A DNA stretch of 45,950 bases from NCBI GenBank assembly GCA_031409335.1, contig JANNWY010000144.1, positions 1 to 45,950 of the forward strand, written 5' to 3'. The notes under the pieces are model-generated. The model was given only the letters and a program-made list of their open reading frames with translations. It had not been told where the DNA came from and ran no database searches. Positions 1-45,950 of the stretch are shown one piece after another (position 1 is the first letter of the stretch; every line of letters starts with the position of its first letter). Source of the DNA: Chthoniobacteraceae bacterium. Its GTDB lineage: Bacteria; Verrucomicrobiota; Verrucomicrobiia; Chthoniobacterales; Chthoniobacteraceae. A program made the translations under genes and the position numbers.

Positions 1-16
1 GCCGCTGCGCGGGGCT

Positions 17-47
17 CAACGCCAAACGCCAAACGCCAAACTCCAAA
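17..47. repeat. Tandem heptamer repeat (AACGCCA)x4
   Basis: caacgccaaacgccaaacgccaaactccaaa, with the last unit degenerate. Same 7-bp style as the repeat at 2007-2152. Confidence 0.75.
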
Positions 48-200
48 TTAGGACACTACCGGTAAAAGTCCGGGCTTGGCGGCAGAGGGCGTTTGGACGA
101 AAAGCGGGGGAGGGCGATGAACGGAAGCCCTGTTTTATGCCAGTCTTTCACACCAACTTCGCTTCGCAGAATTCAGAGTTAGGCGATTAGCGCACAATTC

Positions 201-782
201 ATGAAATTCGTAGCTCTTGGAATATTGCTGATCACGTTAGTTCTTCCTGCGATAGCGCGCCAAGCCGCTTTCGACGCGGGAAAAGCAATCGAACGCGCAG
301 AGGTTATCGCCGTCGTCAAAGTTTCATGGGTCGCTCCGGCTTCACGGGCCAACGACCACAACCGAACAGCACGGGTTCGAGTCGTCTCGCCAATCAAGGG
401 AAGCAAGCCCGGTGACATCTTAGATATGCAGGATGATTCCGAATCGCTTCAATCCGGCGGAACATACCTCGTGTACGCAGTGAGAGCAGACGGGCGCCTT
501 TACGCATCACGGTGGCAACAAGCATCTATCTGGAATCATTCAGCAACATCAGATGACAACGACGAACTGCGAGGCATTCGCCAGCATATCGCAAAGGTTG
601 CCGAGGCTAAGAGGGAGGCCATCAAATTGCACCCCGATCTTGCTATCACTGGAACCAAACTTCACGCGGAGTTCGTGCGTCGCTATCATGACCGGCTGAA
701 CAGCGATGCCCTCACTTACTTCTTCAGCAACAGCAAATGGCCACTAATTCTCGTGGGAGAGTCCGTTGAGGCACTCAAATGA
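201..782 (+). CDS. Hypothetical exported protein, possible integron-type gene cassette
   Basis: 193-aa ORF with an N-terminal signal peptide (MKFVALGILLITLVLPAIA) and visibly lower GC than neighbours. Flanked by GTTAGGC (178-184) and GTCTAAC (787-793). Confidence 0.75.
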   Translation: MKFVALGILLITLVLPAIARQAAFDAGKAIERAEVIAVVKVSWVAPASRANDHNRTARVRVVSPIKGSKPGDILDMQDDSESLQSGGTYLVYAVRADGRLYASRWQQASIWNHSATSDDNDELRGIRQHIAKVAEAKREAIKLHPDLAITGTKLHAEFVRRYHDRLNSDALTYFFSNSKWPLILVGESVEALK

Positions 783-830
783 AATTGTCTAACCTGCGCC
801 GCAGCGAACCGCTCCACACATTACGGCGCG

Positions 831-2003
831 CTACTTCCGCACTTCGTCCAAAAACTCCCCAATCCGCTCCATCGCGACTTTGATCTGGTCGAGGCTCGTG
901 GCGTAGCAGCAACGCACGAAGCCTTCTCCGCTTGGCCCAAACGCTGGCCCGGGCACGCAGGCGACTTTCTTTTTCTCCAAAAGTCCGAGCGAGAACTCGC
1001 GGCTGGTCAGGCCGCTCGTCGTAATGTTTGGGAAGATGTAGAACGAACCCACGGGCTGGAAGCAGGAGAGGCCGAGGTCGTTGAAGGAGCGGACGATGTA
1101 GTTGCGGCGCTGCTCGTATTCGCGGCGCATGGCTTCGACGCCGCGCGCGCCGTGTTCGAGGGCTTCGATGGCGGCGTCTTGGGCCATGGTGTTGGCGCAG
1201 AGGATTCCGTATTGGTGGATTTTCATCATGGCATCGGTGATCGGCGCGGGGGCGCAGGAGTAGCCGATGCGGAAGCCGGTCATGGCGAAGGCTTTTGAAA
1301 ATCCGTGGAGGAAGACGCAGCGCTCGCGCATTCCGGGGAGCGACGCGATGGAGACGTGCTCGACGCCGTCGTAGCGCAGTTCGCTGTAGATTTCGTCGGT
1401 GAGGACGATGAGATCGTGGTCGATGCACAGGCGCGCGATCTTTTCCAGCTCGGCGCGGTTCTGCGTGGCGCCGGTGGGATTGCACGGGAAGTTGAGCATG
1501 AGGACTTTCGACTTCGGCGTGATTTTCGCGGCGAGTGCTTCGGCGGTGAGGCGGAAGTTTTCCTCCGCGCGCGTGGCGATGCCGACGGGGATGCCGTGGG
1601 CCATGACGACGCTTGGCGCGTAGCTGACGTAGCAGGGCTCGTGGTAGAGGACTTCGTCGCCGGGGTCGATGAGCGCGCGCAGGGCGAGGTCGAGCGCCTC
1701 GCTGACGCCGACGGTGATGATGACTTCGGCGCGCGGATCGTAGGCGATGCCGAAGTGTTTGTGGACGTATTTGCAGATCGACGTGCGGAGTTCCGGCAGG
1801 CCGAGATTGGACGTGTAATGGGTGCGGCCGTGTTCGAGCGAATAGATCGCCGCCTCGCGAATGTGCCACGGCGTATCGAAGTCGGGCTCGCCCACGCCGA
1901 GCGAGATGACCTCCTTTTGCTGCGCCACGATGTCGAAGAATTCGCGGATGCCGGATTTGGGAATGTCGCGGACGTGAGCCGCGATGTATTTGTTGAGAGT
2001 CAT
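831..2003 (-). CDS. PLP-dependent aminotransferase class I/II (AlaT/YugH-like)
   Basis: Motifs SLGVGEPDF, NFPCNPTG, DEIYSEL and GFSKAFAMTGFRIGY (PLP lysine). Lies downstream of an Lrp gene, as in B. subtilis alaR-alaT. Confidence 0.93.
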   Translation of the reverse strand: MTLNKYIAAHVRDIPKSGIREFFDIVAQQKEVISLGVGEPDFDTPWHIREAAIYSLEHGRTHYTSNLGLPELRTSICKYVHKHFGIAYDPRAEVIITVGVSEALDLALRALIDPGDEVLYHEPCYVSYAPSVVMAHGIPVGIATRAEENFRLTAEALAAKITPKSKVLMLNFPCNPTGATQNRAELEKIARLCIDHDLIVLTDEIYSELRYDGVEHVSIASLPGMRERCVFLHGFSKAFAMTGFRIGYSCAPAPITDAMMKIHQYGILCANTMAQDAAIEALEHGARGVEAMRREYEQRRNYIVRSFNDLGLSCFQPVGSFYIFPNITTSGLTSREFSLGLLEKKKVACVPGPAFGPSGEGFVRCCYATSLDQIKVAMERIGEFLDEVRK

Positions 2004-2006
2004 TGG

Positions 2007-2152
2007 GATTTCAGATGGAAGATTTCAGATTTCAGATTTGGAGAGGGCGAAAGCGCCGCGTTTCTCCGCAAGCCAGATGAACGAGCCGCGAAGCGCGCGG
2101 CTATCGGGCTCGTGATCCGAAAATCTGAAATCTGAAATCTGAAATCTGAAAT
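2007..2152. repeat. Inverted heptamer-array repeat (GATTTCA)n ... (AAATCTG)n
   Basis: About 5 GATTTCA-like units at 2007-2041 and 4+ AAATCTG units at 2121-2152 are reverse complements around an ~80-bp spacer. Confidence 0.9.
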
Positions 2153-2156
2153 GCAC

Positions 2157-2636
2157 TCATGGCGTGACCGCGAGCCGCTCGCCCTTTTCCTCGCGCATGA
2201 GCGAGACGCCATTTTCCTTGTAAGCCTTCAGCCGAAAGCGCGTCGCGGTCGAAATGACGCCTTTGATGGTGGAGAGTTTTTCGGAAATGAATGCCGCGAT
2301 CTCTTGCAGCGTCCGGCCTTCCACCACGACGAGGAGATCGTATCCGCCCGACATGAGATAGCAGCTCTGCACTTCCGCGAAGCGCGCGATCCGATTTGCC
2401 AGCCGGTCAAAACCGCCGCCGCGCTCGGGCGTGATCTTCACCTCGACCACCGCAGTCACCAGTTCCACGCCGCGCTTCTGCGCGTCGATGACCGTCTGGT
2501 ATCCGAGAATCACTCCGGTCTCCTCCATCTCCGCGATCTGCGCGGACACGATGGTCTCCGGGCGATTCAGCTCGCGGGCGAGATCGGCAGTGGTGGCGCG
2601 CGCATTCAGGCGCAGGAGTTGGAGCAGTTCGTCCAT
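2157..2636 (-). CDS. Lrp/AsnC family transcriptional regulator
   Basis: Start reassigned to MDELLQLLRLNAR (HTH). RAM-domain motifs EVQSCYLMSGGYDL and STATRFRLKAYK. Confidence 0.92.
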   Translation of the reverse strand: MDELLQLLRLNARATTADLARELNRPETIVSAQIAEMEETGVILGYQTVIDAQKRGVELVTAVVEVKITPERGGGFDRLANRIARFAEVQSCYLMSGGYDLLVVVEGRTLQEIAAFISEKLSTIKGVISTATRFRLKAYKENGVSLMREEKGERLAVTP

Positions 2637-2826
2637 GGTGTCGTCGGGAAAATGGAGCGCGACTATCACGGCGCAAACGCCCGCGTTCAAGGGCGAACGC
2701 AGCGCCGCGGATACGCTCCGAGCCATTTCAGAAGCGGAGCGGAAACTCGGAATCGTGCGTGGTGCGAGAAGAGCCGGGTCGGCTTTGAGACGGGCCACCG
2801 CTTTCGCAAGGGGGCAGCGAGACAAA

Positions 2827-4953
2827 CTACTGCATCACCGCGCGCACGCGGCCAAACACCGGGCTCGACGCGCCGTTTCCGGTGAGTGGTGCGGCTCCGC
2901 GGAAGGTGGCGCGTTCGCTGCCGATCGAGGGGCCGGGCGCGGTCGAGAGCGGGTTGAGGCTGGCATTCCATGCGTTGAGATTTCCGCTGCTCTCGACGTT
3001 GTAAGTCGGCGGTTGGGCGTCGATGCGGCGGGTGAAAGTCAGCGTGGGCCAGCGTTTCACGATGTTGCCATCGGCGGGGTCGGGGAGCAGGACGGTGCCG
3101 GGGGTGAGGCCGGTGCTGCCGTTGGGCTCGAAGGGGTCGAGGTCGAAGGCCCATTCGGCGAAGTTGTTCAGCCCATCGCGGTCGGGGTCGGCGGTGTAGG
3201 CGGCGGTGGGGCCGAGCAGGGGCTCGAAGCGCGCAAGCCAGGTGCTGCTATAGCGCGTGCCCATCACCTTGAGGTCGTCGATGCGGTTATTGCCGCTGCT
3301 GCTGGTCGCGCCGGTCAAGGTGTAGCGCAGGGTTACGTTCAGGGCGTTGTTCAGCTCGGCGATGTTCGCCAGATCGACGACGATGGGGAACTCCGGGTAT
3401 TCACTCGCCGTCGAGGCGGTGTTCAGGCCGGCGATGGTGGTAAAATTCGCCCCGTCGATACTCCAGCTCCACGTCCCGGTCGTATAGCCAGTCCCGGTGC
3501 CGCGGGTCATGAAATTCACGCTGAGCGCGGCCCAGCCGGATGCGGAGAAAACGAGATCGACCGTGCCGCCGTTGCCATTCGCCCCGATGAGCGAGAGCGC
3601 GACGTTCGGGTTTCCATTGCTGCCGGGAACTTCGGTCACGCCAGTGAATGCGTCGTTCGTGCCGTTCGGGCCGCTGCCGGCGGTGCTGCTCCATTTTGAA
3701 AAACGCACTTCTCCCGCACCCGCATTTGCGGGGACCGGGCTGACGAAGCGAGGCGCGACCGCATTGACCGGTGCATCGAAATTCCACGAAGCGATGACGC
3801 CGGTCGGCGCGACGGGGATCGAATCCGAGAGCGCCACACTCGCGGCGGCACCGGTGCCGCCATAGCCGACGCCGGGCGCGATCGCGAGCAGCGCGGTTTC
3901 GAGCGGCTCGGGCACCGCGTTCGCGATCGGTGTGACGTTCACGTTCACCGTCGCCGTGCCATTTGGGAAAACGATGCTGCCCGCTGCGGCGGCGCTGTTC
4001 CAGGTCACGCCCGATCCGGACAGCGTGTAGTCGCTCGCACCCGCAGTGCCGGAGGTGGTGAAATTCACGGTAATCGGCCCCGTGCTTGGCGGTGGGGAAA
4101 GGCGCACGATGAAACTGCCGCCGACGAGCGGTTGCTCGATTGCGGGGCTCACGCCGGGAGTGGACTGCGCGATCCGCAGCCCGCCGGTGCCCGCGCCCCA
4201 GATCGCCGCGACCCATTCAGGATGATCGATGAAGGGATTCCGATTGTGCTGATAGTTGGTGAAAATGCGGTCGTTGCGCGCCATCTCATTCGCATCCGGC
4301 GGATCGGCATTGTGCCAGGCGATGAGGGTGTCGAGATTCCCCATCTGCGGGCCGGTCGGCGCGGTGCCGACGAGTTCCAGATCGGTCGTATTCGCCTCGG
4401 TGCCATCGTAGCGCACAGCCATGTAGAAAAGCGCACGCGCGATGTCGCCTTTCTGCGCGCCGGGCGGTTCCCACGAGTTTGCGTCGCGCGAGCAGAGCGG
4501 CGCATTGGCGTGCGCGGGATCGACGAGGCCGCCGTCTGCCGCGTTGCTTTCGTCAAAATAGAGCACGCCGCGCGCGGTGTTCACTGCCGGGTCCGCGGGG
4601 ACGACGTGAAAGAGATCGCTGTCGTCTGGGCCAAGGTGCTCGCTGTTTCCGCGCGAGCGCGGCCAGAGATGCTCGCGGTTCCAGTTCGACGACGACTTCA
4701 GGATCGTCGTGGCGCTGTAGATCAACTGCATCCGCGTCGAATTCAACGGGTCTTCCCAAATCGCGCGGATCGGCGTGAAAAGCCCGAACTCGTACGGCAG
4801 CACCGTATGCCCGTCGATCACGTCGTGCAGCGCGGCTTTCAGCGCGAGTCCGCTCAGCCCGGTCGCAGAATCGTAGTAGCCCGCCGGCGGCTGCGCGGAT
4901 GCGAGCATTTGCGCGAGCAGGAGCGGAAGGAGCAGGGAGAAAACGCGGCGCAT
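2827..4953 (-). CDS. Secreted endonuclease I (EndA/Bsn-like) with Calx-beta/beta-sandwich domains and verrucomicrobial C-terminal domain
   Basis: Signal peptide, then WNREHLWPRS, DLFHVVPAD, KGDIARALFYMAVRY and QHNRNPFIDHPEW. Ends with a DPDRDGLNNFAEWAFDLDP...FGRVRA tail. Confidence 0.88.
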   Translation of the reverse strand: MRRVFSLLLPLLLAQMLASAQPPAGYYDSATGLSGLALKAALHDVIDGHTVLPYEFGLFTPIRAIWEDPLNSTRMQLIYSATTILKSSSNWNREHLWPRSRGNSEHLGPDDSDLFHVVPADPAVNTARGVLYFDESNAADGGLVDPAHANAPLCSRDANSWEPPGAQKGDIARALFYMAVRYDGTEANTTDLELVGTAPTGPQMGNLDTLIAWHNADPPDANEMARNDRIFTNYQHNRNPFIDHPEWVAAIWGAGTGGLRIAQSTPGVSPAIEQPLVGGSFIVRLSPPPSTGPITVNFTTSGTAGASDYTLSGSGVTWNSAAAAGSIVFPNGTATVNVNVTPIANAVPEPLETALLAIAPGVGYGGTGAAASVALSDSIPVAPTGVIASWNFDAPVNAVAPRFVSPVPANAGAGEVRFSKWSSTAGSGPNGTNDAFTGVTEVPGSNGNPNVALSLIGANGNGGTVDLVFSASGWAALSVNFMTRGTGTGYTTGTWSWSIDGANFTTIAGLNTASTASEYPEFPIVVDLANIAELNNALNVTLRYTLTGATSSSGNNRIDDLKVMGTRYSSTWLARFEPLLGPTAAYTADPDRDGLNNFAEWAFDLDPFEPNGSTGLTPGTVLLPDPADGNIVKRWPTLTFTRRIDAQPPTYNVESSGNLNAWNASLNPLSTAPGPSIGSERATFRGAAPLTGNGASSPVFGRVRAVMQ

Positions 4954-5044
4954 CGGAATTTATCAACGTCGCGCGCGGTCCCTGAATTGTCCAACCAGCC
5001 AGGCTTGATTCACCGAAATGTCACGGCAGTCTCTCGCCGAGCCC

Positions 5045-5482
5045 ATGAGCCAGCGCCTGCCAGCAGCCAAGCCCCGCGATTTCATCGTGCCGCCAAGCCC
5101 GGTTCCGCCGCCGGGCGGCGTCACACTTTGCGAGCGCCTCGGTGGGCGCGCGGGGATTTCGCGACTGGTAAAATGGTTCTATGCGCGCGTTCGTTTCGAT
5201 GAAGAACTCGAGGAAATCTTCCGCGCACACGTGCCCGTATGGAGCACGCATCTCGAGGCGCTCACCGATTTCTGGGTGCGCATGACCGGCGGCGAATCCG
5301 GCTACTCCGGCAGCCTCACCGCCGCGCACCGCCCGCTCGCGCTCGAGCCGCGCCATTTCGCCGCGTGGCTGCGCTGGTGGGATCGGACGTGCGATGAAGT
5401 CCTCGCCCTTACCCCAAACGAGGCCGCGGAAATGCGCGCGCTCGGCCACCGGCTGGCGGAGCAGATGATGCGGCGAAATTGA
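5045..5482 (+). CDS. Group III truncated hemoglobin
   Basis: LVKWFYARVRFDEEL, W..HLEALTDFW, AAH and HFAAWL.WW match the trHbP pattern. The start could be 5018. Confidence 0.85.
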   Translation: MSQRLPAAKPRDFIVPPSPVPPPGGVTLCERLGGRAGISRLVKWFYARVRFDEELEEIFRAHVPVWSTHLEALTDFWVRMTGGESGYSGSLTAAHRPLALEPRHFAAWLRWWDRTCDEVLALTPNEAAEMRALGHRLAEQMMRRN

Positions 5483-5489
5483 GTCCGAT

Positions 5490-7709
5490 CTACGCCGGGA
5501 GCGCGGCCTCCCACTGCTGGATCGCGCGATGCGCCTGCACATACACCCTCGCGTCCCGTTTGAGGTGCTGGTCGAAGAATTCGAGGCAGAGGCGGATGAC
5601 TTCGCGCGGCTCCAGTTTCTCCGATCTGAGTTTGCTACAGAGAAGTGCGAGGAGGTGATACACCTCGACATCGGGTATCGAGGCTTGTTTCAGGCAAGCG
5701 ACCAGCAGCTCCGCGAGTTTGGCGTCGAGACCAGCGGCAGTGAGACGTCCGGGCCATCCTTCCCAACCGTCGCCCGCCTCCTCCATAACGGTATCGACGT
5801 CACTACCCCATGCTTCGGCTTCCAAGAAGCCATCGGCATGGCTCACGCGCATTTCGCAATCCGCGCCGAAGCTTGGGCCGTAGGAATGGCGAGCCAGCAG
5901 TGACGCAATATTCGTCTTCAAGTCGATGCTCGGTTGGTAGATTTCCTCCATGGCGATCTGAACTTGTTCAGCTTCATCCCACGCGATGAAGGCCGCGCCT
6001 TCGCAGACCAGGTTGCTCGCTTTCGCGAGCGCGATGGCCGCCGCGGAATCGCCCGCGGCGAGCAGGGTGGCGATGCGTTCGCGGGCCCACAGGAGCGGGA
6101 TGGCTTCGTTGTTCACGACTGCGAGGGGTAGTTGAAAGACGCGCTCCTCGCCGCTGCCGAGTTGGCCGGTGATTTCGAGCGTCTCTGCGTGCGATCCGGC
6201 GCGGCGGAAACTGAGGTCGATGATCTGGCTGCCGTAAACGTCGGGAAGCCGTGGGGCAGGCGCCTCCCATCCGGCGGCGGCGCGCAGATTCACGAGGACC
6301 GGCCGGCGCAGGCGGTCGGCGAGTTTGGCGACGGTACCGGCGATGTCGTCGTCGGGCGTTTGCAGCCAGCATTCGCCGCCAGTCTGCCGGGCGAGGTCGC
6401 GGAGGAAGGCGTCGTTCACCGCGGTGTCGATGCCGAAGGTGAAGACGGTGACGTGCCGGTGCGCGCGGAATTTTTCCACGAGATTGCGTTCGTTCCCGAT
6501 CTGCCCGTCGGTGATGAGAACCACGACGCTGCGGCGATCGACGGAGTGCTGCGCGATGCTGTCGAGAACATGCTCGACGGCGGGCTGAAGTTCCGTGCCG
6601 CCGGTAGTGCCGCAGGCAACGAGATCGCGGAATGCAGGATCGTTTTTAATCTGAGCGACGGGCAGAGGCTTTTCCGCGAAATCCCGAAATTGAGACTCAA
6701 AGAGCGTGATCCAGACACGATCTTCGGAGCCCAGCAGATCGACGAATGCCGTCAGCGCCTCGCACGTTTTTACCCACTTCGCGCCTTCCATGCTGCCCGA
6801 GCGATCGACGAGGAAATACACATCCTGCGGGAGATTCGTGGCCACCGGCACGTCGGCTGGCGCGCGGAATTGCACGAGCGCGAACGTTTCATCGCCCGCG
6901 CGGCAGCTCCACGCGCGCGGGGTGAGCGCGGCTTCCTGCGGCTCGCTCCAGCGCAGCACGAAATCGCGATCCGGCACCGCGCCATCCTCAGCGAGCGCGA
7001 GATCGAGGGAGGCTTCGCCATTTTGCAAAGCGAGGAGATGCGAGGGCGAGGAAAGTGAGTCCGTGGCGACATCGCTGGCCGCGATGTGCCCGGCGACGGC
7101 GAAGTAGGCGGCGTCGGGATGCAGCGCATCGATGCGCGGTGGGGAAAGGCGCGAGGCGTCGGGGACGGCGTCGGTGTCATCGCTGGCACCGCGCCCGGAG
7201 AGCGAGCGTAGAAGCGGCTTGCCGGGGATGTAGCGGATGCCGGGACAGACGGGGATGCGCAGACTCAGATCGCTCGCGATGCGTTCGAGTGTTTGAAACC
7301 ACGCGAAGCGGATGACGATGACATCGCCCGGCTGCACATTGCCCAGCGAGAGCGTGAAAAGATTCTCCCGCTCGACCTCGACCATCGCCGCGCGGCGTCC
7401 CGCGGCTTTTTGTTCACGGTAAATGCGCCTGGCATCCTCGCTGGACTCCACCTTCGCGCGGATGACGCGCCCATTCACATGCATCTCGCAGCGATGCACG
7501 GCCGCGCCCGCGGGCAGCGGGAATGTGTAGGTGCAATCGAGCGGGCGCGTGCTGTCCTGATGAAAAATCTGGTCGATCTCGACGCTGGTGACGCCGGCGG
7601 TTACGTCGAAGCGGCACTCGACGCCTTTCAGCGGGAGCGTGATTTTGGTTTCTTCGAGCCAGGCGATGAGGCCGAAGGCGGGAGTGGGCTGGGATGGCAG
7701 ACGATTCAT
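5490..7709 (-). CDS. VIT and vWA domain-containing protein
   Basis: VIT motifs (YTFPLPAGAAV, NLFTLSLGNVQPG) and vWA MIDAS (FLVDRSGSMEG, GGTEL, LITDGQI, FTFGID). The start at 7709 overlaps the upstream stop (ATGA). Confidence 0.9.
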   Translation of the reverse strand: MNRLPSQPTPAFGLIAWLEETKITLPLKGVECRFDVTAGVTSVEIDQIFHQDSTRPLDCTYTFPLPAGAAVHRCEMHVNGRVIRAKVESSEDARRIYREQKAAGRRAAMVEVERENLFTLSLGNVQPGDVIVIRFAWFQTLERIASDLSLRIPVCPGIRYIPGKPLLRSLSGRGASDDTDAVPDASRLSPPRIDALHPDAAYFAVAGHIAASDVATDSLSSPSHLLALQNGEASLDLALAEDGAVPDRDFVLRWSEPQEAALTPRAWSCRAGDETFALVQFRAPADVPVATNLPQDVYFLVDRSGSMEGAKWVKTCEALTAFVDLLGSEDRVWITLFESQFRDFAEKPLPVAQIKNDPAFRDLVACGTTGGTELQPAVEHVLDSIAQHSVDRRSVVVLITDGQIGNERNLVEKFRAHRHVTVFTFGIDTAVNDAFLRDLARQTGGECWLQTPDDDIAGTVAKLADRLRRPVLVNLRAAAGWEAPAPRLPDVYGSQIIDLSFRRAGSHAETLEITGQLGSGEERVFQLPLAVVNNEAIPLLWARERIATLLAAGDSAAAIALAKASNLVCEGAAFIAWDEAEQVQIAMEEIYQPSIDLKTNIASLLARHSYGPSFGADCEMRVSHADGFLEAEAWGSDVDTVMEEAGDGWEGWPGRLTAAGLDAKLAELLVACLKQASIPDVEVYHLLALLCSKLRSEKLEPREVIRLCLEFFDQHLKRDARVYVQAHRAIQQWEAALPA

Positions 7710-8200
7710 GGAGTTCCTTTCGTGGGTTTTGTTTTCGCTTTGGGTTGAAGCGCGCGGATGACTGCCGCGCATTGTTCCGGGGAAATGGTGCTGCCGCGGC
7801 GCGAGACGATGAGGAAGTCATCGCCGAGCGGAATCATGCGCCACAGCTCGTCGCCCGCCGGCATCGGAGTCCGCGTGGAGGCGAGCGATCGCGCCTCGGC
7901 GACACCGCGCTTTTGGACTTCGCGGAGTTCGGCGAGCGAGCGTCCGAAGAGCAGCTCCCGGATGCGCCGCAGCGGAAGGCCCTGCGCCTGCAGGATGCGG
8001 AGGGCGATGAGTTGCAGGAGATGTTTTTCACCATAGCCTCCGCCCTCGGGCGCATCGACCAAGCCCGTGGTGCGATAGAAGCGGATGTTGCGCTCGGTGA
8101 CGACTTCGCCCGCCTGGCCGCTGATCGGCGCGATGCGGTGCTCGCGGCACCACACGTTCGCGCGTTCGGCGAGGGATTCGATCGAGAGCAACTCTTGCAT
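7706..8200 (-). CDS. MerR-family HTH transcriptional regulator
   Basis: VTERNIRFYRTTGLVDAP..GYGEKHLLQLIALRILQAQGLPLRRIRELL. Start taken at MQELLS. Confidence 0.85.
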   Translation of the reverse strand: MQELLSIESLAERANVWCREHRIAPISGQAGEVVTERNIRFYRTTGLVDAPEGGGYGEKHLLQLIALRILQAQGLPLRRIRELLFGRSLAELREVQKRGVAEARSLASTRTPMPAGDELWRMIPLGDDFLIVSRRGSTISPEQCAAVIRALQPKAKTKPTKGTP

Positions 8201-8208
8201 GGCTGTAG

Positions 8209-8235
8209 AAAACAGTAAAACAGTGTCACTGTCAA
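8209..8235 (-). promoter_or_regulatory. Candidate -35 box with overlapping palindromic operator for the merR-VIT/vWA operon
   Basis: The minus strand reads TTGACAGTGACACTGTTTTACTGTTTT. Inverted repeat ACAGTG-T-CACTGT at 8220-8232, plus direct repeats of AAAACAGT. Confidence 0.55.
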
Positions 8236-8282
8236 ACGACGAATATTCAGCGATCGTGTCGTGCAAGATTTCCGTCCCCGGT

Positions 8283-9413
8283 TTACCGACCGCCGCGCTG
8301 TGTCGGCGGCGTCTGCGGGGCTTCGGCGATGGTGGCGCTCACGCTGATGCTGCGGCCTCCACGTTCGATGACGATCTCGGCTTTTGCCCCCACCTTCAAT
8401 TCGGCGACGCGGCTGCGCACGTCCGGCAGGGTGAGGATCGGACGGCTTCCGATTTTGCGGATGATGTCGCCAGGCTGCAGGCCGGCTGCTTCCGCAGGAG
8501 AGCCGGGGGCGACATCGGTGATGATGGCGCCGCGCGGATCAGCGGCTCCGAGTTGCGCGGCGAGTTCGGGACTCATCGCTTGCAGGACGACGCCGAGGTA
8601 GCCGCGCACGGCGCGTCCAGTGGCGAGCACGCTTTCGAGCGTGCGACGCGCGGTGTTCGAGGGGACGGCGAAGCTGATGCCGATGTTGCCACCGGTCTTC
8701 GAGAAGATGGCGGTGTTGATGCCGACGATTTCGCCGCGCAGATTCAGCAGCGGTCCGCCGGAGTTGCCTTCGTTCACGGCAGCGTCGGTCTGGAGAAACT
8801 CGACGTCGCTATCGCTCATCGCGCGCCGACCGCGGGCGCTGATGATCCCCTGCGTGACCGTCTCCTGAAGACCGAACGGATTGCCAATCGCGAAGACGAC
8901 CTGGCCGACGCGCACATTCTCCGAATCCGCGAGCAGAAGCGGCGTGAGATTTGGCACGTTGATCTGGAGGACGGCGATGTCCGTGGAAGGGTCGGCGCCG
9001 ATAAAACGCGCGGGCACTTCGCGTCCGTCGGTGAGCTGCACCGCGATGGTCGTCATGCCTTGAATGACGTGATTGTTCGTCAGGATGTGACCTTCTTTCG
9101 AGACGATGACGCCCGAGCCGAGCGAGTAACGCTGGGCGCGATTGTGACCGCCAAAGAGAAAGAGTTCGAGCGCGTTTGTGGGATTATTTTGGCGCGGATT
9201 GCTGGAGGTGATCGAGACGACGGAAGGGACGACCGCGTCGGCAAGGCGGGTGTATTCTTCGTCGAGCGCGGTGAGGATTTGCAGATCCTTTGGATCGAGA
9301 CGCGGTTTGTCCGCCGGTGTGAAACCAGTCGCGGGAGTGGTGAGGTGCTGGTATCGCCACCAGCCGAAGCCAACGAGTGCGGCGATGAGCAGGAGAAAAA
9401 ATGTGCGGCGCAT
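8283..9413 (-). CDS. HtrA/DegP-family serine protease with single PDZ domain
   Basis: N-terminal TM segment, ILTNNHV (His), TDIAVL (Asp), QTDAAVNEGNSGGPL (Ser) and PDZ motif GSPAEAAGLQPGDII. Confidence 0.93.
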   Translation of the reverse strand: MRRTFFLLLIAALVGFGWWRYQHLTTPATGFTPADKPRLDPKDLQILTALDEEYTRLADAVVPSVVSITSSNPRQNNPTNALELFLFGGHNRAQRYSLGSGVIVSKEGHILTNNHVIQGMTTIAVQLTDGREVPARFIGADPSTDIAVLQINVPNLTPLLLADSENVRVGQVVFAIGNPFGLQETVTQGIISARGRRAMSDSDVEFLQTDAAVNEGNSGGPLLNLRGEIVGINTAIFSKTGGNIGISFAVPSNTARRTLESVLATGRAVRGYLGVVLQAMSPELAAQLGAADPRGAIITDVAPGSPAEAAGLQPGDIIRKIGSRPILTLPDVRSRVAELKVGAKAEIVIERGGRSISVSATIAEAPQTPPTQRGGR

Positions 9414-9455
9414 TTGTGCAGGGACGCTACCGCAGAATGCCGCCAGAAAAGGAGC

Positions 9456-9551
9456 TTAAACACAGAGATACAGAGAACACAGAGGCTCACAGAGACGGAA
9501 ATCCTGAGTCTTCTCTGTGAATCTCTGTGCCCTCTGTATCTCTGTGTTTAA
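9456..9551. repeat. Long palindromic intergenic repeat built of 9-bp (CACAGAG-containing) units
   Basis: ttaaacacagagatacagagaacacagaggctcacagaga ... tctctgtgaatctctgtgccctctgtatctctgtgtttaa; the arms are near-perfect reverse complements. Confidence 0.9.
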
Positions 9552-9599
9552 GAAATGCTGGCGCGCGAGAAACCACGCGCCGTAGATTCGCGCCCCGCC

Positions 9600-11366
9600 A
9601 TGCCGCAGATTTCCAAAGATCAAATCGCCGACCTGTTCGAATCGATCGCGCAGATGCTGGAGTTGAAGGGCGAGGGCGTTTTCAAAGTGCGCGCATATTT
9701 GAATGCGGCGCGCGCGCTGGAGACGTGGCCGGGCGATTTGGCGAAGGCTGTCGCGGAGGAGAAGCTCGATGACATTCCCGGCGTCGGCGATGCCATCGCG
9801 AAGAAAATCACGGAACTCGTAGCGACCGGACGATTGGAGTATTTCGAGCATTTGAAGGCGGAGTTTCCGCCGGGGATTTTCGAGATGTTCGAGATTCAGG
9901 GGATGGGGCCGAAGAAGATCAAGGCGGTGTGGGAAAAACTCGGGGTGACGACGGTGGATGAGTTGGAGAAGGCCTGCACGGATGGGCGCGTGGCGGAACT
10001 GCCGGGTTTTGGCGACAAGACCGCGAAAAAGATCATCGAGGCCATTGATGCGCGGAAGAAATTCGCGGGGCGTTTCAAGCTCGGTGACATCGCGCAGGAT
10101 GCGGAATCGCTGCTCGATGATCTGCGCAGCCATCCCGACGTGAGTCGCGTGAACGTGTGCGGAAGCTATCGCAGGCGAAAGGAAATCGTGGGCGATCTCG
10201 ACTTCCTCGTTTCGACAAAGGAACCGGCGGCGGTGTCTGAGTTTTTTGTGAAACACGAGATGGTCGAAAGTGTGATCGCGCACGGCCCGACGAAATCCAG
10301 CGTGCGGCTGAAATCAGGCATCCAGGCCGATCTGCGGGTGGTGAAGGATGGAGAATTTCCTTTTGCGCTGAACTACTTCACCGGCTCGAAAGAGCACAAC
10401 ATCATCATGCGCCAGCGTGCCCTCGCCCGCGGCTGGACGCTGAACGAGTATCGGCTCGGAGCGCTGGACGATACGAAACCGAAACCGCCCGCGATCCGCG
10501 AGGAGGCCGACCTGTATCGCGCGCTCGATCTCGATTACGTGGAGCCGGAGTTGCGCGAGGATCGCGGGGAATTCGCCGCGGCGGAAAATCACACGCTGCC
10601 GCGTTTGATCGAAAAGGAAAACCTGCGCGGAACTTTTCACAATCACACCACCGCGAGCGACGGACGCGCCTCGCTCGCCGAAATGGCCGCCGCCGCGGAG
10701 GCACTCGGCCTGCAATACCTCGGCATCGCGGATCACTCGAAATCCTCCTTTCAAGCGCACGGCCTCGACACGGATCGCCTGCTCGCACAGATCGCGGAGA
10801 TTCACGCGATGAACGAGGCGCGCGGCCCCGGCTTCAAAATTTTCACCGGCAGCGAAGTCGATGTTTTGAAGGACGGCACGCTCGATTTCCCCGACGAAAT
10901 CCTCGCCCAACTCGACTACTGCGTGGCAAGCGTCCACAATGTCTTCAACCTCCCCGAAGCCGAGATGACCGCGCGCATCATCCGCGCGATTTCCAATCCG
11001 CACGTGACGATGCTCGGCCACCTCACCGGACGCCTGCTGCTCTCGCGCGAACCTTACGCCGTCGATATTCCCGCGATCATCGAAGCCGCCGCCGCGACCG
11101 GCACGATCATCGAGCTGAATTGCAGCCCGTGGCGGCTCGACATGGACTGGCGCTGGTGGCCGCTCGCCAAGGAAAAAGGCGTGAAGTGTTCCATCAATCC
11201 TGACGCGCATCACCCCGCGCAATTGAACCATCTCTGGTTCGGAATCGGCGCCGCGCGCAAAGGCTGGCTCACGCGCGAGGACGTGGTGAATACGCTGCCG
11301 CTCGGCGAAATCGAAGCGGTGCTCGCGGCGAAACGGCGTCTTGTTTCAAGCAAGGCGAAACACTAA
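9600..11366 (+). CDS. polX: DNA polymerase X family / PHP 3'-5' exonuclease
   Basis: FKVRAY, IPGVG HhH, GSYRRRKEIVGDLDFL (DxD intact), YFTGSKEHN. PHP motifs HNHTTASDG, ADHS, GSEVD and NPDAH. Confidence 0.95.
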   Translation: MPQISKDQIADLFESIAQMLELKGEGVFKVRAYLNAARALETWPGDLAKAVAEEKLDDIPGVGDAIAKKITELVATGRLEYFEHLKAEFPPGIFEMFEIQGMGPKKIKAVWEKLGVTTVDELEKACTDGRVAELPGFGDKTAKKIIEAIDARKKFAGRFKLGDIAQDAESLLDDLRSHPDVSRVNVCGSYRRRKEIVGDLDFLVSTKEPAAVSEFFVKHEMVESVIAHGPTKSSVRLKSGIQADLRVVKDGEFPFALNYFTGSKEHNIIMRQRALARGWTLNEYRLGALDDTKPKPPAIREEADLYRALDLDYVEPELREDRGEFAAAENHTLPRLIEKENLRGTFHNHTTASDGRASLAEMAAAAEALGLQYLGIADHSKSSFQAHGLDTDRLLAQIAEIHAMNEARGPGFKIFTGSEVDVLKDGTLDFPDEILAQLDYCVASVHNVFNLPEAEMTARIIRAISNPHVTMLGHLTGRLLLSREPYAVDIPAIIEAAAATGTIIELNCSPWRLDMDWRWWPLAKEKGVKCSINPDAHHPAQLNHLWFGIGAARKGWLTREDVVNTLPLGEIEAVLAAKRRLVSSKAKH

Positions 11367-11377
11367 CCTGCACCGTC

Positions 11378-11737
11378 GTGAAACTGCTTTTGGAAAACCT
11401 CCCGCCCTCGCTGCAAGGCCAGCGCGAAACCCTCGCCCGCTGTCTGGAAGCGATGAACCGCGTGATGCCGCTGCGGGCCGTCTATCTCTTCGGCTCGCAC
11501 GCCCGCGGCGAAGCGCGCCCGGACAGCGATGTGGATTTGTGCATCGTGGCGGATGGCGCGGAGCGGCAGTTGCAGACGGTTCAAAAATTCAATGCGGCGA
11601 TTTGGGAGCAGCGACCGTTTCCCGCATTTACGCTGATCCCCATCACGCCGCAGCGTCTCGCGGAAAAGAAAATGGTCGGCGATCATTTTTACCAAACCGT
11701 GCTGAACGAAGGAGTGCCCATTGCCTCGGAAAACTGA
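11378..11737 (+). CDS. Minimal nucleotidyltransferase (MNT) antitoxin
   Basis: VYLFGSHARGEARPDSDVDLCIV (GS-x10-DxD). Overlaps the downstream HEPN gene. Confidence 0.88.
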   Translation: MKLLLENLPPSLQGQRETLARCLEAMNRVMPLRAVYLFGSHARGEARPDSDVDLCIVADGAERQLQTVQKFNAAIWEQRPFPAFTLIPITPQRLAEKKMVGDHFYQTVLNEGVPIASEN

Positions 11738-12119
11738 CTCCAGCAATCCTGCCGATTGGATTTGGATTTCTGAATCCGACCTCTTCGTGCTGGCGGACCT
11801 CGCGAACCGGCAAATGGGTTACGAAATCTGCCAGAGCAAGCTGGCGGAAGTGATCGAAAAAGTCCTCAAAGCGGAATTGATCCGGCAAGGCTGGTTTCTG
11901 GTGAAGACGCATGACCTTCTTGTGTTGTTGCAGGAGCTTGAACCGCGCGATGCTGCGTTGGCGGCTGAGTTCAGATCGCTCGTTGACGGGTATGCCACGG
12001 CATATTTCACGGGCCGGTATCCCGGTTTCGATTTGGAAGATCCCGATTGGCCTCCGTTGCGCGAACACATTGCGCAGGTGCAAGCGCTGCTTGCAAAAGT
12101 GAAAGCGCGGATCGTTTAG
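11721..12119 (+). CDS. HEPN domain protein
   Basis: W...SESDL, EKVLKAEL, KTHDL and RYPG motifs. Paired with MNT. Confidence 0.85.
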   Translation: MPRKTDSSNPADWIWISESDLFVLADLANRQMGYEICQSKLAEVIEKVLKAELIRQGWFLVKTHDLLVLLQELEPRDAALAAEFRSLVDGYATAYFTGRYPGFDLEDPDWPPLREHIAQVQALLAKVKARIV

Positions 12120-12126
12120 CGCGCGA

Positions 12127-12801
12127 ATGACCCTCGTCATCGCTTCCATCGCGCTGCTCGCGTATCTGCTCGGCTCGATTCCGTTCGGGCTTTTGGTGGG
12201 AAAGTCACAGGGCATCGACGTGCGCGAGCATGGCAGCAAGAACATCGGCGCGACGAATGTGTGGCGGGTGATGGGGAAAAAATTCGGGCTGATTACTTTC
12301 GCGTGCGATTTGGGAAAAGGCTGGCTCGCGGTCGCGCTCGGGCAGTGGATCGCGGCGCATTGGGCGGTCCGCGTTGAGTTGCCGCACATGCACGAGCGGA
12401 TCGATTTTTTCGATCCCGGTTATGCCGGAATCACCGCGGCGATCGGCTGCATTCTCGGGCATAATTTTCCCGTGTGGCTGCGCTTCAAAGGCGGCAAGGG
12501 TGTGGCGACTTCGCTTGGCGTGATCTTCGGCATGATGCCGCTCGCGGCGCTCATCGTATTCGCGATTTGGGGCGTGGTTTTCAGACTCTCGCGCTACGTG
12601 TCGCTCGCATCGCTGGTGGCCGCGGTGGCGCTTCCGGTCACAGTCATCGGGCTCATGTTCGCCGGGCAGATTCGCGGCTGGGCATACTTTTACTTCGCGT
12701 GCGCGGCGGCCATTCTGGTCGTGCGACGGCACCGCGAAAACATCCGCCGGCTCGTCGCGGGCACTGAAAATCGCTTCGGCAAACCCACCACCACAAAATG
12801 A
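12127..12801 (+). CDS. plsY: Glycerol-3-phosphate 1-O-acyltransferase PlsY
   Basis: AYLLGSIPFG, GSKNIGATNVWR, GHNFPVWLRFKGGKGVAT and HRENIRRL. Confidence 0.96.
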   Translation: MTLVIASIALLAYLLGSIPFGLLVGKSQGIDVREHGSKNIGATNVWRVMGKKFGLITFACDLGKGWLAVALGQWIAAHWAVRVELPHMHERIDFFDPGYAGITAAIGCILGHNFPVWLRFKGGKGVATSLGVIFGMMPLAALIVFAIWGVVFRLSRYVSLASLVAAVALPVTVIGLMFAGQIRGWAYFYFACAAAILVVRRHRENIRRLVAGTENRFGKPTTTK

Positions 12802-13793
12802 ATTTCACACACATCGGCATCGTCGGCGCGGGCGGCTGGGGAACGGCGCTGGCGCTCGTGCTCGGTGAAAGCGGCGTGCCGGTGACGCTGTGGGGCCACG
12901 ACGCGCGGGAGATCGCGGCCATCGCGGCGAAGCGTGAAAACGTGATCTATCTTCCCGGCGTCGCGCTGCCGGAATCGTTTCAATACACGGGCGAACTCGC
13001 GGACCTCGCCGCGTGCGATCTGCTCGTCCTCGCCACGCCGTCGAAGGCCACGCGCGAAGTTTCCGCGCGTCTCGCCGCGACCGCATTGCGCGACGACGCG
13101 GTGCTTCTGACCTGCACGAAAGGCGTCGAGCGCGGCACGGGATTGCGCATGAGCCAGCTCGTCGCGGAAGCATTTCCCAAGCACGCGATCGCCGCGCTTT
13201 CCGGTCCGAGCCATGCCGAGGAAGTCGCGCGCCGCGCGCCGACCGCGGTGGTGATTGGCGCCACGGATGCGTCCGTTGCGCAGCGGCTCCAGCGCGTGTT
13301 CACCACGCCCGCATTTCGCACTTACACCAATGAAGACGTGGCCGGCGTCGAACTCGGCGGCGCGCTGAAAAACATCTTCGCCCTCGCCGCGGGCGTGAGC
13401 GACGGCCTCGGCCTCGGCGACAATACGAAGGCCGCGCTCGTCACCCGCGCGCTCGCCGAGATGACGCGCCTCGGCAGCGCGCTCGGTGGCAAGCGCGAAA
13501 CCTTTCAGGGGCTCAGCGGCATTGGCGATCTCATCGTCACGTGCTTTTCAAAACACAGCCGCAATCGCGGCGTCGGCGAACGGCTCGGCCGCGGTGAATC
13601 GCTCGGCGACATCTCAGGGACGATGCGGATGGTGGCCGAAGGCGTGCCGACGACTTACAGCGCACAAGAGTGCGCCCGCGCGCACGGTATCGAAACGCCG
13701 ATCATCGACCAGATGCGTGCGCTGCTCGACGGCGCGACTTCACCGCGCGACGCGCTCACCGCCCTGCTCTCCCGCGATCCGCGGCCCGAATAA
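12798..13793 (+). CDS. gpsA: NAD(P)H-dependent glycerol-3-phosphate dehydrogenase
   Basis: GAGGWGTALA, LSGPSHAEEV, GVELGGALKN and GIGDLIVTCFSKHSRN. Confidence 0.96.
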   Translation: MNFTHIGIVGAGGWGTALALVLGESGVPVTLWGHDAREIAAIAAKRENVIYLPGVALPESFQYTGELADLAACDLLVLATPSKATREVSARLAATALRDDAVLLTCTKGVERGTGLRMSQLVAEAFPKHAIAALSGPSHAEEVARRAPTAVVIGATDASVAQRLQRVFTTPAFRTYTNEDVAGVELGGALKNIFALAAGVSDGLGLGDNTKAALVTRALAEMTRLGSALGGKRETFQGLSGIGDLIVTCFSKHSRNRGVGERLGRGESLGDISGTMRMVAEGVPTTYSAQECARAHGIETPIIDQMRALLDGATSPRDALTALLSRDPRPE

Positions 13794-14747
13794 TTACGGC
13801 GTGACGACGCGGTAGAAAAACTGCCCCGCCGGGCCGGCCACCGTCGTGCTCGTCGTCCCATCGCCCGCGGAGGGCACATTTTTCAAAAACGTGAACGGTC
13901 CACCCGGCGCAGATGCGGTGAAGATGCGATAGTTGAGGCCCACTTTGCTCTGCCACGTCAGCGAGTAGCTCCCGGGCGCGATTGGCTGGAATGCTGTGAC
14001 GCGCAGCACCGATTGCGGCACGCGCGGATCGGTGTGCGCGATGAATTCGTGAAGGTTGTCGAGCCCATCCCCGTCGGTATCGAGGCCGGAGTCGGACACG
14101 TTTTTTTTCAGACCATAGAAAGCTTCCCAGCCATCGGGAATTCCGTCGCCGTCGCCGTCCAGCTTCCCGAGATAATCCGGCGCGCGGACGCCACGATTGG
14201 ACGTGCCGGTGTTGGTGATGACGCTCCAATTTGCGAAGAATTCCGACACCGCGTCGCCGGCGGGATTGAGCTGGATGTAGCTCCACTCGACCGCGCCAGT
14301 GGCAAAAGAAATCCGTTCCGAAACGTCCGCGCCACTCGCCGCGTTGAAGGTCTGTTTGGTGAAGTAACACGTCGTTGCTTTGAGGTCCCAAAGCTCGATC
14401 CGATTCGGACTGCGCAGCGCGACCACCATCTTGATCGTCGCCAGCGGAGCGCCTTGCGCGAGCCTCTGAAAGAACAGCGGCGTCGCGGCATCCACTTTTT
14501 TCACGATCGAAAATTCAGAGAACTTCAATTTCCCGACACCGGCACCGCCAGAGGTGCTCCCGATCGTTACGGGCGTTTCAGCGCCGGCCTCGAATGACGA
14601 TGCCTCGATCCATCCCGAGTAAATCGGATCGACCGATCCGCCAGCGATCACAGGTCCGCTTGACGGTGTCACTTCGAGAAAGACATCGAAAGCCGCATCG
14701 GCCCGCGACGTGAGCAGGACGAGGCAAAGAAGGAAAGCAGCGCGCAT
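13794..14747 (-). CDS. Signal-peptide-bearing Hcp (T6SS tube)-like protein with Ca-binding DxDxDG repeats and C-terminal domain
   Basis: Signal peptide ending ADA. Hcp-like core FDVFL..IAGGS.D..YSGWIE..SF...GGAGVGKLKFSEFSIVKKVDAATPLFF...ERISF..VEWSY...WSVITN. Tail DGDGDGIPDGWE..DTDGDGLDNLHEFIAHTDP...FFYRV. Confidence 0.8.
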   Translation of the reverse strand: MRAAFLLCLVLLTSRADAAFDVFLEVTPSSGPVIAGGSVDPIYSGWIEASSFEAGAETPVTIGSTSGGAGVGKLKFSEFSIVKKVDAATPLFFQRLAQGAPLATIKMVVALRSPNRIELWDLKATTCYFTKQTFNAASGADVSERISFATGAVEWSYIQLNPAGDAVSEFFANWSVITNTGTSNRGVRAPDYLGKLDGDGDGIPDGWEAFYGLKKNVSDSGLDTDGDGLDNLHEFIAHTDPRVPQSVLRVTAFQPIAPGSYSLTWQSKVGLNYRIFTASAPGGPFTFLKNVPSAGDGTTSTTVAGPAGQFFYRVVTP

Positions 14748-14760
14748 GGCGATCTGCGGA

Positions 14761-15375
14761 TTAATTGACTTCGAAAGTGGCGTTGTTGAGCACCTGACTC
14801 CACGACCGAATCACCGGAGTTTGTGGAACTCCACCCACGATCGGGACGGTCGTGATGCGCTGCGCTCCACAGAGCATCTTGATGTTCTCGCGGACCGTGT
14901 CGTCACCAACAGTCGTCGTGCTCGCGGTGCTGACGAAAAATACCAGCCTGAGTTCCACTCGGAAAAACACCGTCGGAGTTCCGCCGACCGGCCTCACGAA
15001 TTCGATCGTCAGATCTCCGTTCGTCTGCCCGCCCAAATTCTGTCCCGATGCCAAAAATGAGAAGATTTGCGGCGTGAGCCGATCCACCACTTTCGAGATG
15101 GCGATGGGATCAAACGCCAACTTTCCCACGCCAGCACCACCGGAGGCGGAGCCGATCGTCACCGGCGTGGACGCGCCCAGCGAAATCGAATCCAACTCCG
15201 CCCATCCGGCACGACCCGCGGCGGTCGATTCTCCGTTCCACGGCGACAAGCCATTCAGGAATTTTGCGTAAATGGTGACCTGCGCCATGGAGCGCGAGGC
15301 ACCGACAGTGAGCGCGACTGCGAGGACGAGCAGCGCGGCGATTCGGCGAAATGCAAAGGTGAATTTTGTATTCAT
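14761..15375 (-). CDS. Signal-peptide-bearing Hcp (T6SS tube)-like protein
   Basis: Signal peptide ending SMA, then GES...RAGWAELDSISLG..GGAGVGKLAFDPIAISKVVDRLTPQIF...RENIKM...WSQVLN. Confidence 0.78.
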   Translation of the reverse strand: MNTKFTFAFRRIAALLVLAVALTVGASRSMAQVTIYAKFLNGLSPWNGESTAAGRAGWAELDSISLGASTPVTIGSASGGAGVGKLAFDPIAISKVVDRLTPQIFSFLASGQNLGGQTNGDLTIEFVRPVGGTPTVFFRVELRLVFFVSTASTTTVGDDTVRENIKMLCGAQRITTVPIVGGVPQTPVIRSWSQVLNNATFEVN

Positions 15376-15474
15376 GGCAATATGAAGAACGCTCCGGCGG
15401 TTTTAGTTTTCTCCACCCGCCGCGTCAATCCCAAGATGCTGCCTCGGTCTCCCGCGATTGCCCGCAGATCTTGG

Positions 15475-16461
15475 CTAAGTCGGCATCGCCGAGCCAATGC
15501 TGACTTCGCCCGCGGACAACGTCGCGAGCGTGCCGTCGCTTTGGCGGAGCAGGAGCTGGCCGCTGGCGTCGAGGTTTTCAGCGACGCCTTCGATGACGGA
15601 GTCCGCCGCGCGCACTTGCACCCAGCGCCCGAGCAGCACACTGCGGCGCGAGGCTTCGGCGACGAGTTGATCGAAGCGGCGCTCGAGATCGGCGTATCGC
15701 GCGTCGAGTTCGCGCAGGATCGCGGCGGCCAGCGCGGCGCGGTCGATCGCACGATTCGTTGCGACCCGGAGCGACGTGGCGATGGCGGCGAGATTTTCGG
15801 GGAAATCTTCGCGCGCGTGATTCGCATTCAGGCCGATGCCGATGACGGCGAAATTTTCCTGCGCCTGATCCTGCGCCGTCTCGATGAGGACTCCCGCGAT
15901 CTTCCTGCCATCGACGAAGATATCGTTTGGCCATTTGATCCCCGCACTGACGCCCGTCGCGCGCTCGATGGCCGACGCGATCGAGACGGCCGCCCAAGTC
16001 GTGAGTCGCGGCCAGTGTTCCTGCGGAAACGTCGGACGCAGCAGCAGCGAAAACCACAGCCCGAGATGCGACGCGGATTCCCAGCGGCGACCAAAGCGCC
16101 CGCGTCCCGCATTTTGTTTCTCCGCGAAAATGGCGAGTCCGCTCGCCGCGCCGCTCCTGCCCAGCTTCGCGGCCCGGTCATTCGTCGAGTCGGTTTCCTC
16201 GAAAACGACAATCTCGCGAACCAGCGCGCAATTTCCCAAACGCGAATCCAGGTCCGCTGCGATCAGCCGATCCGGCGCTCCAGTGAGTCGATAGCCCAGT
16301 CCCGGACGTTCATCGAACTCGAAACCCGCCTCGCGCAATTCATCCACGAGCGCCGCGACTCCCGCGCGCGTTGAGCCGATTTGCGCGGCGAGTTCCGTGG
16401 GCGGCGTGTGAATCGTCGAGCCACGCAGCGCCCGCAGCAGCGCGGCATCCAGCGATTTCAC
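15475..16461 (-). CDS. birA: Bifunctional biotin--[acetyl-CoA-carboxylase] ligase / HTH repressor
   Basis: N-terminal HTH, then TDSTND, AEKQNAGRGRFGRRW, IKWPNDI, RKIAGVLIE and SAGEV. Confidence 0.94.
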   Translation of the reverse strand: MKSLDAALLRALRGSTIHTPPTELAAQIGSTRAGVAALVDELREAGFEFDERPGLGYRLTGAPDRLIAADLDSRLGNCALVREIVVFEETDSTNDRAAKLGRSGAASGLAIFAEKQNAGRGRFGRRWESASHLGLWFSLLLRPTFPQEHWPRLTTWAAVSIASAIERATGVSAGIKWPNDIFVDGRKIAGVLIETAQDQAQENFAVIGIGLNANHAREDFPENLAAIATSLRVATNRAIDRAALAAAILRELDARYADLERRFDQLVAEASRRSVLLGRWVQVRAADSVIEGVAENLDASGQLLLRQSDGTLATLSAGEVSIGSAMPT

Positions 16462-17315
16462 GGGAGCAGCTCCAGCGAAAAATCCATCGACCGCGCCGAG
16501 TGCGTGAGCGCGCCGGATGAAATGAAATCCACGCCCGTCGCCGCGATGCCCGCGACGGATTCCAGCGTCACCCCGCCGCTCGCCTCAAACTGCACGCGCC
16601 CCTTCCCGAGCCGCACCGCGGTCGCCATCTGTTTCAGCGGCATGTTGTCGAGCAGGATGACATCCACGCCGCTCAATTTCAGAAACGCCGCGACCTGCTC
16701 CAGCGTGTCCGCTTCCAGCTCGACGCGGATGCCGGGATGTTTTTTGCGAAAGCGCGAAATCAAGTCCTGGAGCTGATCCGCGCTCCCCGCCGCGAGCAGA
16801 TGATTATCCTTCACCATCACCATGTCATAGAGCCCGAAGCGGTGATTCACCCCGCCGCCCGCCATCACCGCCGCCTTTTCCAGCGCCCGCAGCCCCGGCG
16901 TCGTCTTGCGCGTATCGAGGATGCGCGCCTTGCGTTTGCCCACTGCTTTCACGAACTGCGCCGTGAGCGTCGCGATCCCGGAAAGATGCTGGAGAAAATT
17001 CAGCGCCACGCGTTCCGCCGTGAGGACCGAGCACACCGCGCCCTCGATCTCGATCACCGTGTCGCCCTTCTTCACACGGCTCCCGTTGTTCGCGATCACC
17101 TTCGCGCGCGTCTTCGGATCGACGCGCCCGAACACTTCCGCCGCCGTGTCCACTCCGGCGACGACGGCCTCCTCCTTCGCGAAAATGCGTGCGCGCCGCA
17201 GCTCCGTGCCAGTGAAGTATCGCGACGTGAGATCCCCCGAACCGATGTCCTCCGCGAGTGCGATGGCGATCGGATCGTGCTGCGTCGGGCGCGCCGGATC
17301 GGGCAGGGCTTTCAT
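16458..17315 (-). CDS. nadC: Quinolinate phosphoribosyltransferase
   Basis: ALAEDIGSGDLT, ERVALNFLQHLSGIAT, DTRKTTPG, NHRFGL, KDNH, ILLDNM and EASGG. Confidence 0.96.
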   Translation of the reverse strand: MKALPDPARPTQHDPIAIALAEDIGSGDLTSRYFTGTELRRARIFAKEEAVVAGVDTAAEVFGRVDPKTRAKVIANNGSRVKKGDTVIEIEGAVCSVLTAERVALNFLQHLSGIATLTAQFVKAVGKRKARILDTRKTTPGLRALEKAAVMAGGGVNHRFGLYDMVMVKDNHLLAAGSADQLQDLISRFRKKHPGIRVELEADTLEQVAAFLKLSGVDVILLDNMPLKQMATAVRLGKGRVQFEASGGVTLESVAGIAATGVDFISSGALTHSARSMDFSLELLP

Positions 17316-17741
17316 CCTAAAAACGCGGGAACAGGATGTTGGTTCACGAACGTGTTGTTAGAGGTCCACGCCCGGCAATGTCACGCGCGAACACACGCTG
17401 CGCCCCGGTAAAAGCACCTCGGGACCGATGGAATGCACGCTCCGGCACGCTCGAAAGCCGCACGCGTGTCGAATAGTTGCACATGGAGCCCGAGATCAAT
17501 GTCTCTCGCTCGACCAATTTCGCGACAGGGAAAGCAATAGCCTGCGAAGATACTGTCCTGACACTACTGCCTTGCGTCGATTCCGCCGTGAGCCCGCCTG
17601 GCCACGGCGCGTTCGGTGTAGGATGAGGGACTACAGAAGAAACGTCCTTATGCTGCTATCCAGTCCCCTGGCGAAAATGATATGCCTCACTTATTCGGTC
17701 GGTCTTCACTGCCAGCCACCGCAGATAATCCTCCACGCTTT

Positions 17742-18359
17742 ATGAAATTCCGCTTCCTTCTCACCGCCACTGCCTTTGCACTCGCGATCACCCACTCCCA
17801 AGCCGCCATCATCTCCGCGACCGGCGCGACGACAAACATGGGCTCGGGTTTTGGCACCCTTTTAAGCAACACCATCAATGGCGTGGGCCTGAGTTCGCTG
17901 AACCTTGCGGCGACACACGCCGCCACCCTTCCGGGTAACTCCTGGGTCTCGGCGGGAGGCATCCTGACGGGCAACATTACCTTCGGGCTCGGCGGGCTCC
18001 ATACGCTCGATGGCTTCTCGTTTTGGAACCAGAACAACGGTGGCCCGGGGGCTCTCGGCAGCACCGGCATCCAGAATCTCCTGATCAGCTATTCGCCGGA
18101 CAATGTGACCTTTCTTCCCCTCCCAGGAGCCCCGACGGCCTTTGACCAGGCGACGACATCCATCAGTTCCGCCGAGCAGTACTCATTTGTGCCAGTGCTC
18201 GCCAGATCCGTGCGGTTCACGGTGCAATCGAACTATGGCGACGCCGCCCAGACTGGGTTTGCGGAGGTTAAGTTCAGCGGTGCAGCGGTGCCCGAACCCG
18301 GCACGGCGCTCTTCGGGCTCGCGCTCTGCGGCATGGCCGTCACGCGCTGCCGCCGGTAG
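17742..18359 (+). CDS. PEP-CTERM sorting domain protein (discoidin-like beta-sandwich)
   Basis: Signal peptide MKFRFLLTATAFALAITHSQA and C-terminal VPEPGTALFGLALCGMAVTRCRR. Confidence 0.88.
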   Translation: MKFRFLLTATAFALAITHSQAAIISATGATTNMGSGFGTLLSNTINGVGLSSLNLAATHAATLPGNSWVSAGGILTGNITFGLGGLHTLDGFSFWNQNNGGPGALGSTGIQNLLISYSPDNVTFLPLPGAPTAFDQATTSISSAEQYSFVPVLARSVRFTVQSNYGDAAQTGFAEVKFSGAAVPEPGTALFGLALCGMAVTRCRR

Positions 18360-18520
18360 CCGGTATTGATTTCAAACAAAAAGAAGTCGCGTGGCGAAGA
18401 GGAGAGGGTCAGCTCTATGATTCCGAAATTTTCTTCGCTCTCAAGTTGCACTTTGTGAACGAGGAAATCATACCGTCTTGCAGAATTGAGGTGGCAGTTC
18501 CGGTGCGGGGAGCGCGGTGA

Positions 18521-18619
18521 AAAGTAGGCGAGGTTTTCAACCTCGCGCGGATGCGGGCGACGCCGGGTCCCCGGCGCTTTTTCCGTCTGCGGTGCGAGGT
18601 TGAAAACCTCGCCTACTTT
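18521..18619. repeat. GTAG-type REP doublet (REPIN-like)
   Basis: GTAGGCGAGGTTTTCAACCTCGC (18524-18546) and its exact reverse complement (18594-18616). Each unit is GTAG plus an 8-bp hairpin. Confidence 0.85.
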
Positions 18620-18658
18620 GGCCGCTCGCACGGGTCACTTTATTTCTGAAAGATGGTA

Positions 18659-18970
18659 TCACTCGTCGCCCATGAAATCGCGAGGCACATGCTCGCGGAG
18701 GTCCATCGCGCCATGCAGGATGCGGGTGATTTCCACCCGACCGTCGCGCGTGCGTTAGATGATGAGGTGGCTACCGCAAACACGCGCCCGCGATCTCCGA
18801 TAAATGTCGGGCCGCAACCGCCAGCGATCGGGGTCGGCGGCGATTTCTTCGAGCGCATCCCACAAGGCACCCACCCATTTCACCGCCTGCTCCCCGCCCC
18901 ATTCACCTACCGTGAAATCGTGAATAAGAACGATGTCGTCGAGGGCGAGTTTGGAAAACCTCAGGCGCAT
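18659..18970 (-). pseudogene. parE: ParE/RelE-family toxin with in-frame premature stop
   Basis: MRLRFSKLALDDI...GSHLII*RTRDGRVEITRILHGAMDL...; TAA at 18755-18757 sits where Tyr is expected, and the frame continues to TGA at 18659. Confidence 0.82.
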
Positions 18971-19215
18971 GAACCGGCGGCGCGCCGCTGAGCCAGCCGC
19001 TCCATCAGTTCTTCGGGGGAAACATCCTCACACTCACCGGCATCGAGCTGGGCGAAGCCATCCGCGGCCTGCGCGCGCACCCACTCATACGCGGCATCGC
19101 GGGCGAATTCGCGACGCAATGCCTCATAAACCAGTTCACTCTCGCTCGCGCAAAGGCCGGCGTTCACTTTGTCACGAACGATGCGGTCGAGTGCAGGCGG
19201 CAGTGTGATGTTCAT
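18961..19215 (-). CDS. parD: ParD-like (CC2985-type RHH) antitoxin
   Basis: MNITLPPALDRIVRDKVNAGLCASESELVYEALR...GFAQLDAGE. Overlaps the parE start. Confidence 0.85.
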   Translation of the reverse strand: MNITLPPALDRIVRDKVNAGLCASESELVYEALRREFARDAAYEWVRAQAADGFAQLDAGECEDVSPEELMERLAQRRAAGSCA

Positions 19216-19306
19216 AAGTTGGCTAAGTGATCAGCGGATGTTAATCGAAGTGCTACGCACGCGGCTAAGTGTCAAACCTCAGCTCCCGGGCGATTCTTGA
19301 GGGATC

Positions 19307-20650
19307 TCAAAACAACTCCGGCTGCGGGGAGCGATAGACGCTTTGGCCGCGGACGTAAGTCTCCACCACGGCCTCCGGGCCGCAGCGGTAGATGCAGAGG
19401 CTGAGGATGTCTTCGGCGGTGAGGTCGGAAGTACCCTTCGCGCTTTTGCGGTAGGGGAGCAGCGTGCCGTAGTCGATGACGGTGAGGTCGGCTTCCTTGC
19501 CGATGTCGAAGGTGCCGAGGATTTCGCCTTTTCCGAGCGCGTCGGCGGCACCCTGCGTGGCGAGGTAGAGCGCGTCGGCGGGCGAGGGGACTTGCACGTT
19601 GGGCTCGTAGAAGGAGCGGGCTTTTTGGGATTCGATCGCGCACCGCATCACGCGCCAGAGATTCAGTTCGGGGCCGGCGGCGACGTCGCTGCCGAGGCCG
19701 ATGCGGAGGCCGGAGCTGCGCATGGTATCGAGCGGGAGGATGCCGCTGCGGAGGAAGAGATTGGCGGTGGGGCAATGCGCGATATTTGCCCCGCGCGCGG
19801 CGAGAGTTTCGCGTTCGCGCTGGCTGAGGTGGATGCAGTGGCCGAGCACGGTGCGCGGGGTGAGCAGGCCGCACTGGTCGTACACATCGGTGTAATCCTG
19901 CGCCCAGGCGAACTGATGCTTCACCTTCTCGATCTCGCCGCTGTTTTCGGCGAGGTGCGTCTGGATGTATGCGCCGGTCGTGGCCGCGAGTTCGGCGGCG
20001 GCGCGCATGAGTTTTTCGCTGCAACTCACGGCGAAACGCGGGCTGACGGCGTACTCGATGAGGCCCGCCGCCGCACCGTGCCATTTGCGGCAGAGGCGCT
20101 CGGATTCGTGCAGGGAAACGGAGCGGATTTTGCTCGGCTGGAGCGCGCCGTAACTGCCCACGTCCATCATCATTTTTCCCATGATGATGCGCAGCCCGCT
20201 TTTCGCGGCGGCCTCGAACGCGGCATCGCACGAGTCTTCGTAAATCGCGGTGTAGAGCATCGCGGTGGTCGTGCCCTGCTTCGCGAGTTCGGCGAAAAAG
20301 GCGGCGGCTTCGCGGCGTCCGCGCGGGCCGGTGAATTCGCGCTCCAGCGGGAAAATATGCTGGCGCAGCCACGGCAGCAGATCGCTCGTGCCGCGCGCGA
20401 CGGCGGGGTACTGCGGGACGTGCGCGTGGAGGTCGATGAGGCCGGGGAAAATGGCGACGCGATTCGAGTGGTGCCAGCGCACGGGCTGGTCGCGCGGCTT
20501 TTTGGAAAGGGTGTCGTAGTCGCCGACCTCGGCGATTTCGCCGTTGTCGATGACGAGAGCGCCGTCGCTCCAGGTCCGCACTTTTCCGCCGTAGTCCGGC
20601 GCGTCGATGAGCCAGCCGCGGATGCCGGTGAGCGTGCCCCCGGCGGCCAT
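19307..20650 (-). CDS. guaD: Guanine deaminase (amidohydrolase)
   Basis: PGLIDLHAHVPQY, LLPWL..IFPLE, GTTTA, VSPRFAVSCS, QTHLAEN, GHCIHL, AHCPTAN and GSDVAAG. Confidence 0.88.
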   Translation of the reverse strand: MAAGGTLTGIRGWLIDAPDYGGKVRTWSDGALVIDNGEIAEVGDYDTLSKKPRDQPVRWHHSNRVAIFPGLIDLHAHVPQYPAVARGTSDLLPWLRQHIFPLEREFTGPRGRREAAAFFAELAKQGTTTAMLYTAIYEDSCDAAFEAAAKSGLRIIMGKMMMDVGSYGALQPSKIRSVSLHESERLCRKWHGAAAGLIEYAVSPRFAVSCSEKLMRAAAELAATTGAYIQTHLAENSGEIEKVKHQFAWAQDYTDVYDQCGLLTPRTVLGHCIHLSQRERETLAARGANIAHCPTANLFLRSGILPLDTMRSSGLRIGLGSDVAAGPELNLWRVMRCAIESQKARSFYEPNVQVPSPADALYLATQGAADALGKGEILGTFDIGKEADLTVIDYGTLLPYRKSAKGTSDLTAEDILSLCIYRCGPEAVVETYVRGQSVYRSPQPELF

Positions 20651-21594
20651 CAGGCTTGCGGAAGGGCGTCGAGCGCGAGTGCGGCGTTGCCGATGATGCC
20701 CGCTTCATTGCCCAGCGTGGCGGGCAGGATGCGGAGGTGCGCGTTGAAAACGGGGATGGTGCGCGCTGTGATCTCGCGGCGGATGGGATCGAACAGGAGA
20801 TCGCCCGCATTCGCGACGCCGCCGCCGATCACGATCGTGTCCGGATTCACAATCCACACGACGCTCGCGAGCGCCGCGCCGATCTCGGTGCCGAGCGCAT
20901 TCCACAATCCGCGCGCGATTTCATCGCCCGCGTGCGCGGCCTTTGCGAGCGCGAGCGGCGTGCAATCCCCGGTCGTTTTGGTGATGCCGGAAGCCGCGTA
21001 GAGTTTCACCGCGCGCTCGGCGATTTGGACGTTGCCGACGTATTCTTCGAGCCCGCCGAAATTCCCGTATGGCCCGCGGATGCCACGGTAGTCGATGCTC
21101 ATGTGGCCGATCTCGCCCGCGGCGAGCGTCGCTCCGCGGTAGAGCTTTCCATCGAGGATGAGCGCGCCGCCGACGCCGGTGCCGAGGGTGATGCAGACGG
21201 CGTGTTGCGCGCCGACCGCCGCGCCGTATTTCCATTCGCCGTAAGCCATCGCGTTGGCGTCGTTTTCGATGATCGCGGGAAGTCCCGTGCGCTCCGTCAG
21301 CATTGATCGCAGTGGCACCTCGGACCAGCCCGCGACGTTCGTCAGCGAATGCACGATGCCATTCACGCTATCCACGAAACCGGGCAGTCCGACGCCGATC
21401 GCGGCGACGGACGGATGCACCGTGCGCAGCGTGGCGACGACGTGAATGATCGCATCGACGAGCGAAGCGGCGGAGTGGTGCTGCTGGGTGTCGATGGGCG
21501 GGCCGTGGAGCAGGATGTGGGCGCCATCGACGACGGCGGATTTGATGCTGGTGCCGCCGAAGTCGATGCCGATAGCCGTTCGTGGGGTGTTCAT
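20650..21594 (-). CDS. ROK family sugar kinase (glucokinase-like)
   Basis: GIDFGGTSIK, IENDANAMAYGE, TLGTGVGG and AGEIGHM. The stop overlaps the guaD start. Confidence 0.9.
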   Translation of the reverse strand: MNTPRTAIGIDFGGTSIKSAVVDGAHILLHGPPIDTQQHHSAASLVDAIIHVVATLRTVHPSVAAIGVGLPGFVDSVNGIVHSLTNVAGWSEVPLRSMLTERTGLPAIIENDANAMAYGEWKYGAAVGAQHAVCITLGTGVGGALILDGKLYRGATLAAGEIGHMSIDYRGIRGPYGNFGGLEEYVGNVQIAERAVKLYAASGITKTTGDCTPLALAKAAHAGDEIARGLWNALGTEIGAALASVVWIVNPDTIVIGGGVANAGDLLFDPIRREITARTIPVFNAHLRILPATLGNEAGIIGNAALALDALPQA

Positions 21595-21698
21595 ATCGCG
21601 CGAAAATCGGGAGAGTGCGGAGCGTTTCCGGGCAAGTCAATCCGTGAGCGGAAATCGCTGGCCTCGCGGTCACGGAAAGCGGTAGTTCCTATTTCTGA

Positions 21699-23090
21699 AT
21701 GAACGTCCAGCCCGCCATCATTCCCCCGCTCGATCCCGGATTTGTGCCCGCCATCCTTTGGAATCGCGCGTATCGCGCCAAGTGCGGCGCGGAGCCCGGC
21801 GCGCACCCGCTCGCGATCGCGGTGGAGCGCACGGATGGCACCGTGTCGCGCTTCGACACGATCGTGCTGCCGCATGTCGGCGCGCACATTCCGCTCAATC
21901 GGAAATACGTGGAGCGGCTCGTGAAATTCCTGCTGTGGGCGCGCGGCGGGTATCGCGTGATCATCGGCGGTGACGACGCGATCGCGGTGATGCTGCGCGG
22001 GATTTATTCGGCGGGCGGCGAGCGGAAATTTGACTACGAATTCATGGGGCCGCGCGTGTATGGGCGGACGATGGAAGTCGAGTCATGCGCGCTCGCGGAC
22101 GCGCCTGCGGTGCGTGAAATTTCCATCCCGCTCGGGCGACATCTCGATGGCTGCCGCATCGGTTTCGATCTCGGCGGGAGCGATCGGAAATGCGCCGCGG
22201 TCATCGATGGAAACGTCGTCTTTTCCGAGGAGGTGACGTGGGATCCGTATTTTGAAAGCGATCCGCAATATCACTACGACGGCATCCAGGACACGCTGCG
22301 CCGCGCCGCCGCGCATTTGCCGCGCGTGGATGCGATCGGCGGCAGTTCGGCGGGCGTGTATGTGAACAACGAAGTGCGCGTCGCTTCGCTCTTCCGCGGC
22401 GTTTCGCCGGAGGATTTCGAGAAGCGCATCCGCCGCATCTTTTTCGATCTGCAAACGGAGTGGAACGGCATCCCGTTTGAGGTCGTGAACGATGGTGAAG
22501 TGACGGCGCTCGCGGGCTCGATGAGCCTTGGCGAAAACGCGGTGCTCGGCATCTCGATGGGCACGAGCGTCGCGGGCGGCTACGTCACCGCCGATGGCTC
22601 GATCACGCCGTGGCTGAACGAACTTGCCTTTGCCCCGATCGACTATCGCGACGACGCGCCGGCTGATGAGTGGAGCGGCGACATCGGCTGCGCGGTGCAA
22701 TACTTTTGCCAGCAAGGCGTCGCCCGCCTCGCCCCGCTCGCGGGTCTCACGTTGCCAAAGGAAATGAAGTTCGCCGAGCAGCTCGTGGAAGTGCAAAAAC
22801 TGATGGCCGCTGGCGACGAACGCGCTCGCCGGATTTACGAAACGATCGGCATCTGCTTCGGCTACTCGATCGCGCACTACGCCGAGTTTTACGACATCCG
22901 CGTGCTGCTCATCCTGGGCCGCGTGACGAGTGGTGAGGGCGGCGAGATCATCATCCAAAAAGCGCGCGAAGTCCTGGATGCCGAATTCCCCGAACTAGCC
23001 ACGCGCATTTCCCTCCGCACGCCGGACGAAAAAGACAAGCGCCACGGCCAAGCCGTCGCCGCCGCGAGCCTGCCCGCGCTCGCTCGCTGA
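21699..23090 (+). CDS. ROK family protein (long form, putative amino-sugar kinase)
   Basis: IGFDLGGSDRK, VNDGEVTALAG, MGTSVAGGYV, LNELAFAP and HGQAVAAASLP. Confidence 0.85.
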   Translation: MNVQPAIIPPLDPGFVPAILWNRAYRAKCGAEPGAHPLAIAVERTDGTVSRFDTIVLPHVGAHIPLNRKYVERLVKFLLWARGGYRVIIGGDDAIAVMLRGIYSAGGERKFDYEFMGPRVYGRTMEVESCALADAPAVREISIPLGRHLDGCRIGFDLGGSDRKCAAVIDGNVVFSEEVTWDPYFESDPQYHYDGIQDTLRRAAAHLPRVDAIGGSSAGVYVNNEVRVASLFRGVSPEDFEKRIRRIFFDLQTEWNGIPFEVVNDGEVTALAGSMSLGENAVLGISMGTSVAGGYVTADGSITPWLNELAFAPIDYRDDAPADEWSGDIGCAVQYFCQQGVARLAPLAGLTLPKEMKFAEQLVEVQKLMAAGDERARRIYETIGICFGYSIAHYAEFYDIRVLLILGRVTSGEGGEIIIQKAREVLDAEFPELATRISLRTPDEKDKRHGQAVAAASLPALAR

Positions 23091-23208
23091 GGCGTGAGCC
23101 GCCAAAAGGGCGGTGCTTCAAAAGACTTTCCGCAAAGCCGTGTGTTCGTCGGTGTGGCGGGTTACAAACGTTTCGTTGCCGCGAATTTCCCCGCGGCACC
23201 ACCGCCCC

Positions 23209-26200
23209 ATGAAAACATCCCTCCGCCTCCTCGCGTTCACTCTCGCTCTTGCGCTGCCAATAAAAGCGCAGCAGCCCGTCCCGCTCCGGCTCACCATCCC
23301 CGCGTCGCCGCCGCCGGGCGTGCAGCGGGAGGCTTTCCTCGGATCGAGCGTGGCGGTGGCGGGCGGCTACGCGGTGGCGGGCGCGCCGGATGACGATGCG
23401 GGCGCGCAGGATTCGGGCGTGGTGAAAGTGTTCGACTCGCGGACGGGCGCGCTGCTTTTCGTCCTGCGAAATCCCAACCCGGCATACAGTGCCAAGTTCG
23501 GCGCGGCGGTGGCTCTCTCGGGCGCGCTGCTGGTGGTGGGGACTTACAATGACAGCACGGGAGCGGTCGCGGCGGGGAGCGCGTTTGTGTACGATCTCGG
23601 GAGCGCCACGCCGACGCGGCCTGTTTTCACGCTGAACCATCCGAGCCCGTCGGCGTATGGCCGCTTCGGCTACGCAGTGGCGATCTCCGGTGCGCGCGTG
23701 GCGGTGGGTGCGTACGGGGACGATGCGGGCGCGACCGACAGCGGGAGCGCGTACGTGTATGACCTCGGCAGCGCCGCGCCCACCGTCCCGGTGCTTATTT
23801 TGCACAATCCCGAACCCGCGGCGGGCGATTATTTTGGCAGCGGGATTTCCATCTCCGGTTCGCGCCTCGTGGTGGCGGCGACCGGGGATGACACGGGCGC
23901 GAGCAGCGCCGGCAGCGTTTATGCGTACGATCTCGGCAGCGCCGTGCCTGCGGTGCCCATCGCGAAGCTGCCCAATCCGCATCCGGTCGCGAACGATTCC
24001 TTCGGCAACGCCGTGAAAATTTCCGGCACGCGCGTGGTCGTGGGGAATATCTGGGACGACACGGGTGCGACGAATGCGGGGAGCGCGTATGTCTTCGATC
24101 TCGCGGCCAGCACGCCCGCGGTTCCCGTGCTCGTTTTGCCCAATCCGAATCCCTCGGAGAGCGACTACTTCGGCGGCGCGGTCGCGATCTCCGGCGCGCG
24201 CGTCGTCGTCGGCGCTTACTTGAATGACGCGGGCGCGCTCAACGACGGGAGCGCATATGTGTACGACCTCGATAGCGCCGCGCCCGCAGTGCCCGTCGTC
24301 ATCCTGAACAACCCCGGGCCGGGGCGAGGCGACCTCTTCGGCTTGTCCGTGGCCATCTCCGGCGCGCGCGTCGCGGTGGGTGTGCCGTACGATGACGCGG
24401 GCGCGACCGACGCGGGCGGCGCGTATGTTTATGAAATGGACAGCGCCACGCCAACGGTGCCGGTGGCCACGCTGCCAAATCCCGATTCGGAGTCCGGTGA
24501 TTTCTTCGGCATCTCGGTCGCCATCTCCGGCTCGCTGATGGTGGTGGGTTCGCCCTACGACGATGCGGGCGGGGGCAGATCGGGGAGCGCACATGTCTTC
24601 GATCTGAACAGCAGCACGCCCGCAGTGCCCATCTTCACCCTGCGCAAACCGGGACCGGCGGCCGGCGACTACTTTGGCGTCGCGGTCGCGATCTCCGGCA
24701 CGCGTGTCGTGGTGGGTGCGCTCGGGGACGACACGGGCGCGACCGACGCGGGCGGCGCGTATATTTATGAACTCAGCAGCGCCACACCCGCGGTGCCCGC
24801 ATTCACTTTGCACAAGCCCGGCCCGGCGGTGAACGACGACCGCTTCGGGACTGCGGTGGCCGTGGACGGCACGCGCGTCGTGGTGGGTGTGCCCTTTGAC
24901 AAAACGGGGGCGGAGAAAGCGGGGAGCGCGTATGTCTATGATCTCGCGAGCAGCACGCCGACCGTGCCGGTGGTCACGCTGAACAATCCCGGCCCGCAGA
25001 GTTATGAATACTTTGGGACCGCCGTAACCATCGCCGGCACGCGCGTGGTGGTGAGTGCTCCCTATGACAACACGGGAGCGGGACAGACGGGGAGTGTGTA
25101 TGTGTATGACATCGGGAGCGCCGCGCCCGCCGTGCCGGTCTTCGCGTTGAACAATCCCGGACCGGGATTCAATGACTCGTTTGGCAATGCGGTGGCGATG
25201 TCCGGCGCGCGCGTGGCGGTGGGGGCCGCCTATGACGGTGCGGTCGCGATCGAAGGCGGGAGCGTTTACATCTATGACCTCGGCAGTGGCACCCCGCTCG
25301 TCCCGGTCGTGAGGCTGAACAAACCAAGCCCCGCGGATTTCGAGAACTTTGGCCGGTCGGTGTCCATCTCCGGCACGCGGATCGTGGTGGGCGCTCCCTA
25401 CGACGATCCGGGAGAAGCCGCTGCGGGAAGCGCGTACGTTTTCGATCTCAGGAGCAGCACGCCTGCGGTGCCGGTTGCCACACTGCGCAAACCCGGCCCG
25501 GCGTTGAATGACAACTTCGGCACCTCCGTGGTCATCGTCGGAAACACCGTTGCCATCGGCACGCCCAAGGGCGACTCACCGCAAGCGGTCACCGGCTACG
25601 TCTATCTTTTCGACACCTTGCCGGGGATCGCGATTCTCACCGGTCCAAATGCGCGGACCGATTCCACCAGCGCGATCTTCACCTTCGCAGGCATCGACGG
25701 GGCGACCCCGCCGGGCGCGTTCACTTTTGAAATCAGTCTCGACGGCGCGCCGTTCACACCGGCCATCAGCCCGCTCGTTTTCTCCGATCTCGCCGCTGGC
25801 CCGCACACGCTCGCCGTCCGCGCGATCGATGCCGCTGGAAATGTGAGCGCGACTCCCACCGTGTTCGCGTGGACCATTATAGTTTCCCGCCCGATCCACG
25901 ACGCGCGCTACACCGAAGGCCGCGCGGTGCCCGGCGCGGGCGGCGGCGGCATCCCCGCGGATGCTGTGTGGACGGGCTTTGGCGAGCCGGCGATCAATGA
26001 CGCGGGCGCGATCGCCTTTCTCGGAAAATGGAAAAGCGCGTCCGGCGCGGGCGCGGGTATTTTTGTGAATGACACGCTGATCGCGCGGAAGGGCGGCGCG
26101 GAAAGATTCGAGAGTTTCAAAGACCCGGTGCTCGATGCCGCCGGGCATGTGGCCTTCCTCGCGAGGATCGACGGCGCGAAACGGGACGAGGATTCCGTGC

Positions 26201-27276
26201 TCGCGACGAATGCTTTTGGCGCGCTGGAAATCGTGGCGCGCGAAGGCGCGGCGACCGCCGAGCCGGGAGCGCCGATGCTCGATCGGATCGAGAGCATCTC
26301 GCTCGTGGATGGCGAAATCCTTTTCACCGCCAGGCTGGAAGGCGGCACGCCAAAAGTGACGGACGCGAACAACGCCGCCGCATTCCGCATCTGGAATGGC
26401 GGAAGCACGCAGCATGTCGTCCGCGAAGGCGACGCGCTCGGCGCGACCACGGTGCGCAGTTTCAAACTGCTCACCGCCGTCCCCGGCTCACCCGGCCAGA
26501 AACGCGCGCACGCGGCGGGCGTGGCGACCTTCCTCGCGCTGCTCGCGGATGGCACGCAAGCCGTGGTCGAGAACGCGCGCGGGTCGCTCTACATTCGCGA
26601 GTCCGAGTTCCAGCACTACGGCGCGATCGCCACCGCCGCATCGAATCTCGCCTTCGTCGCGACGCGGGATGGCGGCGTGAAAAGCATCTTTTTAGGCGAC
26701 GCGGAATACATCGATCCAGTCGCGCAGATCGGACAAGCGACCGGCGTGGGCGCGACGAAATTCGCCGGGTTCCAAGACCCCGTGCTCGCGCCCGGCACGA
26801 ACCAGGTGGCCTTCCCCGCGACCCTCCGCGGCACAACCCGCGCGCAAGACGAAACGCTCTGGTGGCAGCCCCGCACGGGTCCGCTCACGCTCCTCGCCCG
26901 CGAAGGCGCGCAACCGCCCGAAGTGCCCGCCGGAGCAAAGTGGGATGATTTCAAAAGCCTCGCTTTCCCCGGCGGTTCTGGCGAAGCGGATTCTCTGCGC
27001 GGCCCGATCTTCCTCGCGACCATGCAGCGCGGCGCGGGCGGCATGCATCAAAGGAACGACGAGGGCGTGTGGGCCGTCGATTCCGAAGGCGCGCTGCGCC
27101 TGCTCTTCCGCGAAGGCGGCACGGTCGCGGGCGGCATCGCGAAAACGATTGCGGTGCTCCATGCCGTCCCCGGTTCGCCAGGCGTGACGCGCGCCTTTAA
27201 CAACGAAGCCCAAGTCGCGTGGCGCGCGACTTTCACCGATGGCACCAGCGCCATCGTGGTAACTCAGGTGCCCTAG
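23209..27276 (+). CDS. Secreted FG-GAP (integrin-alpha-like) repeat protein with Ig-like linker and C-terminal NxxGxxAF-type repeat domain
   Basis: Signal peptide at MKTSLR, then 14 repeats of FG.AVAISG.RVVVGA..DD.GA...GSAYVYDL. Ig-like motif HTLAVRAIDAAGN and C-terminal INDAGAIAF...FNNEAQVAW. Confidence 0.88.
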   Translation: MKTSLRLLAFTLALALPIKAQQPVPLRLTIPASPPPGVQREAFLGSSVAVAGGYAVAGAPDDDAGAQDSGVVKVFDSRTGALLFVLRNPNPAYSAKFGAAVALSGALLVVGTYNDSTGAVAAGSAFVYDLGSATPTRPVFTLNHPSPSAYGRFGYAVAISGARVAVGAYGDDAGATDSGSAYVYDLGSAAPTVPVLILHNPEPAAGDYFGSGISISGSRLVVAATGDDTGASSAGSVYAYDLGSAVPAVPIAKLPNPHPVANDSFGNAVKISGTRVVVGNIWDDTGATNAGSAYVFDLAASTPAVPVLVLPNPNPSESDYFGGAVAISGARVVVGAYLNDAGALNDGSAYVYDLDSAAPAVPVVILNNPGPGRGDLFGLSVAISGARVAVGVPYDDAGATDAGGAYVYEMDSATPTVPVATLPNPDSESGDFFGISVAISGSLMVVGSPYDDAGGGRSGSAHVFDLNSSTPAVPIFTLRKPGPAAGDYFGVAVAISGTRVVVGALGDDTGATDAGGAYIYELSSATPAVPAFTLHKPGPAVNDDRFGTAVAVDGTRVVVGVPFDKTGAEKAGSAYVYDLASSTPTVPVVTLNNPGPQSYEYFGTAVTIAGTRVVVSAPYDNTGAGQTGSVYVYDIGSAAPAVPVFALNNPGPGFNDSFGNAVAMSGARVAVGAAYDGAVAIEGGSVYIYDLGSGTPLVPVVRLNKPSPADFENFGRSVSISGTRIVVGAPYDDPGEAAAGSAYVFDLRSSTPAVPVATLRKPGPALNDNFGTSVVIVGNTVAIGTPKGDSPQAVTGYVYLFDTLPGIAILTGPNARTDSTSAIFTFAGIDGATPPGAFTFEISLDGAPFTPAISPLVFSDLAAGPHTLAVRAIDAAGNVSATPTVFAWTIIVSRPIHDARYTEGRAVPGAGGGGIPADAVWTGFGEPAINDAGAIAFLGKWKSASGAGAGIFVNDTLIARKGGAERFESFKDPVLDAAGHVAFLARIDGAKRDEDSVLATNAFGALEIVAREGAATAEPGAPMLDRIESISLVDGEILFTARLEGGTPKVTDANNAAAFRIWNGGSTQHVVREGDALGATTVRSFKLLTAVPGSPGQKRAHAAGVATFLALLADGTQAVVENARGSLYIRESEFQHYGAIATAASNLAFVATRDGGVKSIFLGDAEYIDPVAQIGQATGVGATKFAGFQDPVLAPGTNQVAFPATLRGTTRAQDETLWWQPRTGPLTLLAREGAQPPEVPAGAKWDDFKSLAFPGGSGEADSLRGPIFLATMQRGAGGMHQRNDEGVWAVDSEGALRLLFREGGTVAGGIAKTIAVLHAVPGSPGVTRAFNNEAQVAWRATFTDGTSAIVVTQVP

Positions 27277-27402
27277 CCGCCGGGCTGGCGCGACGCCGAA
27301 TCGGACGGCGTCGGTTGGCGGGCTGATGCCGATCGGGCTGGGAAATCTCGCTCGCCAGGGGCGCGCGGCGCGGCGGTCGATGCGCGATCGGATTGGGGCG
27401 TA

Positions 27403-27449
27403 AATTTTACTAACCATAAAATTGACAACGAATGAATTTTTGGTAAAAC
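27403..27449 (+). promoter_or_regulatory. Candidate sigma-70 promoter with adjacent inverted repeat for the mbnPH/oxidase operon
   Basis: AT-rich island with TTGACA (27422-27427), 16 bp, then TAAAAC preceded by TGn. Palindrome AATTTTA-N7-TAAAATT at 27403-27423. Confidence 0.5.
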
Positions 27450-27508
27450 GACACGCGCCCGGCATCCCCAGACCCATTTTTTCACACCGCCGCGGCCATT
27501 TTTCCTCA

Positions 27509-29245
27509 ATGATTTCCTCCCCGCGCACATGGATTTTCGCGCTGTTTGCGGCGTTGCTCGCCGCCCTGCCTGGTGCTGCGCGGGCAACGGGGACGCTGCG
27601 ACTGGAGTTTCGCGCGGAAGAAAAGGGCGCGGCTGAAATCACGCGGCTCGACTGGCTCGTGTCAGGGCTGGCATTGCAGCGGAAGGATGGATCGTGGACG
27701 GAGGGGCGCGACTGGTTTGGCTACTTGAGCGCGCGGGAAGGGCGGCTGCAGGTCGATGCGGACGGGGTGTTGGCGGAAGACTTTCGCGCGATCCGTTTCC
27801 GCGTCGGTGTGGATGCGGCGGCAGATCAGGGCGACCCCGCGCGGTGGCCGGCGGAGCACGCGCTGAATCCGACGGTGAACCATCTGCATTGGGGCTGGCA
27901 GGGTGGTTACGTTTTTATGGCGGTCGAGGGGCGGTCGGTGGGCACGGGATTTTCGTATCATCTCGCGGGTGCGGCGAAGCCGATGGTGGTGGAATTGCCC
28001 GTCGAGTTTCGCGGCGGTGGGCCAGTGACGATCCGCGTCGCGCTGGATGCGGCGAAGGTGCTCGCGGGCGTCGATCCGGCGCGCGATGGCATCGCGACGC
28101 ACTCGCGTCCCGGCGATGCGCTGGCGGTGCGGCTGAAGCAGAACGCGGCGTCGGCATTTAGCGTCGCCGGAGTTCACTACGATCTGCTGCAAACCGCGCC
28201 CGCACTGAAAAAGACGGCCACGCGGCCCGCGGGCACGACGCCATTCGCGTTGGCAATCACGCAGCGTTTTCCGCAGGTGAATCTCCCCGCCGACAATCCG
28301 CTCACCGTCGAGGGAGTCGAGCTTGGTCGCCGCCTCTTCCACGACCCGCGTCTTTCCATCAATGCCACGCAATCGTGCGCGTCGTGCCACGATCGCGCGA
28401 ACGCGTTTGCCGATCCGCGCAAGTTCAGCGCCGGCGCGGAAGGCCAGCTCGGGAAACGCAATGCGATGCCGCTGTTCAATCTGGCGTGGGCGCAATCGTT
28501 CTTCTGGGATGGGCGCGCAAAGTCGCTCCGCGAGCAAGTGCTGATGCCGATTCAGGACTCGCACGAGATGAATGAGCGGCTCGATCGTGTGGTCGCGAAG
28601 CTCGCGGTGGACGCGGCGTATCCGGCGGAATTTGAGCGCGCGTTCGGACATCGCGAGATCACCCCGGAACGCCTCGCGATGGCGCTCGAACAATTCCTCC
28701 TCACGCTGATCTCGCAGGAGTCGCGGTTCGATCGCGCGGCGCGAAAACGTGCGGAGATGACGGAGGAGGAGAAGCGTGGGCTCCAGCTTTTCGTCACCGA
28801 ATTCGACCCGGCGCGCGGGCTGCGCGGCGCGGATTGTTTTCACTGCCACGGCGGCACGCTCTTCACGGACAATCTGTTTCACGACAACGGCCTCGCGCTC
28901 GATGAAACCGACCTCGGTCGCATGGCCGCGACCGGGCTCGCCAGCGATCGCGGCAAATTCAAAGCGCCCTCGCTGCGCAATCTCGCCGTCACCGCGCCGT
29001 ACATGCACGACGGACGTTTCGCGACGATCGAGGAAGTCGTGGAGCACTACGACTCGGGCGTGCGGCGGAATGCAAACCTCGACCCAAATCTCGCGAAGCA
29101 TCCCGAAGCCGGACTGCAACTCACTGCCGACGAAAAGCGGGCGCTCGCCGCCTTTCTCAAAACGCTGACCGACGAAACTTTCACTCACGCAGATCCCGCA
29201 ACCCCACCGCTCGTTTTCCGAGCCACAACCACCGACGTACGATGA
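27509..29245 (+). CDS. MbnP-like copper-binding domain fused to MbnH/MauG-like di-heme cytochrome c peroxidase
   Basis: Signal peptide, MbnP-type LHWGWQGGYVF (WxW), then P.DNPLT.EGVELGRRLFHD, CASCH, FFWDGRA, CFHCH and FKAPSLRNLAVTAPYMHDG..EVVEHY. Confidence 0.87.
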   Translation: MISSPRTWIFALFAALLAALPGAARATGTLRLEFRAEEKGAAEITRLDWLVSGLALQRKDGSWTEGRDWFGYLSAREGRLQVDADGVLAEDFRAIRFRVGVDAAADQGDPARWPAEHALNPTVNHLHWGWQGGYVFMAVEGRSVGTGFSYHLAGAAKPMVVELPVEFRGGGPVTIRVALDAAKVLAGVDPARDGIATHSRPGDALAVRLKQNAASAFSVAGVHYDLLQTAPALKKTATRPAGTTPFALAITQRFPQVNLPADNPLTVEGVELGRRLFHDPRLSINATQSCASCHDRANAFADPRKFSAGAEGQLGKRNAMPLFNLAWAQSFFWDGRAKSLREQVLMPIQDSHEMNERLDRVVAKLAVDAAYPAEFERAFGHREITPERLAMALEQFLLTLISQESRFDRAARKRAEMTEEEKRGLQLFVTEFDPARGLRGADCFHCHGGTLFTDNLFHDNGLALDETDLGRMAATGLASDRGKFKAPSLRNLAVTAPYMHDGRFATIEEVVEHYDSGVRRNANLDPNLAKHPEAGLQLTADEKRALAAFLKTLTDETFTHADPATPPLVFRATTTDVR

Positions 29246-32200
29246 AACCCACCCACTCCATCTCCCGCCTACTGCTGCCCGCGCTGCTCGTGCTCGCTTC
29301 GCACGGGGTTGCCGGCCCGGACGATCACGTGCTCAGCGACCAGCTCGCCGCCGAGGCTGCGGCGCTCGCGCCCGCTTTCGTCGCACCCGCCGCTGCCGCG
29401 CCTGCCGATCCGACTGGCGCCGGCGCGTGGGGCGCGGTGATTGCCTGGACGCCGCACATTCCCGTCACGGCCGCGACGCTGCCCGATGGCCGCTTGCTCA
29501 CGTTCGCGTCGAATCAGCGCACCACTTTCCCCGGCGGCCCCGAGTTCACGTACGCCGCCGTCTGGGATCCGGCGACCGGCGTTTTCACCGAATTCAACAA
29601 CACCCGCCACGACATGTTTTGCGGCGGCACCGCGATGCTGCCGGACGGGCGGGTCGTCGTGAATGGCGGGCGCAACACGACCGTGCTTTCGAGCATCTTC
29701 GACTACCGCACCAATCAATGGACGGCCTTGCCAAACATGAATGATCCGCGCTGGTACAACACCAGCGTCGCCCTCTCCGATGGCAACGTCTTCACCGTCA
29801 GTGGCAGCGGCGGCTCGAACACGGCGGAGCGCTGGGACTCGGCGTCCGGCTGGCGGCGGCTCACGGGCATTGGCTGGGGCGCGGTCACGAGCCAGCCCGG
29901 CTACATCAATATCTGGCACCCCTTCCTGGCGCTCGCGCCGAACGGCAATCTCTTCCACTTCGGGCCGACCGACGTGATGAATTGGGTGAACCCGGACGGT
30001 GCCGGTTCGCTCACGCCTTCCGGCCTAAACGTGCCCGGCTCGCACTACCCGAAGGAAGGCGCATCGGCGATGTATGAGGCGGGGAAAATCCTCGTCACTG
30101 GCGGCGGCGCGACCACCACGCCGAACCCGAACGACTCGACCACCGGCACCAGCACGAACATCAGCTACACCGTCGATTTGAACGGCCCGACGCCCGTCAT
30201 CACGCCCGCCGCGTCGATGCAATTCACCCGGCAGTTTGCGAACTCCGTGATCCTGCCGAGCGGCGAAGTCATGGTCATCGGCGGCAACACGAGCGGTTTG
30301 AAATTTAACGACACCGGCTCGGTGCTGACGCCGGAAGTCTGGAACCCGCGCACCGGCACCTGGCGCACGCTCGCGAACATGGCGGTGCCGCGGAACTATC
30401 ACTCCGTCGCGCTGCTGTTGCCCGATGGGCGCGTGTGGTCCGGCGGCGGCGGACTGGGTGGAAATGCAGCGGACCATCGGGATGCGCAAATCTTCACGCC
30501 GCCCGCGCTGTTCAATGCCAACGGGACGCCAGCGACGCGGCCAGTGATCACGCAGGCTCCCGCGCAGATTGGCATTGGCGCGCGCTTCACGGTGCTGTCC
30601 GAGGCGGGCCTCGCGAAGTTCGCGTTCATCAAAATGTCCTCGCAAACGCATTCGATTAACACCGACGTGCGTTACCTCGAACTCGGCTTCACGGAACCCG
30701 CTCCGGGCACCTACGAGATCACCGCGCAAAGCAATCGCAACGTGCTCACGCCGGGCTACTGGATGCTCTTCGCGCTAAATTCCGCGAGCGCGCACTCGGT
30801 CGCGAGAATCATCCAGGTGACCGCCGACAACGCGCCGACGATCACGAATCCCGGCGATCAGCTCACTTCACAAAATGCCGCGGCGAGTTTGCAAATCGTG
30901 GCATCGGCACCGAGCGGCGGGGCGCTCACCTATACCGCGAGCGGGCTGCCCGCGGGCCTCGGCATCGCGAGCGCCACGGGCCTCATCAGCGGCACCATCA
31001 CCGCCGCGCCAGCCGTGTATCCCACGACCGTGACGGTCACTGCCCCGACCGGCTCGGCGGCCAGCGCGTCGTTCAATTGGACCGTGCTCCTGCCCAATCT
31101 CGGCAGCGGGCAAATCCTGCGCGAATGGTGGCTGGGCATCGCCGGCTCGGCGCTCACCGATCTCACGAACAACGCGGCCTATCCCGCCAGCCCGACGGGC
31201 CGCGATTCGCTCACGAGTTTCGAGACGCCGACCGATTGGGCGGACAATCTCGGCCAGCGCGTCCGCGGCTATGTGCATGCGCCGGTGAGCGGCCAGTTTC
31301 GTTTCTGGATAGCGGGTGACGACGAGTCGCGGCTGCTGCTCAGCACGAATGCCAGCGCGGCAAACGCGGCGCAAATCGCGCGCGTCCCGAGCTGGAGTTC
31401 GTCGCGCGAATGGACGAAATTTCCCGAGCAAACTTCCGCGCTCATCACACTCGTCGCCGGCCAGCGTTACTACATCGAGGCGCTGATGAAAGAAGGCGGC
31501 GGCGGCGACAATCTCGCGGTCGCGTGGGCCGTGCCGGGCACGAGCGCGCCGGTCGTGATCTCCGGCCAGTATCTCTCGCCGTTCCTCATCCGTTCGCCGT
31601 TGCTCACCTCGCCGGGAAATCAGAGCACCGTCACCGGCTCGAATGTTTCGCTCGCGATCCAGGCAACCGATCCCGATGGCGACGCGATCACTTTTTCTGC
31701 CACGGGACTGCCGACGGGACTGGCGATCTCCGCCGCATCCGGCGTGATCTCCGGCACGCCAGCGAGCGCGGGGAATTTCTCCGTGACCGTCACCGCCACC
31801 GACGGCGTCAGCACACCGGCTTCGGCGGCGTTTTCGTGGACGATCGTGAATGGACTCACGCTATCCGCGCTCAGCGGAGCGCCGCAGGTGAACGGGACCA
31901 ATGTGAGCCTCACCGCGGCGAGCACCGGCGGGACGAATCCGCGCTACACCTGGAGCTTCGGCGATGGCTCGCCGGACACGGCGTGGTCGAGTTTCCCGGC
32001 CACTGCGCACGCATTCCCCGGACCGGGCCGCTACATCGTCACCATCACCGCGACCGATGACACCGGTCGCGTCGTGAGCACGAGTTTCAACCAGGCGATT
32101 CACGCGCCGCTCACCGCGCGCAAGCCCGCAGTCTCGGGCAGCATCGCCTACCAAACACGCGCCACCGGCAACGCGCGGCTGTGGGTCGTGAACCCTGACA

Positions 32201-35046
32201 ACGACAGCGTCAGCGTCTTCGACGCCGTGACGCGCGCGAAACTCGCCGAGACCGCCGTCGGCGCCGCGCCGCGCGCGCTCGCCATCGCGCCCGATGGCCG
32301 CGTGTGGGTGACGAATGCGGATGCCGCGACGATCTCGATCCTGAGCAACTCGACGTTTGCGGTCGCGCAGACCATCGCGCTACCGCGCGGCGCGCGGCCA
32401 TTCGGCATCGCATTCGATCAGGCGAATGCGTGGGTCGCGCTCGAAGCGACGGGTCGTGTGCTGCGGCTCGATGCGGGCGGCGCGCAGACCGCGAACATTG
32501 ATGTCGGCTTGAATGCGCGACACGTCTCGATCAGCGCGGACGGCGCGCGCGTTTACGTGAGCCGCTTCATCACGCCGCGAATCTCCGGCGAAGAAACCGC
32601 CACGATCACCACGACGAATCAAGGCGGCGAAGTTGTCGTCATCGACACCGCCGCGCTCGCCGTCGAGCGCACTATCATCCTTGCCCACAGCGAGGAACTC
32701 GACACCGCGATCTCCGGTCGGGGCATTCCAAATTACCTCGGCGCGACGGCGATCTCGCCGGACGGACTCTCCGCGTGGGTGCCGTCGAAGCAGGACAACA
32801 TCAAGCGCGGCGTCCTGCGCACCGGCCAGCAGCTCACGCACGAAAGTGCGGTGCGCCCGATCGCCTCGCGCATCGACCTCGTCGCGCAGGCAGAGGACTA
32901 CGGCGCGCGCGTCGATCTCGACAACGCCGGAATGCCGAGCGCGATCTGCTTCGATCCGTGGGGCATCTACGCCTTCACCGCGATCGAGGCCAGCCGCTCC
33001 GTCGCGGTCATCGACGTGTGGAATCAGCGGGAAATCGTGCGTTTCAATGTCGGGCGCGCACCGCAGGGGCTCACCATCTCGCCGGACGGCGGCACCCTGT
33101 TCGTCCACAACTTCATGGATCGCACCGTGACCGTTCACAACGTGAGCGGCATCATCGGCGGCAGCGAATTGCCCGCGGCGACCGCGGCGACTTTGAATTG
33201 CGTGGCAGTGGAAAAACTGGCCGTGCAAGTGCTGCTCGGCAAACAGCTCTTCTACGATGCGAAAGACAACCGCCTCGCGCTCCAGGAATATATTTCCTGC
33301 GCCGCCTGCCACAACGAAGCCGGGCAGGACGGCCGCGTGTGGGATTTCACCGGCTTCGGCGAAGGCCTGCGCAACACGATCACGCTGCGCGGCCACGGCG
33401 CGCACGGGGTGCCGCACTGGACCGGCAACTTTGATGAAGTGCAGGATTTTGAAAATCAGATCCGCAACTTCGCCGGCGGCACTGGCCTCATCGCGAGCGG
33501 CACGCCGAACCCACCGCTCGGCGCGCCTAACGCCGGACGCAGCGCCGATCTCGACGCGCTCGCCGCGTATGTCGCCTCGCTCACAAAAACTGGCGCGAGC
33601 CCGGCGGCACCGTCTGCCGCCGGACGCACGATCTTCAAGCAACAGAACTGCGCGAGCTGCCACAGTGGCGCGGCATTTACGAACAGTGCGCTGAACGTGT
33701 TCCGCAATGTCGGCACGATCAAACAACCGACGAGCGGCCAGCGGCTCGGCGCAGCACTGCCGGGCTTCGACGTGCCGACGCTGCGCGGGCTGTGGGCGAC
33801 CACGCCGTATTTGCACGACGGCTCCGCGACCACGGTCGCCGACGCGATCCGCGCGCACAGCGGCGTGACGCTCAGCGATCCCGACCTCGCGAATCTCGCC
33901 GCGTATGTCGCCAACATTGACGACGACATCGCCAGCGCACCGTCGCTGCTCACGCTCACGCTCACCACGCCGTCGGCAAATGTGAGCGGCGCGTTCACCG
34001 TCACCGCCACGTTCGGCGGACCCGCGAGCGGCTTCGCCCTTGCCGACATCGCGGTCGCGAATGGCACCGCCGCGAACTTCATCGGCAGCGGCGCGAGCTA
34101 CAGTTTTACCGTCACGCCGAGTGCGCTCGGCGCAGTGAATGTGTCCGTCGCGGCAGGTCAGGCGCTTGATCTGGATGGCGATGCGGGCCTCGCGTCGAAC
34201 ACGCTCGCGGTGAATTACGCGCAGGTGAACCGCGCGCCGACGATTGCCGCCGTCAGCAACCAAACCACCGTGCGCGGAAACAGCGCGAGCCTGCAAATCG
34301 CCGCGAGCGATCCCGACGGCCAGACGCTCACGTATTCCGCGAGCGGCTTGCCTGCGGGGCTTTCGATCAACGCGACGGGTCTCATCTCCGGCACGGTCAG
34401 CGCGGGTGCGGCGGCCACGAATACTGTGACCGTCACGGTGGGCGACGGCAGCCTCACGGCGAGCACGGGCTTCACGTGGAGCACCACCGCGCCGCTCGCG
34501 CTCGCACTCACCGGCCGCGACATCGGCTCGCCGGGCCGCGCGGGAAGCAATTCGCTCGCGGCTGGCGTTTACACCATCGCGGGCAGTGGCGCGGACATCT
34601 GGGGCACGAGCGACAAATTCCGCTACGTCTCGCAAACGTTTACTGGCGACGGCGAAATCATCGTGCGCGTCACTTCGCAGACGAACACGAACGTCTGGGC
34701 GAAAGCCGGCATCATGTTCCGCGAAACGCTCAACGCGAATTCGCGCCAAGCGATGATGGTGCTCACGCCGGGCAACGGCACCGCGTTCCAATATCGGGCC
34801 GCGACCGCCGGCGCGAGTTCGCACGTCGGCGGTGCCGCCGCCGCTGCGCCGAACAACTGGCTGCGCCTCGCCCGCCGCGGCAATGTCTTTACCGGCTACC
34901 GATCGAGCGACGGGGTGAACTGGACGCAAGTCGGCACCGCGACGATCCCGATGGCGACGGCGATCAACATCGGCATTTGCGTGACCTCGCATGTGAACGC
35001 GACGTTGAGCACCGCGAAGTTCGACAACGCGCAACTCAAACCCTGA
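29242..35046 (+). CDS. Secreted multidomain copper-radical (galactose oxidase-like) oxidase fused to PA14, Ig/PKD, YVTN propeller and di-heme cytochrome c peroxidase-like domains
   Basis: HDMFCGG, RWYNT, RNYHS and QTHSIN give the Cys-Tyr/Tyr/His/His set. Also ASGLPAGL Ig repeats, PA14 (EGGGGDNL), PKD (WSFGDG), WVVNPDNDSVSV propeller, CAACH, CASCH, PYLHDG and a C-terminal lectin-like WAKAGIMFRE domain. Confidence 0.88.
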   Translation: MKPTHSISRLLLPALLVLASHGVAGPDDHVLSDQLAAEAAALAPAFVAPAAAAPADPTGAGAWGAVIAWTPHIPVTAATLPDGRLLTFASNQRTTFPGGPEFTYAAVWDPATGVFTEFNNTRHDMFCGGTAMLPDGRVVVNGGRNTTVLSSIFDYRTNQWTALPNMNDPRWYNTSVALSDGNVFTVSGSGGSNTAERWDSASGWRRLTGIGWGAVTSQPGYINIWHPFLALAPNGNLFHFGPTDVMNWVNPDGAGSLTPSGLNVPGSHYPKEGASAMYEAGKILVTGGGATTTPNPNDSTTGTSTNISYTVDLNGPTPVITPAASMQFTRQFANSVILPSGEVMVIGGNTSGLKFNDTGSVLTPEVWNPRTGTWRTLANMAVPRNYHSVALLLPDGRVWSGGGGLGGNAADHRDAQIFTPPALFNANGTPATRPVITQAPAQIGIGARFTVLSEAGLAKFAFIKMSSQTHSINTDVRYLELGFTEPAPGTYEITAQSNRNVLTPGYWMLFALNSASAHSVARIIQVTADNAPTITNPGDQLTSQNAAASLQIVASAPSGGALTYTASGLPAGLGIASATGLISGTITAAPAVYPTTVTVTAPTGSAASASFNWTVLLPNLGSGQILREWWLGIAGSALTDLTNNAAYPASPTGRDSLTSFETPTDWADNLGQRVRGYVHAPVSGQFRFWIAGDDESRLLLSTNASAANAAQIARVPSWSSSREWTKFPEQTSALITLVAGQRYYIEALMKEGGGGDNLAVAWAVPGTSAPVVISGQYLSPFLIRSPLLTSPGNQSTVTGSNVSLAIQATDPDGDAITFSATGLPTGLAISAASGVISGTPASAGNFSVTVTATDGVSTPASAAFSWTIVNGLTLSALSGAPQVNGTNVSLTAASTGGTNPRYTWSFGDGSPDTAWSSFPATAHAFPGPGRYIVTITATDDTGRVVSTSFNQAIHAPLTARKPAVSGSIAYQTRATGNARLWVVNPDNDSVSVFDAVTRAKLAETAVGAAPRALAIAPDGRVWVTNADAATISILSNSTFAVAQTIALPRGARPFGIAFDQANAWVALEATGRVLRLDAGGAQTANIDVGLNARHVSISADGARVYVSRFITPRISGEETATITTTNQGGEVVVIDTAALAVERTIILAHSEELDTAISGRGIPNYLGATAISPDGLSAWVPSKQDNIKRGVLRTGQQLTHESAVRPIASRIDLVAQAEDYGARVDLDNAGMPSAICFDPWGIYAFTAIEASRSVAVIDVWNQREIVRFNVGRAPQGLTISPDGGTLFVHNFMDRTVTVHNVSGIIGGSELPAATAATLNCVAVEKLAVQVLLGKQLFYDAKDNRLALQEYISCAACHNEAGQDGRVWDFTGFGEGLRNTITLRGHGAHGVPHWTGNFDEVQDFENQIRNFAGGTGLIASGTPNPPLGAPNAGRSADLDALAAYVASLTKTGASPAAPSAAGRTIFKQQNCASCHSGAAFTNSALNVFRNVGTIKQPTSGQRLGAALPGFDVPTLRGLWATTPYLHDGSATTVADAIRAHSGVTLSDPDLANLAAYVANIDDDIASAPSLLTLTLTTPSANVSGAFTVTATFGGPASGFALADIAVANGTAANFIGSGASYSFTVTPSALGAVNVSVAAGQALDLDGDAGLASNTLAVNYAQVNRAPTIAAVSNQTTVRGNSASLQIAASDPDGQTLTYSASGLPAGLSINATGLISGTVSAGAAATNTVTVTVGDGSLTASTGFTWSTTAPLALALTGRDIGSPGRAGSNSLAAGVYTIAGSGADIWGTSDKFRYVSQTFTGDGEIIVRVTSQTNTNVWAKAGIMFRETLNANSRQAMMVLTPGNGTAFQYRAATAGASSHVGGAAAAAPNNWLRLARRGNVFTGYRSSDGVNWTQVGTATIPMATAINIGICVTSHVNATLSTAKFDNAQLKP

Positions 35047-35049
35047 ACC

Positions 35050-36117
35050 ATGAAACTCCGCGCCAATTTCCTCCTCTCGATCCCGCTCGCCGCGGCGATG
35101 GTGTACGTGTTTGGCAAGATTCCCGTCGCCGATCACGCGGAGTCCACCATCCCGGCAGCGCGCCCCGCCCCGGTCGCCGAGTGGAGCGCGCGGACTCCGC
35201 CCGACGTGAGCGGCGCGGCGGAAGACCCCGCAGTTCCCGCGAATCTGATCGACGACCTGGTCGCCGAACGGGCTGGCACCGGTCCGGAAAGTATCCTCGC
35301 AAAAATAGCGGACGAAGAAGTGCGGCGGCAGTTCGCGCGCGATTGGAGTCGGACCGAGCCGCAGCGCGCCGCAGCGTGGGCGGCCGCGCTTCCGCCCGGT
35401 GAAGCGCGCGACGCGATGTTTGATCAAGTCGCGCTCGGCTGGATCGAGCAGGACGCGACCGGCGCAGTCGCGTGGGCGAATCGCATGACCGAAGACGCCA
35501 CGCGCGAGCGCCTGCTCAATCTGCTCGCCGTCGAGTTTGCGCGCACCGATCCCGTGTCCGCGCTCGACATTGCCGCGCGCCTCACCGCGAGCGCTGAACG
35601 CGACGAACTCTGCCGCCACGCCGTCGCGCAGTGGGCCGTGAAGGATGCCGCCGCCGCGATCGCGTGGGCCGGGGAGATCGCCGACACTGTGCTTCGCGCG
35701 GAGCTGCTGCACGCCATCGTTGCCGTGTGGTCCGCCAGCGAACCCGCTGCCGCCGCCGCTTTCACCGCGACGAGCATTCCCGCCGAGAATCAGCCCCGCG
35801 CCGCCGCCTCCGTCACCCGCGAATGGGCGTTGCGCGATCCCGCCGCCGCCGCCGCGTGGGTCGCCCGCTTTCCAGATAATGCGATGCGCGACTCCGCGTC
35901 CGGGAGCCTCCTCGCGGTGTGGGCCGCGCAGGATGCCGCCGCCGCCGCCGCCTGGATCGCTTCGCTGAAAAATCCAAGCTGGCAGGACAAGGCAAACGCC
36001 TTTCTGGCGAGCGAAATCGCCACGCGGAACGCCCCGCTCGCGCAGCAACTTACCGCCCAAATTTCCGACCCGGCGCTCCGCGCTGAAAACGAGGCACGAC
36101 TCGCCGGGCAGCGTTGA
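35050..36117 (+). CDS. Membrane-anchored helical-repeat hypothetical protein
   Basis: N-terminal hydrophobic segment and repeated W...DP.AA.AW motifs. Starts 3 bp after the oxidase gene. Confidence 0.8.
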   Translation: MKLRANFLLSIPLAAAMVYVFGKIPVADHAESTIPAARPAPVAEWSARTPPDVSGAAEDPAVPANLIDDLVAERAGTGPESILAKIADEEVRRQFARDWSRTEPQRAAAWAAALPPGEARDAMFDQVALGWIEQDATGAVAWANRMTEDATRERLLNLLAVEFARTDPVSALDIAARLTASAERDELCRHAVAQWAVKDAAAAIAWAGEIADTVLRAELLHAIVAVWSASEPAAAAAFTATSIPAENQPRAAASVTREWALRDPAAAAAWVARFPDNAMRDSASGSLLAVWAAQDAAAAAAWIASLKNPSWQDKANAFLASEIATRNAPLAQQLTAQISDPALRAENEARLAGQR

Positions 36118-36185
36118 TTCGCGGCGTCCGCCCATTTTCGCTGGCCCTGAAATGCGGGCAGAGATAGGCACTCGGAGTGAGTCCG

Positions 36186-37040
36186 ATGCACTTCCACAAT
36201 CCCGCTGCCGACATCTCCATCCCCGACGGAAAACCGCCCGCCGCGGCGCTCGCCCGCGTCACGCATCTCGGCATTGGCGCGCATCAGGATGATTTGGAAT
36301 TCATGGCCTTCCACGGGATTCTCGCGTGCTTCAACAGCGACGCGGATTGGTTTGGCGGGGTGACTTGCACGAACGGGTCGGGCAGTTCGCGGATTGGTGC
36401 CTACGAGAAATTCCCGGATGCGCGGATGATGGAAGTGCGGCGCGAGGAGCAGCGACAGGCGGCGATCGTGGGGCGGTATGCGGCGATGGTGCAGCTCGAT
36501 TATCCGAGCCAGATCGTGAAGGACGCGGCGGATGTGACGTTGAAGAATGACCTGAAGGCGATCCTCGCGGCGACCAAGCCGCGCATCGTTTACACGCACA
36601 ATCCGGCGGACAAACACGACACGCACATCGCGGTGGTGGTGCCGGTGTTGCAGGCGATCCGCGAGCTGCCGCGCGAGCAGCGGCCCGCACAGGTGCATGG
36701 CTGCGAAGTTTGGCGCAGCTTGGATTGGATGCCCGATGGGGAAAAAATCGCGCACGACGTGAGCGGCCACGAAAACCTCGCCGCGGCGCTCAATGGCATC
36801 TTCGATTCGCAGATCGCCGGGGGGAAACGCTACGACCTCGCCGTGCTCGGTCGCCGCCGCGCAAACGCGACGTTTTTTGAAAGTCACGGCGTGGATGCAA
36901 GCGACGCGCTCGCCTTTGCGATGGATCTGACGCCGCTCGCGCACGACGACTCGCTGGACATCGTGGATTACGTCGCGGGTTTCATCGACCGCTTCAAAGC
37001 TGACGTGGTGACGAAACTGAGGAAGCGGCTTGGAAAATAA
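36186..37040 (+). CDS. PIG-L/LmbE family N-acetyl-sugar deacetylase
   Basis: GAHQDDLEFMA, TNGSGS, RREEQ.QAA and HNPADKHDTH. An alternative GTG start lies at 36177. Confidence 0.88.
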   Translation: MHFHNPAADISIPDGKPPAAALARVTHLGIGAHQDDLEFMAFHGILACFNSDADWFGGVTCTNGSGSSRIGAYEKFPDARMMEVRREEQRQAAIVGRYAAMVQLDYPSQIVKDAADVTLKNDLKAILAATKPRIVYTHNPADKHDTHIAVVVPVLQAIRELPREQRPAQVHGCEVWRSLDWMPDGEKIAHDVSGHENLAAALNGIFDSQIAGGKRYDLAVLGRRRANATFFESHGVDASDALAFAMDLTPLAHDDSLDIVDYVAGFIDRFKADVVTKLRKRLGK

Positions 37041-37118
37041 ACGCAGAGACGCGGAGGGCGCAGAGGATGATTTGTTGTCGGACCTCTGCGTCCTCCGCGC
37101 CTCTGCGTCTCTGCGTTT
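37039..37118. repeat. Palindromic intergenic repeat with 9-bp (CGCAGAG/CGCGGAG) units
   Basis: aaacgcagagacgcggagggcgcagagg ... cctctgcgtcctccgcgcctctgcgtctctgcgttt. Same architecture as 9456-9551. Confidence 0.88.
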
Positions 37119-37135
37119 TCAAATAAATCTTCCCA

Positions 37136-37918
37136 ATGGAAATCGTCATCCAACCCACCGCCGAAGCCGCCAGCATCGTCGCCGCAAAAATCATCGCGCA
37201 ACTCGTCTGCCGAAAACCTGACGCGGTGCTCGGCCTCGCCACCGGCAGCACGCCGTTCGCGACCTATCGCGAACTCGTGCGGATGCATCGCGAGGACGGC
37301 CTCGATTTCTCGCATGTCCGCACTTTCAATCTCGATGAATACGTCGGCCTGCCGCACGAGCACCCGCAGTCGTACCACGCGTTCATGCGCGAAAATCTTT
37401 TCCGCCACATCAATGTGCCGCGCGAAAACATCCGCATCCCGAATGGCCTCGCCACCGATGTGCCCGCGGAGTGCGCGGCCTACGAGGCGGCGATCCGCGC
37501 CGCGGGTGGGATTGATTTGCAAGTGCTCGGCATCGGCACGGACGGGCACATCGGGTTCAACGAACCGTCCTCATCGCTCGCCTCGCGCACGCGGATCAAG
37601 ACGCTGACCGCGCGCACGCGCAGCGACAACGCGCGCTTTTTCGGCAGCACAGATGAAGTGCCGATCCACGTCATCACGATGGGCGTCGGCACGATCATGG
37701 ATGCGCGGCAGGTGCTGATGCTGGCATTCGGCGAAGGCAAGGCGAAGGCCATCGCGGATGCGGTCGAGGGGCCGATCATGGCGATGAATCCGGCGTCCAT
37801 TTTACAAATGCATCCCGTCGCGAAATGCCTCATCGACGAGGCTGCCGCGGCGAAGCTCGCGCGGCGCGAATACTACGAATGGGTGTACGAACGGAAGCCG
37901 CAGTGGCAGCGGTTTTAG
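37136..37918 (+). CDS. nagB: Glucosamine-6-phosphate deaminase
   Basis: VLGLATGSTP, TFNLDEYVGL, GGIDLQVLGIGTDGHIGFNEP, ITMGVGTI and PASILQMH. Confidence 0.96.
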   Translation: MEIVIQPTAEAASIVAAKIIAQLVCRKPDAVLGLATGSTPFATYRELVRMHREDGLDFSHVRTFNLDEYVGLPHEHPQSYHAFMRENLFRHINVPRENIRIPNGLATDVPAECAAYEAAIRAAGGIDLQVLGIGTDGHIGFNEPSSSLASRTRIKTLTARTRSDNARFFGSTDEVPIHVITMGVGTIMDARQVLMLAFGEGKAKAIADAVEGPIMAMNPASILQMHPVAKCLIDEAAAAKLARREYYEWVYERKPQWQRF

Positions 37919-37990
37919 GCGGGGCGATCACTTGCGCAAAACGCAATTCCTTCTCGCCATCGCGCGCGGATTCGCGATTCCATCGGGCCC

Positions 37991-39427
37991 ATGAAAATCC
38001 TCCTCGCTGCCAGTGAAATGGCGCCGCTCGCGCGCACTGGCGGGCTCGGCGATGTGCTGGAGGCGCTGCCGGGGGCGCTGACGGCGGCGGGACATGAGGT
38101 GAGCGTGGTGCTGCCGTGTTATCGCGGGTTGCGGGATGATTTGAAGCTGGGCGCGCAGGGCACGGGCGTCGCGATTCCGATTCAGGTCGGCGGGAAGGTT
38201 CACGTCGCGGAAATCCTCCAGGCGACGGCTCCGAATGGGACGCAGGTTTTCCTAGTGCGGCGCGATGAATACTTTGATCGTGCGGGGCTTTATGGTGAGG
38301 ACGGGCAGGATTATGGCGACAATGCGGAGCGGTTTATTTGGTTTTCAAAGGCGGTGGTGGAGCTGGCGCGGCGGCTGGTGCCGGGGCCGGATATCGTCCA
38401 TGTCCATGACTGGCAGACGGCGCTGGTGCCGGTGCTGATGAAGGATCGGCGGCTGCCTTTCAAGAGCGTGCTGACGATTCACAATCTGGCGTATCAGGGC
38501 GCGTTCTGGGGCCACGATTTCGGGTTGACGAATCTGCATTCGAGCTACTTCGGCGCGCGGGGCGTGGAGTTTTACGGGAATCTGAATTTGCTGAAAGGCG
38601 GCATTCTTTTCGCCGATCAGGTGATGACGGTGAGCGACCGCTATGCGCATGAAATCCAGACGCCGGAATACGGCTGCGGGCTGGATGCGGTGTTGCGCGA
38701 AAATGCCGGGAAACTCTCGGGCGTGCTGAATGGCGCGGACTACTCGGCGTGGGACCCGGCGATCGACACGCGGCTGCCGAAGCGCTTTTCCCCTGAAAAT
38801 CTCGCGGGGAAAAAAGACGCGCGCGCGGCGCTGCTGAAGGAATGCGGGCTGGAGCCGTCGCCGTGCGGGCCGGTGTTTGGGATGGTGTCGCGCCTTGCGG
38901 AGCAGAAGGGGATCGATCTGCTGCTGCCGCTGTTCGACCGGCTGCTCGCGGATGATGTGCGGCTGGTGATCCTTGGCGAAGGCGATACGGCGTATGAGCG
39001 GGAATTGCTGATCGCGAGCAAACGGCACGCGGGGCGTTTCGCGTACCGGAAGACGATGGACGACCGGCTGGCGCATCTCATCGTGGCAGGCGCGGATGTT
39101 TCGCTTATCCCGTCGCATTTCGAGCCGTGCGGGCTGACGGCGATGTATTCGCTGAGATACGGGACGCTGCCGATCGCGCGGGCGACGGGCGGGCTTTTCC
39201 AGATGATCCGCGACTACGATCCGACGCGCGACGCGGGGAACGGGCTCGTCTTTTACGACTACTCGGCGCACGCGCTGTGGGACACGATCCTCCGCGCGAA
39301 GCACTATTTCGCCGACACGGAGCATTGGGAAAAGCTGATGCGTCGGGCGATGGCGTGTGATTTTTCGTGGGAGCGGGCGGTGGAAAAATACGAGGCGATT
39401 TACGGTCGCGCGCTCGGCGTGAAATAG
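37991..39427 (+). CDS. glgA: Glycogen synthase
   Basis: EMAPLARTGGLGDV, VHVHDWQT, TIHNLAYQG, SRLAEQKG and PSHFEPCGL. Confidence 0.95.
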   Translation: MKILLAASEMAPLARTGGLGDVLEALPGALTAAGHEVSVVLPCYRGLRDDLKLGAQGTGVAIPIQVGGKVHVAEILQATAPNGTQVFLVRRDEYFDRAGLYGEDGQDYGDNAERFIWFSKAVVELARRLVPGPDIVHVHDWQTALVPVLMKDRRLPFKSVLTIHNLAYQGAFWGHDFGLTNLHSSYFGARGVEFYGNLNLLKGGILFADQVMTVSDRYAHEIQTPEYGCGLDAVLRENAGKLSGVLNGADYSAWDPAIDTRLPKRFSPENLAGKKDARAALLKECGLEPSPCGPVFGMVSRLAEQKGIDLLLPLFDRLLADDVRLVILGEGDTAYERELLIASKRHAGRFAYRKTMDDRLAHLIVAGADVSLIPSHFEPCGLTAMYSLRYGTLPIARATGGLFQMIRDYDPTRDAGNGLVFYDYSAHALWDTILRAKHYFADTEHWEKLMRRAMACDFSWERAVEKYEAIYGRALGVK

Positions 39428-39555
39428 CGGCGGCTGGCTGCGCCAGTGTGACGCGCGAACGGCTGCGGAGTGTGACGTTCACTGTGTCATGTCACAGTTT
39501 TATGGGAAATAAGACACTGCGCAAGTTACTGGCCGAAAGCTATTTGAAACTATGA

Positions 39556-41580
<2,025 letters not shown>

Positions 41581-41601
41581 CTTCCATACCACACTGATCC
41601 G

Positions 41602-41961
41602 ATGAAACGCCGCTCACCCTGGCTCACCTTCGCCGCCTGCGCCCTGCTCAACGGGACGCTGCTCGCGGAGCGTGCGCAGAAGAAAGCGGACCAGCCACGC
41701 CTCGCGCTCAGTGCCGCGGCTAGTGCTGTCGAGACAGAGCTGGAAAAGCGCGGACTAGCTGGTGATCATATAGTTTCCAGCATGTCGATGGTTTCCTCGA
41801 ACGGCGCAGCTTACTACATCGCGGACATTGAACCGCCGATCCTTATTCCTTCAACTGCAATCACGGCAAAGCTAACATTCCAAGTGGAAATGGATGGACG
41901 CGTGACGGCGAAGCAGGTGGCTGCAAGCGGGCAGAGTTCCCGGCGCACTAAGTCCACCTAA
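41602..41961 (+). CDS. Small hypothetical exported protein
   Basis: 119-aa ORF with a signal-like N-terminus, filling the gap between dnaK and groES. Confidence 0.6.
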   Translation: MKRRSPWLTFAACALLNGTLLAERAQKKADQPRLALSAAASAVETELEKRGLAGDHIVSSMSMVSSNGAAYYIADIEPPILIPSTAITAKLTFQVEMDGRVTAKQVAASGQSSRRTKST

Positions 41962-41974
41962 CCCTTTACGACTT

Positions 41975-42012
41975 CGCCGAAGTCAGCCGGCCATGGCCTG
42001 CCGACCTCGGCG
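41975..42012. repeat. GC-rich hairpin upstream of groES
   Basis: cgccgaagtc-agccggccatggcctgcc-gacctcggcg is an imperfect inverted repeat. Confidence 0.5.
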
Positions 42013-42060
42013 CTCAGTAAAACCAGAAACAACAAACAAAACCAAACACCAACTACCACT

Positions 42061-42354
42061 ATGGCAGTCAACGTTCGACCTCTCGCAGATCGGGTTATCG
42101 TCAAACCGATCGAAGCGTCAGAAAGCAAAAAAGGCGGCATCATCATTCCTGACACGGCTAAGGAAAAGCCACAGGAAGGACAAGTTGTGGCTCTCGGAAC
42201 CGGCAAGCGTGATGATGACGGCAAAATCATCCCATTCACCGTCAAGAAGGGCGACAAAGTGCTCATCAGCAAATACGGCGGCACTGAAATCAAGATCGAT
42301 GGGGACATGTACCTCATCATGCGCGAGGACGATATCCTCGGCATCCTCGGCTAA
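42061..42354 (+). CDS. groES: Co-chaperonin GroES
   Basis: [23 protein letters not shown] and KYGGTEIK. Confidence 0.99.
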
Positions 42355-42371
42355 CTTCAACAACAACCTAA

Positions 42372-44027
<1,656 letters not shown>

Positions 44028-44055
44028 GCCCCGCGCTTAGTTACCTAACTTAACC

Positions 44056-44096
44056 AACACCCGAGTCCAGCAATGGGCTCGGGTGTTTTGTTTTTT
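44056..44096 (+). terminator. Rho-independent terminator after groEL
   Basis: Stem aacacccgagtcca-GCAA-tgggctcgggtgtt followed by a T-rich tract. Confidence 0.88.
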
Positions 44097-44164
44097 CGAC
44101 AACGCCCGTCGGATTACCAGGAGTTGGCAAGTCTATTCCCCGTTCCACGCCCGCTTCCAAGCGC

Positions 44165-44420
44165 GCCATTTCCCGTCACTTCCTTGATCTTCTTCGCCAG
44201 TTCGTCGGTTTCCATTTCTAACACCGACGACTTTTTAAGTTCGATGCTCTCTCTCCCAAGCGGCGCTAGTTGTGCGATCTCGCACTCCTCGCCGAAGTCG
44301 AGCGACGCCCAGCCTGCCGCGGTATGAAGCCGTGCGAGCCTTCCGCGATACGGCGCAGCGTGGCCAGATCGCCGTGGTCCTTCGCGGCGGTCAGCTTGTG
44401 ATAAGTCTCCTGCTTATCCG
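44165..44420 (-). pseudogene. Degraded fragment, possibly of a J-domain-containing protein
   Basis: Broken minus-strand frames read DKQETYHKLTAAKDHGDLATLRRIAEGSHGFI, GWASLDFGEECEIAQL and LEMETDELAKKIKEVTG. The family match is from memory only. Confidence 0.35.
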
Positions 44421-45814
44421 CCAGCGCCGTTGCCGCAAATTCCCGCTCCTGTTACGCGTTCGCCTGCCGGTATGCCGAAGCGTTTGAAGAGCGCCTTGAA
44501 GAATATCTTAACCATGTCGCGTGCTGCATCGCCAGCCAGTTCAGCCGAGCCGAAGCGAAAGACATGATAGCCAGATAACTTTAACTCTCGGTCCGCAGCG
44601 ACCATCTTCGCGTAGCGTCCGCATTCGGCTCGTCCGTCAGCGGTAGCATAATGATGTTTGCCATCGACTTCGATTACGACGCGAGTTCCGTAAGGTAACA
44701 GCAACAGAAAGTCCATCCGGAACCGCCGCAACGCGTCCGGCCCACGCTCCCTCACCGTTTTGGGATCCCAGTGGAGCCATACCTCAGGAAGCAGGGCGGG
44801 TAGGTCCGGGATTGCACTGCCGAAGCCGCTGTAGAAAGCCTCGAACAGCAAGAGTTGAGGAGGCGAGTTCTCTGACAGGCTTTCGCGCAAGCGCCGATAG
44901 AGCGTCGTCTTAGCCTCTTTAGCGTTCGCAATTCCCTTCGTCTCGCTCCACCACAATTGCAGATCGCGCCACCGAAGTCCTTCCGCGCCGATTGGTCGAT
45001 CATAGACGAGAACCTTGTCAGCATTCGTCACAATCTCGACATCGTTGTTCACTGCGTCTCGAAACCGAAGGTCAGGCTTCACCGACGAGGCAAAGATGAG
45101 GTTTTTGGGGCGTCCCATCGCCGCCTCGCGAGTTGAGACGATGGTGAACACTGGGTATCCGCCTTCCGCGTCGGTTTCGCGGATCTCGACGCCGCACGCA
45201 CTAAGTGGGCTGTTCACAACCTGCACAAAACGGCGCTGGGCTGCTTCGTCTGGACGCACGTTAGACGAAGCGAGCCCTTCGATGAAAAGGGCGAAACGCC
45301 GATTCGATGCGTCGAATGCGCCAAGTTTGTCGAACAGTTCCTCGGCCGACCAGTCTCCGGGGTTTCTGTGAACATGCTGCCGAATCGCTGCACGGAGCGA
45401 ACGATCTGGACCGCCTAATAGTAAGCTCAAGTCGTTGTCGAGAACCCAAAGTTTGTCCAAAAGTTCATCGAATCGCTGAGCATCCAGATAAATTTCCTCG
45501 CCAGCTAGGGAGCGAGCAACATCCCGCCGAAGCTTCTTTGGAATCTCGATGGCAGTGTCAGCCCAAAGGACATCCTGAATTTCATTCCTTTTGGAGGGCG
45601 TTGGTGTATGCAGTTCGAGGAAGCGATCGGCTAAGCGAGGAAGATCGGCGTCGGATAGCGCCTCAAAGCTGGCGGAGATTCTGTCGCGCTTAGAACCATC
45701 GGTGCTGGGAACAGGTAGGCCGAGGTTCTCGCAGATTGCTGGAAGCGTCTCGTGGGTGCCCGCATCCTTGAGGGCGATGATGAGTGGACTGAGAAGATTG
45801 CGAACACGGGCTAG
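44414..45814 (-). pseudogene. AbiJ-NTD-like / Vsr-DUF559-type nuclease gene (putative anti-phage), 5' end removed by IS insertion
   Basis: The frame is open for 118 codons upstream of the TTG at 45460 with no start codon. Motifs KNLIFAS..KPDLRFRDAVNND, ALLPEVWLHWDP, MDFLLL..VVIEVDGKHHY and DRELKLSGYHVFRFG. Confidence 0.72.
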
Positions 45815-45950
45815 TGCTTTGTCAGCAGTGAGATGATGGGTAGAGCTTGATGAGTTTCACGCGGGCGTCTGCGGTGGTGAAGTGCCAGCGGATGCCCGTG
45901 GCGGCTTGATTACGGTCGCACTGCCAGGCGCGCAATTGCTGCGCGAGCGT
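45812..45950 (-). mobile_element. IS630-family element, right end and transposase C-terminus (partial)
   Basis: The minus frame 45950-45822 reads TLAQQLRAWQCDRNQAATGIRWHFTTADARVKLIKLYPSSHC*, a typical IS630 C-terminus. The element ends at CACTAG, with the TA target at 45812-45813. Confidence 0.85.

Follow-up and report, generated by a model that had tools for sequence, protein, structure and literature searches.

Hcp is usually viewed as a hallmark of the T6SS, a protein that assembles inside the cytoplasm and leaves it solely through sheath contraction. What, then, might two adjacent Hcp genes with predicted export leaders do in a bacterium in whose genome no T6SS was detected? The question is raised by a 45,950-nucleotide stretch of DNA from a Chthoniobacteraceae bacterium, hereafter called the window. 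The two genes, A and B, both lie on the minus strand and are separated by 13 bp, with birA on one side of the pair and a convergent gpsA on the other, the stop codons of gpsA and gene B abutting each other:

14761..15375, minus strand: gene A, a short signal-peptide Hcp of 204 aa (P0001), based on its ORF, PF05638 and a structural model
13794..14747, minus strand: gene B, a signal-peptide Hcp with a C-terminal module (the tail), 317 aa (P0002), based on its ORF and PF05638
15400..15428, minus strand: putative promoter, TTGACG-17-TAAAAC

The promoter candidate sits in the 99-bp gap between birA and gene A; it was read from the sequence and missed by the consensus scan, and is a weak lead. The promoter/terminator scan returned 0 promoters and 2 terminator-like sites, which is the level found in shuffled sequence. 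Some other genes of the window also drew attention. Two small ORFs immediately before plsY-gpsA (11378-12119, plus strand) resemble a putative nucleotidyltransferase and HEPN toxin-antitoxin pair. The segment 27422-35046 (plus strand) looks like a secreted copper/haem module: the gene for an MbnP plus di-haem peroxidase protein precedes that for a 1,934-aa fusion of galactose-oxidase-like/Kelch, PA14, PKD and di-haem cytochrome c parts. Finally, an AbiJ_NTD3 protein with a weak DUF559 match, encoded after groEL (44414-45460, minus strand), is a possible anti-phage candidate.

First, both genes are members of the Hcp family, as had been proposed from the sequence of the window. The PF05638 cut-off (23.5 bits) was passed by both P0001 and P0002 (50.5 and 49.3 bits, respectively), and the genome-wide search placed the matches as follows:

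14881..15240, minus strand: PF05638 match in gene A, 51.2 bits
14277..14666, minus strand: PF05638 match in gene B, 51.7 bits

The P0001 model matched a solved Hcp1 (4w64) in Foldseek with an E-value of 9.8e-12, and its VIA-align comparison with 3eaa gave a Z of 16.4 and an rmsd of 3.4 with 156 aligned; eCIS and phage tubes reached a Z of at most 10.6, below Hcp. The pLDDT of this model was 77.6, and the Hcp helix region appeared in it as a low-confidence coil. The fold evidence refers to the P0001 model only, P0002 being assigned by sequence family. The pair has family and fold in common with the Hcp/TssD proteins (A. baumannii Hcp1 4W64, P. aeruginosa Hcp1 1Y12 and E. tarda EvpC 3EAA), with which it also shares the GxGxGK loop as well as K-x-x-D-x-x-[ST]-P at the entry to the helix. 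Unlike them, it carries N-terminal export leaders and scores under the cut-off (58.9 bits) of the T6SS tube TssD subfamily TIGR03344 (20.0 bits for A and 18.5 bits for B), and unlike that of T6SS Hcps, its genome has no detectable sheath, baseplate, spike or PAAR. The Hcp domains of A and B are about 30% identical overall and fall in two old, well-supported clades of the tree. The related-locus searches returned 2 and 1 loci, L019 being matched at 27% identity with an E-value of 8e-4.

Second, the lack of T6SS genes, which the initial annotation had noted for the window, extended to the genome searched (7.9 Mb, 98% complete, 326 contigs). Genes A and B were the only PF05638 matches in it. TssB, TssC, TssF, TssK, the VgrG hub, PAAR and the spike OB-fold had 0 matches genome-wide in searches that were positive in control genomes; Bacteroidota TssC (PF17541) and the gp19-type tube (PF06841) also had 0 matches genome-wide, these two models being ones that no control genome matched either. 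The sheath (TssB/TssC), baseplate and spike by which T6SS subtype i is recognized were not detected in the genome, and instead of the clustered sheath, tube, baseplate and spike of an eCIS or tailocin we found a lone sheath gene with no hub or spike. This phage-tail-sheath gene (PF04984, PF17482; G000:C83:70102-71214, L080) lies on another contig, with unrelated neighbors and no tube or baseplate gene seen nearby. It was considered as a partner of the pair and rejected, as it stands alone and is missing from 4/4 other genomes with the pair. Among the 34 genomes with a tailed (gene B-type) Hcp, which are kin and whose counts are not independent, TssC was found in one (G871, which also has its own leaderless Hcp), the control genomes G193, G199 and G171 being positive in the same search; PF05954 was present in 4 of the 34 and absent from the other 30.

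Third, both proteins appeared to carry conserved export leaders:

15283..15375, minus strand: residues 1-31 of the gene A product, predicted to be its signal peptide, with an RR pair (sequence and heuristic)
14694..14747, minus strand: residues 1-18 of the gene B product, predicted to be its signal peptide (sequence and heuristic)

The heuristic, used in place of SignalP, requires a hydrophobic 10-mer with a basic residue ahead of it. It was positive for 16/16 A-family and 31/32 B-family proteins, the single negative B-family protein being truncated at the N terminus, and for 0/10 cytoplasmic proteins of the window; the signal peptides that had been read on the two genes are thus conserved by this measure. 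Small residues occupied positions -3 and -1 of the aligned site in 16/16 A-family and 25/32 B-family proteins, and the leader of gene A would be cleaved after SMA. As judged by the heuristic, A and B both have the features of a Sec (SPase I) substrate, namely a basic n-region and a hydrophobic h-region that are conserved, and the Sec route is likely for both. An RR pair was present in 9/16 A-family and 0/32 B-family leaders, and a strict Tat-like motif in 3/16 A-family leaders; because of the RR pair, Tat remains an option for gene A.

It is very improbable that A and B are ordinary cytoplasmic orphan or extended Hcps of a T6SS absent from the assembly, with leaders that are mis-called starts. 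Such Hcps are known according to the available texts of two reports (PMC5471719; 10.1101/2023.03.26.534264), and an assembly in 326 contigs with one orphan phage-type sheath gene leaves some room for the idea. However, a T6SS tube subunit should be leaderless, and by the heuristic neither A nor B is. Hcps encoded in T6SS operons of relatives have no leader, their first residue being the mature start, whereas gene A and gene B both lack a Met where the canonical Hcp begins, and the leader shape is conserved in both families. The lack of TssC in 33 of the 34 genomes beside positive controls, and the isolation of the sheath gene, also speak against this explanation.

To what extent do the two genes belong together? 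PF05638 surveys were carried out in 60 relatives, 400 genomes of the phylum and 400 genomes of the class (the samples overlap) and were complemented by alignment searches, after which the loci were read. We found 37 loci with a tailed Hcp, and in 36 of them a short Hcp lay directly upstream on the same strand. The conservation of the pair in Verrucomicrobiota without a T6SS, which the initial annotation had suggested checking, was borne out, with 36/37 loci paired and 33/34 genomes TssC-negative. The phylum sample alone gave 9/9 paired loci, the pair being present in 9/400 genomes. Tails were recognized by HMM in 33 of the 37 loci and by eye in 3 (78-87-residue end), and one was frameshifted. 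Three tailed genes were seen only via their fetched partner, so lone divergent tailed genes may be missed; without these three the pairing is 33/34. The exception, in G932, is a truncated Hcp that stands alone next to a tRNA-like stretch. Leaders were detected by the heuristic in 35/37 tailed proteins and 33/36 short partners, of which two (G009 and G928) are broken at the 5' end. The pairs in these genomes (L051 and L134, respectively) have frameshifts or a lost 5' end, which may reflect either decay or assembly error. Six further putative pairs, deduced solely from contigs of equal length, were left out of the 37-locus count, one of which (c104912) is included in the alignment of 36 pairs, and G899:C115 was left out as the contig end cuts its second gene.

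The neighborhoods of the pair consist of changing housekeeping genes and were different in each locus inspected. Within pairs, A and B are 20-45% identical, and the closest short Hcp of a tailed protein was its own neighbor in 15/36 cases, a similarity that can come from shared descent alone; in trees, some tailed genes stood beside their own neighbor (96 in G630 and 91 in G154). A repeated independent origin of the pair is not claimed, as the AU test failed to reject a single origin (p = 0.052), and a mirror correlation of r = 0.92 was set aside as evidence of coupling, as it reflects co-descent plus one outlier pair. No A+B fusion protein of 371-2000 aa was found, which is weak evidence. Short exported Hcps without a tailed neighbor occurred in about 19 fetched loci, so A need not always have B. 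In other Verrucomicrobiota, tandem arrays of 2-4 leaderless Hcp genes were observed (L119, L120, L121 and L147 in G381, G476, G467 and G865, respectively).

What distinguishes gene B is its tail (residues 197-317), which is composed of DxDxDG repeats and a terminal domain of about 72 residues:

14019..14159, minus strand: DxDxDG part of the tail, bacterial TSP3-type, residues 197-243 (TSP3_bac PF18884, 26.7 bits)
13797..14012, minus strand: terminal domain of about 72 residues ending in FFYRVVTP (HMM, genome-wide)

The repeats likely bind calcium. The HMM of the DxDxDG part matched 52 ORFs of the genome, and the tail HMM initially found C-terminal matches in 44 ORFs, a number that rose to 169 over three iterations. 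A leader-like start was seen in 89 of these 169 ORFs; this figure is too low, as the search for starts was restricted to Met codons of the first 120 residues. In an Atlas search, look-alikes of the terminal domain (0.93) were unnamed Verrucomicrobiota clusters. Within the window itself, an endonuclease I protein (2827-4953, minus strand) has the same DxDxDG repeats and [FY][FY]R ending. The reported likeness of the tail to other secreted proteins was correct, and its occurrence at the end of some 170 ORFs means that it is not specific to Hcp. A T9SS C-terminal domain (Por_Secre_tail) is a small terminal domain that, within one lineage, is found on many secreted proteins with no other relationship. 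The tail is similar in being a small end domain common to many secreted proteins of a lineage, and different from that of T9SS cargo in that the T9SS-CTD models of Pfam and NCBIfam gave no match to P0002. We infer that the tail may be a general sorting or tethering module of this lineage. An anchoring role for the tailed paralog fits this picture, whereas the role of a dedicated cap, suggested along with it at first, does not, the tail being generic.

The explanation that we favor, with a probability of roughly one half, is that A and B are exported by Sec and form a mixed ring, which the tail of gene B holds at the surface, in a cell with no detected T6SS. Both proteins would cross the inner membrane by Sec and have their leaders cleaved, and mature A and B would then assemble into a mixed hexamer. 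A would be the main ring subunit, without a surface tag of its own, and the tail of B would hold the ring at the cell surface or route it there. If B supplies the surface tag and A travels or stays with it, it can be understood that A sometimes occurs alone and B hardly ever does. Export with cleavage, ring formation and the presence of A and B in one ring are each inferred. The ring would most likely serve as a multivalent surface scaffold or binding ring. Several tailed subunits of relatives have passengers of up to about 1,100 residues between Hcp and tail, including Ig/cadherin-like domains; the ring of this window would carry the tail only. The fusion of Hcp to PEP-CTERM, RTX, Planc_extracel, Ig and dockerin domains in other proteins points to a surface destination. 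For the hetero-oligomer proposed in the initial annotation, support is indirect and comes from the pairing rule and the available text on Hcp2-Hcp3 (PMC13035841).

The tail and the export of the pair could also be read in another way, namely as a periplasmic cargo chaperone whose lumen binds unfolded or small exported proteins and whose tail docks on the export machinery that serves the other proteins bearing it. The available text on Hcp2-Hcp3 describes Hcp rings that hold effectors in the lumen and heterohexamers that set cargo specificity (PMC13035841), and the tail ties the product of gene B to a large secreted set. We nevertheless regard this role as unlikely: no conserved cargo gene lies by the pair, since every inspected neighborhood differs; the patchy occurrence of the pair in the phylum sample is not what one would expect of a central component of a common pathway; and the fusions to PEP-CTERM and RTX argue for a location outside.

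To return to the mixed surface ring, A and B have a segment in common:

15118..15168, minus strand: the 17 shared residues in gene A (70-86), aligned with the strand 2-strand 3 loop of Hcp1
14526..14576, minus strand: the 17 shared residues in gene B (58-74; sequence comparison)

The segment, TPVTIGS(A/T)SGGAGVGKL, is identical in 16/17 residues, 11 of which are encoded by different codons, and is a local identity peak relative to the rest of the Hcp domains. Its counterpart in Hcp1 is the loop with GGGGAGK at its end. The near-identity on different codons that had first been noticed was confirmed; the segment is not a family trait, as a GxGxGK-type motif was found in only 3/32 tailed and 6/16 short relatives. 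Recent gene conversion is not supported as its source, as only 5/16 identical residues use the same codon; old conversion or selection may equally account for it. In the available text of one study, ring stacking of Hcp1 is mediated by this loop (PMC4650826). Among 36 aligned pairs, 25 had a tailed loop at least 2 residues shorter than that of the short partner, 10 had loops of about equal length, and in 1 the tailed loop was longer. Mean loop lengths were 34.4 residues in short Hcps, 30.3 in tailed Hcps and 35.9 in leaderless Hcps. The pair of this window is one of the 10 equal cases, both loops being of full length.

Further information on ring geometry came from chains with several Hcp domains. 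The profile search with gene A yielded 3,106 representatives, and among the best 150 of them 36 had at least two complete Hcp domains: six domains in 26 chains, two in 6, three in 2, four in 1 and seven in 1. The summed-score search favors multi-domain chains, not the number six. Six-Hcp chains include P0086, P0097, P0101, P0102, P0104, P0113, P0123 and P0142, among others, with one cluster named Gemmataceae; the chain of P0113 alternates ABABAB. Pfam domain counts were made on 29 of the multi-Hcp chains, and several of these chains carry RTX, Planc_extracel, Ig, MBG or dockerin domains; PEP-CTERM was present on 4/4 checked among other matches of the gene A profile. The six-domain chains point to a six-membered ring. 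Being distant relatives that belong to other lineages, they support the ring geometry of exported Hcps generally and not directly that of this pair. Hcp1 fusions also appear in solved hexamers of GspE, Vps4 and TrwK.

Two pair-bearing, TssC-negative genomes also encode a signal-peptide VgrG in a housekeeping context. G797 (L166:3986-7942) and G767 (L167:5113-8628) encode signal-peptide proteins in which an FTYQG-type N-terminal domain is joined to a full VgrG (GPD hub, OB fold and gp5 trimer), with an S74 chaperone in L167. Could the exported Hcps then build a tube or filament, in which rings of the short subunit stack, a tailed ring anchors or caps the stack, and an exported VgrG forms the tip in some lineages? 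We consider this a tentative possibility. The loop of short Hcps is near the canonical length and that of tailed Hcps is shorter, as for an end piece; the stacking loops of the window are both complete and nearly identical; and the signal-peptide VgrG of the two genomes would provide a tip. In a wider form, equally tentative, Verrucomicrobiota would have domesticated the inner parts of a contractile tail as a sheath-less surface appendage assembled outside the cytoplasm, with A rings stacked on a hetero-ring that the tail would anchor and, for certain lineages, a VgrG-fibre cap. However, VgrG, PAAR and TssF had no match in the genome of the window, PF05954 is missing from most tailed-Hcp genomes, and covalent six-domain chains with bulky passengers suggest single rings. 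Together with the shortened loop of most tailed partners, these chains weaken the tube or filament originally envisaged for the pair.

The shortened loop is also relevant to the possibility that A and B are co-regulated and act separately, each as homo-rings or as monomeric binding modules. According to the available text (PMC10696396), HilE is an Hcp homologue with a shortened loop that has been repurposed and is a monomer, and since the tailed loop is shortened in 25/36 pairs, this counts against a ring. The occurrence of short exported Hcps alone and the low identity of A and B within pairs are in agreement with separate action. On the other hand, separate action fails to predict that the tailed gene is always second and is alone in just 1/37 loci, and chains of six, two and three domains suggest that ring geometry was retained in exported relatives. 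We consider separate action less likely than a mixed ring at the surface.

How does such a ring compare with the Hcp systems described so far? A model for the pair is provided by Hcp2-Hcp3 of Bacteroides fragilis, an obligate heterohexamer of 3:3 or 4:2 composition in the available text of its report (PMC13035841). Like A and B, these are two diverged Hcp paralogs, which depend on each other for the ring; unlike A and B, they form a cytoplasmic ring within a complete T6SS that carries an effector, and the available text describes no leader or sorting tail. Extended Hcps (Hcp-ET) are rare, toxin-bearing and mostly found in Enterobacteriaceae/Escherichia, according to the parts available of PMC5471719 and 10.1101/2023.03.26.534264. 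They resemble gene B in their C-terminal extension and in often lying away from the main operon, whereas the extension of gene B is a generic secreted-protein module, accompanied by a leader, in T6SS-negative Verrucomicrobiota. In place of the toxin domain and adjacent immunity gene of an Hcp-ET, gene B has its generic tail and a convergent gpsA as the next gene. HilE of Salmonella (PMC10696396) is likewise an Hcp homologue repurposed outside the T6SS; unlike A and B, it is a cytoplasmic monomeric regulator encoded by a single gene, with no export described in the available text. No description of signal-peptide Hcps, six-Hcp chains or the tail was found in the open-licence PMC and bioRxiv literature, subscription journals aside, and the main texts of two extended-Hcp preprints, as available, do not contain the terms 'signal peptide', 'PEP-CTERM' or 'Verrucomicrobia'. 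The fold is known, but the A/B system matches none of the described ones and lacks what defines a T6SS, an eCIS or an Hcp-ET; it is real and conserved, and apparently undescribed in print.

The leader-bearing pair recurs throughout the phylum in T6SS-negative genomes, and therefore an Hcp annotation, or an Hcp in a secretome, need not mean a T6SS. The pair points to an unrecognized envelope structure in Verrucomicrobiota. It would also allow the assembly of a hetero-ring beyond the cytoplasm to be tested with just two proteins, and it gives access to a C-terminal module that is so far uncatalogued; should A, which has no tail, depend on tailed B to reach the surface, this module would be a sorting signal.

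Follow-up and report, generated by a model that had tools for sequence, protein, structure and literature searches.

The gene at positions 29242..35046 (+ strand) of the window, the 45,950-nucleotide stretch of Chthoniobacteraceae DNA analysed here, encodes by homology and Pfam assignment a 1934-aa protein in which an AA5 copper-radical oxidase (CRO) is fused to a propeller-diheme module. This fusion of two known enzyme kinds is real, conserved and apparently undescribed. No description of it was found in the open-licence PMC and bioRxiv literature, which was covered mostly by listings and abstract openings; such proteins might be listed in the supplements of PMC12758564, PMC6405878 and PMC11267884. 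The protein is a new form of oxidase-peroxidase pair whose heme class is unusual. By analogy with known oxidase-peroxidase systems, and at slightly under even confidence, we propose that the propeller/two-heme module may serve as a built-in activator, which re-oxidises the Cys-Tyr cofactor of the tethered oxidase.

The reading frame is uninterrupted across 1934 codons, its GC3 of 0.835 is similar to that of the neighbouring genes, and the fusion is present in a single copy in the source genome (7.9 Mb, 98% complete), whose nearest named relatives are Verrucomicrobiota. Residues 1 to ~24 (29242..29313, + strand) are predicted from sequence and hydropathy to form a Sec-type signal peptide. This N-terminal hydrophobic stretch is the basis on which the protein is predicted to be secreted; the hydropathy profile revealed no further long hydrophobic segments in the 1934-aa protein. 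An extracellular location and targeting to a glycan we only infer. No promoter-like site was found at the locus, and terminators were not in excess. From the N-terminus, Pfam and NCBIfam searches assign a kelch/Glyoxal_oxid_N domain with GO-like_E_set, followed by He_PIG, PA14, He_PIG, PKD, a YVTN-type propeller, CCP_MauG with Cytochrom_C, Big_12, He_PIG/Big_9 and DUF1349. The PA14, PKD/Ig and YVTN domains and the two CxxCH motifs (nt 33298 and 33649) named in the first-pass annotation were thus recovered. Its lectin-like tail was recovered in part: the DUF1349 (ConA-like) match supports a fold-level label only, as its score of 27.2 bits lies below the curated cutoff of 32.4.

The AA5 domain (29413..30822, + strand) consists of a kelch propeller and an E-set domain, as found by Pfam and by structure-sequence alignment. 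Its best match is the bacterial galactose oxidase 9G8H (E 3.5e-101), and the Fusarium enzyme 1GOF is matched with E 1.2e-79. The catalytic motifs reported in the first-pass annotation were all found on the + strand, namely HDMFC at nt 29620 (C127), RWY at nt 29755 (Y172), RNYHS at nt 30397 (Y386/H387) and QTHS at nt 30649 (H470). The five copper and cofactor residues align to 1GOF/2EID and correspond to Cys228, Tyr272, Tyr495, His496 and His581 of galactose oxidase in the numbering used in the text of PMC11611005. They are unchanged in 120/120 of the closest long homologs, which together with the 9G8H match excludes, at the sequence level, chance as an explanation of the oxidase identity. Gly190, located 18 residues past the cofactor Tyr as had been noted, occupies the Trp290 position and aligns without gaps to the Gly of PDB 2EID, which we take to be the W290G variant of galactose oxidase. 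In place of Arg330 and Gln406 of galactose oxidase, the protein has Ile222 and Asn297. Since all three residues of galactose 6-oxidase specificity are substituted, the AA5 domain is likely to act on a substrate other than galactose, in agreement with the earlier suggestion. The GlxA model NF052501 scores 159.8 bits against a cutoff of 800, so the domain does not fall into the GlxA group either.

The fold, the Cys/Tyr/Tyr/His/His set and the equivalents of Phe194 and Phe464 are shared with the AA5_2 oxidases (1GOF, 9G8H/9G43, 5C86). The protein differs from these enzymes in the Gly/Ile/Asn replacements, in the lack of an N-terminal CBM32, in ~1400 extra residues bearing the hemes, and in the new conserved residues K271, E272, K354 and W225, which are invariant in the near clade and variable in more distant oxidases. 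The 167 dereplicated fusions have Gly at the Trp290 position in 98 cases, Ala in 17, Ser in 14, Trp in 10, Pro in 8 and other residues in 20, so that the Trp290 equivalent is missing from 157/167. A tie between Gly190 and the fusion was considered and rejected: 10/167 fusions retain Trp, and oxidases without the module also have Gly. Glycine at this position is a trait of the oxidase subfamily and is not needed by the fusion.

The seven-bladed YVTN-type propeller (32134..33207, + strand) scores above the cutoff of the YVTN repeat model TIGR02276, carries invariant residues and is followed by a di-heme domain of the bCcP/MauG fold (33214..33927, + strand). The latter contains the motifs CAACH and CASCH and the residues W1393, E1399/D1402/Q1406 and H1539. 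When residues 958-1565 were folded together (AF2, 112 sequences), a pLDDT of 92.9 and a pTM of 0.93 were obtained; modelled without the propeller, the heme-1 lobe fell to a pLDDT of 36-65. The propeller and the heme domain are therefore predicted to form one unit. The closest structure to this unit, as judged from the models and with near-tied di-heme ranks, is hydrazine synthase (HZS) beta-gamma. The propeller aligns to HZS beta (5c2v_B) with Z 35.7 and rmsd 1.9 over 302 residues, a tie with 1l0q_A. In the profile search, the di-heme domain matched HZS gamma with E 2.6e-22 and a CcP with E 5.1e-21. VIA-align gave Z 12.9 and rmsd 5.3 over 213 aligned residues for HZS gamma and Z 11.9 for the runner-up di-heme enzyme, a near tie given the modest heme-only model (pLDDT 71), and Foldseek placed canonical CcPs ahead of HZS gamma. 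In HZS (5C2V) and its non-anammox homologs (described in PMC12758564) a seven-bladed propeller likewise precedes a bCcP-fold di-heme domain with a His/His second heme. The query differs in that His144, Cys165 and Asp168 of HZS gamma are replaced by Trp, Ala and Thr, in a stretch where the pairwise alignment is weak. It reaches only 52.6 bits against a cutoff of 1250 with the HZS model NF052342, has no alpha subunit and is fused to an oxidase; it is not a hydrazine synthase by any of these features.

Membership of the bCcP/MauG fold is indicated by PF03150 (36.8 bits, above 25.6) and by Z values of 9-13 to seven members. The two CxxCH motifs, the inter-heme Trp and the PYxHDG motif are common to the domain and to bCcP, MauG, MbnH and BthA, and the bridging residue W1393 is retained in 322/322 sequences; the domain is shorter than in these enzymes and joined to the propeller. 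H1539 lies at the position of the sixth ligand, in a gap-free alignment to position 294 of MauG, to the Met of 1IQC/3O5C (NeCcP Met) and to the Tyr of MbnH 6E1C; 3ORV is presumably the Y294H variant of MauG. A His is found at this position in 152/161 fusions with two CxxCH motifs, 7 being unparsed and 2 having other letters. The second heme is thus likely to be His/His-ligated. Met and Tyr sixth ligands are described in PMC11892367 as defining the canonical bCcP and MauG classes. Because His1539 takes the place both of the Met of a His/Met electron-transfer heme and of the Tyr of MauG, MbnH and BthA, the domain is, on its aligned ligands, outside both canonical classes; TIGR03791 and TIGR04039 score far below cutoff.

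The distal Gln/Pro/Glu triad, which PMC6405878 describes as common to bCcP, MauG and BthA, is out of sequence register in the fusion protein, where the corresponding positions are Phe/Ile/Gly. An acid near the distal Glu position is found in just 8/161 fusions. E1399, D1402 and Q1406, spaced i, i+3, i+7, are nearly invariant; they putatively line the distal pocket and may substitute for the triad. Peroxide chemistry at the di-heme domain is accordingly plausible from its sequence. The earlier assignment of a di-heme peroxidase has to be amended, as the domain is not canonical: heme 2 is likely bis-His, the triad is out of register and the heme domain forms one predicted unit with the propeller.

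The linkage of this module to AA5 oxidases was assessed in several sequence sets. Among the 120 closest long homologs, drawn from a search that took proteins of 1063-3385 aa only, the heme module is present in 118; the two exceptions are 1087 and 1393 aa long. Shorter matches above 50% identity were often flagged partial or located on short contigs. The 80 genome loci comprise 60 fusions, 15 loci cut by contig ends, 4 frame-broken loci and one locus (L077) without hemes. The best 150 50%-identity representatives include 89 fusions, 21 long proteins without this module and 40 short ones. In the reverse direction, an alignment of oxidase-free heme lipoproteins was used as the query. The 80 metagenome loci retrieved contain 62 AA5 fusions, 3 loci with AA5 directly upstream in a separate ORF, 14 cut loci and 1 locus with none. 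An oxidase is thus attached or adjacent in 65/66 informative metagenome loci of the heme clade. This near-obligate link to AA5 indirectly supports a functional coupling of the heme module and the oxidase. The oxidases partnered by the module in the reverse search are 27-71% identical to the query oxidase. A module shared by such divergent oxidases, with a varied Trp290 position, fits a role directed toward the shared cofactor more than one directed toward a single substrate.

By record titles, the family occurs in Verrucomicrobiota and Pseudomonadota, and its distribution is patchy. Among 301 Verrucomicrobiota, the oxidase clade was found, at E 1e-60, in the source genome only. In Gammaproteobacteria, 7/400 genomes matched, one of them unpublished and used for no claim, and the 8 regions examined comprise 6 AA5 fusions, one cut locus and one region of a sister type. 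A cultured Comamonadaceae plasmid carries a fusion which keeps Trp and Arg and adjoins a SCO gene. Three loci (L027, L038, L050) are titled Akkermansia muciniphila or Bifidobacterium; the loci are of the Prosthecobacter-like Verrucomicrobia type, and the titles may be mislabelled. In 3/150 representatives (P0464, P0467, P0475), the AA5 domain is combined with another di-heme domain, of the MauG type and with a Tyr ligand; this looks like an independent fusion.

The spacer and the tail vary within the family. The spacer (30835..32106, + strand; He_PIG, PA14, He_PIG, PKD by Pfam) contains a PA14 domain that scores 25.1 bits against a cutoff of 24 and is present in 21/120 homologs, while PKD is present in 119/120. 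The distance between oxidase and propeller ranges from 167 to 666 residues among the 120 homologs; in the short-spacer homologs L079 and L071, the stretch between the oxidase and the end of the heme domain, both included, spans ~1255 residues. Of the tail domains (33952..35043, + strand; Big_12, He_PIG/Big_9, DUF1349), Big_12 occurs in 56/120 homologs and DUF1349 in 63/120.

The linkage has exceptions. Complete oxidases that are 51-53% identical and lack the module are known from L077, P0374, P0377 and P0400, several of them with Gly at the Trp290 position; no heme module was found when the L077 genome was searched. Conversely, L155 contains a heme module without an oxidase, and stand-alone heme lipoproteins of ~680 aa nest within the fused clade (support 0.995). 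The latter (P0315, P0320, P0336 and similar, one of them named Lautropia) consist of the propeller-diheme unit alone. In a sister heme family with 37-47% identity, AA5 was seen in none of the 14 verrucomicrobial regions, 13 of which belong to the sister type and one of which is cut. Its members lack the His at the 1539 position and carry an N-terminal propeller in place of AA5 (LVIVD in 2/3 scanned). In the heme tree, the fused group is not separated from two sister sequences. A comparison of the oxidase and heme trees (90/168 sequences) revealed 19 of 45 supported oxidase splits to be shared and 12 to be conflicting. Module-free close oxidases, oxidase-free heme proteins and partly discordant trees count, at the level of sequence, against an activator role of the module. 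The first two may instead point to a general-purpose propeller-diheme unit with chemistry of its own, possibly not involving peroxide, that sits together with the oxidase on one large surface scaffold, with no redox exchange between the two. The action of HZS gamma on NO, the LVIVD-type propeller of the sister proteins and the distant propeller-heme paralogs of the source genome (24-29% identity) are consistent with such a scaffold. We regard it as improbable: the oxidase is retained in 65/66 informative loci of the heme clade, whereas all other accessory domains swap freely, and a second di-heme type is likewise fused to AA5.

The sister proteins (L166, L167, L168, L169, L173-L181) are 1500-2100 aa long, with an N-terminal LVIVD-like propeller and Big_5 ahead of the propeller-diheme unit, and occur in ~10/300 sampled Verrucomicrobiota. 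Recurring His-containing motifs in their N-terminal propeller could be a metal site. A slower evolution of the heme module than of the oxidase was also considered and is unsupported: the median identities of 48% vs 39% come from a biased set, and the tree lengths are 42.7 vs 40.5 for 90/168 sequences.

The gene upstream of the fusion (27509..29245, + strand) had been overlooked. It encodes an MbnP-MbnH fusion (PF20243 E 6e-21, PF03150 E 2e-56), with the probable start ATG at 27509 and the longest ORF from 27422, and its stop overlaps the start of the oxidase gene (ATGA). The product contains an MbnP domain with the WxW motif (WGW at 27890) and a His/Tyr di-heme domain (CxxCH at 28376 and 28835; Tyr ligand motif EEVVEHY), the combination typical of an MbnP-MbnH pair. 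TIGR04039 scores 255 bits, below its cutoff of 363, and TIGR04052 is listed with its cutoff likewise unreached. According to PMC11951088, MbnH turns an MbnP Trp into kynurenine, making a copper site. The MbnP-MbnH gene is likely, from its sequence, to supply copper to the oxidase, and the earlier picture of a self-contained machine does not fully hold. MbnH lies upstream in 56/80 genome loci (47/63 of those with at least 1.5 kb upstream) vs 2/80 metagenome loci, and SCO1/SenC is found within 2.5 kb in 50/80 metagenome loci vs 0/80 genome loci; these related loci are not independent samples. MbnH and SCO occur together in none of the 80 genome and 80 metagenome loci. As two unrelated copper-handling systems flank the same fusion, the neighbourhood suggests that the oxidase is probably copper-loaded and active.

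The 355-aa hypothetical protein encoded 3 nt downstream (35050..36117, + strand; no Pfam) is possibly co-transcribed with the fusion. It is found in 1/80 genome loci and 0/80 metagenome loci, matches Verrucomicrobiota hypothetical clusters and is not a conserved part of the system. Directly upstream of the MbnP-MbnH gene, an unconserved neighbour (23113-27276) encodes a 1387-aa protein that contains 13 FG-GAP_2 repeats and ends in a tail of the DUF7453 / NxxGxxAF type. The regions 20650-23090 and 36177-39427 contain a ROK-family gene, a PIG-L deacetylase, a glucosamine-6-phosphate isomerase family gene and a glycogen synthase; these GlcNAc/ROK genes were not seen as recurring neighbours at related loci.

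The route to activation of the oxidase by its own heme module can be outlined in five steps. Anatomy, conservation, linkage and neighbours are observed; every chemical step is our inference. The first step would be export and the attachment of heme in the periplasm, as suggested by the signal peptide, the CxxCH motifs and the cytochrome c assembly proteins encoded in the source genome (PF01578, 2 matches). In the second step, judging from what is known of the family, copper would be loaded and the Cys127-Tyr172 crosslink self-made, the copper likely coming from the overlapping MbnP-MbnH gene. In the third step, the oxidation of an alcohol other than galactose, probably part of a glycan bound by the accessory domains, would release H2O2. 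In the fourth step, H2O2 would react with heme 1 to form a compound-I-like oxidant; bis-Fe(IV) is not expected, since heme 2 is likely His/His. In BthA, as described in PMC6405878, a His sixth ligand abolished bis-Fe(IV) and kept peroxidase turnover. In the last step, this oxidant would turn the resting Cu(II)-Cys-Tyr site back into the active radical, with some of the peroxide consumed. By analogy with the fungal Perox-AlcOx system, this might take place in cis, across the flexible Ig spacer, or in trans.

Several observations favour this activation of the cofactor by the tethered module. Both active sites are conserved. CROs are described in PMC12951238 as made largely in a semi-reduced, inactive form that needs priming, and the same text proposes a loop in which a little H2O2 yields compound I and compound I activates the oxidase. 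The fungal tandem peroxidase activates its CRO despite weak peroxidase activity (as stated in PMC9770985), and the W290H variant is reported to require a stronger oxidant than the wild type (PMC11611005), a Trp that 157/167 fusions are without. Other points count against it. With the distal triad out of register, activation of H2O2 would hang on the putative substitutes E1399, D1402 and Q1406, and a spacer of such varied length counts against one fixed docking geometry. DtpA gave the Streptomyces GlxA no boost over HRP, as stated in PMC4736821, and HZS gamma, the nearest structure, is described as reducing NO instead of peroxide (PMC12758564, PMC12607021). When the AA5 propeller (residues 60-429) was modelled in complex with the propeller-diheme unit, the score was 0.00, which speaks neither way.

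The H2O2 made by the oxidase may alternatively be used by the heme module on an outside target, such as an aromatic compound, a polymer or a protein. Such a relay would account for the linkage equally well and parallels glyoxal oxidase feeding lignin peroxidases and GlxA feeding DtpA. It would tolerate the long variable spacer, because H2O2 diffuses; indeed, H2O2 made by GlxA is reported to yield DtpA compound I without strong binding (PMC4736821). The invariant residues of the propeller packed on the heme lobe could shape a substrate channel, like the HZS beta loop described in PMC12758564 and PMC12607021. However, both the external target and the distal acid are putative, and the conserved neighbours are copper chaperones rather than degradative enzymes. 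We consider this use of the peroxide somewhat unlikely. The module may also turn H2O2 into water, drawing electrons through the His/His heme from a donor in the periplasm, and so protect both enzyme and cell, or act as a sink for electrons from the reduced copper site. CROs are reported to be destabilised by H2O2 (PMC12951238), and the bCcP fold with its bridging Trp is consistent with such a role. Yet the Met ligand that defines the canonical, efficient bCcPs in the text of PMC11892367 is missing, and no donor cytochrome is among the conserved neighbours, so that we judge this role quite unlikely. Re-activation of the cofactor, use of H2O2 on an outside target and its removal can coexist.

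The fungal Perox-AlcOx systems of Colletotrichum and Magnaporthe (PMC9770985, PMC12951238) likewise pair an AA5 oxidase with a heme partner, for which a priming loop fed by H2O2 has been proposed. As described there, they consist of two secreted proteins, the partner being a class II single-heme peroxidase, and the modelled fungal pairs have a Cu-Fe distance of about 17-21 A (PMC12951238); here a single bacterial chain contains a c-type di-heme domain with a propeller, and its activating role is the one we propose. In Streptomyces, GlxA is another bacterial CRO that is tied to a heme peroxidase as well as to copper chaperone function (DtpA, Sco and ECuC; PMC4736821), and SCO also flanks many of the AA5/di-heme fusions. 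DtpA is described as a separate DyP-type b-heme enzyme, whereas the di-heme domain lies in the same chain as the oxidase. A link to cellulose synthase was not seen for the fusion.

CROs are biocatalysts that require HRP or chemical oxidants to stay active (as stated in PMC11611005 and PMC12951238), and their natural partners in the cited papers, fungal Perox and Streptomyces DtpA, are separate proteins. If nature has a single-chain version, it could be taken over as a design, and the priming of CROs in cells could be tested on it directly. Many of the HZS beta-gamma-like proteins mentioned in PMC12758564 are uncharacterised, and the fusion suggests for them a function that can be tested. It also adds a naturally occurring, likely His/His-ligated member to the bCcP/MauG family and gives MbnP-MbnH a candidate client for its copper. 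More tentatively still, bacteria may have widespread self-priming CROs, in which a His/His, propeller-capped third ligand class of the bCcP/MauG family, most closely related to HZS beta-gamma, would act as a tethered, substrate-independent radical activator of diverse AA5 domains. If so, non-anammox beta-gamma-like proteins would gain their first function, and an MbnP-MbnH copper pair its first client enzyme.

Elsewhere in the source genome (C204, C302, C316, C86, C195, C218, C95, C61) there are two additional MbnP+MbnH loci, another MbnH-like gene, the several distant propeller-heme paralogs and a distant AA5-like gene (26% identity). At two loci (L194:9787-11097, L199:9824-11470), a separate MauG/MbnH-like di-heme gene adjoins the gammaproteobacterial fusion. 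A small hypothetical gene without a Pfam match directly follows the fusion at L172:8342-8854 and L113:5860-6345; at L172 it sits between the fusion and SCO, and a cluster of similar size is present in 6 metagenome loci.
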